From Cloacibacillus sp. (GTDB lineage Bacteria > Synergistota > Synergistia > Synergistales > Synergistaceae): DNA of 64,000 nt. Positions 1-64,000 of the stretch are shown in pieces (position 1 is the stretch's first letter; each line of letters begins with the position of its first letter). Below the pieces are notes generated by a model. The model saw only the letters and a program-made list of their open reading frames with translations, was not told where the DNA came from and did no database searches. A program made the position numbers and the translations under genes. The stretch is from the NCBI RefSeq assembly GCF_020860125.1, contig NZ_JAJBUX010000093.1:3-64002 (forward strand), read 5' to 3'.

Positions 1-180
1 CTTTGGTGGTCTCGGTTACTTCTGCAAACTTGCGATTACTTTTGCTATTCACCTTTTTTGGCGGTATGGCGGAGCTCCCAAAAAACTGAATATGCCCGCC
101 GGCCCGCCTCCGGCAAAGCGTCGGCGGTCTTCGGGCAATAAAAAATCCGCATGCGGTAATAACATGATACGGAAATTCTC

Positions 181-765
181 TTAGAGGAAAAAGAGCCTCG
201 CTACGATCACCAGCGTGATCACGATGTTCACACGGATGGAGTATATCTCCTCTTCGCGCGCCCTTTTGGCGTCAAAGGGCTTTTCATTGCGCGAGGCGGC
301 GGGAAATCCCCTTCTCGGCCACGGAAGGAGCGCCGGGACGGTCTTTTTATAGGCGATATATTCGGAGCCGAATTTATCCTCAAGAAATTCCTCCTCCGCC
401 GGTATCACTACCAGAGAATAAAGCAGCAGAAATGCGACGACAAAGGCTCCGACCCAGCCCCAGCTTACCATGAGAGACCATCCGAGCCCCATTACGGCGT
501 TTCCTGCATAGAGGGGGTTTCTGACCCAGCTGTAAGGCCCCCAGGTGATCAAGACGGGAGCGCCTATCACCTCCGTACGGTATTTTGGGATAAAACCTGC
601 CGCCCAGAAACGCAGCATCTGCCCAGCGATCACAAGCAGCAGTCCGACGGTGAACCGTACGGCGTTAAACTCTCCCGAAAATATCAGTATCCCGGCGGCG
701 AAGAGTCCCCAGAAAAGTCCCCTTCCTTTAAATGCAAGCGAGCTTATCTTTTTATTTATCTTCAT
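181..765 (-). CDS. ICMT/PEMT-family integral membrane methyltransferase
   Basis: Polytopic 194-aa ORF. The C-terminal block 'VRNPLYAGN...PAEEEFLEDKFGSEY' resembles the signature region of isoprenylcysteine-carboxyl / phospholipid methyltransferase-type enzymes. It overlaps the upstream gene by 14 nt. Confidence 0.6.
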   Translation of the reverse strand: MKINKKISSLAFKGRGLFWGLFAAGILIFSGEFNAVRFTVGLLLVIAGQMLRFWAAGFIPKYRTEVIGAPVLITWGPYSWVRNPLYAGNAVMGLGWSLMVSWGWVGAFVVAFLLLYSLVVIPAEEEFLEDKFGSEYIAYKKTVPALLPWPRRGFPAASRNEKPFDAKRAREEEIYSIRVNIVITLVIVARLFFL

Positions 766-1825
766 CTTCCGACTCCTCTGTATTTTCTATCGCCTCATGT
801 TCCGCGATTAGGACTTTATTTGCCCCGCACCAGCCCAGCATCCGTACCACGATAAAGGTCCCAAGCGCGACGCCGGTATATTCAGAGAGCAGACGCCAGG
901 TGACGACCATGACACCGGCCACGCTCCAGGGGACAAAGAGCCCGAATACCGCGACGGCTCCGCCCTCGGCCGCCCCGCTCGCGCCGGGCGTCGGCACAAA
1001 ATAGAGCATGAAGAGCAGCAGGGATTCCGCGAGCAGGCATTGGATGTAATTTACATTGAAACCGGCCGCCTTGATGAGGCAGGGCATAATGGACATATAT
1101 ACGATCAAATGCACTACGGCGAGGATGATGGAGAGCATAAGCCACCACTTACCGGTGGAGGTAAAGAGCTTGATGTTCGTGTTATAGGCGTCGATCTCCC
1201 GGCTCACCCAGCGCACCGCGTGAAGCAGGTATTTGGATTTCAGGATACCGACACGCTTGATCCAGACAAGGATGGCGTTGACCCAATGCTTTATCCACTG
1301 GGGACGGATCACACTGACTACGAGCAGGAAAGCGCAGAAGGCGATGAAGATCACGACGTAGCAGACATACCAGCGCATGTATACATATTTCCGAAGCATT
1401 TCCGGGTCGGCCAGAAGGGAAAAGGGAACCACCAGGGCGAGCAGGAAGAGTATCTGCAGGGTGCGTACCAGCGTTATCGCCACTGATTTCCCGACGGAAA
1501 CGCCGTCTTTATAGAGCAGGTATATCTGAAACGGGCCGCCGCCGCTCTGCATCGGCGTGATGGCGCAGCCGAAGTAGTTTATCCAGACCACGGAAATCGT
1601 GGACATAAAGGAAAGTTTTTCACCAGCGGCACGCGCGAGGGTCATAAATTTACAGGCGTCAAACGTCCAGCCAAGGACGACAAGCCCCGCGGCACAGAGC
1701 AAAAGCTTCGGGTCCGCGTTTTTAAGCATTGCGAATGTCGAGGCGTCTATACTCCAGAACAATACTCCCGTTATTGACAATATGACTATTATTACAAATA
1801 TTGAGAAACTTTTTTGGACGGTCAA
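752..1825 (-). CDS. UPF0104 / flippase-like (MprF C-terminal-like) membrane protein
   Basis: 357-aa multi-TM ORF with the motif 'VPTPGASGAAEGG' near the C-terminal TM helices, as in the lysylphosphatidylglycerol-synthase TM-region family. Acidic C-terminal tail. Confidence 0.5.
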   Translation of the reverse strand: MTVQKSFSIFVIIVILSITGVLFWSIDASTFAMLKNADPKLLLCAAGLVVLGWTFDACKFMTLARAAGEKLSFMSTISVVWINYFGCAITPMQSGGGPFQIYLLYKDGVSVGKSVAITLVRTLQILFLLALVVPFSLLADPEMLRKYVYMRWYVCYVVIFIAFCAFLLVVSVIRPQWIKHWVNAILVWIKRVGILKSKYLLHAVRWVSREIDAYNTNIKLFTSTGKWWLMLSIILAVVHLIVYMSIMPCLIKAAGFNVNYIQCLLAESLLLFMLYFVPTPGASGAAEGGAVAVFGLFVPWSVAGVMVVTWRLLSEYTGVALGTFIVVRMLGWCGANKVLIAEHEAIENTEESEDEDK

Positions 1826-1873
1826 AATCTGCCCTCCCCGGTAAACAACAGCATCTATACTACCATATGCGAA

Positions 1874-2560
1874 CTATTTTAACATAGGCTGCACCGCGGG
1901 AAGCGAGAAAAATTCTTCCGCTATCTGCGGCAGCCCCTCCCTCCAGGCAAGCGCGGCCGCCTTGGTACGGTCTGTCAGGTCAAGTTTTTTCAGCATGTGG
2001 CTGACGTGATTCTTCACGGTCTTCTCCGAAAGTATCATCCTCTGGGCGATCTCTCTGTTCGTCAGGCCGTGGGAGAGCCAGTAAAGCACCTCGCGCTCAC
2101 GCGGCGTTATCTCGCCCAGCGGGTCGCCGTAAAATTCGTCATCATCCTGCGGCAGGGCCGCGGAGAGAATATCTTTGCTTATATAGCGTTCGCCGCGCGC
2201 CACGGCGCGAAGCGCCTCCATGAACTCCGCAAGATCGGTACCCTCCGGCATGATACCCACGCTGGAACTCTCGCTCGCAAGGGAGAATAGTTCGGCGGTG
2301 GTATCCTTCACGATAAAGAGGATGTGCATGTCCTTCAGACGGCGTTTCACCTCGCGCAGTATCTGTACGACTCCAGGATCAGGACGCAGCTGATGGATGA
2401 CCATCACGTCCGGTTTGGCGGCGAGTATGCTGCGAATGGCGTCGGCATCGGTCTCGTCTCTCGTCTCTATCTCGAAATCGGCTTCCTGTCCAAGCACAAA
2501 GCGAAGCGCGTCGGTAAAGAGTGAGTTTGTATCAGCGAGAATTATCCTACTTTTTTTCAT
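1874..2560 (-). CDS. LuxR/NarL-type transcriptional regulator with degenerate (pseudo-)receiver domain
   Basis: C-terminal LuxR HTH 'TPREREVLYWLSHGLTNREIAQRMILSEKTVKNHVSHMLKKLDL'. The N-terminal CheY-like fold lacks the acidic pocket and phospho-acceptor. Start placed at MKKSRIIL (ATG 2560), preceded by AAGGA plus a 7-nt spacer; the track start at 2581 has no SD. Confidence 0.8.
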   Translation of the reverse strand: MKKSRIILADTNSLFTDALRFVLGQEADFEIETRDETDADAIRSILAAKPDVMVIHQLRPDPGVVQILREVKRRLKDMHILFIVKDTTAELFSLASESSSVGIMPEGTDLAEFMEALRAVARGERYISKDILSAALPQDDDEFYGDPLGEITPREREVLYWLSHGLTNREIAQRMILSEKTVKNHVSHMLKKLDLTDRTKAAALAWREGLPQIAEEFFSLPAVQPMLK

Positions 2561-2690
2561 GCCGCCATCCTTTCCGCTCATTATGAGACAATCTGTGATA
2601 GGATTATAAATTATATATATTATACCAGCCTAAAAGGAGGCATTTTCCCTGAAACAGGATTTTGAGGAACTCTATCCCTTATCAAAGAAG

Positions 2691-3407
2691 TTGTCACGCT
2701 TCACAGGAGAAGCCATAAGGGATTATAACATGATACGCCCGGATGACAGCATCTTGATCGGACTTTCAGGGGGAAAAGACAGCCTTTTACTGGCGCTGGC
2801 GCTGGCAATATTGAAAAAACGCAGCCCCGTGCGCTTTTCGCTGCGCGCCTGCCTCATAGACCAGTCAAACGGAGCGATGAAGCCGGAGCGGCTAACCGAA
2901 TATATGGCGGCCCTCGCCATACCGCTGATGATCGTAAAACATCCCACATATCAGATCATGAAAGAGCGCGAAGAGCGTTCTCCCTGCAGCCTCTGCGCGA
3001 ATATGAGGCGCGGCATCCTCGCGAATCAGGCGAAGGAGCTCGCCTGCGGCGTCATCGCTCTCGGCCACCACAAGGACGACGCGGCGGAGACGGTGCTGAT
3101 GAACCTCTTTTACGGCGGGCGCTTCAAATGTTTCCATCCGCACCTCTATATGAGCCGCACGCGTATACGCGTCATCCGCCCCCTAGTTTACATTGAAGAA
3201 CGGCAGATAAGACTGGAGGCGGAACGTCTCTCGCTGCCGGTGATCAGCTCCTGCTGCCCCTACGGCGACAAATCCAAGCGCAAGAGCACGAAGGAGATCG
3301 TCGCCGCGCTCGAAAAAGAGGTGCCGGAACTTAAGAGCAATATCGTACACGCGCTGAGGCACCTCAAAGAAAACGAGAGCTGGCCAGCGGGGATGCTTAA
3401 CGAATAA
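2691..3407 (+). CDS. ttcA: tRNA 2-thiocytidine biosynthesis protein TtcA-like PP-loop ATPase
   Basis: PP-loop 'GLSGGKDS', 'CSLCANMRRG', 'ALGHHKDD' and a C-terminal 'SSCCPYG' cysteine pair. Start is uncertain: the frame is open from 2634, and a CTG at 2649 lies 8 nt downstream of AAGGAGG (2634-2640), whereas the TTG at 2691 has no SD. Confidence 0.85.
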   Translation: MSRFTGEAIRDYNMIRPDDSILIGLSGGKDSLLLALALAILKKRSPVRFSLRACLIDQSNGAMKPERLTEYMAALAIPLMIVKHPTYQIMKEREERSPCSLCANMRRGILANQAKELACGVIALGHHKDDAAETVLMNLFYGGRFKCFHPHLYMSRTRIRVIRPLVYIEERQIRLEAERLSLPVISSCCPYGDKSKRKSTKEIVAALEKEVPELKSNIVHALRHLKENESWPAGMLNE

Positions 3408-3478
3408 ATCTTCCGCCGCGGCCTTACACCTATCGGTTAGCAGCGGCTCTGTTCCGTTCATACTGAAAGGTTATCCCA

Positions 3479-3506
3479 TTGACACAGGATATATAAGAGT
3501 TAAAAT
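3479..3506 (+). promoter_or_regulatory. sigma70-type promoter of the two-gene island (TTGACA-16 nt-TAAAAT)
   Basis: TTGACA at 3479-3484, 16-nt spacer, TAAAAT at 3501-3506. The -10 element and spacer lie inside the left arm of the 41-bp palindrome. Confidence 0.6.
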
Positions 3507-3531
3507 AATATTATTATTTTAACTCTTATAT
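3491..3531. repeat. Perfect 41-bp palindrome (20-bp arms, 1-nt centre), putative operator
   Basis: ATATAAGAGTTAAAATAATA-T-TATTATTTTAACTCTTATAT, verified base by base. It overlaps the promoter and ends about 20 nt before the first island ORF. Confidence 0.9.
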
Positions 3532-3551
3532 GAGATAAAAGGTGTATGCCG

Positions 3552-4076
3552 ATGCCGGAGATAAAAGATGATATCCTAAAGAGACTCGATGATTTGGATG
3601 AATTGCTCAGTTTAAACGATACACACAATGATGATCTGCTCATGGCTATTATCGTGGGCGGCGCGGCGATGTTGGTAATGGGATATATAGACAGGGCTAC
3701 AAAAGACATAGATTTTATTGAAGTATCACGCGAGGCAGAAAAATTTTTGCCGGATTTTGACATCAACACAAACGCGGCAGCATATCTCTCCTCCTTTCCC
3801 GACGATTATGAAGAACGGCTTAAACCGCTGCCAGTCGGCGGAAGAAAAATAAGGTATTACGCGGCATCGCTGGAAGATATAGTTATCTCTAAAATCAATT
3901 CGTACCGAGATAAAGATATGGAGGATATAAGGAATCAAGGTGTTATAAAGGCTCTTAACTGGGATCTGCTTGATAAACTTGCCGGAGAAAAGATGGCGTA
4001 TGCGCTTAATGATACTCAGAGAGCGATTTTCAAATCGATGTACGATGCCTATCTTACAGAAAAACACTCTAAATGA
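3552..4076 (+). CDS. Minimal nucleotidyltransferase-fold protein (MNT / AbiEii / DUF6036-like)
   Basis: NTase signature 'IIVGGAAMLVMGYIDRATKDIDFI' (GG...DxD). Clearly more AT-rich than the flanking genes. ATG 3552 lies 7 nt after AAGGTG; ATG 3546 (track) is only 1 nt after it. Confidence 0.6.
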   Translation: MPEIKDDILKRLDDLDELLSLNDTHNDDLLMAIIVGGAAMLVMGYIDRATKDIDFIEVSREAEKFLPDFDINTNAAAYLSSFPDDYEERLKPLPVGGRKIRYYAASLEDIVISKINSYRDKDMEDIRNQGVIKALNWDLLDKLAGEKMAYALNDTQRAIFKSMYDAYLTEKHSK

Positions 4077-4092
4077 AGGGAGGCGGAGGATA

Positions 4093-4632
4093 ATGAGGGA
4101 GCCGTCATTCAAATGGTTTCTGAAAAAATATGTAAAGGCGCTTTCGCGCTCCGGAAGTACGGGAGTAAAGACTCTTGTACGCGAAGCCATGTCGGATAAC
4201 CAGCGGCTGCGCGAGCCGTTATATTTATATGCCCACCTCTCGGGCTGGGTGCCGGCGCTTCTCTCCGCCATCTCGAACGACGAGGCGCTGTATCGTGAGT
4301 ATTCGCGGATATATGAGTTTTACGGAGACGAGGCAGAAAAACTTATCTCCGACTTGGAGTCGGGGCGCGGTCCCATGAGCAGAGAATATTTTAAGGTTTT
4401 TTCGTCATACGCCGCCGAACGCAGCACACGTGAGAGGGAAAATCACATGAAGTCCCTGATAAGGGAACGGGTCTTATCTCTTAAACAGGAAAAAGGCCTC
4501 TCCAACTACCGGATATTCAAAGCATTGGGACTCAACCCGGGAAATGTAAATTCGTACCTGAAAAACAACGACGTTAACAAGATCGGGCTGAATACGGCGA
4601 GAAAAATATACTCATTCGTCAGTGAATACTGA
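4093..4632 (+). CDS. Helical protein with C-terminal Cro/C1 (XRE)-like HTH; possible HEPN-like Rx4H motif
   Basis: C-terminus 'GLSNYRIFKALGLNPGNVNSYLKNNDVNKIGLNTARKIYSFV' looks like an XRE-type HTH. 'RERENH' (R113-x4-H118) precedes it. ATG 4093 lies 9 nt after GGGAGG (4078-4083) and 17 nt after the upstream stop; the longer track ORF from 3970 would overlap the previous gene. Confidence 0.5.
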   Translation: MREPSFKWFLKKYVKALSRSGSTGVKTLVREAMSDNQRLREPLYLYAHLSGWVPALLSAISNDEALYREYSRIYEFYGDEAEKLISDLESGRGPMSREYFKVFSSYAAERSTRERENHMKSLIRERVLSLKQEKGLSNYRIFKALGLNPGNVNSYLKNNDVNKIGLNTARKIYSFVSEY

Positions 4633-4720
4633 AAAAGAGCTCCGGCACTGAACGAAATCAGCAGGCTGAGACCGTTGCGCCGGCTTTGCCCTCCGATATC
4701 ATCCCGTGCCGCTTCTTTTA

Positions 4721-5455
4721 CTAAACTATCTTGCCCTCTTTGATATATTGCCACAGAGCGTCCCTCTCTACGGAGATGAATTCCCCCGCGGCAAGCTCCT
4801 TCAAAACGAGATTGCCGATCTTGCGGCGAAAGAGGCGGCGGACGTCGTTGTCGAGCGCCCTAGCCATCAGGCGTATCTCACGCTTGATCCCTTCGCCCAG
4901 CACCACCTCGAACCAGCATTGGAGCGGCGTGCGTGCCAGACGGCGCACAGATATCGGTTTAAGGAAATGTTCCTCGGCCTGCACTCCCCTGCTCCAGCGG
5001 ATGAGACGTTCCTCATCCAACGGTTTGCGCAGCTCGACCTCGTAGGTCTTTGTAAAGCCGTTACGCGGGTGGATCAGCTCCTGTGAGAATATACCGTCGT
5101 TTGTAAGGATGATGAGTCCCTCGCTGTCACGGTCGAGCCGTCCTACGGGAAAGAGCCGGAAGCGGTCCAGCTCCGGCGGCAGGATGTCGATCACGGTGCG
5201 CTCACGCGAGTCTTCGACAGCGCAGAGCACTCCTTTGGGCTTATGAAAGATAAGATATCGCTGCTCCACAGGCGCGACAGCCGCGCCATCGAGCTCCACG
5301 CGGTCCCCGGGGGCTACCTGCCGCCCCGGCTCGTTTACGGTGACGCCGTTTATCTTTACCCGTCCCGCGGTTATATATTCTTCAACCTTACGGCGCGCCC
5401 CCGCGCCGCACATCGCCAGATATCTGTTTAAGCGTACGCTTTCGTCACTCATCAC
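4721..5455 (-). CDS. rluB: rRNA pseudouridine synthase, RsuA/RluB family (S4 domain plus catalytic domain)
   Basis: N-terminal S4 'VRLNRYLAMCGAGARRKVEEYITAGRVKINGV' and the catalytic motif 'VGRLDRDSEGLIILTNDG'. Confidence 0.85.
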   Translation of the reverse strand: MMSDESVRLNRYLAMCGAGARRKVEEYITAGRVKINGVTVNEPGRQVAPGDRVELDGAAVAPVEQRYLIFHKPKGVLCAVEDSRERTVIDILPPELDRFRLFPVGRLDRDSEGLIILTNDGIFSQELIHPRNGFTKTYEVELRKPLDEERLIRWSRGVQAEEHFLKPISVRRLARTPLQCWFEVVLGEGIKREIRLMARALDNDVRRLFRRKIGNLVLKELAAGEFISVERDALWQYIKEGKIV

Positions 5456-6080
5456 TCTGCTCCATCTCTCCCTCTTCCGCCGGAGTCTCCCCTATGGCGG
5501 GAAGTTCCTCGTCGTCTTCGTAGTCCTCGCGCAGCTCCTCAAGCGTCGGCAGAGTGCTGATGCTCGAAAGGCCGAATATTTCTAGGAATTTATTGGTTGT
5601 GCGGTATCGCCGCAGGGATTTTCTCTTGTTCTCGCGGCGCAGCCTGTCGATGAGGCCGTTTTTCAGCAGCGTCTCGACGACGCGGTCGCAGCGCACGGAA
5701 CGTATCTCCTCAATCTCCGCCATCGTGATAGGCTGATTGTAGGCGATCACCGAAAGGGTCTCGAGCGCCGCGCGGGAGAGCCGGATACGCTGCATTGAGA
5801 GGTAGGCCGAGAAGCTCTCCACCGTGTCGGCGAGGTCGGGGGCGGTCGCCATCTGCCAGCCTCCAGCGAGGTTCAGCAGCGTCAGCCCCCGGCCCTTCGC
5901 GTAACTGTTCTTTATCGCGGCGACGGCGCGCTCCACACGCTCCAAAGAGACGCCCAGGTGATCGGCCATCGTCGCCGCCGAGACGGGCTGGGGCGAGACG
6001 AAGAGCAGCGCCTCTATCTGCCGTTCAAGAAACCCCATATTTTCGTTTTCTTCAGTCAGCGGCAATCTCAACACCTCCAA
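5445..6080 (-). CDS. scpB: SMC-Scp complex subunit ScpB
   Basis: 'IEALLFVSPQPVS', 'ALETLSVIAYNQPITMAEIEEIRSV' and its position downstream of scpA. Start is uncertain: TTG 6080 or 6065, or ATG 6038. Confidence 0.85.
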   Translation of the reverse strand: MEVLRLPLTEENENMGFLERQIEALLFVSPQPVSAATMADHLGVSLERVERAVAAIKNSYAKGRGLTLLNLAGGWQMATAPDLADTVESFSAYLSMQRIRLSRAALETLSVIAYNQPITMAEIEEIRSVRCDRVVETLLKNGLIDRLRRENKRKSLRRYRTTNKFLEIFGLSSISTLPTLEELREDYEDDEELPAIGETPAEEGEMEQSDE

Positions 6081-6840
6081 GTGTCTCAGTCTGGATTATA
6101 TGCACCATACCGAGACGCGACATCTCCAGCAGCGCCAGCAGGGTGACGATCAGCGTTTTAGGGTTGCGGTCGGCGAGCAGCTCCCGCAGAGACAGCCTGC
6201 GCCCGCGCACGATCCGCAGCAGCTCGTCCATGCGCTCCTCTATCTGCCGCTCCTCGGGGACCGCGTCTGGTATCTCATCCCAAAGCATTGTATCTTCGTC
6301 GTACTCGGCGGCGCGTGTCCGCTCCTCGTAGAGGGCCAGTATCTCCCACCATTTCGAGGCGAGCGTCTCAAGGTCGCCGATATCGTAATAGTAGTTATCC
6401 TCTTCGTCCGTCACGCGCAGGAAACAGCGCTCGCGCCGCTCCTTCGCGGCGGCCAGCCAGCGCGCCGCGGCGCGGAATGGCCGGTATCTGCGGATGATCG
6501 CCTCCAGCTCCTCCTCCGTCTCGATATAATCACCGAGGAGGGAGTCGTCTGGCTCTTCCGGTTCCTGCCCGGGAAATAGCGAGTGTACCTTACGCAGCAG
6601 CAGGCGGCTCGCAAAGGAGAAAAATTCCGCCATTTCGTTGAGGGTGGCCCCTTTAGCCTGCACAAGAAAGTTTATATACTGTGTGACCAGCTCCGTTAGA
6701 TTGAGCTTCAGCGCGTCCATCTCGCGCGACTCCACAAGATGGCAGAGCAGATCCAACGGACCGGAAAAGCTGCCCAGACGGACCTCAAATCCCGCCGCTT
6801 TGTTTTCTCCGTTATTTTCTAAAGTCTTTTCCTCTTCCAC
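6052..6840 (-). CDS. scpA: Segregation and condensation protein A (ScpA)
   Basis: 'FEVRLGSFSGPLDLLCHLVESREMD', the typical ScpA N-terminus. Overlaps scpB. Confidence 0.85.
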   Translation of the reverse strand: MEEEKTLENNGENKAAGFEVRLGSFSGPLDLLCHLVESREMDALKLNLTELVTQYINFLVQAKGATLNEMAEFFSFASRLLLRKVHSLFPGQEPEEPDDSLLGDYIETEEELEAIIRRYRPFRAAARWLAAAKERRERCFLRVTDEEDNYYYDIGDLETLASKWWEILALYEERTRAAEYDEDTMLWDEIPDAVPEERQIEERMDELLRIVRGRRLSLRELLADRNPKTLIVTLLALLEMSRLGMVHIIQTETLGGVEIAAD

Positions 6841-6849
6841 CGGATTTCC

Positions 6850-7857
6850 TTAATGTATGAGGTTCATCGCCGAGTAGACGTCTTCCATCGTACCCTCGGC
6901 AACCCTGCGCGCGCGCGCCGCCCCCGCCTCAAGTATCTGTTTGAGGTCGTCGGGGCGCTTCGCGAGCTCAGCGCGGCGCTTCTGGATGGGGTCCATCATC
7001 TCCGCGAGATGCACCATCAGCTTCTTTTTGCAGTCGACGCAGCCGATGCCGGCGCTCAGGCAGCCCTCGTGGAGCTCCGCGAGCTCCTGCGCGTCCCTGT
7101 TGAAGAACTTATGCACGTCCCAGATGGGGCATTTTTCCGGCGTCCCTTTGTCGGTCCGGCATTCGCGCGCCGGGTCGGTCGTCATCGTGCGCACCTTGCC
7201 CCAGATCGTCTCCATATCCTCGGCGATCTGCAGTGAATTACCATAGGACTTGCTCATCTTGCGGCCGTCGGTGCCGGGCATCTTCGCGGCGGGGGTCAGC
7301 AGCGTCTCCGGCTCGGGGAAGACCTCGCCGTAGAAGCTGTTGAAGCGGCGCGCGACCTCGCGCGTCAATTCAAGATGAGCGCTCTGATCCTCGCCCACCG
7401 GCACACCCCACGACTTGTAGAGCAGGATGTCCCCCGCCATCAGCACTGGATAGCCCAGGAAGGCGTAGGTCGAAAGATCTTTGTTCTGAAGGTTGAGGAT
7501 CTGTTCCTTATATGTCGGGCAGCGCTGAAGCCATCCAAGCGGCGTGATCATCGAAAGCGCGAGGTGGATCTCCGCGTGCTGCTTGACGTGCGACTGGATG
7601 AAGATCGAAGACTTTTCAGGGTCGACGCCGACCGCGAGCCAATCGAGCAGGATCTCATAGCAATTTTCCTTTACCTTGCTGGGATCGGCATAATCGGACA
7701 TCATCGCGTGCCAGTCGACAATGCCCCAGAAGCAGTTATATTCGTTCTGCAGCTTTACCCAGTTGATGAGCGCCCCCGCCATATGGCCGTAATGGAGCCG
7801 CCCGGTTGGCCTCATGCCGCTGAAGATCCTCTTTCTGTCATCCATCTCACAAAACAT
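6850..7857 (-). CDS. trpS: Tryptophan--tRNA ligase
   Basis: Class I aaRS motifs 'GRLHYGHMAGAL' (HIGH-like) and 'KMSKS', with a TrpRS-like length. Start may be ATG 7845 (MDDRKRIF). Confidence 0.9.
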   Translation of the reverse strand: MFCEMDDRKRIFSGMRPTGRLHYGHMAGALINWVKLQNEYNCFWGIVDWHAMMSDYADPSKVKENCYEILLDWLAVGVDPEKSSIFIQSHVKQHAEIHLALSMITPLGWLQRCPTYKEQILNLQNKDLSTYAFLGYPVLMAGDILLYKSWGVPVGEDQSAHLELTREVARRFNSFYGEVFPEPETLLTPAAKMPGTDGRKMSKSYGNSLQIAEDMETIWGKVRTMTTDPARECRTDKGTPEKCPIWDVHKFFNRDAQELAELHEGCLSAGIGCVDCKKKLMVHLAEMMDPIQKRRAELAKRPDDLKQILEAGAARARRVAEGTMEDVYSAMNLIH

Positions 7858-7913
7858 CCTTTCTATTTACATACGTTACATACAACTTCCGGCCGTTGCC
7901 GGATTATTTCCCG

Positions 7914-8699
7914 CTATACGCGCCCGTGGGTAAAGGGGGCGTTCTTCTCCTCTATCAACCGGACGGGAAGTCCCGTCTCGCATTCGATGACGGTCCGCAG
8001 CGCCGGCAAAGAGGCCCGTTCCATCTCGCCGTGGTCGGTACTCACGAGAGAGAGCCCAGCGTCGAGCGCCTCCTGGCGGTGGTGGTAGGCGATATCGGAG
8101 GTGATGAAGCAGTCCGCTCCCAGTGAGAGCGCCGCGGGCCAGAATTCCTGACAGGCGCCGCCGCCAAGCGCGATCCTTCTCAGCAGCCGTTCCCCGTCGC
8201 CGTAAACGGTAAAATTGGCGAGATGCCACCGTTCACTCAATATATCGGAAAGTTCGCCGAGCCTTATGGGAGAGGCAGGATCTCCAACTGCTCCCATTCC
8301 CCAAGCTCCCGACTCCGATGGTGACAGCGGCGCGATATTCTTGAGCCCCAGCAGCGAGGCGAGAGCAAAATTCACGCCCTCGGGTGACGAGTCCCAGTTG
8401 GTATGCGCCGCGTATATCGCGACACCGCCGCGAATCGCGGAGAATACCGTCCGTCCGACGTAGCTGTCGTTCACCACCGATTTCAGCGGGTGAAATATAA
8501 GCGGATGGTGCGTCACGAGCAGGCCGCAGCCCAGCGCGGAGGCGGCGGAGACCGTATCCGCGGTCGCGTCAAGCGAGAGGGCGATACCGGTCATCTCCGC
8601 GCCGGGGTCGCCCACGGCAAGGCCCGGATTATCCCACGGTTCCGCCCAGCTCTTCGGTATTCTTTTTTCTATTCTGGTTATTATCTCAGAAAGTTTCAT
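7914..8699 (-). CDS. Nif3-like dinuclear metal centre protein (YbgI/GTP cyclohydrolase 1 type 2 family)
   Basis: 'LLVTHHPLIF', 'AIYAAHTNWD' and 'TDHGEMERASLPAL' match the NIF3 family pattern. Confidence 0.8.
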   Translation of the reverse strand: MKLSEIITRIEKRIPKSWAEPWDNPGLAVGDPGAEMTGIALSLDATADTVSAASALGCGLLVTHHPLIFHPLKSVVNDSYVGRTVFSAIRGGVAIYAAHTNWDSSPEGVNFALASLLGLKNIAPLSPSESGAWGMGAVGDPASPIRLGELSDILSERWHLANFTVYGDGERLLRRIALGGGACQEFWPAALSLGADCFITSDIAYHHRQEALDAGLSLVSTDHGEMERASLPALRTVIECETGLPVRLIEEKNAPFTHGRV

Positions 8700-8728
8700 T
8701 TCAGCACCCCGTTTCGTTACATCGAATA

Positions 8729-8757
8729 ATTGTATAACAGCCGAGGGGTAACGTCAA
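8729..8757 (-). promoter_or_regulatory. Candidate sigma70 promoter for the nif3-like gene (TTGACG-17 nt-TACAAT)
   Basis: Minus-strand TTGACG (8757-8752), exact 17-nt spacer, TACAAT (8734-8729), about 30 nt upstream of the ATG at 8699. Confidence 0.45.
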
Positions 8758-9037
8758 AGCAAAATGCACCGGGCAGGGCCGACGTATCAAAGAGAGTTGG
8801 ACGCGCGTATAAACGCCGATTTCCTGCTGGCGGGAAAGAGAGATAAATTGTGATTTAGCTTCCGTCCTTATAGCCTCCCTGGCCGCCTCTGAGAGGGAGC
8901 CAAAAACCTTTGATAAACTGCTATTTACATCCCACGAAGAAAACCGCTGTTTATCTTCTCTGTCCATTATTGTACGTTTGACCCCATGCCGGTATCCGCC
9001 AAACCTCTCACCGTTCTTTGTCAGCAATGTTCTTTTT

Positions 9038-9075
9038 TAAAGTAAAAGTTCGGAGAAAAAAACTCCTCTCCGAAC
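9038..9075 (-). terminator. Intrinsic terminator downstream of asd
   Basis: 9-bp stem GTTCGGAGA/TCTCCGAAC (9048-9056 / 9067-9075), followed on the minus strand by TTTTACTTT. Confidence 0.6.
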
Positions 9076-9113
9076 TCTCTGTTTGCTATGACTGAATTCT
9101 GCGGCGTGTAATT

Positions 9114-10118
9114 TTAAGCCAACTTCTCCGCGATCTGCACCGCGTTGAGCGCCGCGCCCTTTCTCAGGTTGTCTCCGACGACCCACATCGCGAGCGCGTT
9201 GTCGAGGCCGGTGTCGCGTCTGATGCGGCCGACGCAGACGTCGTCTTTGCCCGCCGTATCGACTAGCAGCGGGTATTCAGCATTTTTCGGATCGTCGCGC
9301 ACGACGACGCCGGGGGCTCTGCTCAGTATATCGCGCGCCTCGGCGGGGCTGAGAGGACGCTCAAACTGCGCCGTTACGCTTTCGCCGTGGCAGCGGAAGA
9401 TGGGAACGCGCACAGTGATGCCGCTGACGCGCAGATCGGGGATGTGCATGATCTTGCGCGATTCGTTGACCATCTTCCACTCCTCCTCGGAGATGCCTTC
9501 GTCGTCGAACGCCCCGATATGCGGCAGGAGGTTGAAGGCGATGCTGTGCGGATAGACGTCGTCCTTATATTCCTCGCCTTTGATCGCCGCCTTCGCGCCG
9601 TCGCGCAGCGACTCGATCGCCGCTTTGCCGGTACCGGCGACCGACTGATAGGTGCTGATGTTGATGTATTTAAGCCCCGCCGCCTGGTGGAGCGGATAGA
9701 GGACGACGACCGCCTGTATCGTCGAACAGTTAGGGTTAGCGATGATCCCCTTGTTCTTCGCCATTGAGACGTCGGCGGCGTTTATCTCGGGAACGATGAG
9801 CGGCACTTCGGGGTCCATGCGCCAGGCGGAGCTGTTGTCAATGACGACCGCGCCGCTCGCCGCGGCGACGGGGGCCCACTGCTTGGAGGTCTTGCCTCCC
9901 GCCGAAAAGAGCGCGATGTCTACGCCCTTGAACGAATCTTCGCCGACCGCCTGCACCGTTATCTCCTCACCGTTGAAGACGACCTTTTTGCCAGCAGAGC
10001 GCGGCGAGGCGAGCGGGACAAGCTCGGAGACGGGGAATTTACGCTGTTCCAGCGTGTAGAGCATTTCGCGCCCGACGAGCCCCGTCGCGCCGAGCACCGC
10101 CACTCTCTTGCCGCTCAT
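9114..10118 (-). CDS. asd: Aspartate-semialdehyde dehydrogenase
   Basis: 'VAVLGATGLVGREM', active-site 'NPNCSTIQ' and the family C-terminus. TAATG stop/start overlap with lysC. Confidence 0.92.
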   Translation of the reverse strand: MSGKRVAVLGATGLVGREMLYTLEQRKFPVSELVPLASPRSAGKKVVFNGEEITVQAVGEDSFKGVDIALFSAGGKTSKQWAPVAAASGAVVIDNSSAWRMDPEVPLIVPEINAADVSMAKNKGIIANPNCSTIQAVVVLYPLHQAAGLKYINISTYQSVAGTGKAAIESLRDGAKAAIKGEEYKDDVYPHSIAFNLLPHIGAFDDEGISEEEWKMVNESRKIMHIPDLRVSGITVRVPIFRCHGESVTAQFERPLSPAEARDILSRAPGVVVRDDPKNAEYPLLVDTAGKDDVCVGRIRRDTGLDNALAMWVVGDNLRKGAALNAVQIAEKLA

Positions 10119-11350
10119 TAGAAGGCCACCTCGTCGATGAAGTGGTCGTGCAGTTCGCGTACCGCGTCGTCCGCGCGTGAACTGCCGACGACGCAGGTGA
10201 TGGCCAACGCCGTGGAGGCGATCATCTCAATATTTATTCCCGCCTCGGCGAGGATGTTAAACATCTTCGAGGGAATCTCGGGGTGGTTCGCAATGCCCGC
10301 GCCGACGATGGAGACACGCGCGATCTCCGTATCAAAGGAGACGCCCTGCGCGTCTATCTCGCGGCAGAGTTCGCGGCAGACCTGGCTCGCAACCTCGAGG
10401 CTCGTCTTTTTGACGAGGAAGCCGATATCGTTGACGCCGCCGCGCATGTAGTTCTGGATGATCATCTCCGCGCCAACACCCTTTTCCGCGAGGTTCGCGA
10501 AGAGACGCGCCGCGATGCCGGGGATGTCGGGCACCCCGAGAAGCACCACCTTCGCTACCTTCATATCCTGTATGACTACCTTTATAATAAGTCCCTCTGT
10601 TACCGGATTGCTCATTACCCATGTACCCTCCTCTTCCACAAAGCTTGAACCGACATAAAGCGGTATTTCATAGCGCGCCGCCATCTCGACGCTGCGTGCC
10701 TGGAGCACCTTCGCACCCTGCACCGCCATCTCCATGCACTCGTCAAAGCCCAGCTGCGACAGCTTCTTGGGATTCTTCACGATGCGGGGATCGCCAGTCA
10801 TGATCCCGGTGACGTCCTTGAGCAGCTGGCAGGAGTCCGCGCCGAGCGAAGCCGCGAGCGCGACCGCCGAAAGGTCGGAGCCTCCGCGCCCGAGCGTGAT
10901 GACGTCGCCGTTGTCGGTGATCGCCTGAAAGCCGGTGATGACGGCGACGGAGCCCTCGTTGATCGTCTTTTCGATGGCGTCGGGCTCTATACGGTAGATA
11001 CGCCCCTCCATCGGGAAGCCCTTAGCCCTGATGCCGGCCTGGAGGGCGGTAAACGACTGCGCGGGGATTCCGTACTGTTTCAGCGCGAGCGCCAGCAGCG
11101 CCACGCTCTGCTGTTCGCCGGTGGCGAGCAGCTGGTCCATCTCGCGGCCGTCTTTTTCCGTCGCGACGTCGCTCGCGAGCGCCAACAGCTCATCAGTCAT
11201 GTTTCCCATCGCCGAGACGACGACGGCGACGCGGAAACCCTTATCGCGGATCTTTTTTACGATCTGCGCGACATGCCTCATCCTCTCGGAATCGGCGACC
11301 GACGAACCGCCGAATTTAAGCACTGTGAGCGGTAATTTTTCCCATTCCAT
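10118..11350 (-). CDS. lysC: Aspartate kinase
   Basis: 'VLKFGGSSV', 'GRGGSD' and C-terminal ACT repeats. ATG 11350 follows GGGGGG plus a 6-nt spacer and overlaps the thrB stop (TAATG); the track start at 11359 is a GTG. Confidence 0.92.
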   Translation of the reverse strand: MEWEKLPLTVLKFGGSSVADSERMRHVAQIVKKIRDKGFRVAVVVSAMGNMTDELLALASDVATEKDGREMDQLLATGEQQSVALLALALKQYGIPAQSFTALQAGIRAKGFPMEGRIYRIEPDAIEKTINEGSVAVITGFQAITDNGDVITLGRGGSDLSAVALAASLGADSCQLLKDVTGIMTGDPRIVKNPKKLSQLGFDECMEMAVQGAKVLQARSVEMAARYEIPLYVGSSFVEEEGTWVMSNPVTEGLIIKVVIQDMKVAKVVLLGVPDIPGIAARLFANLAEKGVGAEMIIQNYMRGGVNDIGFLVKKTSLEVASQVCRELCREIDAQGVSFDTEIARVSIVGAGIANHPEIPSKMFNILAEAGINIEMIASTALAITCVVGSSRADDAVRELHDHFIDEVAF

Positions 11351-12378
11351 TATCTGCACCCCCCGGCTTTGTCCGCGGTACCCGGTTCACATGAGCAAAC
11401 GTCGGTATTTCCTTTAGGGGACAAACCTGCGGCGGCTGCCAGAGCCTCCGCAAGCTCCATGCTGACGTCGACGCGCGCGCCCTGGGCGCTTCCGTCAAGG
11501 ACGAAGAACTGCGAACGCACGCCGTATTCGGTGAAGGTGCGGCACATCGCCTCCGCGACGCGCTGGGTCGTTCCCTTGACGAGCGCGATGACGCTGGGGC
11601 CGGAACCGCTGATCGCAACGCTGAGGCATTCGGGCAGCGCCTCGACGCGCGAGAAGATAACCTCGCCGCCCGAGAAAAGTTTACTGCGGTAGGGCTGATG
11701 GAGCTTGTCGTCCATCCCCCATTTAAGATAGTCCCACTTGCCGGTGGCCCAGGCCGCCGTGAGCAGCGCCGCGCGCCCGACGTTGAAGACCGCGTCTCCG
11801 AAGGGGACCTCTTTGGGCAGCGCCTTGCGCGCATCCGAGGTTTTGACGCGTTCGTCGGGAACTGCGACGACGCATAACACCTCCGGCGGCAGCGCCGGCA
11901 GGTTGACGTAGCGCAGATCCTGTCCGTCCCAGCAGCTCACGACCATGCCGCCAAGATAGCAGGGGGCGACGTTGTCGGGATGGCCCTCGACGACGGTCAT
12001 CGCGCGCAGCAGCTCGTCCTCGTCGGCCTCGTAGCCGGTGAGGTATTTGGCGATGAGCACGCCCGCGACGACGGCGCCCGCCGAACTTCCTAAGCCGCGG
12101 CAGAGCGGGATGATGTTGTGACACCAGAGCGAGAAGCCCGGCCCCTTCACCTTCCAGCGTTCGCATGTATCCTCATAGGCTTTGACGACGAGGTTCGCCT
12201 TCGGCGAAGACAGCTCACGGCTGCCCTCGCCATGCGCCTCGACCTCGTATTCACCCGCGGGGCGCAGCTCTATGACCTTAAATATATTGTAGAGGGAGAC
12301 CGCCATCCCGATCGCGTCGAAGCCGGAACCGAGGTTCGCGCTGGTGGCGGGCACCCGTAATGTTATGAGAGGGTTCAC
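11350..12378 (-). CDS. thrB: Homoserine kinase
   Basis: GHMP kinase motifs 'VPATSANLGSGFD' and 'IPLCRGLGSSAGAVVAG'. GTG start overlaps the thrC stop (GTGA). About 35 aa of extra C-terminal tail. Confidence 0.9.
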   Translation of the reverse strand: MNPLITLRVPATSANLGSGFDAIGMAVSLYNIFKVIELRPAGEYEVEAHGEGSRELSSPKANLVVKAYEDTCERWKVKGPGFSLWCHNIIPLCRGLGSSAGAVVAGVLIAKYLTGYEADEDELLRAMTVVEGHPDNVAPCYLGGMVVSCWDGQDLRYVNLPALPPEVLCVVAVPDERVKTSDARKALPKEVPFGDAVFNVGRAALLTAAWATGKWDYLKWGMDDKLHQPYRSKLFSGGEVIFSRVEALPECLSVAISGSGPSVIALVKGTTQRVAEAMCRTFTEYGVRSQFFVLDGSAQGARVDVSMELAEALAAAAGLSPKGNTDVCSCEPGTADKAGGCR

Positions 12379-13415
12379 CTCTTCATCACCTCCAGAAGTT
12401 CTTCAAGGCTGTCGCCTATCTCTATCGGACGTCCAACCTGCGACATCGCGGTGTCTGGATCTTTGAGGCCGTTGCCGGTGAGAATCATCACCACGGTGAT
12501 GCCCTGCGGCAGCCGCCCCTCCTTCTTGAGCTTCACAAGCCCCGCGAGCGGGGCGCAGGAGGCCGGCTCGGCGAATACGCCCCCCTTTGAAGAGAGCAGC
12601 AACTGGGCGGCAAGTATCTCTTCGTCGGTAACGGAGTTGAATTCGCCCGCCGACTGCGTGACAGCCTCCTTCGCGAGGTGGGCGCTGACGGGGTTGCCGA
12701 TACGGATCGCCGTCGCCACCGTCTCGGGATTCGGGCAGGGTTCGCCCGTCACGAGCGGCGCCGCCCCCGCCGCCTGGAAGCCCATCATGCGCGGCAGTTT
12801 ATCTATCTTTCCCAATTCCTGATACTGTCGGTAACCGGCCCAGTAGGCGCTGATATTTCCCGCGTTGCCGACGGGGATCGCGTGCCAGTCGGGGGCCCTG
12901 CCGAGCGATTCGCAGATCTCCCAGGCTCCGCTTCGCTGACCCCAGAGACGATAGGGGTTCACAGAGTTGACGATCGCGTAGCCCTCCTTTTCGGCGGCCT
13001 CGCGCGCCATCTCCAGCGCGTGGTCAAAGTTGCCGTTGACGGCGATAACCGTGGCCCCGTACATTAGGGCCTGCGCGAGCTTTCCGAGCGCGACCTTTCC
13101 CGCCGGAAGCAGGACGAAGCATGGCACGTTCGCGGCGGCGGCATAGGCCGCGGCGGAGGCGGAGGTGTTTCCCGTGGAGGCGCATACAAGGGCCTTCGCG
13201 CCGCCCTCAAGGGCCTTCGCAACGGCCATGACCATACCTCGGTCTTTGAATGAACCGGAGGGGTTGCAGCCCTCAAGTTTTGCCCAAAGCTCTATACCAA
13301 GCAGTTTGCTGATATTGTCAAGACGAACAAGCGGCGTCGAACCTTCGCCCAGCGTCAGCTTCGGCGTCTTTTCAGTCACCGGCAGCAGCTCCGAATATCT
13401 TTCAATTACTCCCAT
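12375..13415 (-). CDS. thrC: Threonine synthase
   Basis: PLP-lysine region 'NPSGSFKDRG' with the ThrC fold pattern. Start set to ATG 13415 (MGVIERY), preceded by AAAGGAGG. The longer track ORF (to 13592) would read through the T-box terminator. Confidence 0.9.
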   Translation of the reverse strand: MGVIERYSELLPVTEKTPKLTLGEGSTPLVRLDNISKLLGIELWAKLEGCNPSGSFKDRGMVMAVAKALEGGAKALVCASTGNTSASAAAYAAAANVPCFVLLPAGKVALGKLAQALMYGATVIAVNGNFDHALEMAREAAEKEGYAIVNSVNPYRLWGQRSGAWEICESLGRAPDWHAIPVGNAGNISAYWAGYRQYQELGKIDKLPRMMGFQAAGAAPLVTGEPCPNPETVATAIRIGNPVSAHLAKEAVTQSAGEFNSVTDEEILAAQLLLSSKGGVFAEPASCAPLAGLVKLKKEGRLPQGITVVMILTGNGLKDPDTAMSQVGRPIEIGDSLEELLEVMKR

Positions 13416-13450
13416 GATGTTTCCTCCTTTTATGCACTTCGCGCAAGTAT

Positions 13451-13702
13451 AAAAATTGCCGCCTCCGTACCGGCAGTACAGGAGGCGGCATAATAAACGG
13501 CGTCGCGGTTCCACTCCATTCGGCCGCGCAAGGACGGCCCTCGTCTGCGCTGTACAGGGCGCACCCTGACGCCTTATCGGCACTGACACCACTTCGGCAT
13601 CCGCTCAGGGGTGGTCTTCGAATCCATACCGGCAAAGATCTTTCAGCAATTCGATCTTCTCTCTGTGGAGGTGATGAACTTTACTATCCCCATCATCGCA
13701 TC
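13451..13702 (-). promoter_or_regulatory. T-box riboswitch leader (probable Thr/ACC specifier) with intrinsic terminator
   Basis: On the minus strand: the Stem I base K-turn 'UGCGAUGA...UGAGC', 'AGUA', an AG bulge 'AGAGA' and a distal loop 'GCUGAAAG'. The specifier context is 'GAAG-ACC-A-CCCC' (ACC = 13615-13613). The T-box sequence is 'AAUGGAGUGGAACCGCG' (13520-13504). The terminator stem is GCCGCCUCC...GGAGGCGGC (13491-13458), followed by AAUUUUU. Confidence 0.85.
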
Positions 13703-13727
13703 GTGATTATTAAGTTCGTTGGTGGAA

Positions 13728-13756
13728 TTTATACTACTCATTAAGCAAATTGTCAA
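13728..13756 (-). promoter_or_regulatory. sigma70 promoter of the thrC operon (TTGACA-17 nt-TATAAA)
   Basis: Minus-strand TTGACA (13756-13751), 17-nt spacer, TATAAA (13733-13728), about 25 nt upstream of the start of T-box Stem I. Confidence 0.65.
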
Positions 13757-13770
13757 GCATATTTTTATGT

Positions 13771-13799
13771 TTGATATTTTTCCCGCTTTCTGTTAGAAT
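13771..13799 (+). promoter_or_regulatory. sigma70 promoter of greA (TTGATA-17 nt-TAGAAT with extended TG)
   Basis: TTGATA 13771-13776, 17-nt spacer ending in TGT, TAGAAT 13794-13799. Divergent from the thrC promoter. Confidence 0.6.
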
Positions 13800-13841
13800 T
13801 TACAAGAATTTAGAGACACTTCTTATTTAGGTGGGATATCA

Positions 13842-14330
13842 ATGGCTAAAGCGGCAGACGATAAAGTGGTAATGACTCGGGACGGCTATGAAAAGCTGAA
13901 AGCGGAACTCGTTTCCCTCCGCGGTGACGGACGTGCGGAGATAGCCGCAAAACTCGAAGAGGCGCGCACTTTCGGCGATCTCAGCGAAAACGCGGAATAC
14001 CACGCGGCAAAGGAAGAGCAGGAAAAGCTTGAGAACCGCGTGCTCCAGCTGGAGTACCAGCTCAGCAAGGCGCAGATAGTGGAGACCGCGGATATCGACA
14101 CCAGCATCGTCAGCCTAGGCACTACGGTGACGCTCGCGGACCTCGATCTCAAAAAGACCTTCGTATATACGCTAGTGGGCACAGAAGAGGCGGACATTAA
14201 GGATAACCGCATCTCCGCGGCAAGCCCCGTCGGCAAGGCCGTGATGGGCAAACGCGCCGACGATGAGGTGATGGTTAGGACCCCCCGCGGCATCCGCCAT
14301 CTCAAGGTCGTCAAGATTCAGCTGAAGTAG
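13842..14330 (+). CDS. greA: Transcription elongation factor GreA
   Basis: 'ARTFGDLSENAEYHAAKEEQ' coiled-coil tip with the conserved acidic residues, and 'ISAASPVGKAVMGKR'. Confidence 0.92.
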   Translation: MAKAADDKVVMTRDGYEKLKAELVSLRGDGRAEIAAKLEEARTFGDLSENAEYHAAKEEQEKLENRVLQLEYQLSKAQIVETADIDTSIVSLGTTVTLADLDLKKTFVYTLVGTEEADIKDNRISAASPVGKAVMGKRADDEVMVRTPRGIRHLKVVKIQLK

Positions 14331-14350
14331 CGTTCCGAAAGAGAAAGACC

Positions 14351-14390
14351 AAGAGCCTGCGCGATAATTTCACGCAGGCTCTTTTCTCGT
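14351..14390. terminator. Terminator between convergent greA and ddl
   Basis: 11-bp stem AAGAGCCTGCG/CGCAGGCTCTT (14351-14361 / 14373-14383), followed by TTCTCGTTT on the plus strand. Confidence 0.7.
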
Positions 14391-14414
14391 TTCAGGAATA
14401 TTTTCTGATTCTCC

Positions 14415-15353
14415 TTATCCCCGGTCGATAGCGAATGAAAATCGGCTCACTTCGTCAAGAAACTCGCCGAAAGACAGGCCGTAGGCCTTCGCCGACTTCG
14501 GCACAAGGCTCGTCGCGGTCATTCCAGGCGCGGTATTGACCTCAAGAACGTAGAGGTCACCCTCCGGCGTGACGCGGAAATCAACACGGCTGTACGAACG
14601 GCAGCCAAGCGACCTGTGCGCTATCACGGCGAGGGCCGCCAACCTGTCGTTGGTCTCCGCCGAAAGGTCGGAGGGGCAGATATACTCCGTACAACCGGAA
14701 GTATATTTATTTTTGTAGTCATAGAAGCCGCTCCTCGGTTTGATGTGTATCGCAGGCAGCGCGAATATCCCTCCGCCGAGACTCTCCATCACCGGCACCG
14801 TAGCCTCTTCACCCTCGATGAACTCCTCGACGAGCGCCTTCGGCTCCGACTGCCAGGCAAGTTCCAGCGCCGCGCCGTATCCGGCGATATCGGAGAGGAT
14901 GGTTACGCCGACGGTGCTTCCGCCGCCGTTCGGCTTCACGATTATCTTACCGTATCTGCGAAGATATTCCTCCGCCTGTCCGCGCCCCTCTTCCCCGCGC
15001 GTGGCGATGAAGCCGCTGGGTACCTGCAGGCCGGCGTTGGCAAAGATGAGCTTCGCGGCCGTCTTGTCCATCGAGAGCATACATGCCTCCGGACCGGAAC
15101 CGGTATATGGGATGCCGAAGGCCTCCAGGACCGCCTGTATCCTTCCGTCCTCGCCCCAGCCGCCGTGGAGGGCGATAAAGACGCCGTCAGCCTTATAGCC
15201 GGGCCAGTTTTTGACAAATTCGCTTATGGAGGTGATATCGCAGAGTTCGGCCTCGTAACCGAAATCCGCAAGCGCTTTGGCGACAGCCGCCCCCGAGTTC
15301 AGCGAAACCTCGCGCTCCGGGCTCACGCCGCCGCACAATACGACTGCTTTCAT
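14415..15353 (-). CDS. ddl: D-alanine--D-alanine ligase
   Basis: 'VVLCGGVSPEREVSL', 'FIALHGGWGEDGRIQ', ATP-grasp 'VKPNGGGSTVGV' and 'LEVNTAPGMT'. Confidence 0.92.
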   Translation of the reverse strand: MKAVVLCGGVSPEREVSLNSGAAVAKALADFGYEAELCDITSISEFVKNWPGYKADGVFIALHGGWGEDGRIQAVLEAFGIPYTGSGPEACMLSMDKTAAKLIFANAGLQVPSGFIATRGEEGRGQAEEYLRRYGKIIVKPNGGGSTVGVTILSDIAGYGAALELAWQSEPKALVEEFIEGEEATVPVMESLGGGIFALPAIHIKPRSGFYDYKNKYTSGCTEYICPSDLSAETNDRLAALAVIAHRSLGCRSYSRVDFRVTPEGDLYVLEVNTAPGMTATSLVPKSAKAYGLSFGEFLDEVSRFSFAIDRG

Positions 15354-15383
15354 GATCGTTGCTGCTTCCTCTCACTGTAAATT

Positions 15384-17156
15384 TTAAAAATCTTCCTTTA
15401 CGCTCTCGTTGCTGTCCGAACCAAACTCAAGCTTATATTCCGGATAGGCGTTGATATAGAAGGTTAGGCCAAACTCTGTCTTATTTTTCTCATCTGATTT
15501 ATTGTCGCGGTACCATATCTGCCACGTTATACAGTGCTTATCGTAGGTGAGGGTGTAACGAACAGACGATATCTTGTCGGCCTGCAGGTCATAGTTGCCG
15601 CTGACGGCAAAATTCCACTTTTCCCACGAGGCGCCCAGCGGCAGAGGAAAGGAAATGCTCTGGCTGAATGACTCGCTGTCAGAATAATTGTCCCACAGCA
15701 TCGGGCTTCCTCCGTCCGCCCAGCGGCGGTAGTAGGTGCTCGCGAGGCTGAAGTCGCCGATCTTATAGCTGAAACCGAACCAGGCGTTGGTGACATCCTG
15801 CGTCCTGTCCTTATCATAATAGTCGTAGCGCGTATATCTCGCGCCGTAGAAAGGTTTGAATATCCACAGGGACCACTTCGGCTGCCCCTGGTATTCCGCT
15901 CCGTAGGCAAGGCGATCCGTCCACTCGCCGTCTTTGGAGAAGTTGTCGCTGTATTTTCCCAAAATGCCGAAGATACGGAACTGCCCGCCGGAGACCCCGT
16001 CTTTGAACCAGGGGGTATGCAGATAAAATTCAGGCTTGCGCCAGACGTCGTAGTCGACTGAGACGTCCGGTTCTATCTCGTTACCGACAAGGTCGCGCTC
16101 GGCCCACCAAAGTCTCGCTAGCCAGCCGTTTTTCTCATACAGCAGCCCCCACGCCGGACGCCAGAGGGTATCGTCCGTATCTTCATTGTAAAGATGCTTC
16201 GCTGAGGCAAAGAGGGACAACGAGTCCATTATCTCATAGTTGTAATTGAATCTTGCCTCCCAGATACCCTTGCTCCAGTAGAGGCCGGCGACGTCAAGCT
16301 CTCCTATGTCCCCCATATCGATGGGACCTTTTATACCGAAGCCCATACCCTTATTAGAACTGTAGCGGATTATCGGCATCAGGGCGTCGCGGTTTCTCTT
16401 GCTGTTTGCGATATAGTCGAAGGGATAGGCCATGATCAGCGTCTTGCCGATATAAAATTTCGGCTTTTTGATGACCGTGCGCTTACCAGGATAGACGACC
16501 ACCTTTTTAGAGACAAGACGATAGTGCGGATTTGTGAAATCGCAGGTGGTCGATGTCACGCCGAGCCATTCGGCGACGTCCTCGGATTCGCTCTGCTTCT
16601 TCTTTTTTCTCGGCGCACGCACAATGCCAAGCTTGACGGCATCCTCTATCGGCATAAGCCGCACGGTACCGCCCTGCATGTACATCGCCTCGGACTTGCC
16701 CGAAACCTGAGTCAGCACGCCGCGGCGCGTCTCCATATTGTATTTTAGATGTTTGCCGGTAAACCTATCGCCGCCGGACATGATTACGACGTTCTCACGG
16801 TGGTCGGAGTAGGCGTCCACTATATTTGTATCGGCGTCGTATTCGGCGTAGGGGGCGAAGAGGCGCACCTCTTTGTTTCTTACCTTAACGTTGCCCTCCG
16901 CCGTCGCGAGGCCGGTCTTTTCACTGTAGCTGATCTCATCCGCGTCAAGGAATACCTCGTTGGGCGGCTGTTTCGGCGTATCGTCCGCGCCCTCGGACGG
17001 TATGTACATCGGGGCCGGTTCGCCCTTGTCGTCGGCAAATGAGGGCGCCGCCTGCGTAAAAAAAATTGCCGCGCAGAAAAGGGCGACAAATAATCCCCTT
17101 CCGCCCCTCGTCAGCGATCGCTCCATGTTATAGTCCCTCCGTCTGTAAGCCGGCAC
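15384..17156 (-). CDS. lptD: LptD/OstA-like outer-membrane LPS-assembly protein
   Basis: Signal peptide. N-terminal OstA-like repeat pattern 'ADEISYSEKTGLATAEGNVKVRNKEVRLFAPYAEYDADTNIV'. Aromatic-rich beta-barrel-like C-terminal part ending in Phe. Start may be ATG 17126. Confidence 0.6.
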   Translation of the reverse strand: MPAYRRRDYNMERSLTRGGRGLFVALFCAAIFFTQAAPSFADDKGEPAPMYIPSEGADDTPKQPPNEVFLDADEISYSEKTGLATAEGNVKVRNKEVRLFAPYAEYDADTNIVDAYSDHRENVVIMSGGDRFTGKHLKYNMETRRGVLTQVSGKSEAMYMQGGTVRLMPIEDAVKLGIVRAPRKKKKQSESEDVAEWLGVTSTTCDFTNPHYRLVSKKVVVYPGKRTVIKKPKFYIGKTLIMAYPFDYIANSKRNRDALMPIIRYSSNKGMGFGIKGPIDMGDIGELDVAGLYWSKGIWEARFNYNYEIMDSLSLFASAKHLYNEDTDDTLWRPAWGLLYEKNGWLARLWWAERDLVGNEIEPDVSVDYDVWRKPEFYLHTPWFKDGVSGGQFRIFGILGKYSDNFSKDGEWTDRLAYGAEYQGQPKWSLWIFKPFYGARYTRYDYYDKDRTQDVTNAWFGFSYKIGDFSLASTYYRRWADGGSPMLWDNYSDSESFSQSISFPLPLGASWEKWNFAVSGNYDLQADKISSVRYTLTYDKHCITWQIWYRDNKSDEKNKTEFGLTFYINAYPEYKLEFGSDSNESVKEDF

Positions 17157-17656
17157 TCGCCGCTTTTTGTATCATAGTATCCCTTTTTGCCGTCTATCAC
17201 CATGCGTCCGTCTGTGAGCCTCACTCCGTCGTCGAAGTGCCACTTTTCGGCCGACGCCTCATATTTGACATTGCCCGACTTGAGGTTATATTCCTTGGCT
17301 GCCTCTTTCATCACGCCGTCGGCGCTGGTAAGCGATAGATCGTTGTTTTCGCGGGTAAAGGTCCCGTTGTCGGCGTAAATGTGCGTCACCTTGCCGGTTG
17401 GGTCCGTGATCGTCACGTCCATGGAGCTTCCGTAGACGATACCGTCTTTGTGTTCAACGCGCGGCGAGACCAGTTTCCATTTTTTTCCGCTGATCATCCG
17501 CTCAATTTCTATATTCTCCACCACCAGATCGGGGATCGGTATCTTGTTCATGGCGCTGAGATGGAGGTCGCGCCAAAGATAAAATGCCCCGACGGCGATC
17601 ATGAGGATCACCGTCAGGACGGTAAATTTCTTGCGGGATATTTTTCCTTTTAGCAC
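17111..17656 (-). CDS. LptC-like membrane-anchored periplasmic protein (OstA fold)
   Basis: Single N-terminal TM, then a beta-rich pattern like LptC/LptA ('IYADNGTFTRENNDLSLTSADGV...VRLTDGRMVIDGKKGYYDTKSG'). Overlaps the lptD-like gene. Confidence 0.5.
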   Translation of the reverse strand: MLKGKISRKKFTVLTVILMIAVGAFYLWRDLHLSAMNKIPIPDLVVENIEIERMISGKKWKLVSPRVEHKDGIVYGSSMDVTITDPTGKVTHIYADNGTFTRENNDLSLTSADGVMKEAAKEYNLKSGNVKYEASAEKWHFDDGVRLTDGRMVIDGKKGYYDTKSGECRLTDGGTITWSDR

Positions 17657-17670
17657 AATCTAACCCTTCT

Positions 17671-18828
17671 CTAGTTAAGAGGCGCGGACTGAGTCCCCTG
17701 CGGTGCGGAATCCTCCGTCTGCGTGATCGGCGTTATCTGCTGCGGTATCTTATATCCGGAAACCATAACGTTATCTACGGTCTGAACGTAGAAGAGGGTA
17801 CCCTCTTTCAGCTGCTTGTCGTTGCCGCGGATGAGAAATCCTCCGGCAAGGCCGACCGGTCCCAGCAGCAGCGCGCCGCCGAAGCTCGCGCCCGCGGCTC
17901 CGATGATGCCGCTGTCTACATCCATCGCCTTTTTAGCGGCTTCGCCGAGATTGACCGGAACCACGGAGGGACCTAGCACCTCTACGCTGTCTATCCGCAT
18001 CTCTATCTCGGAGGAACGGCCGAAGCTGCGCGGCGGTTTGACCTTTGTAATATGGCCGAATACGCGGCTGCCCTTTGGCGCGACAAGTACGTCTCCAACG
18101 ACGATCTGCTCGTTGAGACCGAGGATGATGATGTCATTGACCTTGACGTTCCGTACAGTAAGTGTGTCAAGCAGCGTGCCCTTGACGATGGTCTCCTTCG
18201 GCAGTTCAAACTGCACGGCGGCAATACCGTCTGGAAGCAGTCTGGTCAGAAGACGTTCCACGCGTGAAACGAGCGGACCGGCCTGGATCGCCCCCTCAAG
18301 TACGCCCTCCATCGAGTCGACGCGCTTGGACAGCGACCAGGTGGGATGTATCTGCTGTTCTATGCCCCATTCGGCGACGGAGAGCTTAAACAGCAGCGAG
18401 GGCTGGGTACCGGTCCCCTTCTCGAGGAAATCTATCAGCGCCGTCTGGCGTTCGGTCAGGCTTCCGGGAAGCTCCCTGCCAAAGACAGTTTTCTCTACGT
18501 CGTTGAGCCTGTTCAGGAGACCTCCGTCGCGGGGCCGTCCGTAGACGATCGTCTCTATTCTTTCAAGCATCTGAAAAGCGGGGGCGGTGTTAAGCGGTTG
18601 AACGATCGTATTCTGCGTACCGGTAGATACGGTGGCCGGAGCCTGCGCAGTGGACGCGGGTGCAGCCGCCGGGACCGCGGACGGCTCGGTGGCCGCCGCC
18701 GTATTGGCCGGTGCCGTGGCGGCGGCCGGCGCCGTCACCGGGGTCGTATCAGTTGCCGCGAATGCCGCCGCGGCGGATAGGATGATGCTCACAGCCATAG
18801 ATATGGCCAGCATACTTTTTTTCTTCAT
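17671..18828 (-). CDS. Secreted/envelope protein of unknown function
   Basis: Signal peptide '[24 protein letters not shown]'. About 60 aa of Ala/Thr/Pro-rich linker, then a globular region, then a Gly-rich hydrophobic segment 'GIIGAAGASFGGALLLGPVGLAGGFLIRG'. I recognise no family. Confidence 0.5.
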   Translation of the reverse strand: MKKKSMLAISMAVSIILSAAAAFAATDTTPVTAPAAATAPANTAAATEPSAVPAAAPASTAQAPATVSTGTQNTIVQPLNTAPAFQMLERIETIVYGRPRDGGLLNRLNDVEKTVFGRELPGSLTERQTALIDFLEKGTGTQPSLLFKLSVAEWGIEQQIHPTWSLSKRVDSMEGVLEGAIQAGPLVSRVERLLTRLLPDGIAAVQFELPKETIVKGTLLDTLTVRNVKVNDIIILGLNEQIVVGDVLVAPKGSRVFGHITKVKPPRSFGRSSEIEMRIDSVEVLGPSVVPVNLGEAAKKAMDVDSGIIGAAGASFGGALLLGPVGLAGGFLIRGNDKQLKEGTLFYVQTVDNVMVSGYKIPQQITPITQTEDSAPQGTQSAPLN

Positions 18829-20447
18829 TATTTTGCCTCCTTTTTTAGCTTTTTCTGCCTGTCAAGCGCCGCCGCGATAAAATCCTTAAAGAGCGGGTGC
18901 GGCTTGACGGGACGAGAAAGGAACTCGGGGTGGAACTGAACTCCGATCATCCATGGATGATTGACGTTCTCCATAATCTCTACCTGTCCGCCGGTCGGGC
19001 AGATTCCTGCCACTTTCATTCCGGCGTCGTCAAACTCTTTGATATATTTGTTGTTGAATTCAAAGCGGTGGCGGTGACGCTCCTCTATTTCGTTGGTGCC
19101 GTATATCCGCTCAGCCTTGGAGCCGGCGCTGATATTACAGGGATAGGCTCCGAGTCTTGAGGTGCCGCCGATGTCTTTGACATTTTTCTGCTCTTCCATC
19201 AGGTAAATGACGGGATCGGGCGTATCCTCGTCCATCTCCAGGCTGTTCGCCATTTTGAGTCCCAGCACGTCGCGCGCGAATTCGATGACGGCGACCTGCA
19301 TGCCAAGGCAGAGGCCGAAATAGGGTATTCCATTTTCGCGGGCGTACTTAGCCGCGGCGATCATGCCCTCGACTCCGCGCTGGCCAAAGCCTCCGGGGAC
19401 CAGTATCGCGTCGGCGCCGCCAAGTATCTCTTCGACATTGCCGTTTTCAAGGTCGCCCGACTCAACGGGAAACATCTTTACCTTAACGCCGTTGGCGATG
19501 CCGGCGTGTGAGACCGCCTCATTAACGCTGAGATAGGCGTCCTTCATCTCCGTATACTTTCCAACCAGCGCGACGACGATCTCTCCCTTAAGGGTGTCGT
19601 GCTTGTGGAGGAATTCTTTCCAGTCCTTCATATCAGGGGCCTTCTGCGTCGGCATGCCGAGCTTTCTCAGCACGAGGTTGTCAAACTTCTGCAAATGAAG
19701 CACTATGGGGATTCTGTAGATCGAATCGGAATCTATCGCCTCAAAGACCGCATCGGCGGGGACGCTGCAAAAGAGGCCGATCTTCTCTCTGAGATCCGGC
19801 CCCACTGGATACTGCGAACGGCAGACGATGACGTCTGGCTGTATACCGATACGGCGCAGCTCGTTGACGCTGTGCTGGGTAGGTTTGGTCTTGAGCTCGC
19901 CTGAGGCCGCGATATAGGGAACGAGGGTGACATGGCAGTAAAGGATGTTTTCCCGACCGACGCGTCCGGCGAACTGGCGTATCGCCTCAAGATATGGAAG
20001 GCCCTCAATGTCGCCGACCGTACCGCCGATTTCGGCAATGACGACGTCATTACCGGCGCCGACATGTTCGATCCGGTCCTGTATTTCGTTCGTGATATGC
20101 GGTATGACCTGCACTGTGGCGCCGTTATAGCCTCCCGCGCGCTCGCGCTGGATCACGGAGGAGTAAACTTTGCCCGTGGTACAGCTGTTCTCGCCCAGGA
20201 TCGCCTCATCTATAAAGCGCTCATAATGCCCGAGATCAAGATCCGTCTCCGCGCCGTCACAGGTCACAAAGACCTCGCCATGCTGGAAGGGACTCATAGC
20301 CCCCGCGTCGACGTTGATATAGGGGTCCATCTTTATGATGCTCACCCTGTAACCGCGGCGCTTCAGCAATACGCCGAGCGACGCGGCGGTGATCCCTTTT
20401 CCAAGAGAAGAAACTACCCCGCCGGTGACAAAAATATACTTAGTCAT
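18828..20447 (-). CDS. pyrG: CTP synthase
   Basis: '[18 protein letters not shown]', glutaminase 'GLCLGMQ' and 'HRHRFEFN'. Start set to the conserved MTKYIF (ATG 20447); the track start at 20456 is a TTG. Confidence 0.93.
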
Positions 20448-20501
20448 AGAATTCAAAACGCCCCTTTACGCATATCTGAAATTTATCAATATCTGTCCAG
20501 T

Positions 20502-21911
20502 CTATCTGAGATGTCTAAGCGGATTCTGCGGCGTACCGTTGACCCGGACCTCAAAGTGCACGTGGTTTCCCGTAGAACGTCCGGTGCTGCCCACGAGGGC
20601 GATCGTCTGTCCCTGGGACACCCTCATGCCCTTCTGCGCGATAAGCTTGCTGCAGTGGCCGTAGAGCGTAGTCAGCCCCTTTGAATGGGATATGACGACC
20701 GCCTTGCCGTATCCGCCCATCCAGCCGGAATGAACGACCACGCCGGAGGCACCGGCTTTGATCTCCGTGCCGCGAGGGGCGCGTATGTCAAGCCCCGAAT
20801 GGAATACACGGCGTCTGCCGAACGGACTCTTGCGCCATCCAAACGGACTTGATATCTGTCCAAGTACAGGCCAGCGAAAACCTCTGACGCTGCCGCTCGA
20901 AATTTTTACCGTAGCGGTGCGGACACGGCCATTTTTATTCGTCGCGATATGCACTTCAGTGACAGCGACCAGCTTTCCGCCGGGCAGGAATATCTCGCTG
21001 CCGGCGACCAGCGATTCGCTCTTCATCGCGTTGGCAATCAGGACCGACTCCTTTGTCGAACCGTACTTATCTGCAAGCTTGGCGAGGGTGTCCCTCTTCG
21101 CCACCTTGACAAAGATACCGTCCTGATTCGGTATGCGCAGAGCCATTCCCAGTTTAAGGCGGTTTATATTTCCGCCTAGAACCTTCTGGTTCGACCCTAC
21201 GAGCGTATCAACGTCCAGGTTGAATTTATCCGATATTCCCCAAAGCGTGTCTCCCTCTTTGACAATATACTCGGATGTCTCAAGCAGCTTTCCCTTCTTC
21301 GCGATGGCCAGCTCCTCTTTCTGTAGCTTCCTGACAAAGAGCAGCGTCGCGGTTACGTCGTTATGGCTGTCCGGAACATAGAGCACCTCGGCGGGATTCG
21401 GCTTTTCATTTTTCCGCAGACCGTTAGCCTGACGCAGGTCCTCTTCACTGATGCCGAACTCATCGGCGATAGACTTCAAAGTATCGCCGGGCTCAAGAAC
21501 GACCTCGGTCCAGTGGATATCCTCGTCTAGGACGCTCTGGTCGGAGCTGGAGATGCGCCCGTCATTCTTCGAGAGTATGCCGTAAAGCTTAAGCTCCTCA
21601 TCGGTGAGCGTCGGGATACTTGGAAGCGGCCCGATCGCCAGCGGCACTATCTCAGTCTCCTCCTCGGCGGCAGCCGCCGGAGCGGCTCCTGTATTGTTGA
21701 GGAAGTCAGAGACGTCCACAGTAAAGAAGCCCCGGTTGTCTTCGGGGCGTTCCATCACAAATTCGCTGTCAAGGCCGATCCAGTACATGCCTGTATGCTC
21801 CGCCGCTTTGGCGGCGAAGACGACGGCGCTTCCAACCGCAGCCATCAAAAAGATGATGAGGCAAAGAGTCTTCCGTCGTTTTGTTTTACGTATATCATCT
21901 CCGGCTTTCAT
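20502..21911 (-). CDS. LysM-domain M23 family metallopeptidase
   Basis: N-terminal TM, repeated LysM-like segments ('PGDTLKSIADEFGIS', 'EGDTLWGISDKFNL', 'KRDTLAKLADKYG') and the M23 motifs 'HSGLDI' and 'STGRSTGNHVHFEV'. Confidence 0.85.
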   Translation of the reverse strand: MKAGDDIRKTKRRKTLCLIIFLMAAVGSAVVFAAKAAEHTGMYWIGLDSEFVMERPEDNRGFFTVDVSDFLNNTGAAPAAAAEEETEIVPLAIGPLPSIPTLTDEELKLYGILSKNDGRISSSDQSVLDEDIHWTEVVLEPGDTLKSIADEFGISEEDLRQANGLRKNEKPNPAEVLYVPDSHNDVTATLLFVRKLQKEELAIAKKGKLLETSEYIVKEGDTLWGISDKFNLDVDTLVGSNQKVLGGNINRLKLGMALRIPNQDGIFVKVAKRDTLAKLADKYGSTKESVLIANAMKSESLVAGSEIFLPGGKLVAVTEVHIATNKNGRVRTATVKISSGSVRGFRWPVLGQISSPFGWRKSPFGRRRVFHSGLDIRAPRGTEIKAGASGVVVHSGWMGGYGKAVVISHSKGLTTLYGHCSKLIAQKGMRVSQGQTIALVGSTGRSTGNHVHFEVRVNGTPQNPLRHLR

Positions 21912-21954
21912 CGATTCACCTCTTACGATTGTCGTCGCTCGAAAAAGTCAGTTT

Positions 21955-23913
21955 CTAGCCAGCCTTTATTGTAGCAAGAAAATCACGATTCGTGGGCGTG
22001 TTTCTTAATTTATCAAGGATAAGATTTAGAACTTCCGCCTCGTCCATATTTGCGATCTTCCTGCGGAGGCCCCAGATGCGCTGCAGATCGCCCTCGGGCA
22101 CCATAAGCTCCTCTTTGCGCGTTCCTGAACGTGTGATATCGAGGGCCGGGAAGATGCGCTGCTCGGATATCTTCCGCGAGAGGTGGACCTCCATGTTGCC
22201 AGTTCCTTTGAATTCTTCATAAATCACGTCGTCCATACGGCTGCCGGTCTCAACCAGCGAGGTACCGATGATCGTCAGACTGCCGCCGTTTTCTATGTTG
22301 CGTGCGGTGCCGAAGAACTTCTTCGGGAAGTAGAGCGCAGCGGGGTCCATACCGCCGGAGAGCGTGCGTCCCGACGGAGGAACGATAAGGTTTGAGGCGC
22401 GGGCAAGTCTTGTGATCGAATCAAGCAGCAGCACGACGTCCTTCGAGACCTCCACGAGACGCTTCGCCTTTTCAAGGGCCAGCCCTGCGACGCGGAGATG
22501 CTCCTCCGCGGGGCGGTCAAAGGTGGAGGCGATGATCTCGCCGTCCACAGAACGCGCCATATCGGTGACCTCTTCGGGGCGTTCGTCGATGAGCAGCACC
22601 ATAAGTATCACTTCGGGATGGTTTGTCGTTATCGAATGTGCGAGGTTTTTGAGGAGGGTCGTCTTTCCGGCCTTCGGCGGAGAAACGATCAGAGCGCGCT
22701 GTCCTTTACCGATCGGCGCAAATATATCGACGATACGCGTGGCTATCTGTTTGCGGTCCGTCTCCAGCTCAAGTTTTTCGGTGGGGAATATCGGCGTCAG
22801 CGCCTCAAAGTGCGGGCGGCGGCGCGCCTCCTCAGGGTCGGTGAAGTTCACGTTCTCCACGCGGAGCAGCGCCTCATAATGCTCCTGGTCCTTCGGGGGA
22901 CGGATGATGCCCCAGACCACATCGCCGTTGCGCAGACCGAAACGTCTTATCTGCGATGCAGACACATATATATCGTTGCTGCTCGGGAGGAGTCCGGAGG
23001 GACGCAGGAATCCGTATCCCTCGCTCATGCACTCAAGGGTGCCGCCGTTGAAGCGGTAACCGAGGGCCTCCGCCTGCGTCTTCAGGATGTCGTTGATTAG
23101 ATCGTCCTTGCGGCGTGTAGTTATCAAGGTCACGCCGATCTCTTTTGCGATCTTGCGCAGCTCGGCGAGAGTCTGTCCGGCAAGCTGGTTGAATCCCAAT
23201 TTGGGATGCTGGTGGCGTATCTGTCCTCTGTCGTTCTTCTGCGGGTCTACTACGGGGAGGTTTCTGTTTTCCGTGGCGTTTTCGTCGCATACTTCGGCCC
23301 CGTCCTCTGTTTCCGAGGCGGCCTCTATCTCTTTTTCAAGTGCAATCTCTTCATTTTTCTCTTCCGGAGTTTCATCGGCGCAGGGTTCGCTGTCAGCAGC
23401 CTGCGCAAGCTGAACGGCGTCAGGGGTGATCTCATCATCCGCGACGGCCTTGGCCGGCTCCGCAGCTTCTCCGGAGGACGCTTCCGCCTGCGGCGGCTCC
23501 GCCACTTCGACTGTCTCTTTTACAGGGGCCTCCGACTCTTTTTTCGGAGCGCGCCTGGTTCTTTTGACCGCCTTTTTATCTTCCTGTTCGGTGGAGGCAT
23601 CTTTCTCCTCCTCTGGGAAGAGCGTGCCTGTCGCCTCGGCGACGGCCTTCTTTCTGCCGCGGCGGCTCTTTTTTTCCTCCGCTGCAGGTTGTTCCTGGAC
23701 TTCCGGCACTTCAGTCACGGTTTCCTCTTCGTTCTTTTTCCTGACGTAAGTCCTCTTTTTACGAACAGGCGTCTCTTCCGGCGCTTCGGGGGCCGACCCT
23801 TTTATCTCTGCGGTGCTTTCAGCATTTTCAGCGGTTTCACCCCTCTTCGAGGCGGCGCGCCGTCTTACGGCAGCCTTCGGTTCATCTGTGGGTTCTATCT
23901 TTTTCCTTGGCAA
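21955..23913 (-). CDS. rho: Transcription termination factor Rho with ~225-aa charged N-terminal extension
   Basis: Rho_N '[13 protein letters not shown]', an OB/RNA-binding region, P-loop '[11 protein letters not shown]' and '[10 protein letters not shown]'. The N-terminal ~225 aa are a Lys/Glu/Ala/Pro-rich low-complexity region. Confidence 0.92.
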
Positions 23914-23948
23914 TTCATTAGCCTCCGTTTAATATGAAGAATAAAATA

Positions 23949-24404
23949 TTAATTCTTTCGTATGATTTCAAATTCCAGTTCGCTCAGCCGTTTTGTGGGT
24001 GATGATATCGTTACGCGGTACTTTCCGACTGGAAGGGGCGTGCCCTCTTCACGCAGCAGATAGAACGCTCTGACTCCGTCCTTAGTCATCAATTTCAGAG
24101 GTTCGGACAAGACCAAGTCTTTTCCGTAATACCATGAAACTTCCAAATGATTCCCTTCCGATGCGAAGGAATATTGAAACCACAGGCAGACCTGACGTGT
24201 TCCGTATTGAATGGTGTTCATCACTTTATGGGGAAGCCTGTTGCGGTCGAGTTCCACACAGACAACGGCTTTATCTATGCGGAAGGTACTTCCCAAGAGA
24301 CCTGACTTGAGACTAACTACAATTAACGCTACCAGTATTATGACCGCCACACCGAGCAGTATCAACTGCCTTTTACCGGAACTCTTTGGGTAATTTTGAT
24401 CCAT
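23949..24404 (-). CDS. Membrane-anchored hypothetical protein
   Basis: ATG 24404 (MDQNYPKSS) follows GGTGGA. One TM 'LILLGVAVIILVALIVVSL', then a beta-rich domain. Visibly more AT-rich than its neighbours. Confidence 0.45.
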   Translation of the reverse strand: MDQNYPKSSGKRQLILLGVAVIILVALIVVSLKSGLLGSTFRIDKAVVCVELDRNRLPHKVMNTIQYGTRQVCLWFQYSFASEGNHLEVSWYYGKDLVLSEPLKLMTKDGVRAFYLLREEGTPLPVGKYRVTISSPTKRLSELEFEIIRKN

Positions 24405-24523
24405 CTGTTCCACCAGTCTCTGATTTATTATTTTATCATGAGTTTGTAGGAAAATATATATATTTTCTTCCGTAAAACACAAAAATCTCTACAAAAATAG
24501 GATATCTTACTAAATACGCGGCC

Positions 24524-25393
24524 TCAATCGGGAGAATAAAGCGCCCAGAGCTCTTTAAGCGAAGATATGATCTTATCCTGCGTCGTTATATCGAACCCAT
24601 CGACTGTGAGTTCGGGGAGGCGGCTGATACCGTCCACAGCTCCCAGCCCATTCACAGCCTTCAGCATCGCCAGCTCATCTCCCGCCTCCGGTCCGCGCCA
24701 GCTTCCCCACATAAAAGAGAGCGCCGCGGCCAGCGCATAGGCCCCCCAGTTGCTGACGTCCACGGCGAGCGCGTAATCCGTCCGCACCGTGCAGAGACAT
24801 GAGGCGTAGGCGGGCAGCAGCCTTTTAAGCTCCTCATGGAAGTTTCCCATGCCGACCTCGTTGCCCCCGTCGCCGATGCCAAGCGTCGGGATGCCGCGTT
24901 TCTTCGCCTCCGCGGCCAATTCGTCAAGCGGCGGCGTCCACTCCGAGATATCTATCTTACGGAAGTTGTAATAGCCGCCGTCCTCCGCGCGCCCCAGCCG
25001 TTCTGTGAAAATCAGTCCGTCCGGAGACCCGTCCGCAAGCCGCGGCGGCGCGACCCTCACCAGCCGCTCGGGATACTCCGCGGCGGTGGCGGCGGCGCGC
25101 ATCACCGAAAGACAGAGATCGTCGGTCCATATCTCAGACTCACGTCCCTCACGTAAAAAGGCGCGCGCGAGCATCACCGCGCCGCCGGGACCGTCCGTCT
25201 CCGGAGCGTCGGCCCCCGGAATATAAAACCCCGAGACGACCGCCACCATTTTCAGGGGAGCGAAGGCCGCTGCCGCCCTCTGCCATTCGTCCGGGCGGCA
25301 AAGTTTGGAGACGCCGCGCCCTCCTCGGTCACGTGAAACAAGCGATATGAGCTTTTTAGCATAGGCTTCCGGTAGAACCATATCTGCGGTCAC
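24524..25393 (-). CDS. DUF4392 / D-glutamate cyclase-like domain protein
   Basis: 'APETDGPGGAVMLARAF' and 'GIGDGGNEVGMGN' resemble the motifs I associate with the DUF4392 (DGLUCY C-terminal) family. Confidence 0.45.
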   Translation of the reverse strand: MTADMVLPEAYAKKLISLVSRDRGGRGVSKLCRPDEWQRAAAAFAPLKMVAVVSGFYIPGADAPETDGPGGAVMLARAFLREGRESEIWTDDLCLSVMRAAATAAEYPERLVRVAPPRLADGSPDGLIFTERLGRAEDGGYYNFRKIDISEWTPPLDELAAEAKKRGIPTLGIGDGGNEVGMGNFHEELKRLLPAYASCLCTVRTDYALAVDVSNWGAYALAAALSFMWGSWRGPEAGDELAMLKAVNGLGAVDGISRLPELTVDGFDITTQDKIISSLKELWALYSPD

Positions 25394-25481
25394 GGTATCT
25401 CCTCCATTTGATAACGGTCAAATGCGGTGCGGTGAACTGCCGCCACGTTATTTCCGGCGGCAGACGGGCGTCGTCAAATAT

Positions 25482-26444
25482 CTAAATACTCAGTGTCTCC
25501 ACCAGACGCAGCATATCCGAGTCAAGCGGGTGGTGCTGCGTCCACGCCGTTTCCAGCGGCACGGTCACAATCTCGTCCTTAGTCCTCCCCACCATCATGC
25601 CGCGTTTGCCGTCGATCAGCGCCTCCACGGCCGCCGCTCCCAGGCGTGAGGCGAGAACGGTGTCAAAGCAGGAGGGCGCGCCGCCGCGCTGCAGATGTCC
25701 GAGGACGACTATCCGCGGGTCATAATCGCAGTGCCCCTTCAATTTCTCCGCCAGCTCCGAGGCAGACATGACCCCCTCGGCAAGGACGATCAGCGAATGC
25801 GTTTTGCCGCGCTGCTTGGCGTAATGTATCTTATTCGCGATCGCCTCCAGGTCCACCGGCAGCTCGGGAATCAGCACGAACTCCGCGCCGCAGGCCACTC
25901 CCGTCTCCAGCGCGAGAAAACCGGCGTGCCGTCCCATCACCTCGACGATAAACATCCGGTCGTGACTTGAGGCGGTGTCGCGCAGCTTGCTGATACATTC
26001 CAGAGCGGTGTTGCAGGCCGTATCGAATCCGATGGTGCAGTCGGTGCCGGCCATATCGTTGTCTATCGTGCCGGGGACTCCCACCACATGGACGCCGCGG
26101 TCGTGAAGTTCCTTCGCTCCGCGGAAAGAGCCGTCGCCGCCGATCACCACCAGCGCGTCTATGTCATTCTCCCGCAGCTTGGAAATGCCTGCGTTAATCC
26201 CCTCCGGCCTCATAAAGGCCGGACAGCGCGCGGTACGAAGCATCGTCCCGCCGTGCAGCAAGATCCCGCCGACGGAGCTGCGCGTCAAGGGGACAAAGTC
26301 CCCTTCAAGCAGTCCCTCATAACCGCGGCGTATGCCTACGACCTGCAGTCCATGAAATAAAGCCGTGCGCGTGACGGCGCGTATTGAGGCGTTCATCCCC
26401 GGCGCGTCGCCACCGCTTGTCAAAACCCCGATTCTGCGAAGCAT
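25482..26444 (-). CDS. pfkA: ATP-dependent 6-phosphofructokinase
   Basis: 'IGVLTSGGDAPGMNA', 'VVIGGDGS', 'GVPGTIDND' and 'VEVMGRHAG'. Confidence 0.93.
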   Translation of the reverse strand: MLRRIGVLTSGGDAPGMNASIRAVTRTALFHGLQVVGIRRGYEGLLEGDFVPLTRSSVGGILLHGGTMLRTARCPAFMRPEGINAGISKLRENDIDALVVIGGDGSFRGAKELHDRGVHVVGVPGTIDNDMAGTDCTIGFDTACNTALECISKLRDTASSHDRMFIVEVMGRHAGFLALETGVACGAEFVLIPELPVDLEAIANKIHYAKQRGKTHSLIVLAEGVMSASELAEKLKGHCDYDPRIVVLGHLQRGGAPSCFDTVLASRLGAAAVEALIDGKRGMMVGRTKDEIVTVPLETAWTQHHPLDSDMLRLVETLSI

Positions 26445-26524
26445 ATTTTGTCCCCCTTGTCCTGCTCTCTCAGCCTATTTTTCATCCTCTATTATTATGC
26501 ACGCCCTATTATAACAAACTTTGC

Positions 26525-27226
26525 TCATAACCAATATTCCCCATCTTCCGGCCACGCTCCAGGATGTTCAGGGGAGGAAACCCGCTGCGTCCAGACGAGG
26601 ACCGCCTTTACCTCGGCTCCCGCCCTTTGCAGCGCGAACTTCGCCGCGCACACGGTGCCGCCGGTCGTATATACGTCGTCCACAAGAACGGCGCTTTTTC
26701 CCGTGAGCTCCGGCGAAGCCACGAAAGAATCGAAGCTCAGCGCCCGGCGCGCTCTGCCCCGCTTCTCCGTCTGCGCTCCGCTGCCGGCGCGCCATTTGAG
26801 CAGCCTCGTGCCGACCGGCGTCCCCCACCGCGAGGATATTCCGCGCGCGATCAGCTCCGTCTGGTTGAAGGCGCGGCGGCTGTCCGCGTGAAGCGGCAGC
26901 GGGATCAGCAAGTCAGCCTCCTGCCGTGGAAACAGCCTCCCCATCTCTCGCCCGATCGCCTCTCCGAGCGGCCTCATATTCTTATACTTCAAGGCTAAAA
27001 TAAAGCTGCGCGCGTCTCCGTCATGGATGGCGGCAGCGTAACATGGCACGCTGTCATAACAGCATTCGACGCCGTAGGCACCGCCGCAGTCGGCGCAGAA
27101 GGGCGGCAGCGCCTCTTTCGCCGCGCCACTCAGACAGTCTGGGCAGTACGGCACGGCAAGCCGTCCACAGGCCGGACAGTGCTGAGGAAATATTATGTGC
27201 GAGAGATAGGAAAAGACAGGCCGCAT
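26525..27226 (-). CDS. comF: ComF-family protein (zinc-finger plus phosphoribosyltransferase domain)
   Basis: N-terminal Cys pairs 'CPACG...CPDC' and the PRT motif 'VLVDDVYTTGGT'. Confidence 0.8.
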   Translation of the reverse strand: MRPVFSYLSHIIFPQHCPACGRLAVPYCPDCLSGAAKEALPPFCADCGGAYGVECCYDSVPCYAAAIHDGDARSFILALKYKNMRPLGEAIGREMGRLFPRQEADLLIPLPLHADSRRAFNQTELIARGISSRWGTPVGTRLLKWRAGSGAQTEKRGRARRALSFDSFVASPELTGKSAVLVDDVYTTGGTVCAAKFALQRAGAEVKAVLVWTQRVSSPEHPGAWPEDGEYWL

Positions 27227-27283
27227 AAAGGCTGAAAATCAAAAAGGGGCGGCATCGCGCCGCCCAAACATTCTCTTAAATAC

Positions 27284-28492
27284 TTACGCGAAACGCTCCG
27301 CCGCCCGTTTGAGCGTCTCAGCCTTGTCCGTGCGCTCCCAGGCCGGCATCGGATCAAGGTCGATACGCCCCATATGTCCGTAGGCGGCCAGACGCTTGTA
27401 CTGCGGTTTGCGCAGATCCAGGTCGCGGATGACTGCCGCGGGACGGAAGTCAAAGTTCTCGCGCAGCAGCTGTGTGATCTCCTCGTCCTTTATCTTTCCC
27501 GTGCCAAAAGTCTCTACCATTATCGAAACGGGCTTCGCAACGCCGATCGCGTAGGCCACCTGTATCTGGCAGGCGTCGGCAAGCCCCGCAGCGACGACGT
27601 TCTTCGCCGCGTAGCGCGCCATATAGGCCCCTGAACGGTCCACCTTCGTCGGGTCCTTGCCGGAGAAGGCGCCACCGCCGTGAGGCACAGCGCCGCCGTA
27701 AGTATCGACGATTATCTTGCGCCCCGTCAGGCCGCTGTCGGCCTGCGGGCCGCCCATCACAAAGCGCCCCGTCGGATTGACGAGAATGCGCGGCTTTGTC
27801 GTGATGAGCTGTGCGGGAATGACAGGCTTAATGACATGCTCTATAATATCCGCCTCGATCTGCTTCTGGTCGATCGCGGGGTGATGCTGGGTACTGATGA
27901 CCACTGTATCGACACGCAGCGGCTTGCCGTTCACGTACTCCACCGTCACCTGGCTCTTGCCGTCCGGACGCAGGTATGGCAGCGTCTTATTTTTGCGTAC
28001 CTCGGAGAGGCGGCGCGTCAGCTTCTGCGCGAGCGAGATTGGCAGCGGCATCAGCTCCTCCGTCTCGTTGCAGGCATAACCTACCATGAGCCCCTGGTCG
28101 CCCGCGCCGATGGCGTCTATTTCGTCATCCGAAAGCTCCTTCGCCTCTTTCGCCTTGTCGACGCCGAGCGCGATATCGGGAGATTGTTCGTCTATCGTCG
28201 TGATGACGGAGCAGGTGTCCCCGTCGAAGCCATACTTCGCGCGCGTGTAGCCGACATCCTTTACCGTCTTGCGCGCGATCTTCGGAATATCTACATAGCA
28301 GACCGTGCTTATCTCTCCCGCGACCACTATCAGTCCGGTCGATACCAGCGTCTCGCAGGCCACGCGCCCCATCGGGTCGGCTTCGAGAATGGCGTCAAGC
28401 ACCGCATCGGATATTTGATCTGCGAGTTTGTCTGGGTGTCCCTCCGTCACCGATTCCGACGAAATAAGAAACCTTTCTTTGCTCATGTTCAA
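27284..28492 (-). CDS. metK: S-adenosylmethionine synthase
   Basis: '[18 protein letters not shown]', '[12 protein letters not shown]' and '[19 protein letters not shown]'. Confidence 0.95.
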
Positions 28493-28507
28493 ACACCTCC
28501 ATAATAA

Positions 28508-29923
28508 TCATGTAGCTTGCGTTATTGTAGCATCAATTTCTTCTTTTGCATAATCAGCGGCACGCTGCATATCCTCCAGCCGGCGGCAGCGGCGGGCCAT
28601 CAGGTAGGCTGCCGCGGCAGCCATCGCTATATCGGCGGCAGGACCGGCCCAGAGGACGCCGGAGAGGCCGAAATGGCGCGGCAGAAGCACCAGAAGAGGC
28701 GGCAGGAAGATCAGCTGGCGCGTAACGGAGATGAATATGCTGTAAAGCGGCATTCCCTGCGCGGAGAAAAATCCCCCGACGGAGCTCTGCAGCCCGCTGA
28801 GAAAAATCAACATCATAAAGATACGGAAAAAACGGGAGGCAAAGTCGAAATATGCCTCAGTTCCCACGCCGAAGAGCGCGGTTATCTGCCGCGGAAGCAG
28901 CTGGTAGCAGAGGAAGATGCAGAATGATACCGCCAGTACCTGCTTCACAACGATGATGCCGGCCTCCCGTACACGCGCGTAGCTTCCGCGTCCGAAGTTA
29001 TAGCTGACGATAGGCTGCATCCCGTTAGTGAGCCCGGTGACGACGGCGGCGGCCAGTGTGTTCACCTTATTGGCCACACCCGCCGCGGCGAGCGCGGCGT
29101 CGCTGCCGCAGGCCGCGGAGGCGCCATATTTTTTCAGCGCGGCGTTTAGGAATACCTGAACGACAGCCTGCGTGAAAAAGTTGCACATCGGACCCGCGCC
29201 AAGTGCGGCAATGCGAACGTAAAGCCTGAAATCAGGAAGAAAGTCAGCCGCTCTCAGGCGCAGGGTCCTGAAACGCGGCAGATAGAGGATAACCATGGCG
29301 GCGCTCACCGTCTGCGCCAGCGCCGTGGCCCACGCCGCGCCGGCAATTCCCCACGCAAAGACGTTGATGAAGAGCGCGTCGAGCGCAAGGTTCAGCAGCG
29401 TCCCCACCGCAGTGCAGCAGAGAGCGTAATTAGGGCTGCCGTCGGCGCGCACGAGGAAGGGGCCCGCAGCGCCGATCATCGCGCAGACAAAGGCGAACGC
29501 CGTTATCTGCGCGTATGGCGCGGCGTATGGCATTACCGTATCGGTACAGCCGAAGAGACGAAGCAGCGGCACCGTCCGGCAGAGCATCGCCAGCGACACG
29601 GCCATGCCGCAGACTGCCATCATCACAAAACCGCCGGCAACGCCCCGGCGCGCCTGTTCATTATCTCCGCGCCCAAGGGCAAGGTTCATGACGGCGGACG
29701 AACCGACGCCGCACATCAGCGACAGCGCAGTAATGACGGTAACGGCGGGAAAAACCACATTGGCGGCAGCGTTGCCCGCGACGCCGAGCGCGCGGCCGAT
29801 GAATATCTGGTCTACGATGTTGTAGAGCGCGGTGACGAGGCTGGCGGCAAGCGACGGAAGGCAAAAAGCGCGCATCAGCCCGCGCAGCTCTTCGCGCTCC
29901 AGCGCCTCAGCCCCATGTCTCAT
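28508..29923 (-). CDS. MATE family efflux transporter
   Basis: 12-TM-type ORF with a MATE N-terminal pattern 'LPSLAASLVTALYNIVDQIFIGRALG'. Confidence 0.8.
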   Translation of the reverse strand: MRHGAEALEREELRGLMRAFCLPSLAASLVTALYNIVDQIFIGRALGVAGNAAANVVFPAVTVITALSLMCGVGSSAVMNLALGRGDNEQARRGVAGGFVMMAVCGMAVSLAMLCRTVPLLRLFGCTDTVMPYAAPYAQITAFAFVCAMIGAAGPFLVRADGSPNYALCCTAVGTLLNLALDALFINVFAWGIAGAAWATALAQTVSAAMVILYLPRFRTLRLRAADFLPDFRLYVRIAALGAGPMCNFFTQAVVQVFLNAALKKYGASAACGSDAALAAAGVANKVNTLAAAVVTGLTNGMQPIVSYNFGRGSYARVREAGIIVVKQVLAVSFCIFLCYQLLPRQITALFGVGTEAYFDFASRFFRIFMMLIFLSGLQSSVGGFFSAQGMPLYSIFISVTRQLIFLPPLLVLLPRHFGLSGVLWAGPAADIAMAAAAAYLMARRCRRLEDMQRAADYAKEEIDATITQAT

Positions 29924-29926
29924 TTC

Positions 29927-30994
29927 TCAGCCATCCTTCCGCACGGCGGCCGAGACCAACAATCCGCAGGCCTTATCCCGCATTATCTGACGGCGCAGCG
30001 GTTCCGCGTCGATCCGCGCCGCGGCCTCCTCCGGCGCCATCCCGCAGCCGGCGGCGATCTTCGCAATCATTGCCAGCAGATCATCCTCGGAGGCTGTCAG
30101 CCCCTCAGCCTCGGCCACCGCCTCCAGCATAAGGTCACAGCGCGCAAGCTCCTCCGCCTCGGCGCGGCGCTGGGCGCGCCATCTCTTTTCATCAAGCCCG
30201 ACAGATCCCAGCCAGGCGTTGAAAGCCTCAGCCGCAAGCTCTTCCGCCGTCATTTTGCCTTTTGCGGCGGCGCGGCGTTTTAATATTTCATCAAATTTAT
30301 CATCAAAATTGTCCGGCAGTTCTCGATAGCGCTCCGCAAGAGCTCGCATCTGCCCGCCAAGAACCTCGGCTGACGGCGCGCCGTCTGATATCGTCTCCAG
30401 CATCACCTCCAGCGCCTCGGAAGCTATCTGTGCCGGCTGCCGGGAAATCCCCGCCGCAAGATATGTCTCCCGCAGAAGCCAGACGACGTCGGCGAGCAGA
30501 TGATAGACGGCATCCTGTGAAACGTTGAGACGTTCCTGCGCCACCATCGCCTCAAGCCGCCCGTCCGTCATCTCCGGCGTAGGGGCGCCGGTGATCCCTT
30601 TACAGGCCTCTTTAAGCACCGCCATCCGAAATTCATCTTCCCCCGCCTCGGGAGGAAGCGTTATCTGAAGCCCCCTGTAGGCTCCGAGGCGCACCTTTGG
30701 ATAGAGGCCGACTTTCACACTGAAACGCAGGCCTCCGTCCGCCTGAGAAGATATCTCCGTTACCTCAGGCCTGCCCACGGTGCGCAGCCCCTCCGCCGCA
30801 ATAAATTTTCCGTAGGCCGCGGAAATGGCGGCGGCTAAAGCCTCGTCAAACACAGCCTCCGCCTCGCCAGAGGCAGAATTTTGGCCGCGTCCGCCCTCGC
30901 CGGTCATGCCCATCGTGGCGCAAAACTCCTCCGGTTCTATCAGCAGCGCGACGCTCAGCGTGCCGCTCTCCGCCGTTTTCTCAAGAATCCGCAC
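29927..30994 (-). CDS. Trigger-factor-like protein lacking the PPIase domain
   Basis: TF N-domain-like 'LSVALLIEPEEF...FSVKVGLYPKVRLGAYRGLQITLP' runs directly into TF C-domain-like helices ending 'IDAEPLRRQIMRDKACGLLVSAA'. No GFRxGxxP ribosome-binding signature and no FKBP segment. GTG start overlaps the upstream ORF by 14 nt. Confidence 0.55.
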   Translation of the reverse strand: MRILEKTAESGTLSVALLIEPEEFCATMGMTGEGGRGQNSASGEAEAVFDEALAAAISAAYGKFIAAEGLRTVGRPEVTEISSQADGGLRFSVKVGLYPKVRLGAYRGLQITLPPEAGEDEFRMAVLKEACKGITGAPTPEMTDGRLEAMVAQERLNVSQDAVYHLLADVVWLLRETYLAAGISRQPAQIASEALEVMLETISDGAPSAEVLGGQMRALAERYRELPDNFDDKFDEILKRRAAAKGKMTAEELAAEAFNAWLGSVGLDEKRWRAQRRAEAEELARCDLMLEAVAEAEGLTASEDDLLAMIAKIAAGCGMAPEEAAARIDAEPLRRQIMRDKACGLLVSAAVRKDG

Positions 30995-31463
30995 GACTCT
31001 CCGCCCTCCACGTCTCCGGCATGATCACCTCTACCGGACTGCCAAGCTTCCATTCCAGATAATCCGCATGCCCTCCGTCAAGCTCCTCAAGCTCCTCTTC
31101 TGCACAGGGAAGCCCCTCCGCCAGCCGGCTCCGGAGTTTGGCAAGCAAAGACAGACGTTCCGAATCGCGAGGATACATTTGGAAGAAGGCCAGATAACTG
31201 TATGTACGCAGACGCTCCACACGCATCTCAAAATGAGGCAGCGCCGCCAGCTCGTCAAGGCTGAGCTCGTAGGGATCGGCTGGCAGGATATCCCCCTCCG
31301 CGCCGCAATGAAAATAATATGTTTTTTCTTCCCGAGGTTCCCAATATTCGGCACCGATTATCCGCTGCAGCCGCCCGTGTTCCGCCCGGATAAAGGCGCG
31401 GCGCTCCTCGTCTATCATCGTCAAATATTTTTCCGCCGTTTTCTCATGGATGTCGCCCATCAT
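30981..31463 (-). CDS. Hypothetical 160-aa acidic protein
   Basis: ORF preceded by AGGAGGGG (overlapping the stop of the ATPase gene) plus a 4-nt spacer. No recognisable motif. Coding assumed from operon context and the SD. Confidence 0.5.
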   Translation of the reverse strand: MMGDIHEKTAEKYLTMIDEERRAFIRAEHGRLQRIIGAEYWEPREEKTYYFHCGAEGDILPADPYELSLDELAALPHFEMRVERLRTYSYLAFFQMYPRDSERLSLLAKLRSRLAEGLPCAEEELEELDGGHADYLEWKLGSPVEVIMPETWRAESRADS

Positions 31464-31473
31464 CTATCCCCTC

Positions 31474-32991
31474 CTATATCGTCCAGTCAAGTTTATTGAC
31501 ACGGTCAAGCAGCGCCTGATCCCTTTCCTGGAAACACAGCGCCTTGTTGTGCAGATAATATTTATCACAGCCGTAGTGACCGATAAAGCGCGCGCTGTAA
31601 TAACCCGCCGTCAGTTCCGTAACGAAGAGCAGCATCTCGTCGCCCTCCGCGAAGGCGCGTCCGCAAAAGTCGAATACATTGTCCAACGCCGTGCGGACCG
31701 CAGCCGCCTCCTCCCTGAGCTTCGCCACTGACGACGCGTATCTTTCCTTGATCAGCGCAAAGGCCGCGCCGCCCTCCGCCGCTCCGCTTTTGACGATAAG
31801 GGCGCGGTATTCCTCAAGAGCGGCGATAACGCGCATCAGCGCCTGTCGCTTTGCCGCCGAAAGCGAAGATGCCCGCCTTCCCCTTTCAAGCTCCTCGCGC
31901 AGCCCGGAGATCCGCCGCTCCATTATCTCCTCGGCGCCGCCCTCCTCCTGCGCCAATCGGCCGCGCAGCCTCTTCAGCTCGGAGGTCAGCAGCTCAAGCA
32001 TATCCTCGCTTCCGCAGACGCCGCGCATCTCCACCGTCACCGCGTCGCAGAGCAGCCCCAGCAGGGAAATTCTCTCGTCAAACTTCGCCTGCCTCGCACG
32101 GAAGAGCACCGATTCTTCCGCCGTGCCGGCCAAGATCGCCTCGATCTGATAGTCGCTGCGATATTTGTTGAACAGGTCGTAGTAGATGGCGAAGTCTTTC
32201 GCGATCCGCGGTTCCTGCAAATACTGGCCGATGAGCTTTTCATCGACGGCCAGCCCGTTTTCCTCACAAAGGCGCATCATCTCCGAGAGGTCGTCCCAGC
32301 CGCGCGCAGTGACAAAACGCTTGCCCTCGGCGGTGCTCTCGACTTTGTAGAAATCTTTTCTGCGCGCCGCGATATAGGTCGTGACGGCGGGATGGACGCC
32401 CTTTTTCTCCGCGTAGGCCTTCCATACCTCGTAATCCGGCTCAACGTCGATGCGCTTGAGCCGGTCCCAGGTCACGATGTCGAAATCGCGCACCGATTTG
32501 TTGTACTCGGGCGGATTGCCGGCGGTGACGACGATCCAGCCGGCGGGAATGCGGTGCTGCCCAAATACCTTGTATTGCAGAAACTGGAGCATACAGGGGG
32601 CGAGCGTCTCCGAGACACAGTTGATCTCGTCGAGAAATAGGATGCCCTCCCTCACCCCCGTCTCCTCCATCAGACGGTAGACCGATCCGATTATCTCGCT
32701 CATCGTGTATTCCGATACCTGGTATTTCTCTCCGCCGAATTCCCGCGTCGTGATATATGGCAGCCCCAGCGCGCTCTGCCGTGTATGGTGGGTCATCGAA
32801 TAGGAGACAAGCCCGACGCCAAGCTCGGCGGCGATCTGCTCCATAACGGCAGTCTTGCCGACGCCCGGCGGCCCGATCATGAATATGGGGCGTTGCTTTT
32901 CCGCCGGTATGCGGTAGGCTCCGAATTCATCCCTGGTAAAATAGGCGGTCATCGCGTTCTTTATCTGTTCTTTAGCCTCTGCTATGTTCAA
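31474..32991 (-). CDS. MoxR/AAA_5-type AAA+ ATPase with coiled-coil C-terminal extension
   Basis: Walker A 'GPPGVGKT', Walker B 'ILFLDEIN' and sensor-1-like 'VVTAGNPPEYN'. About 230 aa of Arg/Glu/Ala-rich helical C-terminus. TTG start lies 7 nt after GGGAGG. Confidence 0.8.
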   Translation of the reverse strand: MNIAEAKEQIKNAMTAYFTRDEFGAYRIPAEKQRPIFMIGPPGVGKTAVMEQIAAELGVGLVSYSMTHHTRQSALGLPYITTREFGGEKYQVSEYTMSEIIGSVYRLMEETGVREGILFLDEINCVSETLAPCMLQFLQYKVFGQHRIPAGWIVVTAGNPPEYNKSVRDFDIVTWDRLKRIDVEPDYEVWKAYAEKKGVHPAVTTYIAARRKDFYKVESTAEGKRFVTARGWDDLSEMMRLCEENGLAVDEKLIGQYLQEPRIAKDFAIYYDLFNKYRSDYQIEAILAGTAEESVLFRARQAKFDERISLLGLLCDAVTVEMRGVCGSEDMLELLTSELKRLRGRLAQEEGGAEEIMERRISGLREELERGRRASSLSAAKRQALMRVIAALEEYRALIVKSGAAEGGAAFALIKERYASSVAKLREEAAAVRTALDNVFDFCGRAFAEGDEMLLFVTELTAGYYSARFIGHYGCDKYYLHNKALCFQERDQALLDRVNKLDWTI

Positions 32992-33016
32992 AAAAATACC
33001 TCCCTGCGATACGTGG

Positions 33017-34957
33017 TCAGCCGTCTAAAGAGTAACCGGCAAAGATATCCTCGCCGGATAATTTGTCGTTTCCGTAGGCCAGCAGCAGCGCGACGATCTC
33101 CATCGCATTTTTTCGCTGCGCACGCTCAAGCGCCGCCCTGTATTCCGCCGCCCGCAGCAACGCGTGGCGCGTGAAATAGGCGGCAGCCTCCGCCAGGCCG
33201 TCGTCAATGGCGGCGGTGATAAGGGGCGCTCTCTCTTCCGCGGCCCAGAGTGCCCAAAGACGCCAGTTCTCGCCGTAATAACGCTCCTCCGCACCGCAGA
33301 AGCCGAGCGCCGCCGCCAGCCGAAGCCGTTCTTCATCAAAAGAAAGCGGCGCAAGTCCGGGAGCCTCCAAAACAAGGAGCGAATCACAGCCTGAAAACGC
33401 CTCGGAACCGACTTGTTTCACCCTCTGCGGGAGGACTGCGCGCCGCAGCTTCGCGCAGCCGGCGAAGGCGCGGCTCCCCACGCGCTCGACGCTCTCAGGC
33501 AGAATAACGGCGCGGCATTCCGCGCAGCCGCAAAAGGCGCCGCCCGCCACGACGCGGACCCCCGTGGGCGGAGATATCTCAAAGGGACTTTCCTGACAGC
33601 CGTAGCATATGCCGTCCACGATCACGAACCCCTCTTTGTCCGCAAGCATACCGCAGCCCTCAAAGATACCGCCGCCAATCTCCGCGATATCCTCGGGCAT
33701 CTCCGCCTCCCGCAAGTTGGGACAGCCGGCAAAGGCCCGCTCGCCTATACTTCTCAGCGAACGGGGCAATTTGATCTTTTCCAAAGTTTGACAATTTGCG
33801 AAGGCCCGCTCGCCTATCTCACTCACGCCCTCAGGGATAACAGCCGCGCGCAGGCTGCGGCAGCCGTAAAAGGCGCAGGCTCCCAGCCGCCGCGGCCCAG
33901 CCTCCAGTGTTAGCTCCGTCAGCAGTTCACAGTCGCGGAAGGCATAGTCGGGAACCTCTTCCACCTTTGCGGGGAGCGCCGCACTCACGACGCTCCGGCA
34001 GCCGTTAAAGGCCCCCTCGCCAATATATTCCAGCGACGGCGGCAGCTTCAGCTCAGAAAGACTGCGTGCGCCGGAAAATGCGCGGCGTTCCAGCCGCCTC
34101 AGACGACCCGGTAGCCGCAGCTGTACGTTTGTGCAGTCACAGAAGGAGTCCACGCCGATCACCTCGACACAGTCGGGCAGCTCAACGCGGCACAAATTGC
34201 CGCACCCGGAAAAGGTGCGCTCGCCAATCGCCGCCAGTTCCCCTCTGAAACTAACCTCCTCAAGATTTCCGCAGCCAAAAAAGGCCCAGCCACCAAGCAT
34301 CTTCAGGCTCGCGGGAAATTCAACGCGGCGCAGGCTGCGGCAGCCGGCGAAGATGCCGTTCTCAATATCTTTCGTGCCTTCCTCAAAGGAGACCTCACAC
34401 AGCCGCGAACAACCTTTAAAACAGTGCCAGCCGATCGTCCTCACACCGGCTGGTATGTGCGCGCGGGAGAGCCCAGTGCAGTCGGCGAAGGCGCGCCAGT
34501 CTATGAGTGAGACGCTCCGCGGAATCGAGAGTTCATCCAGCAGCACGCGCTCCGCGAAGGCGTCCGCCGCGATCATCACCGTTCCCTCCGGGATTTCCGC
34601 GCGGCGCAGATTCCGCCGGGCTTTGACGAGACATCTGCCGATGAAGAGAAAATCTTCGCGCCAGTCCGTCTCATTTTCGCTGTAATATTTATAGTAGGGA
34701 GTGCCGGCAAAGGCATCCCTCCCTATCAGGGAGACACTTTCGGGAGCCGTAACACGCCGCAGATTCACACACCACTGAAAGGCCTCTTTTCTTATCTCCG
34801 TTACGCCGTCCGGAATATAGACCTCATGGAGCGAACGGCAGTCGCGGAAAGCCCCTTCGCCAACGGCGGCCAGCCCCGGCGGCAGCTCGGCGGCATATCC
34901 GTCGCCGAGATACCTGACCAACACGCCCTCTTTTATCTCAAAATCGTCGTTTTTCAT
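33017..34957 (-). CDS. BspA/TpLRR-type leucine-rich-repeat protein, no signal peptide
   Basis: More than 15 tandem ~23-aa repeats of the form 'IPxxVxxIGxxAFxxCxxLxxV'. The N-terminus 'MKNDDFEIKEGVLVRY' is not hydrophobic. Helical C-terminal domain. ATGA overlap with the upstream VWA gene. Confidence 0.8.
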   Translation of the reverse strand: MKNDDFEIKEGVLVRYLGDGYAAELPPGLAAVGEGAFRDCRSLHEVYIPDGVTEIRKEAFQWCVNLRRVTAPESVSLIGRDAFAGTPYYKYYSENETDWREDFLFIGRCLVKARRNLRRAEIPEGTVMIAADAFAERVLLDELSIPRSVSLIDWRAFADCTGLSRAHIPAGVRTIGWHCFKGCSRLCEVSFEEGTKDIENGIFAGCRSLRRVEFPASLKMLGGWAFFGCGNLEEVSFRGELAAIGERTFSGCGNLCRVELPDCVEVIGVDSFCDCTNVQLRLPGRLRRLERRAFSGARSLSELKLPPSLEYIGEGAFNGCRSVVSAALPAKVEEVPDYAFRDCELLTELTLEAGPRRLGACAFYGCRSLRAAVIPEGVSEIGERAFANCQTLEKIKLPRSLRSIGERAFAGCPNLREAEMPEDIAEIGGGIFEGCGMLADKEGFVIVDGICYGCQESPFEISPPTGVRVVAGGAFCGCAECRAVILPESVERVGSRAFAGCAKLRRAVLPQRVKQVGSEAFSGCDSLLVLEAPGLAPLSFDEERLRLAAALGFCGAEERYYGENWRLWALWAAEERAPLITAAIDDGLAEAAAYFTRHALLRAAEYRAALERAQRKNAMEIVALLLAYGNDKLSGEDIFAGYSLDG

Positions 34958-36597
34958 CGCCGATGATTTTCCACTCGCAATTCCTCTATCTCATCCTCGC
35001 CGAGCAGCAGACGCATAGCCCATACGGGAACCTCGGGCGGCCTGCGCCCCTGGTCGATAAAGACGAAGGCCGTCTCATAATCCGGCGGCATCGCGGGAAA
35101 ATCGCCGTAACCGTCGGTAAAATAGATCAGTCCTTTAAAAGCGGTAAATTCATGCCTCTTTATGAGCCCGTCCACATATTCAAATAGCGGCCTGAAATCA
35201 GTGCCTCCAAAACCCTTGAGGGTCATGCCGCCGATATAGGCCTCAAACTCATCCTGGCTTGTAATCTTTGCGTCCTCTTCCACGCGCGCGCCGCACTGGA
35301 TGATGTGCACGTTTACCTTCGTAAAAAAATTTTCCGTCTGCCTGAGGATGTTCCACGTCTTCTCCACAAACTTCTGCACCAGCTCTCCCGCGACGGATTC
35401 CGAGGTGTCGAGCGCGATGACGAATTCACGCACCCGCCGCACCTCTTTGTATTCGAGCGCCTCGATGAGCGGCATCCGCTTATATAAAGAGAGTCCGTAG
35501 GTATAAAAAATGTAGTCAAACTCTTCGTCGTTGACCTCCATATTCTCTCCGGTCACCGCGAAGCGGCGCAGAAAAGCCGCGTAATCACATTTCTCGCGGT
35601 TTATCGCGGCGAGCGTCTGGGTGAGGCCGCCGGCATTTTCACCCCAGCTGTTGGAGACGGTATCCAGGTCCACCTCGATACGGCGCGCTATCTCCCGCCA
35701 CATCTCCTCCGTTTCCTTGGAAGCCATCGCCGGCTCGTGGCTTTTTTCCTCTTCACCGGAGCGGGCGGCGCTGTCGCCGCGCTCGCCGCCGGGCTTTTTT
35801 TCAGCGGCCGTTCCGCCTCCCTGCGCTGATTCCTCCTCCTCCCCGGAGACCGGCGGAGGGAGCTCCTCCCCCTGATCCTCAAGGCTGCCGGAGTTACTCT
35901 TTTCATCATCCTGCGGCACGGCGTTATCCCGCACCTCGCCCCTGCCGGAGCCGGAGGCCAGCTCAGGCAGTTTGTACCATATCTTATGGTCGTCCGCGTA
36001 AAAATCGGCGCGCAGCCGCTCACATTCGATAATGGGAAAGCTCTGCTCACGCAGCCAGCGATAGACGCGCTCTGCCGAGAGATGCGGCAGCTCGCCGCGC
36101 AGTTTGCGTATCAGCCACGCCTGGCGCTCCTCACGCTCACAGTAAAGCGATTTAATGCCAAGGCCGGTGATGACGTTTTCCACCGTGATATCGCAGGCGA
36201 GATCCCAGAGATCGGGATTTACCTTCGCCCCGACGAAAAGATGACGGAAGAGGCAGTGCAGCGTTATATGAAGATAATCCCGCGCCGGTATCCGCCGCCC
36301 CTGTTGAAAGCGGCGGCAGACATGCACGGAATTGTAATAGAGAAGGCGTCCGTCGGTGGCCATCTCGGCCGTGACGGTGTCATTCTCCGGTATGAACTTT
36401 ATAAGGGCCGATTCCAGAAAACGCAGATTGATGAGCAGAGCGTCGCGTGAGAGGCGCAGTATTTCCCGCGCCAGCGCCGCGGCCTCGCGCGCCGTTTCGC
36501 CGAGCCGCCGGCTGCCGTCCGGCGTTGAATAGCCGTGCGCCTTTTTGATCTGAGCGGCGCTGACCTCCCACTCTTTGTTGTCCATCGCTCTCTCCAT
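34954..36597 (-). CDS. VWA-like (DUF2201-type) protein with N-terminal helical putative-peptidase-like domain
   Basis: C-terminal VWA pattern 'FVIALDTSESV', 'GFGGTDFRPLF' and 'LIYFTDGYGDFP'. The N-domain has 'HITLHCLFRH'. About 80 aa of acidic linker. Start is ATG 36597 or 36585. Confidence 0.7.
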   Translation of the reverse strand: MERAMDNKEWEVSAAQIKKAHGYSTPDGSRRLGETAREAAALAREILRLSRDALLINLRFLESALIKFIPENDTVTAEMATDGRLLYYNSVHVCRRFQQGRRIPARDYLHITLHCLFRHLFVGAKVNPDLWDLACDITVENVITGLGIKSLYCEREERQAWLIRKLRGELPHLSAERVYRWLREQSFPIIECERLRADFYADDHKIWYKLPELASGSGRGEVRDNAVPQDDEKSNSGSLEDQGEELPPPVSGEEEESAQGGGTAAEKKPGGERGDSAARSGEEEKSHEPAMASKETEEMWREIARRIEVDLDTVSNSWGENAGGLTQTLAAINREKCDYAAFLRRFAVTGENMEVNDEEFDYIFYTYGLSLYKRMPLIEALEYKEVRRVREFVIALDTSESVAGELVQKFVEKTWNILRQTENFFTKVNVHIIQCGARVEEDAKITSQDEFEAYIGGMTLKGFGGTDFRPLFEYVDGLIKRHEFTAFKGLIYFTDGYGDFPAMPPDYETAFVFIDQGRRPPEVPVWAMRLLLGEDEIEELRVENHRR

Positions 36598-36621
36598 CTC
36601 CTGAAAACCGGCCCCTCCGGT

Positions 36622-39060
36622 CTATTTTCTCTCGGGCAGCGGCGGCATTGCCGCAAACTTGCCGCGCAGATCCTCCGCGCCGAAAGCCGTCTCTCCCGTA
36701 CGCTCACGTTCCTTCAGCGCGCGCCAGATACGCTCCGGCGTTATCGGCAGTTCGCGCAGCGTCAGGCCGGTCGCATAGTTTACGGCGTTGCCGATCGCCG
36801 AACCTACCGGCGCGGTACTGCCCTCGCCCGCCTCTTTCGCACCCATCGGCCCTTCGGGATCGGCCTCGCTGCAAATGATCGTCTTGACCGGCGGCATGTC
36901 GAGCGCCGTCGGGAAGCGGTAATCGCGGAAGCTGGGGTTCATATGCCTGCCGTCCTTGCTGTATACGCATTCTTCAAAACAGCTGAATCCAAGGCCGAGA
37001 AGGACCGAACCCTCGATCTGCCCCTCGACGGCGCGGATATTCAGCGCGCGGCCACAGTCGTGAGCGAAGACGAAATCCTTCAGATCTACGCAGCCCGTCT
37101 CCATATCGACCTTCATCCTGGCCGCCGAAGCTGAGAAAGAATAGGCCGGAGCGTAGTTGCCTACGTTCTTCACATAGATGTCCTTGTCGCCCTCGTGCGC
37201 AAAAGAGCCGACACCGGCAACGCAGCGGCCAAAGTTCCTCTCCTCGTAGCCAAAGCAGGCCTCGTTATAGGAGATGTTCTTCTCCGCGTCTCCCTCAATA
37301 AATACGCGGTGGTCTTTCATCTTGATATCAGAGGGCTTGCAGCCCCACTCCTCCGCCCAGTGCGACAGCAGTTTAAGCTTCGCGTCGCCGACGGCGCGGC
37401 GGCAGGCGTTGCCGCCGAGGAAGGTGACGCGCGAGCCAAAGGAGCCGGCGTCCCACGGCGTCGTCGTAGTATCTGACTGCACAAGCTTCACCTCGTCCAT
37501 ACGCAGCCCCAGCTCCTCGGCGACGATCATCGTCATCACCGTATCGCAGCCCTGTCCGATATCGTTTGCGCCGCAGAAGACTACGGCGTAGCCCTCGCGG
37601 TTGAGGCGGACGATTGTGGAGGCAGAGCAGTAGTGCGGCGTAACAAGTACGGGGAATCCCGTTCCCGACATGAAGCCAGAACCGGAGAGGCCGACCGCCT
37701 CGCCGCTTCTGGGGAAAAACTTGTCCCTCTCCGCCCAGCCGATGGCGTCGGCGCAGGCGACAAGGCACTCGTCAAACTTGCATGAGGTAAACTCAAGGCC
37801 TGTGGGCCCTGTGTAATAGGGAGTGATCTCGTTCCTGCGGCGCAGTTCAAGCGGGTCTATCCCAAGCGCGTTCGCCACCTCGTCCATGTGGATTTCGTGG
37901 GCAAAGTGTACCTGACAGGCGGAATAGCCGCGCATTGCGCCCGAGGCCGGATGGTTTGTGTAGGGGCGTCTGGCCGTCATGTCGATATTTTCCACCTTAT
38001 AGGGGAAGGTGGCGCAAATCAACGAAAGGGTGTTCGCCGCGATGCCCGAGCCGCCGTAAGCGCCGCCGTCGAGGATGTGCTTGCAGCGCTTGGCGAGCAT
38101 CTTTCCCTCTTTGGTAAAGGCGGTCTCGATCTCAAAGGATATCGGATGGCGCGTGCGCGTGCAGGTGAAAACCTCGTCGCGTTTTAGCACGCACTTCACG
38201 GGATGTCCCGTCATCTGCGCAAATTTACAGGGGCAGAGTTCATGGGCGAAGACGTCGAGCTTGCCGCCGAAACCGCCGCCGACCATCGGCTTGATGACGC
38301 GTACCCTGCTTTCTGGAACGCCGAGCCCCCAGGCGATCCAGAAACGGCTCACATAAGCGCCCTGTGTCGTCGTCCAGACGGTCCATTCGCCGTTTTCATA
38401 TTTCGCCACGGCTCCGTGCGGTTCGATGGCGGCGTGGACCATCTCCTGCGTCTTGTAGTAATGTCTGTCGGTGTAATAGGCCTCCGCAAAGGCCTTGTCC
38501 GGGTCTCCCGCCTTCATCGTCGTAAAGATCGAGAGGTTGCCGGTGTTCGGATAGTGTATCGGCTCGGCCTCCGGCTGCATCGACTCAAAGGGGTCGAGGA
38601 TGACCGGCAGCGGCTCATATTCCACCTTGACGAGCGCCGCCGCCTCCGCGGCGATATTCTCCGTGACGGCGCAGACCGCCGCGACCTCGTCGCCGATCAT
38701 CCTTACTTTTTTACGGCAGAGCGGCTCCTTGTCCGCCAGTTCCTTGAAGGCCTCGGGGTTGCCGAGATTATGCCCCTCGGGGAAATCGCTCCCCGTGAGC
38801 ACCCCCTTCACGCCTGGCAGCTTGAGCGCCTCGGTAAAGTCTATGCTTTTGATGACGGCGTGCACATACGGGCTGTGAACGAGCTTGCAGTAATACATCC
38901 CGGGCAGGTCTACGTCGTCGGTATAGACGGCGCGCCCCGTCACCTTAGCCTCGGCGTCTACGCGCACATAGGCGTTCCCTTTTCCGGCAAGCTCATAGTC
39001 TTCGGGTTTTTTATAAACGCTCTCGATTTCGGAGTAATATTCCTTTGATTTCATCGCCAT
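36622..39060 (-). CDS. Molybdopterin-binding large subunit, xanthine dehydrogenase/aldehyde oxidase family
   Basis: 812 aa with 'MVGGGFGGKLD', the C-terminal 'GAKEAGEGSTAPVGSAIGNAV' (catalytic Glu region) and an a/b-hammerhead-like N-terminus. Confidence 0.88.
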   Translation of the reverse strand: MAMKSKEYYSEIESVYKKPEDYELAGKGNAYVRVDAEAKVTGRAVYTDDVDLPGMYYCKLVHSPYVHAVIKSIDFTEALKLPGVKGVLTGSDFPEGHNLGNPEAFKELADKEPLCRKKVRMIGDEVAAVCAVTENIAAEAAALVKVEYEPLPVILDPFESMQPEAEPIHYPNTGNLSIFTTMKAGDPDKAFAEAYYTDRHYYKTQEMVHAAIEPHGAVAKYENGEWTVWTTTQGAYVSRFWIAWGLGVPESRVRVIKPMVGGGFGGKLDVFAHELCPCKFAQMTGHPVKCVLKRDEVFTCTRTRHPISFEIETAFTKEGKMLAKRCKHILDGGAYGGSGIAANTLSLICATFPYKVENIDMTARRPYTNHPASGAMRGYSACQVHFAHEIHMDEVANALGIDPLELRRRNEITPYYTGPTGLEFTSCKFDECLVACADAIGWAERDKFFPRSGEAVGLSGSGFMSGTGFPVLVTPHYCSASTIVRLNREGYAVVFCGANDIGQGCDTVMTMIVAEELGLRMDEVKLVQSDTTTTPWDAGSFGSRVTFLGGNACRRAVGDAKLKLLSHWAEEWGCKPSDIKMKDHRVFIEGDAEKNISYNEACFGYEERNFGRCVAGVGSFAHEGDKDIYVKNVGNYAPAYSFSASAARMKVDMETGCVDLKDFVFAHDCGRALNIRAVEGQIEGSVLLGLGFSCFEECVYSKDGRHMNPSFRDYRFPTALDMPPVKTIICSEADPEGPMGAKEAGEGSTAPVGSAIGNAVNYATGLTLRELPITPERIWRALKERERTGETAFGAEDLRGKFAAMPPLPERK

Positions 39061-39542
39061 TACATATTCGCCTGCCTTTCCAGTATCTTTGCCGCAGAAT
39101 CGATCGCCTCGACGATCTTCGTGTAGCCGGTGCAGCGGCAGAGGTTGCCGGCGATTGCATCGCGGATCTCATGTTCCGTCGGGCGGGGATTCTCATGCAG
39201 CAGCGAAAGAGCCGACATTATCATGCCGGGCGTGCAAAAGCCGCACTGCAGGGCCCATTTATCCATAAATTCCCTCTGCAGGGGATGCAGGACGCCATCC
39301 TTCATGACGCCTTCGATGGTGACGACCTCACGCCCGTCGGCCTCGACGGCCAGCATCAGGCAGGAGTCGACTGCCGCGCCGTCAAGCAGGATGGTGCAGG
39401 CGCCGCACTCGCCCTCCTCACAGCCGCGTTTTGTCCCCGTCATGTGCATCTGCTGGCGCAGAAAATCGACCATCGTGATGTTGTCCGCCACCAGCTCTTC
39501 GACGTTCTCGCCGTTAAGTTTAAAATTTATGATCCTCTTCAT
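39060..39542 (-). CDS. [2Fe-2S]-binding small subunit of molybdenum hydroxylase
   Basis: 'GCEEGECGACTILLDG' and 'QCGFCTPGMIMS...NLCRCTGY'. 1-nt stop/start overlap with the large subunit. Confidence 0.92.
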   Translation of the reverse strand: MKRIINFKLNGENVEELVADNITMVDFLRQQMHMTGTKRGCEEGECGACTILLDGAAVDSCLMLAVEADGREVVTIEGVMKDGVLHPLQREFMDKWALQCGFCTPGMIMSALSLLHENPRPTEHEIRDAIAGNLCRCTGYTKIVEAIDSAAKILERQANM

Positions 39543-39560
39543 CTTCGCAAACCTCCGTTC

Positions 39561-40442
39561 CTAAGCCCTCAGCGTCTCAAGCGCTCTCTTAACGGCGCGC
39601 TTCGTGTAGACGCGCACCATGTCCCGCCGATACTCCTCGGAGGCGCGCACGTCGGAGATCGGGCTGCACTCCCGCGAGGCGGCTAGACCAGCCCTCTCCA
39701 ACAGATCATCGTCGGCGGCGCTGCCTTTCAGCAGCCTCTCCGCCTCCGGCGCGCGCAGCAGCGTCACACCGACGCCGCCCATCGCGATGCGGCAGTCTGT
39801 TATCCGGCATCCGTCCATCTTTACCCAGGCCGCGACGCCGATGATCGCCAGGTCCATCGCCTTGCGCACCGAATGCTTAAAATACGCGGAGCCCTCCTGC
39901 GGCTTTAGCTCGGGGATATTTATCCTCGTGACGATCTCTCCCGCCGCTTTGTCGATACAGTTCCTTTTTACACCGGTGAAAAATTCTCCGACAGGTATCA
40001 CCCGTTCGCCGTTTTTACCGTAAACCGACACGGAGGCGTCCATCGCCACCAGTATCGGAGCGGTGTCGGCCGAGGGCGAGGCGTTGCAGATATTGCCGGC
40101 CATCGTCCCCTTTCGGCGGATCTGCGTTGAGGCAACATAGTGCGCGGCGTCGGCTACGGCAGGCATTTTTTCGCACACCAGCGGCGAGTTATGGATCGCG
40201 TAGAGCTTCGTAAGGGCGCCGATACGCAGCCCCTCGCCCTCGACAAATTCCAGCCCGTCCATACCGGGGATATTTTTCAGGTCGATGACGCTCTCCACGC
40301 CCCTCAAAACATTTTCCTTCAGTAACAGGATCACATCAGTCCCGCCCGCCATCAGCACGCATCTGCCGGCCTGCGCGGCCGCGAGCTCCGAGGCCTCCTC
40401 AAGACTTTTGGCGGCTATATAATTAAAATTCGGCAAAGTCAT
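39561..40442 (-). CDS. FAD-binding medium subunit of molybdenum hydroxylase (CoxM/XdhB-like)
   Basis: 'FNYIAAKSLEEA', 'LMAGGTDV', 'GTMAGNICNASPSADT' and 'SDVRASEEYRRDM'. ATG 40442 is preceded by GGGAGG. Confidence 0.88.
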   Translation of the reverse strand: MTLPNFNYIAAKSLEEASELAAAQAGRCVLMAGGTDVILLLKENVLRGVESVIDLKNIPGMDGLEFVEGEGLRIGALTKLYAIHNSPLVCEKMPAVADAAHYVASTQIRRKGTMAGNICNASPSADTAPILVAMDASVSVYGKNGERVIPVGEFFTGVKRNCIDKAAGEIVTRINIPELKPQEGSAYFKHSVRKAMDLAIIGVAAWVKMDGCRITDCRIAMGGVGVTLLRAPEAERLLKGSAADDDLLERAGLAASRECSPISDVRASEEYRRDMVRVYTKRAVKRALETLRA

Positions 40443-40595
40443 TTCTGTTCCTCCCTTTTTGATCGTATATCTTTTTCCCAGGCTCTCCCGTGAGCGCTGC
40501 ATTTTTATCTTAGAAGCAAAAAAATATTGGGATAAGCAGCCTTGGCTACTTGTGTAGTCAGAAATACAATGCTATCTTCGTTGTACGGGGGGTGG

Positions 40596-41306
40596 ATGGC
40601 GGTGGGAGAAAATAATGATGCCATTGACGGGATACGTGACGACCAGATACGCCACCTTTACTATCTGCCGCAGGGTATCGCGCGGCTTGAGGCGCTGGGA
40701 GAGGTCATTCATGTGGGCAAGGGGTACGAGCTTAACAAAGTAGACGAGGTGCCGGAATATTGCTATCTTGTGAAGGAGGGGCGCGTCATCTGTTACGAAC
40801 TTACCTTCGGCGGCGAACAGCGCGTGTACAGCTTCATGGAGCCAAACTCCGTCTTTCTTGAGGAATGTATGCTGGTAGACAAGCCCAGCCCCGTCCTCTT
40901 CAAGACGGCCGCGCCCTCTACGCTCGTGCGCATCCATAAATGCGCGCTGAAACACGCCTTCAAGCACGACATCGACATCGTAATGGACATCTGCAAATCA
41001 ATGGCGGAAAAATTTCTCTCCGCGATGGGGCAGATACGCTACGGGCAGCAGAAATCAGCTGAATGGAAGATATGCCGGCTGCTGCAGATTTTTATGGGAC
41101 ATTACGGCGCGGATTACGACGGAAAGATTCTCATCGCCGAGAAGATCAGCCAGCAGATGATCGCAGACATGCTCGGCATGAACCGCGTGACGGTCTCAAA
41201 GAAATTCAAGGAGCTGCGGGATATATCGCTGCTGGAACAGATCAACGGCTACATCTGCATTCGCAGCGCCGAGGCGCTGCAAAAACACATGGAACTGATG
41301 AAATAA
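40596..41306 (+). CDS. Crp/Fnr family transcriptional regulator
   Basis: cNMP-binding-like N-domain and a C-terminal HTH 'SQQMIADMLGMNRVTVSKKFKELR'. Divergent from the Mo-hydroxylase operon. Start is uncertain (in-frame TTG 40542, ATG 40569, ATG 40596). Confidence 0.8.
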   Translation: MAVGENNDAIDGIRDDQIRHLYYLPQGIARLEALGEVIHVGKGYELNKVDEVPEYCYLVKEGRVICYELTFGGEQRVYSFMEPNSVFLEECMLVDKPSPVLFKTAAPSTLVRIHKCALKHAFKHDIDIVMDICKSMAEKFLSAMGQIRYGQQKSAEWKICRLLQIFMGHYGADYDGKILIAEKISQQMIADMLGMNRVTVSKKFKELRDISLLEQINGYICIRSAEALQKHMELMK

Positions 41307-41335
41307 AAATAGCCGGCGGAGGCAGCTCCGCCGGC
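41301..41335 (-). terminator. Intrinsic terminator after rlmB (hairpin also closes the crp-like gene)
   Basis: Perfect 10-bp stem GCCGGCGGAG/CTCCGCCGGC with loop GCAG (41312-41335), followed on the minus strand by TATTTTTATTT. Confidence 0.7.
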
Positions 41336-41362
41336 AGCGTTACGGCTTTTTAAAGGAATTTT

Positions 41363-42181
41363 TTATTTAAGCTCCGCGCCCCGCGACCGCGTCCACTCGA
41401 ACATCGCGATGCTCGCGGCGACGGAGGCGTTGAGCGAGCCGGTCGTTCCCTGCATCGGGATGAAGCGGATATCGTCGCAGGCCTTAGCCACGGCGTTACC
41501 CAGGCCTTCGCCCTCCGCGCCGACGACGATGGCGCTGCGCGGCGGCAAATCCCCGCGGAAAAGCGTCTCGCGCCCCTCCATCGCCAGCCCCGTAACCCAA
41601 AAGTCCGCCTCCTGCAGCATCTTTATCGTCTGCGAAACGTTGCCCACCTTCACGACCGGCAGCCGCAGCGCCGCGCCGGCGCTCGTCTTCACCACCGTCC
41701 CGGTGGGCAGGCAGCCGCCGCGTTTCGGGATCATCACCGCCGCGGCGCCCGCGGCCTCCGCGCTTCTGATGACGGCGCCGAGGTTATGCGGGTCCTGCAG
41801 GTGGTCGCAGAGAAGGATAAGCACCGGAGACGGCGCGGCCGGCAGCGAGGCGAGCAGCTCCTCCGGCTCCCACAGCTTCATCTGCGCGGTGTAGGCCGCG
41901 ACTCCCTGATGGTTCTCACCGTCAGTCAGCCTGTCGAGCGCCGCGCTCTCAACGTTCTGGAATATTATCCCGTTCGCGCGGCAGAGCTCCGTGATCTTCG
42001 CCTTTATGTGCGGCTGGGCGCTCTTCGCGAGAAGCACCTTCATGCAGCGTTCGGGGTCTCCCTCCAGCAGCGCGATCACCGGGTTGCGTCCCCAGCAGAT
42101 ATCGCCCGCCGGCGCGCCCTCCGACCTCTTGTCAGCCCTCTCCTCGCGGCCGTGTCCTCTTCTTCTGTTATCGTTCGTCAT
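41363..42181 (-). CDS. rlmB: 23S rRNA (guanosine-2'-O-)-methyltransferase RlmB (SpoU/TrmH family)
   Basis: SpoU motifs 'DHLQDPHNLGAVIRSAEAAG', 'VVGAEGEGL' and 'IPMQGTTGSLNASVAASI'. Confidence 0.85.
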   Translation of the reverse strand: MTNDNRRRGHGREERADKRSEGAPAGDICWGRNPVIALLEGDPERCMKVLLAKSAQPHIKAKITELCRANGIIFQNVESAALDRLTDGENHQGVAAYTAQMKLWEPEELLASLPAAPSPVLILLCDHLQDPHNLGAVIRSAEAAGAAAVMIPKRGGCLPTGTVVKTSAGAALRLPVVKVGNVSQTIKMLQEADFWVTGLAMEGRETLFRGDLPPRSAIVVGAEGEGLGNAVAKACDDIRFIPMQGTTGSLNASVAASIAMFEWTRSRGAELK

Positions 42182-44999
42182 GACCCCTCTTCATCTCCTC
42201 AAAAAACTGCGCCAGATACTTGGAGGTCGGCCCCTTCGCGCGCGCCACCTCTTCCGGCGTGCCCTTGGCGATCAGCCTTCCGCCGCCGCGGCCTCCCTCC
42301 GGCCCCAGGTCCATTATATAGTCCGAGGAGGCCAGCACGTCAAGGTTATGCTCGATCATAAGCACGGAATTTCCCTGCTCGACAAGTTTATGGAGCAATT
42401 TCAGCAATTTCTTGACGTCGGTGTAGTGCAGCCCGGTCGTCGGTTCGTCAAGCAGATACAGAGTGTTGCCGCGGAACTTCTTGCCGAGCTCCGTCGCAAG
42501 CTTCACGCGCTGCGCCTCACCGCCGGAGAGCGTCGGCGCGGGCTGTCCCAGCCTGATATAGCCAAGTCCCGCCTCCTGTATCACCTTCAATTTATTCGCG
42601 ATGCGCGGTATACCCGAGAAGTGCTCGATCGCCTCGTCTACGGTCAGATCGAGGACGTCGGCGATCGAAAGCCCCTTGTAACGGACCTCGAGCGTCTCGC
42701 GGTTATACCGCTGTCCCTTGCAGACGTCGCACTTTACATAGACGTCCGGGAGAAAGAGCATCGAGACCTTGATCACGCCGTCGCCGTTGCAGGCCTCGCA
42801 GCGTCCGCCCTTCACGTTGAAGCTGAAGCGTCCCGGCTGATAGCCGCGCAGCTTGGACTCCTGCAGTTCGGCGTAAAATTCCCGTATCGGTGTGAATACC
42901 CCCGTATAGGTCGCGGGGTTGGAGCGCGGGGTACGCCCGATCGGGCTCTGGTCGACAAGCACGATATTGCGCAGCGATTCGTAGCCGCTCACCGATTCAA
43001 ACTTGCCGGGACGTTCGCGGTAGTCCTTGTCAAACTTTCCGCGCAGCCCCTTATAAAGGACCTCGTAGAGGAAGGTGCTCTTGCCGGACCCTGATACCCC
43101 CGAAAGCGCGGCGAATACATTAAGCGGGATATCGATATTGAGCTTCTTGAGATTGTTCTCCCTGGCGCCGCGCACCTTGATCATGCCGGAGGGCTTCCTG
43201 CGCTCCGGATGAGGACGCCAGGTGCCGTCGGCCTCGCCGCGCAGGTAGAGCGCCGTACTGGAATCGCCGCGCATCACCTCTTCGGCGCTGCCGTTGGCGA
43301 TCAGCTCGCCGCCGTGCTCTCCCGCGCCGGGGCCAAGCTCGAGAATGTGGTCGGCGGCGGCCATCGTGTCGCGGTCGTGCTCGACGACGAGCACGGTGTT
43401 GCCGATGTCGCGTATCGCCCTCAGAGTGTCGAGCAGGCGGTTCGTATCGCGCGGATGAAGTCCGATCGTCGGCTCGTCGAGCACGTAGAGCACGCCCGTC
43501 AGCTGCGAGCCGATCTGGGAGGCGAGCCTGATCCGCTGGCTCTCCCCGCCGGAGAGGGTGTCGGCGCGGCGCGAGAGGCTGAGATAACCGGCCCCCACGT
43601 CGTTGAGGAATGAGAGCCTCTTGCGCACCTCGACCAGCGCGATGCCGACGATCTTCTGCTCCCGTTCGCCGAGCTTGAGCTCGTCTAGCACCGTTATTAG
43701 CTCGTCGATCGGCATCTCCGTTATTTCGCCGATGTTATAACCGCCGAGAGTTACGGCGAGCGCCTCGGGCTTGAGCCTCATGCCCTTACAGGTAGAGCAG
43801 ACGTCCTCCACGAGATAGCGCCCCAGCTCTTCTTTGTAATTCTCCGATTCGGTCTCGTTATAGCGTTTCTCGATCCAGGGAATAAGGCCGATATATTTAC
43901 CGTTGTACTCCCAGTCGCCATTTTTTTTATCGCTGAATGTGAGCTCAAGGACCTCGTCGGAGCCGTAAAGCAGCTCCTGACGCACCGCCTCCGGGAGTTC
44001 TTTGAAGGGTTTGCCGATATCCCAGCCCTTCTTCTCCGCGAGCTTCTCCGCCTTATGCACCATATATTTCATGCTCTTCCAGGGGATAAAGCCGCCATCG
44101 CCGAGCGGCAGCTCGGGGTTCACCGCAAGCTCCGCCGAAAAGTGCGAGTGAAAGCCGAGACCGCCGCAGTCGGGACAGGCTCCGAAGGGCGCGTTGAACG
44201 AAAAGAGGCGCGGTTCGATATCGGGAAGGCTGATCTGGCACTCGGGACAGATATACTTCTCCGTAAGCTCCCGGTCGGCGCTTCCCTCGGAGACGAGCAG
44301 GATAAAGCCGTCCGAGAGCTTGAGCGCCATCTCTATCGCCTCGCTTAGGCGCGAGCGGTTCTCCTCCTTGACGCGCATGCGGTCGATGAGGCACTCAATG
44401 GTATGCCGCCGCTTCTTGTCCAGCTCCACCGCCTCTTCAAGCCAGTAGAGCGTGCCGTCGATGCGCGCGCGCATATACCCCTGCTGGTGCAGCTTGAGCA
44501 GCAGGTTCCGGTATTCTCCCTTCTTGGCCTTGACCACCGGGGAAAATATCTCCAGCGGTCTGCCGTCGTATTCCTGATAGATAAGGTCGATTATCTCGTC
44601 GACGCTGTAACGGTGCACCTCGCGGCCGCACTTCGGGCAGTGCGGCGTACCGGCGCGCCCGTAGAGCAGACGCAGATAGTCGTATATCTCGGTGACCGTT
44701 CCCACCGTCGAACGGGGGTTGTGGTTGGAACCCTTCTGTTCGATCGATATCGCGGGGGAGAGCCCTGAGATATCGTCCACATCAGGCTTATCAGACATTC
44801 CGAGAAACTGCCGCGCGTACGAGGAGAGCGACTCCACATAGCGCCGCTGCCCCTCGGCGTAGACCGTGTCAAAGGCCAGCGAAGACTTGCCCGATCCGGA
44901 GGGGCCCGTTACGACGACAAGCTTATTTTTTGGGATATCTGCGTTTATGTTTTTGAGGTTGTGCTGTCTTGCCCCGGTGATTCTTATTTCCTGTTCCAA
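42168..44999 (-). CDS. uvrA: Excinuclease ABC subunit UvrA
   Basis: '[12 protein letters not shown]', '[16 protein letters not shown]', two ABC modules and zinc-finger Cys clusters. Confidence 0.96.
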
Positions 45000-46980
45000 T
45001 CGGATTGCCGCCTTTCAGTCTCTGTATATCGTCTCTTAATTGGGCCGCCATTTCGAAGTCAAGCTTCTCCACGGCCTCCCACATCTTTCTTTCAAGCTCC
45101 TGGATATCCTGCTCCCGCACCTCTTCGTTGGGGGTGGCGGCGCGCATGCCCGCGTAGCTGTCCTCATTGTCGCTGAGCAGTTCGTCGGGCAGCAGGTTTT
45201 TCACGGATTTGATGATCGTCTTCGGTTCGATGTGATGCTCCTCGTTGAAGGCGGACTGCACCTCACGGCGGCGCGCTGTTTCTTTCATCGCCAAATCCAT
45301 ACTGTCCGTTATCCTATCGGCATATAATATCACTTTTCCCGCACTGTTGCGAGCGGCGCGGCCGATCATCTGTATCAGAGAGCGATGCGCGCGCAGATAG
45401 CCCTCGCGGTCGGCGTCAAGGATCGCCACCAGCGAGACCTCCGGCAGGTCGATGCCCTCGCGGAGCAGATTGACCCCCACAAGCACGGCAAAGACGCCGA
45501 GACGCAGATCGCGAAGCAGCTCCGCACGCTCGAAGGTATCAAGCTCCGAGTGTATATAACGGACCTTGATGCCGAGCTCCGCCATATATTCGGCGAGATC
45601 CTCGGCGGAGCGCTTCGTCAGCGTCGATACCAGCACGCGCTCGCCGCGGTCGACGATCGGACGGATCTCCGCGAGCAGGTCGTCGACCTGCCCCGTCGCC
45701 TTATGCACCTCGACCGCCGGGTCCGGGATGCCGGTCGGCCGTATCAGCTGCTCCACCACGTGGTCAGAATGTTCAAACTCATAATCGCCGGGAGTGGCGG
45801 AGATAAACAGCGCGTTTTTCAGCGCCGGCTCATATTCATCCCAGCGCAGCGGCCGGTTGTCGAGACAGGATGGCAGGCGGAAGCCGTGCTGCACCAGGAC
45901 CTCCTTGCGGGCGCGGTCGCCGTTGTACATGCCTCGTACCTGCGGCAGGGTCATATGCGATTCGTCGATGAAAAAGAGCGCGTCCTGCGGGAAGAAGTCC
46001 AGCAGCGTACCGGGGGGATCTCCCTCCTCGCGCCCGTCAAGATATCTTGAATAGTTTTCTATGCCGGAGCAGTAACCGACCTCGAGCAGCATCTCAAGGT
46101 CGTACTTGGTGCGCATCTTCAGCCGCTCGGCCTCTAAATACTTGCCCTCGCTCGTAAAGCGTGCGCAGCACTCCTCCATCTCCTGCTCGATAACGCCCGC
46201 CGCCTTCTGGATCGCGTCGGTGCTCGTCACGTAATGCTGCGAGGGGAAGATACCGACCTTCTCTTTCCGGAGCAGGCTCTTTCCGGAGACAGGGTCGATC
46301 TCGTCAATCCGCTCTATTTCGTCGTCAAAGAAGGATATCCGCAGGGCAGTGTCGCTGTAGGCGGGGAATATCTCCATCGTCTCACCCCTGCTACGGAAGG
46401 TCCCCGGCACAAGCGATACGTCGTTGCGTTCATAATAATTCTCGATGAGGCGCAGCATAAAGGCGCGGCGCTCCCACCGCTCGCCCTGCGCGAAACGGAA
46501 GATCGCGTCTTCGTAGTTCTTCCTCTTTCCCAGTCCGTAAATGCAGGAGACGCTTGCGACGACAATAACGTCGCGCCGCTCAAGCAGCGACTTGGTGGTC
46601 GCGAGCCGCAGCTTTTCGATACGCTCGTTGACCGAAGAATCCTTTTCTATATAGACGTCGGAGGCGGGTATATAGGCCTCCGGCTGATAATAATCATAGT
46701 AACTGACGAAATAATTTACGGAATTCTCGGGAAAGAACTCCTTGAACTCGCTGTAAAGCTGCGCCGCGAGAGTCTTATTGTGAGCCATCACGAGCGTGGG
46801 GCGGTTGAGCTCGGCGATGACGTTCGCCATCGTGAAGGTCTTGCCACTGCCCGTGACGCCGAGAAGCGTCTGACGCATCCCGTCACGTTCGCGAAAACCG
46901 CGCACGAGCTTCTCCACCGCCTGCGGCTGATCCCCAGACAACCCGAAGGGCGCGACCAGTTTAAATTTATCCTCTGCCAT
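44923..46980 (-). CDS. uvrB: Excinuclease ABC subunit UvrB
   Basis: '[17 protein letters not shown]', helicase motifs and the C-terminal UVR domain '[14 protein letters not shown]', followed by about 30 aa of basic tail that overlaps uvrA by 77 nt. Confidence 0.95.
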
Positions 46981-47073
46981 CTTTTTCCTCTCTTAATTTG
47001 CACATTAGATATTTTTATCTAAAACCGTTCTATTTTAACACAAATAAACGCTTGAGACCATTTAAGATAATCT

Positions 47074-47103
47074 ATTATAACAGGACAAACGCGTAGATGT
47101 CAG
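47074..47103 (-). promoter_or_regulatory. Candidate uvrB promoter (CTGACA-18 nt-TATAAT with TGn extension)
   Basis: Minus strand: CTGACA (47103-47098), TGT-TATAAT (47082-47074), about 90 nt upstream of the uvrB ATG. Confidence 0.5.
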
Positions 47104-47171
47104 CAGTCCATAATTGTTTCCATAAAGACATATCGTCCGTGCGGCTGCGCGATGTGCGCCCCTGCGCATAT

Positions 47172-47200
47172 AGAAAACGAGCCGCCCGTACGGGCGGCTC
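47172..47200 (-). terminator. Intrinsic terminator downstream of ftsH
   Basis: Perfect 10-bp stem GAGCCGCCCG-TA-CGGGCGGCTC (47179-47200), followed on the minus strand by GTTTTCT. Confidence 0.75.
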
Positions 47201-47211
47201 GACAGGTGATG

Positions 47212-49203
47212 TTATCTTTCTTCGTCTATCGGGGCGTTGAAGTTCCCCGAATCGGCCTCCTCGATGTCGGGCACCTGATGGATGACCGCTTCGGCGTCCG
47301 GAGCGTCGCCGCTCTCATTTTCCTTATCCTTATCTTCCGGCTTATCCCCGCCGTCCTCCGGCTTATCCTCCGCGGCGCTCTCGCCGGGATGCTCCTTCTT
47401 CGGATATCCGAGAAGCTCGTCAAGCTCGTCGCCCTTGAGTATCTCCTTCTCAAGCAGCAGACGCGTGATCTCTTCCAGCCGTTCGCGGTTCTCCGTGAGT
47501 ATCTCCTTCGCCTTGTTCATGCTGCCGTCTACTATCGCGCGAATCTCGAGGTCTATCGTATGGGCGACCTCTTCGCTGTAGTTGCGGTCGTCGACGATAT
47601 CGTGGCCGAGGAATACCTCGTGCTGTTTGCGGCCAAGCGTCACCAGGCCGAGCTTGTCGCTCATGCCGAACTGCGTCACCATCTGGCGCGCGATCTGGGT
47701 AGCGCGCTCAAGGTCGTTGGAGGCGCCCGTCGTCACATCGCCGAAGCAGATGGATTCGGCGACGCGCCCGCCGAGCAGGACGCAGATCTTATCCGCGAGC
47801 TCCTGACGCGAGATGAGGAACCTGTCCTCTTCTGGAAGCTGGAGCGTATAGCCGAGCGCCATATGCCCGCGCGGGATGATCGAAATCTTGTGCACCGGGT
47901 CGGAGCCCTTTATCTTCGCCGCGACGAGGGCGTGCCCCGACTCGTGGTAGGCGATTATTTCGCGCTCTTTCTTGCTGATTATACGGCTCTTGCGTTCCGG
48001 CCCCGCCATGACGCGGTCGATAGCCTCTTCAAATTCCGGCATGCCGAGCATTTCCTTATCGCGCCGCGCCGCGAGTAGCGCCGCCTCGTTGACGAGGTTC
48101 GCCAGGTCGGCGCCGACAAAGCCCGGCGTACGGCGCGCGATGACGTCGAGATCGACGTCGTGCTCTATCTTCATATCACGGAGATGGACCTTGAGGATAT
48201 CGCGGCGTCCGTTGACGTCGGGACGGTCCACCACCACCTGGCGGTCAAAACGTCCCGGGCGCAGCAGCGCGGGGTCGAGAATGTCGGGCCTATTGGTAGC
48301 GGCGATGAGGATTATCCCCGAACCTGCCTCAAAACCGTCCATCTCGACAAGCAGCTGGTTCAGCGTCTGTTCCCGCTCGTCATGGCCGCCGCCGAGTCCG
48401 GCGCCGCGGTGGCGTCCGACGGCGTCTATCTCGTCGATGAATATTATGCAGGGCTGATACTTACGGGCCTGTTCAAAGAGGTCACGGACGCGCGCCGCGC
48501 CGACGCCGACGAACATTTCCACAAAGTCCGAACCGCTGATGCTGAAAAAGGGGACGTCGGCCTCACCGGCCACCGCGCGGGAGAGAAGGGTCTTTCCCGT
48601 TCCCGGAGCGCCGAGCAGAAGCACGCCGCGCGGCACCTTAGCGCCAAGCTTCGTGAACCTAGCGGGGTCCTTAAGGAACTGCACGACCTCTTCAAGTTCC
48701 TCCTTCGACTCGTCGCAGCCCGCGACGTCGGCGAAGGTCACCTTTGGACGGTTGTCAAGGAACAGCTTGGCCTTGCTCTTCGCAAACCCCATAACCTTGC
48801 TGCCGCCGCCCTGCATGTTGTAGATGAAGTAGATCCAGACGCCGATCAAAAGAAGCGTCGGCAGGAGCGACGTCAGAAGCGCCGTGAGCCACGAATTCTT
48901 CGGCGGCGGCACGACTTCGACCTCGACGCCCTTCTCCGCCACTATCGAGGGAAGCGTCGCCGCGTCAAGAATATAGGTCGTGAACTGCTTGCCGGACTTC
49001 AGCGTGCCGGTAAGCTGCTCGTGGTCGATCTTGACCTTCGTCACGTTTCCGCTGTTTACCTCGCTCAGGAAGGTGCTGTAGGGCATCACTTCGCTCTGTG
49101 TGGTTTTTTTAGCGCTGTCAGGGCCCAGGAACACATTGACCAGGCTGACTACCAATACAATGAGGACGATATACATCCCCACGTTTTTAGAAATTTTCTT
49201 CAA
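47212..49203 (-). CDS. ftsH: ATP-dependent zinc metalloprotease FtsH
   Basis: Two N-terminal TMs, AAA '[10 protein letters not shown]', 'IIFIDEIDA' and the zinc site 'HESGHAL'. Confidence 0.96.
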
Positions 49204-49275
49204 TATCCATTATCCTCGCTTTCTATTTCTATGCTTTCCTCTTCTTTTCAAAAATAAAACCGCCCGCGCCCTCCG

Positions 49276-49812
49276 TCAGTCCAGAGGCTCGGCGATATGC
49301 ACGGCCGGAAGGTGGCGGAACTGTCCCGCGTAATCCAGGCCGTAACCGATGACAAATTCATCGGGAATGGTAAAACCGGTATATTTGACATCCACATGCT
49401 GTGTGCGGCGCTCGGCCTTGTCAAGCAGCACGCAGATCTCCAGCGACTCGGGTCCGCGCTCACGCAGAAGCTTGCCGATATATGAAAGCGAAAGTCCCGT
49501 GTCAAGTATATCTTCAACTATTATCACATGCCTGCCGTGGATATCCGTGCTCAGATCCTTCTGGATCTTGACCACGCCGCTGCTCTTGGTAGAGACGCCG
49601 TAGGACGATATGGCAAGGAAATCAAGCTGGGCGTCGACATCCGGCCCTATCTCGCGGACAAGGTCGGAGAAAAATATCACGGCCCCTTTGAGTACGCAGA
49701 CGAAGACTACCTTCTTTCCCCTGTAGTCCTCACGAATCCTTGACCCGAGCTCCTTTACCTTCCTGCGAAGCTCCTCTTCCGAAAGCAATACTCTGCCTAT
49801 TCTATACTCCAA
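49276..49812 (-). CDS. hpt: Hypoxanthine phosphoribosyltransferase
   Basis: PRT motif 'VIIVEDILDTGLSL' and 'VIGYGLDYAGQFRHLP'. Sits in the conserved tilS-hpt-ftsH arrangement. Confidence 0.93.
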   Translation of the reverse strand: MEYRIGRVLLSEEELRRKVKELGSRIREDYRGKKVVFVCVLKGAVIFFSDLVREIGPDVDAQLDFLAISSYGVSTKSSGVVKIQKDLSTDIHGRHVIIVEDILDTGLSLSYIGKLLRERGPESLEICVLLDKAERRTQHVDVKYTGFTIPDEFVIGYGLDYAGQFRHLPAVHIAEPLD

Positions 49813-49881
49813 AATTGAGCACTCCCTTTAGGGCAATAAATTGCAGCTTACAAACAATTAAGAATAATATCATATTTCGTA

Positions 49882-50913
49882 TTATCTCGCCCACCATGGA
49901 AGCCTATTTTCGCAGGTATTTTTGCTAAAAATTTTCCCCGCCTTTATATCGGCCCGATGAAGCCAGCCGATACCGCGTTCCGAATAGCAGACTTCGATGT
50001 CGCGCGCCCACTGGAAACGCCAGCATCCGCCGCGCCGCACAAGTCCGGCGAGCTCGTTCGTGCGCGCGCGTGAAAGCGCGGGCAGCGAAAGCTCCGCTCC
50101 CTGAAGGCGGAGCATCTCGGCGAGGGTAAGCTCCGGCAGCTCCTTAAGCCCGCAAGTCCGCCAGGCGGCAAGCGCCGGCGGCTGATTAAAGGCGATCTTC
50201 GATATTTCCCCGCGCGCCGCGCTCTCCTTGGCCTCCACCTCGGCGCTCACCTGCTTCGCGAGGCCGAGCATCACGCCCTCAAAACCGGAGTTGAGATTCT
50301 CCTTTATCCAGGGGATGAGTATGTTTCGCACCTTGTTGCGGGTGTAATCCGATTCGTCGTTGGTGAAATCATCGCGCCAGGGAACGCCGTTTTCCCGCAG
50401 TATCCGACGCAGCTCTTCGCGGCTGAAGTCGATCACCGGACGCACGATATTGCCGCGCACCTCCGGTATGCCACGCAGCCCGGCGAGCCCGCTGCCGCGC
50501 GCAAGGTTCATCAGCTGGGTCTCCACCACGTCGTCTGAGTTGTGGCCGACGGCAATATAGGGCAGTTCAAGCCGCGCCGCCGTCTCATAAAAATGTTCGT
50601 AGCGCGCGCGCCGCCCCGCCATTTCAAAGGACTCTCCGCTCTCGCGGCAGTGGTGGACGTCGGTGACCTTGACGGCACACTCTATCCCCCAGCTCTCGCA
50701 GAGCTCCCGCACAAATATGGCGTCCTCATGCGAGCCGCCATCCCGGGTACAATGATCGAGATGCGCCGCCGCCAGACGCCCTTTAAAAAAATTTTTCAGC
50801 AGCCAAAGCATCGCCACGGAATCGCCGCCGCCCGAAAGGGCGCAGACGATGCCGGAGGCCTCCGCCCACCCCTGACGCGAGGCGGCGGCGAGAAACTTTC
50901 GCCTATAATCCAT
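49882..50913 (-). CDS. tilS: tRNA(Ile)-lysidine synthetase
   Basis: PP-loop 'ALSGGGDS' and 'AVGHNSDDVVET'. Position upstream of hpt-ftsH. Confidence 0.88.
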   Translation of the reverse strand: MDYRRKFLAAASRQGWAEASGIVCALSGGGDSVAMLWLLKNFFKGRLAAAHLDHCTRDGGSHEDAIFVRELCESWGIECAVKVTDVHHCRESGESFEMAGRRARYEHFYETAARLELPYIAVGHNSDDVVETQLMNLARGSGLAGLRGIPEVRGNIVRPVIDFSREELRRILRENGVPWRDDFTNDESDYTRNKVRNILIPWIKENLNSGFEGVMLGLAKQVSAEVEAKESAARGEISKIAFNQPPALAAWRTCGLKELPELTLAEMLRLQGAELSLPALSRARTNELAGLVRRGGCWRFQWARDIEVCYSERGIGWLHRADIKAGKIFSKNTCENRLPWWAR

Positions 50914-51598
50914 CGGCGGCCTCCGCCGCCCTCTTTCCGTAATCGCACCACGCCGCGAGTGTACAGTGGGCGCAGTCGGGCTTTCGCGCGCTGCATATGC
51001 CGCGGCCGTGTTCGAGGAAATTCAGGTGGCCGCCGCGAAAACGCTCCTGTGGCAGCGTCGCCTCCAGCAGCGCCTGTATCTTATCCGGCGGATTCTTCTC
51101 GTCGGCCCAGCCAAAGCGCTTGCTGAGGCGCGTGATATGCGTGTCGACGGGAAACCCCGGCAGTCCGAGATCGAAGCATTCGACGATCGCCGAGGTCTTC
51201 GGCCCCACGCCCGGCAGCGAAGTCAGGTACTCGCGCACCTCCGGCTGCCGCCAGCCGCGGAGCTCCTTCAGCGTATAGCCGCCGAACCGCTCCTTCACCG
51301 CCGCCAATATCTGCTGGATGCGGGCGGGCTTCGTGCTGCTCATCCCCGCGATGCGCAGCACCTCCTTAAGCTCCTCAAGGTCGGCCTGCGCCACCTCGTC
51401 CCAGGAAGAATAGGTGGCCTTCATCTTCGCGAAAGCCTTGTCGCGCAGCTTGTCGTTGGTATTCTGCGAGAGTATCGTCAATATCAGGTCGTCAAGCGGC
51501 TCCTCATACCAGAAGTCGGACGCGGGACGCGCCTCGTTTCCGTAGAGTGCCTCCAAGCCGTCAAGTATCTCCTGTACATGGTGGATGACGGCCATCAT
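50903..51598 (-). CDS. nth: Endonuclease III-like HhH-GPD base-excision glycosylase with 4Fe-4S cluster
   Basis: HhH 'LTSLPGVGPKTSAIV', 'VDTHITR' and the Cys ladder 'CSARKPDCAHCTLAAWC' (C-x6-C-x2-C-x5-C). Confidence 0.8.
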   Translation of the reverse strand: MMAVIHHVQEILDGLEALYGNEARPASDFWYEEPLDDLILTILSQNTNDKLRDKAFAKMKATYSSWDEVAQADLEELKEVLRIAGMSSTKPARIQQILAAVKERFGGYTLKELRGWRQPEVREYLTSLPGVGPKTSAIVECFDLGLPGFPVDTHITRLSKRFGWADEKNPPDKIQALLEATLPQERFRGGHLNFLEHGRGICSARKPDCAHCTLAAWCDYGKRAAEAADGL

Positions 51599-54144
51599 TC
51601 CGCCTCTTTCGCCACAGGAGCCTCTTTGTCTTTGCTCTCCGCCGGCTCCGTCTTTTTCTTTCCCCGCTTTTTAGGCGGGTCCACACGGTCCGTCATGACC
51701 TTCTTGTAGCGGAAAGAGCGCTCGAGCCACCCCTCAAGAGCCGCCTGCACGCGCCCATGGACGCTCTTCTTTGGATACTGCCCCTTCTCGTCCATGCTTC
51801 CCGCGGGGATGCCCGTAAGTATCTCTATCCCCTCGTCTATGCTCGAAATGCTCCAGATATGGAACCTGTTTTTCCTCACCGCCTCCGTCACCTCATGGTT
51901 CAGCATGAGATGCTGCTCGTTCTGAACGGGAATGATGACCCCCTGCTTTCCCGTGAGGCCGCGCGCCTTGCAGTAGCGGAAGAAGCCCTCTATCTTCTCG
52001 TTGACGCCGCCGATCGGCTGAATGAATCCCATCTGGTCGACGGAGCCGGTGACCGCGATCCCCTGATTGAGCGGGATACCGGCGATCGCCGATATCAGGC
52101 AGTAAAGCTCCGTGGACGAGGCGCTGTCGCCCTCGATCCCGCCGTAAGTCTGCTCAAAGGCGATACGGGCGCTGACGGAGAGCGGGAATTCCCGCGCGTA
52201 CATCCGCCCGAGATAGCTCGTGAGTATCATCAGCCCTTTGTTGTGTATCGGGCCGGTCATGCTCACCTCTCGTTCGATGTTGACGACGCCCTCCGCCCCC
52301 ATAAATACGTTGGCGGTTATGCGTACCGGCGAGCCGAAAGAATGGTCTATCAGCTGCGAAACTGTGAGGCCGTTTATCTGACCTACGACCTCGCCCTCGG
52401 TATCGATGCGGATGACGCCCTTGCGGTACTCATCAAGGACCTTGTCCTCCCACATATCGGCGCGGAATACCTTCTCCTCAAGGGCCTTGCGCACATGGTC
52501 GACGCCGACGAGCTTCTTGCCGCCGGCCTTCGCGCAGGCCGTCGACTCGACCAGGATCTCGGCGATCTTATTAAGCTGTGTCGAAAGCTTGTTCCGGTCC
52601 TCCGCGAGACGCGAGGCCCATTCGATGACCTCGCCGACGGCGGCCGCGGTAAAGTTGAGCCGGCCCTCGCGCGCGACGAAGCCCGCGACGAACTGCGCGA
52701 TCTGATACTCGCTCTCGGCGGTGCGCGGCATCTCCGAGTCAAACTCGGCCTTTATCTTAAAGACCTTCTGGAACTCGGGGTCATATATATTGAGCAGATA
52801 GTAAAGGTAGGGGGTGCCTACGATCACCACCTTCATATCAATCGGTATAGGCTCCGGACGCAGCGAGGATACCGGTATATAACCGAGCTGCTCGCCGAGA
52901 TTCTCTATCGAGAGTTCACGGTAGCGCAGGACTCGCTTCAGCACATCCCAGGACATAAACTGGCGCAGCAGCTCGTCGGCGTCCAGCAGCAGGAAGCCGC
53001 CGTTCGCGCGGTGCATCGCGCCGGGGGTGATGCGGCGGAAATCCGTATAAAGATTCCCCTGCCGGTTTTCATAATCCACCTTGCCTACGAGGTTATAGTA
53101 AATCGGGTTCGTCTCACAGATCACGGGTGCGCCGTCGTGCGGATTGTTAGAGATGAAGGCGTTCACCTCGTAGCGGGAAAAGTCGACCTCGGCGGCGTCG
53201 TCGCGCACGGCGGCGAGGAATACGTTGAAATTGGCGATAAGATCCTCCGTGAGGTCGTCGAGCCACTTCGCGAGCTTTTCGTTAGGCATGTGCTTGCCGC
53301 GCAGCTCCGTAAGAATGGGCGCGATCGCCACCCGGCAGATCTGACTCTCCAGCTCCTTGATCTTCTCCTTGAGCTCCTTTTCCCACTCGCGGATGAGACG
53401 CAGCTTCTCCAGCGTCTTCTGCGAGATTTCCTCGGAGACCTTCTGCAGCGCCTCCTGTTCCGTTTCCGAAAGCTTTTCAAACTCCTCCTGCTGCATCTCG
53501 CGGCGGACGAGCTGTTTTTCTCCCTCTTCTTCCTTTTTCTCGGCTTCGCCCTGTCCATCCTCATTTGAGGGCAGCGGCGGCGCCATTATCAGCGGCAGGT
53601 TGACAAAACCCTGCGGCGTGCGCTTGATCGCGAAATCCTTCGATTCGGCCCACTTCCGCAGCTCTTCCATGATCGCGTTGACCTCGTCCTGGAAGGACTT
53701 CACCAACTGCGCCTTGTTATCCTCGAATTCGTTGTTGTCGAAGGCCTTCGCGAGCGCCGTCTTGAGATCCTCGATCGCGTCCTCGGCGTCCTTCGCAAGC
53801 TCGCGCCCCTTGCCGGCGGGCAGGTTGATCGCCAGCGGCAGGCTCGGGTCGTCGAAATTATAGACATATACCCAGTCGTCCGGCGCTGGCATATCGGCGG
53901 CGGAGCGTTTCAGCTCCTCCAGCGCGTAGGTGGTGCGGCCGCATCCCGGCTCGCCTACCATAAAAATGTTATAACCCTTGCTCTGCACCGAGAGGCCAAA
54001 GCCGACGGAACGCACTGCGCGCTCCTGTCCGATCAGCCCCGTGAGCTTGTCCAGCCCCTTTGTCGTCTTAAAGCCAAGGGCCTCCAGGTCGGCCGCGCGG
54101 CGAAGTTTGTCGGCGGAAAGTTGTTTATCCTTTATGAGAGACAT
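51595..54144 (-). CDS. Lon-like (LonC-type) protease with helical insertion and degenerate P-loop
   Basis: P-loop-like 'GEPGCGRTT' (Arg where Lys is expected). A long Glu/Lys-rich helical insertion. Lon protease domain 'GDSASSTELYCLISAIAG...GGVNEKIEGF' (Ser-Lys dyad). ATG 54144 (MSLIKDK) lies 5 nt after CAGGAGGAG. Confidence 0.8.
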   Translation of the reverse strand: MSLIKDKQLSADKLRRAADLEALGFKTTKGLDKLTGLIGQERAVRSVGFGLSVQSKGYNIFMVGEPGCGRTTYALEELKRSAADMPAPDDWVYVYNFDDPSLPLAINLPAGKGRELAKDAEDAIEDLKTALAKAFDNNEFEDNKAQLVKSFQDEVNAIMEELRKWAESKDFAIKRTPQGFVNLPLIMAPPLPSNEDGQGEAEKKEEEGEKQLVRREMQQEEFEKLSETEQEALQKVSEEISQKTLEKLRLIREWEKELKEKIKELESQICRVAIAPILTELRGKHMPNEKLAKWLDDLTEDLIANFNVFLAAVRDDAAEVDFSRYEVNAFISNNPHDGAPVICETNPIYYNLVGKVDYENRQGNLYTDFRRITPGAMHRANGGFLLLDADELLRQFMSWDVLKRVLRYRELSIENLGEQLGYIPVSSLRPEPIPIDMKVVIVGTPYLYYLLNIYDPEFQKVFKIKAEFDSEMPRTAESEYQIAQFVAGFVAREGRLNFTAAAVGEVIEWASRLAEDRNKLSTQLNKIAEILVESTACAKAGGKKLVGVDHVRKALEEKVFRADMWEDKVLDEYRKGVIRIDTEGEVVGQINGLTVSQLIDHSFGSPVRITANVFMGAEGVVNIEREVSMTGPIHNKGLMILTSYLGRMYAREFPLSVSARIAFEQTYGGIEGDSASSTELYCLISAIAGIPLNQGIAVTGSVDQMGFIQPIGGVNEKIEGFFRYCKARGLTGKQGVIIPVQNEQHLMLNHEVTEAVRKNRFHIWSISSIDEGIEILTGIPAGSMDEKGQYPKKSVHGRVQAALEGWLERSFRYKKVMTDRVDPPKKRGKKKTEPAESKDKEAPVAKEAE

Positions 54145-54335
54145 TAAGCTCCTCCTGATCATTTTCGGTTTTAAGTTCAAAGAAATGCCCGCCCGCGGCC
54201 CGCCAAGGGCAGGCTCCTGCGGCGCGGACACCGCAACATGCCTAATCTATAACAAATGTTAATATTAGTCAAAGGGAAATTTTCTCATTGAGCCTTAGCG
54301 GTAAAAAAATATTGTTATATTTATAAAAAGTACGG

Positions 54336-54371
54336 ACAAAAATAAGGAGAACAACCAAAGCTGTCCTCCTT
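54336..54371 (-). terminator. Probable terminator downstream of the cold-shock gene
   Basis: 10-bp stem with one mismatch (54344-54353 / 54362-54371), followed on the minus strand by ATTTTTGT. Confidence 0.5.
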
Positions 54372-54426
54372 TTCGATCTCGATTTCTTTTATAAAATATT
54401 GATAATATAAAGAAATACTGCTGAAG

Positions 54427-54630
54427 TTAGATTTTCTCTACGTCGGAAGCATGGGGACCCTTGCTGCCCTGGGTAATCTCGAAGCTTACTTTCTGACCCT
54501 CATCAAGTGTTTTGAAACCGTCGCCCTGGATAGCGCTGAAGTGGACAAATACATCGTTGCCTTCGTCAGTTGTGATGAATCCATAACCCTTCGTTGCGTT
54601 AAACCATTTTACTGTGCCGTTGCTTTTCAA
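54427..54630 (-). CDS. cspA: Cold-shock protein (CspA family)
   Basis: '[15 protein letters not shown]' (RNP1) and 'VFVHFSAI' (RNP2). Start assigned to TTG 54630, 7 nt after GGGAGG, which gives the canonical short N-terminus. Confidence 0.9.
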
Positions 54631-54684
54631 GGTGTTGCCTCCCAACAGGAAATATTTATAGCATCGGCTTGCGCCGACTTTTAT

Positions 54685-54713
54685 ACTTTATACTTTAATG
54701 CACAGCTTGTCAA
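54685..54713 (-). promoter_or_regulatory. Candidate csp promoter (TTGACA-17 nt-TAAAGT)
   Basis: Minus-strand TTGACA (54713-54708) with a 17-nt spacer to TAAAGT (54690-54685). The region has tandem TATAAAG repeats, and a GNRA-capped hairpin UCGGC-GCAA-GCCGA lies in the short 5' UTR. Confidence 0.35.
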
Positions 54714-54894
54714 GGTCATTTACTTAATTTTCAGCTTATTTAGCTATTTTTCATGAAGCTAAGTAATATTTCTGAACCAACGAATCATAAAGCCCGTAAT
54801 ATTTAGAAATTATAATTATAGTTTAAAAACAGGCGATTTATTCTTCTGTGGAAAATGCTTAGAAAAATTTCTCATAAAAGTACCGTTAAAACTA

Positions 54895-54923
54895 TTGTTT
54901 GATGTTAATTGATGTATTATAAT
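54895..54923 (+). promoter_or_regulatory. Candidate clpB promoter (TTGTTT-17 nt-TATAAT)
   Basis: TTGTTT 54895-54900, exact 17-nt spacer, TATAAT 54918-54923, about 55 nt upstream of the clpB ATG. Confidence 0.4.
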
Positions 54924-54977
54924 ATCTCCGTAACATCAGTATTGGTTAAATGTAGTTCCCAGGAGGGATATATAGAT

Positions 54978-57602
54978 ATGGATATGAATAAACTGACACA
55001 GAAATCACAGGAGGCCTTCTACGAGGCGCAGAATATCGCCGTCCGCCACGGACATCAGGAGGTGGACGCCGAAAATCTTGCGCTCGCGCTGCTGCGGCAG
55101 GAGAACGGGCTCATCCCGCGCCTCTTCGACAAAATGAACATCCCGGTGGAGAGCCTCGCCGGCGCCATTGAAAACGAGCTCAACAAGAAACCGCGGGTAT
55201 CGGGGGCGGGACAGGAGACGGGCAAGATATATGTCTCTCAGCGCCTCTCCAAGATCCTCGTCAGGGCGGAGGACGAGGCCAACGGACTAAAGGACGAATA
55301 CATCTCCGTCGAGCACCTCTTCCTCGCGATACTCTACGAGACAAAGGGCGCCCCACTCGGCAGGATCTTTGAGACCTTCGGCATCACCCCCGAAAAATTC
55401 CTCAAGACCCTCTCCGAGGTGCGCGGCAATCAGCGCGTCACCAGCGACAACCCCGAGGACACCTACGACGCGCTGGAAAAATACGGGCGCGACCTCGTGA
55501 AGGCGGCGCGTGAAAACAAGCTCGACCCCGTCATCGGACGTGACGAGGAGATACGCCGCACCATCCGCATACTGAGCCGCAAGACGAAGAACAACCCCGT
55601 GCTCATCGGCGAGCCGGGCGTCGGCAAGACGGCCATCGCCGAGGGGCTCGCGATCCGCATCATGCGCGGGGACGTGCCGGAAAACCTCAAGGACCGCATC
55701 ATCTTCGCGCTCGACATGGGCTCCCTCATCGCGGGCGCCAAGTTCCGCGGCGAATTTGAGGAACGCCTGAAGGCCGTCCTCGACGAGGTGAAAAAGAGCG
55801 AGGGACGCATCATCCTCTTCATCGACGAGCTGCATACCATCGTGGGGGCGGGCAAGACCGACGGCGCGCTCGACGCGGGCAACATGCTCAAGCCGCTGCT
55901 GGCGCGCGGAGAACTGCACTGCATCGGCGCGACGACGCTTGAGGAATACCGCCAGTACATCGAGAAGGACGCCGCCCTTGAACGGCGCTTCCAGCCGGTC
56001 ATGGTGGAGCCGCCGAGCGTCGAGGACACGGTATCCATCCTGCGCGGCCTCAAAGAGCGCTTCCAGGTGCACCACGGCGTAAGGATTCAGGACAGCGCGC
56101 TCGTCGCGGCGGCGACGCTTTCAAACCGCTACATCACGGACCGCTTCCTGCCCGACAAGGCCATCGACCTTATCGACGAAGCCTGCGCGATGATACGCAC
56201 GGACATCGATTCCCTGCCGACGGACCTCGACTCTGTCAACCGCCGCGTAATGCAGCTGGAGATCGAAGAGGCGGCGCTGAAACTCGAAAAGGACAAGGCG
56301 AGCAAGGAACGGCTCGACGCCCTCCAGAAAGAGCTTGCCGACGCCAAGGAGCACGCCAACACCCTGCGGGCGCAGTATGAGGTAGAAAAAGAGAACATCG
56401 TTAAAATACGCTCGATGCGCGAAGAGATCGAAAAGGTGCGCCACCAGATAGACGAGGCGGAGCGCAATTACGACCTCAATCTCGCCGCCCAGCTCCGTTA
56501 CGGCACGCTCAGCAAACTTGAGGGAGACCTCAAGATAGAGGAGGAAAACCTCAGCGGCATCGAAGGCGGCGGTCCGAAACTGCTGCGCGAAGAGGTTACG
56601 GAAGAGGAGATTGCCGAGATCGTCGCGAAATGGACGGGCATCCCCGTCACGCGCCTTGTAGAGGGAGAGCGCGAGAAGCTGCTCCATCTCGACACGGTGC
56701 TCCACGAGCGCGTCGTCGGACAGGACGAGGCCGTCAACCTGGTGGCCGACGCCGTCCTGCGTGCGCGTTCCGGCATCAAGGACCCGAAGCGCCCGATAGG
56801 CTCCTTCATCTTCCTCGGCCCCACCGGAGTCGGAAAAACAGAGCTGGCGAGGGCTCTCGCGGAATCGCTCTTTGACTCCGAGGACAACATCGTGCGCATC
56901 GACATGTCGGAATACATGGAAAAGCACTCCGTCTCCCGCCTTGTGGGAGCGCCTCCGGGATACGTCGGCTACGAGGAGGGCGGACAGCTCACAGAGGCGG
57001 TGCGCCGCCATCCCTACTCCGTAGTGCTCTTTGACGAAATAGAGAAGGCACACCCAGACGTATTCAACATCATGCTGCAGATCCTTGACGACGGACGTGT
57101 GACAGACAGCCACGGGCGCACGGTGAACTTCAAAAACTGCGTCATCATCATGACCAGCAACATCGGCGCGCAGATACTGATCGACGGCATGGACGACGAC
57201 GGCAAACTCGCCGAGGGCGCGGTGGAAGAGGTCATGGGGCTTATGCGCACGAAATTCCGCCCCGAATTCCTCAACCGCGTGGACGAGATGATATGCTTCA
57301 AACCGCTGACGCTGAAGGACATCCGCCAGATAGTGCGCCTCATCCTCAGGCAGCTCGAACTGAGGCTGCATGACCGCAATATCAACCTCGAACTTACCGA
57401 CGGAGCCCTCGACGTCTGCGCGAAAAATGGCTATGACCCCATCTACGGGGCGCGCCCGCTCAAACGCTACGTCCAGAAGGCCCTCGAGACGTCTATCGCG
57501 CGCGCCATCATCGCTGGAGACATCCGCGACGGCGGCACGATCCACGTCGTCGAAAAAGACGGGGCGATCGACATGCGGTTCGAGAACCACAAAACCGACT
57601 GA
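54978..57602 (+). CDS. clpB: ATP-dependent chaperone ClpB
   Basis: Clp N-domain, NBD1 '[10 protein letters not shown]', a long coiled-coil middle domain and NBD2 '[11 protein letters not shown]'. ATG 54978 (MDMNKLT) follows AGGAGG. Confidence 0.96.
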
Positions 57603-57873
57603 TAAAGGCCGGTATCCGGCAGGAAAATCAGGGTAAGCGCATCAAGTCTTTTGAAGAATATTGCGCAGCCCGTGCTGCCGGACGGCGGCATTTTTCGCTT
57701 TCACATGGCAGTGGAAGGCCGCGGTGAACATTTACAGAAGGGAAACCGCAGCGTTTTTCTTAATATCCGTAAAGTAATTTACGGCGAACGTTGCGAAAGC
57801 GATAAAAATGACGCCGCCCGGCGGCATGGGCGCAGACGGATAATTTTCATGCTTTTACCCTGGCAGGAAGATA

Positions 57874-57903
57874 AACCGGGTGTAAAAAGCCCGGTTTTTA
57901 TTT
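57874..57903 (+). terminator. Hairpin plus T-tract about 270 nt downstream of clpB
   Basis: Stem AACCGGG/CCCGGTT (57874-57880 / 57890-57896), followed by TTTTATTT. It overlaps the likely htpG promoter region. Confidence 0.45.
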
Positions 57904-57940
57904 ATAATATCCAACGTATTATCATTAAGGAGGAAATTTT

Positions 57941-59815
57941 ATGGCTGAAAAAATGGAATTCCAAAGCGAGGCTAAACAGGTCCTGGAGTTGATGATCAAC
58001 TCCGTCTACTCAAACCCCGACATCTTCGTGCGCGAGCTGATATCGAACGCCTCCGACGCGATCGACAAACTGCGCATAGAGAGCCTGAGCCGTCCGGAGC
58101 TCGCCGAATACGCGAAAAACGGACGCATCGACATCACGATAGACAAAAAGGCGGGGACGCTCACCATCTCCGACAACGGCATCGGCATGGACAGGGACGA
58201 CCTCGTCTCATTCCTCGGCACGATCGCGCGCAGCGGCACCGGCGAGTTCATCCGCGCGATGCAGGAGGCCAAAAACGGCGCGAACAGCGACCTCATAGGG
58301 CAGTTTGGCGTCGGCTTCTACTCGAGCTTTATCGCCGCCGACCGCGTCACCGTCGAGACGATGAAGGCTGGCGGCAGCGAAAGCTGGAAGTGGGAATCGA
58401 CCGGCGACGGCACCTACACGATCGACGGCGGCAGCCGCGCGGGCCACGGAAGCTCAATCACCCTCCACATGAAAAAGGAGGAGCAGTCGGGCGACGACCA
58501 CGACATCACGAAAGATTACCTCTCGGAGTGGACGCTGCGCGGCATCATCAAAGAATACTCCGACTTCGTCACCTATCCGATCTACCTTACCGACGTTGAG
58601 AAGGAAAAGAAAGAGGATGAAAAAGAGGAGCCCGTCAACTCAATGAAGGCTCTCTGGACGCGCCCGCAGAAGGACATAAGCGACGACGAGTTCAACGACT
58701 TCTACCGCCACATCTCGCACGACTGGGAAAACCCGCTTGAGCGCATATACTACAAGGCGGAGGGCACGAGCGAATTCCGCGCGCTGCTCTTCATCCCCTC
58801 GCGCCCGCCGATGGACCTCTTCTACCAGGACGGCAAACACGGGGTACAGCTCTACATCCGCCGCGTATTCATCATGAACGACTGCAAAGAGCTGATCCCC
58901 GAATACATGCGCTTCATCAAGGGCGTCGTGGACTCCGAGGACCTCTCGCTCAACGTCTCGCGCGAGATGCTCCAGCAGGACCGCCAGACGGCGCAGATCA
59001 AGAACAGCCTCGTAAAGAAGATCCTCGACACCCTGCACAAGATGCGGAAGGACCAGCCCGACAGCTACAACAAGTTCTGGCAGACCTTCGGCGTCGTCCT
59101 TAAAGAGGGCATCATCTCCGACCTGCGCCACCGCGAGGATATCATGAAACTTTGCCTCTTCGACGTCTCGGAGGGCGACAAGACGACGCTTGAAGATTAC
59201 CTCATCAACATGCCCGCGGGTCAGGACAAAATATACTACCTCGCCGGTTCGTCGCTCAAAAACCTTAAAAACTCCCCGAAACTTGAGGCCTTCAAAAAGA
59301 AAGGCATCAAAGTGCTGCTCCTCGGCGACCCCGTGGACGAGATATGGGTAAACCACGCGCGCAAATTCGACAAATACGACTTCGTCTCCGCCGCCGCCGA
59401 AAACCTCATGCTGCCGGAGGGGGAAAAAGACGAGAAAAAAGACTCCGAGATCGAAAAGAGCGGCCTCGTGAAAAAGCTTAAAGATGCCCTCGGCTCGCTC
59501 GTGGAGGACGTCAAAGTCTCCGACCGCCTCGTGGATTCGCCGGTCTGCTTCGTGCAGAAGGGCGAAGAGATATCGCCGCAGATGAGGAACCTCTTCCGCT
59601 CGATGGGACAGGAGGTCCCCGAAGAAAAGCGCGTCATGGAGATCAACCCAGACAACGCCCTCATCAAAAAGATCGCCGACGAGTCGGAGAGGGAAAACTT
59701 CAACGCCGAAGACTGGTCGCACCTCCTCATGGGCCTCGCCTCCATCGCCGACGGCGAGCCGGTGCCCGACGGACAGCAGTTCACGAACCTCGTCAGCAAA
59801 CTGCTGGAGAAATAA
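57941..59815 (+). CDS. htpG: Molecular chaperone HtpG (Hsp90)
   Basis: 'FQSEAKQVLELMINSVYSNPDIFVRELISNASDA' and 'GQFGVGFYS'. AAGGAGG precedes the ATG. Confidence 0.96.
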   Translation: MAEKMEFQSEAKQVLELMINSVYSNPDIFVRELISNASDAIDKLRIESLSRPELAEYAKNGRIDITIDKKAGTLTISDNGIGMDRDDLVSFLGTIARSGTGEFIRAMQEAKNGANSDLIGQFGVGFYSSFIAADRVTVETMKAGGSESWKWESTGDGTYTIDGGSRAGHGSSITLHMKKEEQSGDDHDITKDYLSEWTLRGIIKEYSDFVTYPIYLTDVEKEKKEDEKEEPVNSMKALWTRPQKDISDDEFNDFYRHISHDWENPLERIYYKAEGTSEFRALLFIPSRPPMDLFYQDGKHGVQLYIRRVFIMNDCKELIPEYMRFIKGVVDSEDLSLNVSREMLQQDRQTAQIKNSLVKKILDTLHKMRKDQPDSYNKFWQTFGVVLKEGIISDLRHREDIMKLCLFDVSEGDKTTLEDYLINMPAGQDKIYYLAGSSLKNLKNSPKLEAFKKKGIKVLLLGDPVDEIWVNHARKFDKYDFVSAAAENLMLPEGEKDEKKDSEIEKSGLVKKLKDALGSLVEDVKVSDRLVDSPVCFVQKGEEISPQMRNLFRSMGQEVPEEKRVMEINPDNALIKKIADESERENFNAEDWSHLLMGLASIADGEPVPDGQQFTNLVSKLLEK

Positions 59816-59904
59816 ACGCCCCGGCGGTTGCGCCATGCGCTCCGCAAAAGGCCGCGCCGCCGCGTAAGACGATAGACATCGGCGCGAAAAAAACCAATAA
59901 AAAA

Positions 59905-59942
59905 CTCCCCCGCTCCGCACAGGTACGGGGGAGATTTTTTAT
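59905..59942. terminator. Bidirectional terminator between htpG and the B3/4-domain gene
   Basis: Stem CTCCCCCG/CGGGGGAG (59905-59912 / 59926-59933), flanked by an A-run upstream and a T-run downstream. Confidence 0.75.
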
Positions 59943-59953
59943 TGGCCCTTTCG

Positions 59954-60661
59954 CTATCTTATCCACATCGAGCGATGGCCGGCGTCCAGAATATCGCCGC
60001 GCACCTCGGCGCTGAAAAAACGCCGCAGCCCCTCCGTTAAAGCGTCAAGCACATTCTGGGCAGTATCCTGCGGCAGTTCTCCAAGTATCTCCGAGACAAA
60101 AAAGATATTTCTACTCTCAGGCGTGATGATAGCGTGCCGCGACTGCTTCCAGACGAAGTGCCGCGTAACGATCATGCCGCCGTCGGCGTAGCTCACCTCG
60201 CCGGGCGGGATATCGACGCCCGCCTCTCCGTTCAGCGCCGTAAAAGAGTCGCCCTGACGGGAAAGACGCAGCGCAAGCCCCTCCCGCAGCGCGTCAATGT
60301 CAAAGCCTCCCGCGGGAACCAGATAACTGAGCGAGACCGCGTTATAAAAATCGACGAAGGGGTGGATGCTGAAGGGGCTCTCGCTCTTCCCCGCGCGCCG
60401 CGTCAGGGCCTCTATCGAGCTGGGAAAATCCTTTCGCGGCGCTCCGGCCCCCTTCATCCGCTCGCTCCACGGCTTGATAAAGGGGTGCGACTGCGGGTTG
60501 CCGTAGGCCTTGGACGCCGCGGCGGCGTTCCGCCAGCCCTCGCGGAGAAAGGCCGTCACCGGCTCGCTGTCGGTGGGAACTGACATCCCCTCGGCAGCCG
60601 CGACGACCAGCCTCATTCCCGGAAAATAATCAAAAATACCGGCTTCGATAGAAAAATCCAC
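59954..60661 (-). CDS. B3/B4 tRNA-binding-domain protein (PheT-related)
   Basis: 235 aa whose overall pattern resembles stand-alone B3_4 domain proteins ('SLSYLVPAGGFD', 'VSYADGGMIVTRHFVWKQS'). GTG start lies 9 nt after AAGGAG. Confidence 0.5.
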   Translation of the reverse strand: MDFSIEAGIFDYFPGMRLVVAAAEGMSVPTDSEPVTAFLREGWRNAAAASKAYGNPQSHPFIKPWSERMKGAGAPRKDFPSSIEALTRRAGKSESPFSIHPFVDFYNAVSLSYLVPAGGFDIDALREGLALRLSRQGDSFTALNGEAGVDIPPGEVSYADGGMIVTRHFVWKQSRHAIITPESRNIFFVSEILGELPQDTAQNVLDALTEGLRRFFSAEVRGDILDAGHRSMWIR

Positions 60662-60770
60662 GGCGTCATTCTCCTTTCAAAGAAAAACTCTGATTAAATC
60701 ATTTTATCGGTTAAATCTATAACATATATTCCTACCGTTTTTTACATATAACATAAAACTCCGATGCCGC

Positions 60771-61937
60771 CTAGCACTCGCCGCCTATCTTCAGCTTACC
60801 CTGCGCGACCGGCAGCCAGTAGCGCAGATAGAGCATCGAGGCCGCCGCGAATACCGCGAGGCCCATGACGCGGAAGGTGTTGCTGACCCCCAGATATGGC
60901 GAGAAACAGCCGTAAACGAGGGGGCTTATCATCCAGCCGGAGTCGATGACGAGCAGCACAAGTCCCGTAGCCTTAGGATGATAGGCGGCGGGCAGCATAT
61001 CGCCGACAAGCGCGAGATCCGTGGGAAAGCCGATCCCGATCCCAACGCCGAATAAGAGCCCAAAGAGTACGAACATTGAGGACGTCGAGCTGAAAGACAA
61101 CCCCAGCAGCGCGAATCCCATCAGCGCCGCCGCGGGCGCGGCTAGCCTCACGCGCGGGATACCCGCGATCAGCCGGAAACCCACCGTGCGGATGAGCACC
61201 GCCGCAAAGGCGCTGGCGATCATAAAATAAGAGACGGAGACCGACCTGGCGTTCGCGAGCGAGGCCATAGAGATCATCATCGCGTCGGCCAGCGACATCG
61301 TGGCGGCGGTAAAGAGCAGCGCCTTGACCCCCTTGACCTTAAAGAGATCGGAATAACGCCCCCACTGCTTCTCGGCCTTGCCAGAATAGCTGAGGTCCTT
61401 CACAAAGCAGCTCACCGCCGCGCAGGCCAGCGCCGTCAGCGCGGGAAACCAAATATAAAGCTCGTTGAAATTATGATGCAGGAGCCATTCGCTAAAAGGG
61501 ACGACCGTCGCCAGCGGCAGCATCGAACCGGTGGTAAAGAGCGCGAAACCGATGCCGCGCGACCTCTCGTCCAGCAGGATAGACTGCGCGGCCACCGTCG
61601 CCACCACAAATACGCTGACGCTGACGCCGAGCATCGCGCGGAAAAAGAGCAGCAGAAGCGGACTGTTCAGCGAAAGGGCGATCCCCGCCGCCATCGCGAC
61701 GCAGAGAAGCGAACTGCCGATCAGCGAACGCCGGATATCGAGCCGCTCCATCACCACGCTGCCGATGGGGCGGCAAAGCAGCATGACCATATAAAAGATA
61801 CTCAGAAAAAGCCCTACGGCCTGGGGAGAGGCCCCCATCCGCTCATAAAAGGGGCCGAACAGGAAATAAATATTCGTGACGCAGGTGATGCCGTAATATG
61901 CCAGGAAAATCAGAAATATCTGGCGGTTGTCCTTCAT
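60771..61937 (-). CDS. MFS transporter
   Basis: 12-TM-like ORF. ATG 61937 (MKDNRQIF) is preceded by AGGAGGAG; the Arg/Ser-rich upstream extension in the track is unlikely to be translated. Confidence 0.75.
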   Translation of the reverse strand: MKDNRQIFLIFLAYYGITCVTNIYFLFGPFYERMGASPQAVGLFLSIFYMVMLLCRPIGSVVMERLDIRRSLIGSSLLCVAMAAGIALSLNSPLLLLFFRAMLGVSVSVFVVATVAAQSILLDERSRGIGFALFTTGSMLPLATVVPFSEWLLHHNFNELYIWFPALTALACAAVSCFVKDLSYSGKAEKQWGRYSDLFKVKGVKALLFTAATMSLADAMMISMASLANARSVSVSYFMIASAFAAVLIRTVGFRLIAGIPRVRLAAPAAALMGFALLGLSFSSTSSMFVLFGLLFGVGIGIGFPTDLALVGDMLPAAYHPKATGLVLLVIDSGWMISPLVYGCFSPYLGVSNTFRVMGLAVFAAASMLYLRYWLPVAQGKLKIGGEC

Positions 61938-62007
61938 ATTCTCTCCTCCTGCCTTCAAAAAAGGCGCCCTCCGCAAGAGGGCGCCTGAAAACACTTCGTA
62001 AACGGGG

Positions 62008-64000
62008 CTACTCTTCCTCTTCTTTGCGCTCCTGGGCCGCCTGTTCGATGACCTTCTTCGCGATATCGCCGGGGACCTCTTCATAATGGCTGTACTCCAT
62101 CGAGAAGGAGCCGCGTCCCGAAGTCATCGAGCGGAGGATGATCGCGTAGCGGAACATCTCCGAAAGCGGGCACTGGGCCTTCACTATCTGGAGCTTGCCT
62201 TCGCTGTCGATGCCCATGATGCGTCCGCGGCGGCTGTTGAAGTCGCCCATGACGTCTCCGAGGCACTCCTCGGGCACCGTGACCTCGACATTCATCACCG
62301 GCTCCATAAGGATCGGGTTCGCCTGCTCCATACACTTCTTGAAGGCGATCGAGGCCGCTATCTTAAAGGCCATTTCCGAAGAGTCAACGTCGTGATACGA
62401 GCCGTCGAAGATCGCGCAGGAGAAGTCCGTCGCCGGATAACCCGCGAGGAATCCGCGCGCCGCCGCCTCGCGGAGACCCTTCTCCGCCGCGGGGATATAG
62501 TTCTTCGGCACCACGCCGCCGACCACCCTGTCGATGAACTCGATGCCCGCGTTCTTATCGAGCGGCGCGAGCTCAAACCAGACGTCGCCGTACTGGCCGC
62601 GTCCGCCGGACTGCTTCTTGTGCTTGCCCTGGGCGCTGGCCTTCTTCTTTATCGTCTCGCGGTAGGGCACCTTCGGCGTGCGGGTGTCGAGATCCACCTT
62701 ATAGCGCTCCTTGATCTTCGAGAGCATGATATCGAGGTGCATATCGCCCATACCGGAAAGCACCGCGTCGTTCGTCTCCGGGTTCTTCACGAACGAGAGG
62801 GTGCGGTCCTCCTTGAGCATCTTCGTGATCGCGTTGCCGAGCTTGTCCTCGTCGGCGCGGCTCTTCGGGAAAACCGCCACGCTGTAGACCGGCTTCGGGA
62901 ACTTTATCGGGCGGAACTGCAGAACCTCGCCCTTGACGCCGAGCGTATCTCCGGCGATCGTGCTCTCCAGCTTCGGAATGGCGACGATATCGCCGAGGAC
63001 GATCTCCTTGCCCTCCGTGCTCTCCTTGCCCTTCATGAAGCGGAAAGAGCTGATGCGCTCCTCCTGGTCCTCTGTGACATTATAGATTGTCTGGTCGCTT
63101 GTGAGATGTCCGGAGAAGACCTTCACGAACGAGAGCTTGCCGACATAGGGGTCGACCATCACCTTAAAGACGAAGGCGAGGAAGGGGCCGTTCTCGTCGG
63201 GCGGGATATTGACCACCTCTTCGCCCTTCAGCGCCGCGCGGTGCAGCATATCCTTCGGCGATGGCATATACTCCACAATCATATCCATCAGCTGCGGCAC
63301 GGCGATATTGGCCGAGCCCGAACCGGGGATGATCGGATAAATCGAACGGGCGCAGACCGCCTTGCGCAGGACGCCGAGCAGCTCCTCCGTGGAGAGCTCC
63401 TCTCCGTCGAGATAGCGCATCATCAGCTCGTCGTCGGCCTCCACGGCGCGCTCAACCAGCGTCTCGCGGGCCGCGGCCACGGCGTCGGCCATATCGGCGG
63501 GCACGTCGCCCTCCGTATACTCGCTGCTGCCGTCGCCCTTGTACATATATGATTTTCCGGTGAGGACGTTTACCACACCTTTGAATTCAAGCTGGCTGCC
63601 GATCGGCAGGTATAACGGCACCGCGCGGTCGGAAATATTTTCCTGTATATCTGCTACGACATTGTCAAAGTCGGTATTTTCCCGGTCAAGTTTGCTGACG
63701 AAAAATATTGCGGGCGTCTCAAAAGTCTCTGCGAAGTCCCATACGCTCTGCGTCTGCACCTCAACGCCGGAGGTGGCGTTCACAAGAACGAGGGTGCCGT
63801 CCGCGACGCGCATCGCGCTGCGCTGCTCGCCGACGAAGTCGGCGAAGCCCGGCGTATCCAGTATATATAAGGTCTTATTCTTATATGGAATCGTGGAAAG
63901 CGAAGTGCTGATAGAAATGCCGCGCTTCTGCTCCTCCGAGTCAAAGTCGGAAACGGTATTCTTATCTTCGACCCTGCCCATGCGCGAGATCAAGCCCGCA
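62008..64000 (-). CDS. Elongation factor G paralog (FusA2-like), 5' end outside the window
   Basis: EF-G domains II-V are recognisable ('GDMHLDIMLSKIKERYKV', 'GGRGQYGDVWFE', 'DGSYHDVDSSEMAFKIAA'). The G3 motif reads 'DTPGFADF' instead of DTPGH. The ORF continues past 64000. Confidence 0.85.
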   Translation of the reverse strand, partial: AGLISRMGRVEDKNTVSDFDSEEQKRGISISTSLSTIPYKNKTLYILDTPGFADFVGEQRSAMRVADGTLVLVNATSGVEVQTQSVWDFAETFETPAIFFVSKLDRENTDFDNVVADIQENISDRAVPLYLPIGSQLEFKGVVNVLTGKSYMYKGDGSSEYTEGDVPADMADAVAAARETLVERAVEADDELMMRYLDGEELSTEELLGVLRKAVCARSIYPIIPGSGSANIAVPQLMDMIVEYMPSPKDMLHRAALKGEEVVNIPPDENGPFLAFVFKVMVDPYVGKLSFVKVFSGHLTSDQTIYNVTEDQEERISSFRFMKGKESTEGKEIVLGDIVAIPKLESTIAGDTLGVKGEVLQFRPIKFPKPVYSVAVFPKSRADEDKLGNAITKMLKEDRTLSFVKNPETNDAVLSGMGDMHLDIMLSKIKERYKVDLDTRTPKVPYRETIKKKASAQGKHKKQSGGRGQYGDVWFELAPLDKNAGIEFIDRVVGGVVPKNYIPAAEKGLREAAARGFLAGYPATDFSCAIFDGSYHDVDSSEMAFKIAASIAFKKCMEQANPILMEPVMNVEVTVPEECLGDVMGDFNSRRGRIMGIDSEGKLQIVKAQCPLSEMFRYAIILRSMTSGRGSFSMEYSHYEEVPGDIAKKVIEQAAQERKEEEE

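Follow-up and report, generated by a model that had tools for sequence, protein, structure and literature searches.

The window, a 64,000-nucleotide stretch of Cloacibacillus sp. DNA, contains a run of minus-strand genes in which the subunits of a molybdenum hydroxylase are followed by a VWA protein, an LRR protein, an AAA_5 ATPase, a 160-residue acidic protein (o160), a trigger-factor paralog, and a MATE transporter. The features of the locus, in the direction of the minus strand, are as follows:

41312..41335, minus strand: strong terminator-like hairpin, 10 pairs (9 G-C) followed by a T run
40596..41306, plus strand: Crp/Fnr-type regulator (Pfam cNMP_binding and HTH_Crp_2)
39561..40502, minus strand: FAD-binding subunit (FAD_binding_5 and CO_deh_flav_C)
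39060..39542, minus strand: 2Fe-2S subunit (Fer2 and Fer2_2)
36622..39060, minus strand: molybdopterin-binding (Mo) subunit, 812 aa (Ald_Xan_dh_C and MoCoBD_1/2)
34954-36597, minus strand: VWA protein, 547 aa
33017-34957, minus strand: LRR protein, 646 aa
31474-32991, minus strand: AAA_5 ATPase, 505 aa, TTG start
30981-31463, minus strand: o160, 160 aa
29927-30994, minus strand: trigger-factor-like protein, 355 aa, GTG start
28508..29923, minus strand: MATE transporter (MatE domain), 3 nt past the trigger-factor-like gene
27284..28492, minus strand: metK, SAM synthetase (S-AdoMet_synt domains), 15 nt behind the MATE gene
27247..27265, minus strand: strong intrinsic-terminator-like hairpin, 8 pairs (7 G-C) followed by a T run

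A sequence-only reading had described the five genes from the VWA protein to the trigger-factor-like protein as one coupled unit. The coordinates and strand that it gave for all five were verified, as were its four junctions: the VWA and LRR genes share a 4-nt ATGA overlap, the ATPase and o160 genes are preceded by gaps of 25 and 10 nt containing the Shine-Dalgarno sequences GGGAGG and AGGAGG, respectively, and the o160 and trigger-factor-like genes overlap by 14 nt. The motifs that it listed (ALDTSES, GFGGTDF, IYFTDGYGD, GPPGVGKT, and ILFLDEIN) were each located in the translations, and its domain calls are correct for the five proteins, with Pfam matches for all except o160. The five genes are indeed tightly coupled, but the limits of the unit were drawn too narrowly. 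Tight packing extends both upstream (24 nt) and downstream (3 nt), so these boundaries cut a larger unit: a conserved operon of nine genes, in which the five occupy the middle and are not self-contained. The order of the operon is FAD, 2Fe-2S, and Mo subunits, VWA, LRR, AAA_5 ATPase, o160, trigger-factor paralog, and MATE transporter, and the packing is unbroken with successive spacings of 18, -1, 24, -4, 25, 10, -14, and 3 nt (negative values are overlaps). Strong terminators are found only outside this string: the hairpin at 27247..27265 is the first one downstream, and the hairpin at 41312..41335 ends the preceding minus-strand unit and is the upstream boundary of the operon.

The Crp/Fnr-type regulator adjoins the operon and is divergent to it, and a homologue of the regulator lies beside the cluster in at least nine further loci. 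The Pfam domains of the flanking genes are precomputed matches on an identical contig (positions 1686-2396 of L081 correspond to 40596-41306 of the window for the regulator). The MATE gene is the final conserved gene of the operon and is found at the same position, with 54-63% identity, in most Lachnospiraceae and Anaerovoracaceae loci; in some Oscillospiraceae loci it is absent from that position. metK is outside the conserved cluster, as its adjacency is restricted to Cloacibacillus loci, and a search for a riboswitch at metK found none.

By sequence comparison, the catalytic half of the operon is a three-subunit uncharacterised enzyme of the xanthine dehydrogenase family that is kin to 4-hydroxybenzoyl-CoA reductase. 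The solved structure nearest to the Mo subunit is the alpha subunit of that reductase (1rm6, 1e-113), and the score of the Mo subunit against TIGR03194 is 617 bits with a cutoff of 995. The FAD subunit reaches the cutoff of none of the NCBIfam models, and its true start is probably the ATG at 40442, which is preceded by a GGGAGG Shine-Dalgarno sequence and would give a protein of 293 aa. Among the syntenic loci, identities are 58-71% for the FAD subunit and 71-87% for the 2Fe-2S subunit, and the Mo subunit is 79-90% identical across phyla. The Mo subunit also carries an extra conserved C-terminal tail of ~26 aa, FGAEDLxEKFAxMPPLPxR, that is recognisable in 17 of 17 aligned sequences, with a diverged distal end in L008 and L022. 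This tail could serve as a handle. Enzymes of this family usually require XdhC_CoxI-type chaperones (PMC2997495); no gene for one was found in the cluster or within 10 kb of it in four annotated loci.

The VWA protein matches Pfam DUF2201_N (1.7e-8) and DUF2201 (9.8e-11), both above cutoff, and a profile search of the PDB returned no relative. An acidic linker joins its zincin-like N-domain to the VWA domain, in which the MIDAS is intact, with residues D397, S399, S401, T466, and D495 invariant in 29 relatives. The sequence H-I-T-L-H in the N-domain aligns with HETWH of a phage homolog, and the catalytic Glu is absent at that position in 48 of 48 sequences. The ATPase matches AAA_5 (2.8e-8; 34.3 bits, cutoff 22) and AAA (9.5e-8), and its best PDB sequence match is the AAA module of midasin. 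It had been called MoxR-type, which holds in the broad AAA_5 sense but not in the narrow one, as the model for MoxR proper (AAA_3) is not matched. The Walker A and B motifs are invariant. More than 8000 relatives of the ATPase were found, with identities of 57-85%. The long coiled-coil tail noticed earlier is predicted to be helical in the AF2 model (pLDDT 75; beta-hairpin at 80-93, helices at 304-499), where the ~200 residues would form an extended helical hairpin as well as a bundle that is conserved at the C-terminus. Foldseek matches the model to generic AAA+ proteins, NorQ and CbbQ among them.

The LRR protein is a cytoplasmic BspA-type protein (Pfam LRR_5 4e-114, six stretches) and, as had been noted, no signal peptide was found on it. 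An N-terminal cap motif is common to the LRR proteins, and a C-terminal helical domain of ~110 aa is found only in the 20 enzyme-linked ones. o160 has no Pfam domain, in line with the earlier finding of no recognisable motif, and its family comprises 63 clusters, all unannotated. Its AF2 model has a pLDDT of 91.8 and no fold match in the PDB or BFVD, its invariant residues include H52 and H132, and its dN/dS is 0.20. o160 occurs in enzyme-linked clusters; elsewhere only distant, larger o160-domain proteins are found, in other operons. These remote relatives have an RNxLAH motif, and their operons, which also encode a radical SAM protein and a large AAA_22 protein, resemble conflict systems.

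The trigger-factor-like protein, whose gene is found in enzyme-linked clusters, matches Trigger_N (8.8e-10) and Trigger_C (2.5e-9) and has no PPIase domain in Pfam, which bears out its description as a PPIase-less paralog with N and C domains only. It scores 68.6 bits against TIGR00115 (cutoff 180), and in the PDB its family profile finds the trigger-factor N and C domains. In place of the GFRxGxxP loop, relatives have PGyAaGlAP and the window protein has a different sequence; judging from these alignments, the ribosome-docking loop is lost in the paralog.

The same gene order was found in 27 genomes and ~30 metagenome contigs of Clostridia and Synergistaceae (Lachnospiraceae, Oscillospiraceae, Anaerovoracaceae, and Synergistaceae). 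The order M-S-L-VWA-LRR-AAA-o160-TF-like is present in all 27 loci anchored on the ATPase, whose ATPases form one monophyletic clade, as well as in 4 loci anchored on o160 and ~30 anchored on the trigger-factor-like gene. Orders were compared across related loci with enough flank, and because the order is kept in every one of these the arrangement is far beyond chance. Conservation of the gene order in relatives had been proposed as a test of the unit, and the order is conserved. L015 and L022 have no trigger-factor-like gene, and in the damaged locus L089 the Mo subunit gene is followed directly by o160 and the trigger-factor-like gene, with the VWA-LRR-ATPase triad missing. All genes are under purifying selection (dN/dS 0.04 to 0.31), and evolution is much faster in the accessory proteins than in the enzyme (identities of 33-50% for the trigger-factor-like protein and o160 vs 79-90% for the Mo subunit). 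The GC content of the five genes (0.58-0.61) agrees with that of the flanks, as the sequence-only reading had observed. Its view that the genes were not recently acquired holds within the genus, where the cluster also sits beside metK, at the corresponding site, in another Cloacibacillus species, with a dS similar to that of metK. The 80-90% identity of the Mo subunit between Synergistota and Bacillota points to a horizontal spread of the whole operon long ago.

The triad is also found in 54 further loci with no Mo enzyme nearby and is widespread in gut Clostridia. In these triads the repeat component is encoded by 1 to 8 cytoplasmic LRR genes (present in 43 of the 54) or, where LRR genes are replaced, is an ankyrin or DUF6273 protein. 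Outside the enzyme clade the VWA-ATPase pair occurs without the enzyme, o160, or the trigger-factor paralog, and the repeat protein is the sole partner kept by the pair across 80 loci. The sequence-only reading knew of no described system with an LRR gene between VWA and ATPase genes; the arrangement is not peculiar to this operon. Some non-enzyme triads adjoin BrxA/BrxB (BREX) and GmrSD, one AbiH/SIR2-like gene is coupled to the ATPase gene, and the L064 triad has a serine recombinase and a LexA-like repressor nearby. In descriptive tallies, WYL, Cas3, Cas6, BrxL, and a methyltransferase are among 129 neighbours of non-enzyme triads, and 76 neighbours of enzyme-linked loci gave only weak defence matches. 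Since the 54 loci have no Mo enzyme, maturing this enzyme cannot be what the triad does in general, and a sensor function stays alive for the family as a whole given the widespread enzyme-free triads, some in defence-type neighbourhoods.

The sequence-only reading had offered a protein-maturation machine and a sensor-plus-switch module as two plausible readings. At this locus we weight maturation above the sensor because the unit always has the three Mo-hydroxylase subunits, and usually the MATE gene; the sensor is kept for the family. Our tentative proposal, to which we give a little less than an even chance, is that the five genes encode a machine that serves the neighbouring Mo enzyme alone and uses ATP to mature or reactivate it. 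Here we infer all of the physical interactions, the identity of the client, and the step catalysed. The AAA_5 ATPase would be the ring motor and the DUF2201 protein its obligate VWA cofactor, with the intact MIDAS gripping a partner and the zincin-like N-domain having no catalytic role but probably binding metal. Recognition of the enzyme would fall to the LRR protein as adaptor, which carries the C-terminal helical domain specific to the cluster. The trigger-factor paralog, having no ribosome-docking loop, would be a free holdase for the apo or partly unfolded subunit, and o160 would be a small co-factor. Acting together on folded enzyme in its apo or inactivated state, the five proteins would open it up for insertion or restoration of the Mo cofactor or its sulfido ligand. 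A precedent is CO dehydrogenase, whose coxMSL genes are immediately followed by the AAA+ and VWA accessory genes of CoxD/CoxE, which are needed for sulfuration and metal insertion (PMC4240915, PMC3471820). Further AAA+/VWA precedents are NorQD, which serves nitric oxide reductase, and CbbQO, which serves Rubisco (PMC9976466, PMC13036017, PMC4660213), and trigger-factor-like chaperones of reductive dehalogenases are cited in the reference list of PMC8905343. Also in favour are the unbroken packing, the gene order shared among loci, the confinement of the LRR C-terminal domain to enzyme-linked clusters and the occurrence of o160 and the trigger-factor-like gene in them, the invariant Walker and MIDAS residues together with purifying selection, the lack of a nearby XdhC_CoxI-type gene, and the extra tail of the Mo subunit. 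Against maturation stand the 54 enzyme-free triads, the faster evolution of the accessory proteins, the gene losses in L015, L022, and L089, and the conflict-like appearance of the operons around remote o160 relatives.

It is also conceivable, if rather unlikely, that the set is a ternary NTPase system of conflict or defence, with the LRR protein as sensor of an invader protein and the AAA+/VWA pair as a threshold switch; the module would then have been fixed in the enzyme operon for an unrelated reason, or because it guards or deploys the enzyme or what the enzyme makes. Ternary conflict systems of the MoxR-vWA kind are well established (PMC7159879, PMC8195603), and the variable number of LRR genes, the swappable repeat proteins, the defence and mobile-element neighbours (a descriptive observation), and the company kept by the RNxLAH proteins are all consistent with this. 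However, PADLOC gave no significant match for any of the five proteins, there is no effector domain, and the zincin-like domain is without its catalytic Glu. Within the clade there is also a strict link between the set and a very slowly evolving metabolic enzyme, a transporter, and a Crp regulator, the LRR protein is a single ortholog under purifying selection (dN/dS 0.21), and the ATPase was found in just 1 of 2.9 million viral contigs.

The linkage evidence for maturation applies equally if the set serves regulation, quality control, or scaffolding of the finished enzyme. It would then take the enzyme apart, inactivate it, sequester it, or direct it to a location, perhaps towards the MATE transporter or in response to oxygen or substrate stress, with no cofactor insertion. 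RavA-ViaA modulates finished respiratory complexes rather than their assembly (PMC10585395, PMC3893208), the conserved MATE and Crp regulator genes suggest a substrate-responsive module, and the zincin-like domain is inactive yet conserved. We consider this role improbable, as a holdase-type trigger-factor paralog suits folding or assembly better, no membrane-targeting element was noticed when the five sequences were read by eye, and the MATE gene is missing from some of the Oscillospiraceae loci. The constancy of the repeat protein as partner of the VWA-ATPase pair and the conserved N-terminal cap motif would also fit LRR proteins as clients that the pair (with the trigger-factor paralog and o160) folds, assembles, or exports, the enzyme being adjacent only through co-regulation. 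This is very doubtful, as it leaves unexplained the enzyme-only o160, trigger-factor-like gene, and LRR C-terminal domain, and the unfailing presence of the enzyme genes beside the set; a secretion component is also absent. Chance juxtaposition of unrelated genes has a negligible probability and is ruled out by an order that is identical across two phyla in dozens of loci, and by frames that overlap or nearly abut.

Searches of Pfam, NCBIfam, PADLOC, PHROGs, solved structures, and the literature place the set in no characterised system, which agrees with the earlier reading, and a helper set of this make-up is not previously described. Under the maturation proposal one close comparison is with CoxD (AAA+)/CoxE (VWA)/CoxF, where AAA+ and VWA genes also come immediately after M, S, and L of the same enzyme superfamily and are required to complete the Mo site post-translationally (PMC4240915, PMC3471820). 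The VWA protein here, however, is of the DUF2201 type and not VWA_CoxE, there is no XdhC-like CoxF, the ATPase has its ~200-aa helical tail, and the LRR protein, trigger-factor paralog, and o160 are added. Additionally, unlike aerobic CO dehydrogenase, the enzyme is found in anaerobes and has no Cu site to build. NorQ/NorD and CbbQ/CbbO likewise pair an AAA_5 ATPase with a VWA/MIDAS protein beside the client, and they remodel an already folded enzyme so that a metal can be inserted or an inhibitor released (PMC9976466, PMC13036017, PMC4660213). The fold matches to NorQ and CbbQ are weak (E ~1e-4, low TM-score), FtsH, p97, and Vps4 match at least as well, the N-terminal domain of the VWA protein differs from that of NorD and CbbO, and these systems have neither a third repeat-protein component nor a trigger-factor paralog.

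The MoxR-vWA ternary systems of Kaur, Iyer, and Aravind (2020/2021) share an AAA+/VWA pair with a variable repeat component in varied contexts, defence genes sometimes among them (PMC7159879, PMC8195603). Their third component is VMAP, iSTAND, TERNS3, or a beta-propeller, whereas here it is a cytoplasmic BspA-type LRR or ankyrin protein; effector domains are fused to their vWA protein, whereas none is visible here; and they occur in multicellular bacteria, whereas the hosts here are gut Clostridia and Synergistaceae. The bpMoxR model scores 21 bits in the window, below its cutoff of 27. N4-like phages, for example Shigella phage B2 (gp1/gp2), also have adjacent genes of the AAA_5 and DUF2201 families: the first encodes a MoxR-like ATPase, the second a "putative metallopeptidase" whose C-terminus is VWA-like. 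HExxH is kept in the phage protein (HETWH) where the window family has H-[ILTMV]-x-L-H, the phage ATPase (~340 aa, ~25% identity to the window ATPase) is tailless, and the pair is without LRR, o160, or trigger-factor-like genes. Trigger factor (Tig) has recognisable counterparts of its N- and C-terminal domains in the paralog but, unlike it, has a PPIase domain and the GFRxGxxP ribosome-docking loop. Some redox enzymes with cofactors have a private chaperone of the trigger-factor-like kind in their own operon, as with PceT. PceT keeps the PPIase domain, has no N domain, and acts on a Tat signal peptide, whereas the enzyme here has no Tat signal. Although no sequence or domain kinship to the window helpers was detected for XdhC/PaoD chaperones, they share the presumed outcome, in which a xanthine oxidase family enzyme receives its Mo cofactor or has it sulfurated (PMC2997495).

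The five minus-strand open reading frames that the sequence-only reading had taken as one translationally coupled unit were all found where it had placed them. These genes, with metK and the hairpins of the region, are:

41335-41312: strong terminator-like hairpin, outside the tight gene string
34954-36597, minus strand: VWA gene
33017-34957, minus strand: LRR gene
31474-32991, minus strand: ATPase gene
30981-31463, minus strand: o160, the gene of the 160-aa protein
29927-30994, minus strand: trigger-factor-like (TF-like) gene
27284-28492: metK
27265-27247: strong terminator-like hairpin, outside the tight gene string

The junctions are also as described. The VWA and LRR genes share a 4-nt ATGA overlap, the LRR and ATPase genes are separated by 25 nt with GGGAGG before a TTG start, the ATPase and o160 genes are 10 nt apart with AGGAGG in the gap, and the o160 and TF-like genes overlap by 14 nt with a GTG start. 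The coupling of the unit stands but its boundaries do not, as the tight spacing runs on both upstream and downstream. Upstream, the VWA gene lies 24 nt from the gene for the Mo subunit of a xanthine-dehydrogenase-family enzyme, the Mo and 2Fe-2S genes overlap by 1 nt, and the 2Fe-2S gene is 18 nt from the FAD-subunit gene. Downstream, 3 nt separate the TF-like gene from a MATE gene and 15 nt separate the latter from metK, with no terminator between the MATE gene and metK and no SAM riboswitch found there. The two hairpins listed are the only strong terminator-like hairpins of this region. A Crp-type regulator gene is transcribed divergently from the operon, and no Crp-box palindrome was found in the divergent promoter. 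Housekeeping genes surround the region: uvrA and spoU at one end, metK, pfk and rho at the other. An Rfam scan of the 64-kb window gave no match at gathering score and a tRNA scan of it gave none. Translation of the FAD subunit probably begins at the ATG at 40442, which has GGGAGG eight nt before it, gives 293 aa and is also the start in public records, rather than at 40502, the start of the longest ORF; for the VWA gene the public start is 36585 (543 aa). The window comes from a 64-kb contig of a Cloacibacillus sp. MAG (Synergistaceae), and the public annotation of these proteins reads "ATP-binding protein", "hypothetical protein", "trigger factor" and "molybdopterin-dependent oxidoreductase". 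The domain calls made from the sequence were upheld by Pfam (DUF2201_N and DUF2201, six LRR_5 stretches, AAA_5 and AAA, Trigger_N and Trigger_C), and the 160-aa protein, described as having no recognisable motif, had no Pfam match.

The ATPase contains Walker A (GPPGVGKT) and Walker B (ILFLDEIN) motifs, with residues G40-T47 and L120-E122 invariant in 45 sequences, and a conserved segment, GNPPEY...WDRLKRIDV, follows them. It had been called a MoxR/AAA_5-type protein. The AAA_5 half of this label held (34.3 bits against a cutoff of 22), but MoxR proper did not, as AAA_3 had no match at E <= 0.1; bpMoxR scored 21 bits, under its cutoff of 27. An AF2 model (pLDDT 75) has an AAA+ core, a long helical hairpin at residues 304-447 and a conserved C-terminal bundle, and when it was examined for the helix-2 insert and pre-sensor-1 beta-hairpin of the MoxR class, a beta-hairpin was seen at residues 80-93, between helices 66-75 and 97-111, where the model is only moderately confident. 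Foldseek searches with this model returned generic AAA+ proteins, NorQ and CbbQ among them, and did not separate the MoxR from the classical AAA+ clades. The top PDB sequence match is a midasin AAA module, and the family is large (>8000 relatives). A chelatase of the CobS/CobT or BchI/BchD type was rejected because the matches are under cutoff and confined to the P-loop: Mg_chelatase scored 19.2 bits against a cutoff of 20.3 in the P-loop region only, and the phage "porphyrin biosynthesis" PHROG 249 covers only residues 30-75. The CobT models matched none of the proteins.

The VWA protein matches DUF2201 (42.3 bits, cutoff 26.4), general VWA models are under their cutoffs, and the MIDAS residues D397, S399, S401, T466 and D495 are invariant in 29 sequences. 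No related solved structure was found by sequence or profile search of the PDB. In its N-domain the residues H-I-T-L-H align with the HETWH of gp2 of Shigella phage B2, a "putative metallopeptidase". N4-like phages such as this one carry the same AAA_5 and DUF2201 gene pair, also adjoining (L148, 1-2128, gp1-gp2), and unlike in the window family the HExxH is intact in the phage B2 pair. The position of the catalytic Glu is I, L, T, M or V in all 48 relatives, and an active HExxH zincin metallopeptidase was rejected because this residue is absent. The metal site may persist since H110, H114, H119, C135, D136 and E140 are invariant, and the N-domain is probably a non-peptidase, metal-binding module. 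The protein also matches PHROG 1314 at 1e-29; the label of that PHROG, "HNH endonuclease", appears to be wrong, as the phage homolog carries the annotation "putative metallopeptidase".

The LRR protein matches LRR_5 at 4e-114 over six stretches. It shares these repeats with BspA-type surface adhesins but has no N-terminal hydrophobic segment that would serve as a signal peptide, and it scores 137 bits against a cutoff of 1250 for HupY/LrrG, so it was rejected as a member of that group. Among 105 associated LRR proteins, only about three have a signal-peptide-like N-terminus and about 100 have none. A C-terminal helical domain of ~110 aa is found only in the orthologs from enzyme-linked loci, those in which the genes adjoin the Mo enzyme.

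The o160 family is narrow: an initial search gave 63 clusters, and when 1.84 billion proteins were scanned in full with HMMER, 66 representatives were found. Its AF2 model has a pLDDT of 91.8, and Foldseek against the PDB and BFVD gave nothing better than E 0.4. Two His residues, H52 and H132, never vary, and most sequences keep C120. Remote relatives of the domain form the C-terminus of 350-398 aa proteins (P0256, P0261, P0257) and carry a nearly invariant R-N-x-L-A-H (RNxLAH). The P0256 operon (L143, 2592-13927; also L144 and L145) couples this protein with a 1802-aa AAA_22 protein, a radical SAM/SPASM protein, a 375-aa protein of no assigned family and a 699-aa AAA protein. We take the RNxLAH motif to resemble the Rx4-6H dyad of HEPN domains. 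A HEPN-like domain was rejected for o160, as the motif positions are unconserved (WHKLTH in the consensus, RSRLAE in the window protein), and searches with o160 or its remote relatives matched no HEPN model or structure. PDB sequence and profile searches likewise gave nothing for either.

The TF-like protein matched only Trigger_N and Trigger_C, with no PPIase (FKBP) domain, and its family profile matches the N and C domains of solved trigger factors. The ribosome-docking loop GFRxGxxP reads PGyAaGlAP in its relatives and is replaced in the window protein; with this loop changed, the protein is probably not ribosome-bound. A bona fide trigger factor (tig) was rejected on the missing domain, the missing loop and a TIGR00115 score of 68.6 bits against a cutoff of 180.2.

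The enzyme next to these genes has as the closest relative of its Mo subunit the alpha subunit of 4-hydroxybenzoyl-CoA reductase (1rm6, 1e-113), and all three subunits are below every NCBIfam equivalog cutoff. Assignment as that reductase was rejected on scores of 617, 134 and 197 bits for alpha, beta and gamma against cutoffs of 995, 405 and 258. Additionally, the Cys-rich [4Fe-4S] insert of the reductase is not visible in the directly read translation of the FAD subunit. For these two reasons the enzyme is treated as an uncharacterised member of the xanthine dehydrogenase family. The Mo subunit ends in a C-terminal tail of ~26 aa, FGAEDLxEKFAxMPPLPxR (window 36622-36700), that lies past the end of the 1rm6 alignment and is recognisable in 17 of 17 aligned orthologs, its distal end having diverged in two; it could be a docking handle for accessory proteins. 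No XdhC_CoxI-type gene was found in the cluster or within +/-10 kb of it in four annotated loci, which matters because XdhC-type chaperones are usually required in this enzyme family (PMC2997495). In some Oscillospiraceae loci (L009, 10087-11306; also L002 and L011) genes for a type-I-dehydroquinase-like protein and a DUF2798 membrane protein stand between o160 and the TF-like gene. A TylF-like methyltransferase is a frequent neighbour of the cluster (L004, 12363-13217; L087, 13962-14879). The dehydroquinase-like, DUF2798 and TylF-like neighbours may hint at the substrate, perhaps a hydroxylated aromatic or alicyclic acid.

Conservation of the gene order was examined by an ATPase-anchored scan of one genome per species, which returned 80 loci, with a DUF2201 VWA gene adjacent in the same operon in 70 of them; several of the ten misses are contig-end cuts. 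Where the ATPase shares 64% or more identity with that of the window (26 loci), the order is FAD, 2Fe-2S and Mo subunit (M-S-L), then VWA-LRR-AAA-o160-TF-like, wherever the contig allows, usually followed by MATE, so the five-gene order read from the window is syntenic in relatives. The ATPases of these loci and the window form a clade of 27 with no outsider within, and the hosts are Lachnospiraceae, Oscillospiraceae, Anaerovoracaceae (Anaerovorax, including A. odorimutans as the species of L004, Zhenpiania and, in L084, Mogibacterium), Gracilibacteraceae and Synergistaceae (Cloacibacillus, Fretibacterium). Loci anchored on o160 (L084, L087, L088) carry the full set and a Crp regulator, often with the TylF-like gene, and a metagenome scan anchored on the TF-like protein gave 52 loci, of which the ~30 with enough flank to judge all have the full set.

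The exceptions are few. In L015 and L022 there is no TF-like gene downstream of o160. In L089 (7696-11618) the Mo-subunit gene lacks its 5' end, o160 and the TF-like gene come next after a gap of 38 nt, and the VWA, LRR, ATPase, FAD-subunit and 2Fe-2S genes are missing. The locus adjoins a CRISPR-Cas locus on a contig with many split genes, which suggests long-read indel errors. Because of the truncation, the two missing subunit genes and the split genes, L089 was treated as damaged and rejected as a natural variant lacking the triad of VWA, LRR and ATPase genes. In L138 (2705-9866) the cluster is not intact: from the FAD-subunit gene to the middle of the TF-like gene it has been replaced by an element encoding a large serine recombinase and HTH-PIN-ankyrin, radical SAM, kinase/HAD-like and GIY-YIG proteins.

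Identity to the window falls along the operon, from 79-90% for the Mo subunit through 64-85% for the ATPase and 49-76% for the VWA protein to 38-55% for the LRR protein, 36-50% for o160 and 33-45% for the TF-like protein. In L092-L094, from a second Cloacibacillus species, the cluster occupies the same site beside metK, and dS against the window is 0.6-1.26 for cluster genes and 0.43-0.57 for metK. The shared site and these values make the cluster old in the genus, which bears out, within Cloacibacillus, the view from base composition that it was not recently acquired. All cluster genes are under purifying selection.

dN/dS of cluster genes and metK
metK: 0.03-0.04
Mo subunit: 0.037
ATPase: 0.12
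o160: 0.20
LRR: 0.21
TF-like: 0.31

Since the Mo subunit is 80-90% identical between Synergistota and Bacillota, the comparison points to an older horizontal spread of the whole operon. A phage or plasmid origin of this locus was rejected: the full-length ATPase was found on no plasmid, and its only viral carriers are one IMG/VR contig and a few unannotated faecal virome fragments.

In the remaining 54 loci (ATPase identity 57-63%) there is no enzyme, o160 or TF-like gene, and the VWA gene is paired with cytoplasmic LRR_5 genes, one to eight in number. L036 (3537-17070), L045, L070 and L080 have four to eight of them in tandem, and the proteins of these arrays share an N-terminal cap, MSDFVIENGVLTKYxG...VVIPEGV. 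The LRR slot is filled by ankyrin proteins in L048 and L062 and by DUF6273/BRCT proteins in L066 and L067. The neighbourhoods of these triads include WYL-WCX regulators and SbcCD in some loci, a LexA-like repressor and a serine recombinase (L064), and the BREX genes BrxA and BrxB with a GmrSD restriction enzyme (L086; 2053-3253, 17392-19122). In four loci there is translational coupling of the kind seen in L042 (7111-8004), where an AbiH/SIR2-like (SIR2_2-like) gene overlaps the ATPase start. A PADLOC scan of 129 neighbours of enzyme-free triads matched WYL, Cas3, Cas6, BrxL, a methyltransferase and others, whereas 76 neighbours of enzyme-linked loci gave few weak matches only; this contrast, in raw PADLOC matches, is suggestive.

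We tentatively favor a reading in which the five proteins are a dedicated AAA+/VWA remodelling machine for maturation of the Mo enzyme at this locus. What speaks for it is that the genes are strictly linked through their operon to a slowly evolving metabolic enzyme, a transporter and a Crp regulator, that o160, the trigger-factor paralog and the LRR C-terminal domain are additions specific to this clade, that an XdhC-type chaperone is absent, and that CoxD/CoxE, NorQD and CbbQO are precedents (PMC4240915, PMC3471820, PMC9976466, PMC13036017, PMC4660213). In such a machine the LRR protein would act as a client adaptor and the trigger-factor paralog as a holdase. The core triad is more general than enzyme maturation; it may serve for targeting, with exchangeable repeat proteins as the specificity subunits, and possibly has a use in conflict. 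Because the wider triad occurs without the enzyme, our confidence in the maturation machine is kept a little below even. A conflict-type system, with which the BREX, Cas and AbiH/SIR2-like neighbours of the enzyme-free triads would agree, we consider quite unlikely here.

A broader proposal, less likely than the maturation machine, joins both sets of loci in one undescribed three-component system of gut Clostridia and Synergistaceae. A helical-tailed AAA_5 ATPase and a dead-zincin DUF2201 VWA protein would be steered by interchangeable cytoplasmic LRR_5 or ankyrin specificity subunits. Most versions, among defence and mobile genes, would act against foreign proteins, and one branch, having gained a 160-aa protein of new fold and a trigger-factor paralog free of the ribosome, would have been domesticated to serve a single Mo enzyme. 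If true, it would link immune-type sensing directly to enzyme maturation in evolution.

Xanthine-dehydrogenase-family enzymes of strict anaerobes drive purine, aromatic and drug metabolism in the gut and rumen. To our knowledge, little has been learned of how the Mo-sulfido cofactor is gained and kept without XdhC-type chaperones, and the operon is a concrete, widespread candidate machine for this. A maturation role predicts that heterologous expression of the enzyme fails without the five helpers. Through the operon, four things gain a first clue to function: the cytoplasmic BspA-type LRR proteins that are abundant in Clostridia, the DUF2201 family, the PPIase-less trigger-factor paralog and the new 160-aa fold. 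The wider LRR/ankyrin-VWA-ATPase triad makes up a large family without annotation.

The sequence-only reading could not assign the set to a described system, and the comparison with known systems agrees: when the five proteins were scanned against PADLOC, NCBIfam and PHROGs, no named system came up, and neither a CobS/CobT-type chelatase nor a named defence system gave a significant match. Literature searches on DUF2201/PF09967/COG3864, on BspA with MoxR, and on xanthine dehydrogenase with VWA, AAA or trigger factor found no description of the set. The CoxD/CoxE/CoxF set is similar in that its AAA+ and VWA genes lie directly downstream of M-S-L, as in the window order M-S-L-VWA-LRR-AAA. Unlike that set, the window has no VWA_CoxE match and no XdhC-like CoxF, and membership was rejected on these two absences. 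In the published MoxR-vWA ternary systems the vWA protein has a fused or adjacent effector and the third component is VMAP, iSTAND, TERNS3 or a beta-propeller (PMC7159879, PMC8195603). Neither effector domains nor any of these four were found in the five proteins by Pfam or PADLOC. The third component here is instead LRR_5, the hosts are different and there is no effector fusion; on these three points membership was rejected. The anti-phage systems of PADLOC-DB v2 were also rejected, the best match being IetA (9e-6, P-loop only), with nothing for the VWA, LRR, o160 or TF-like proteins. The set works most like a MoxR/VWA enzyme-maturation pair to which three new components have been added.
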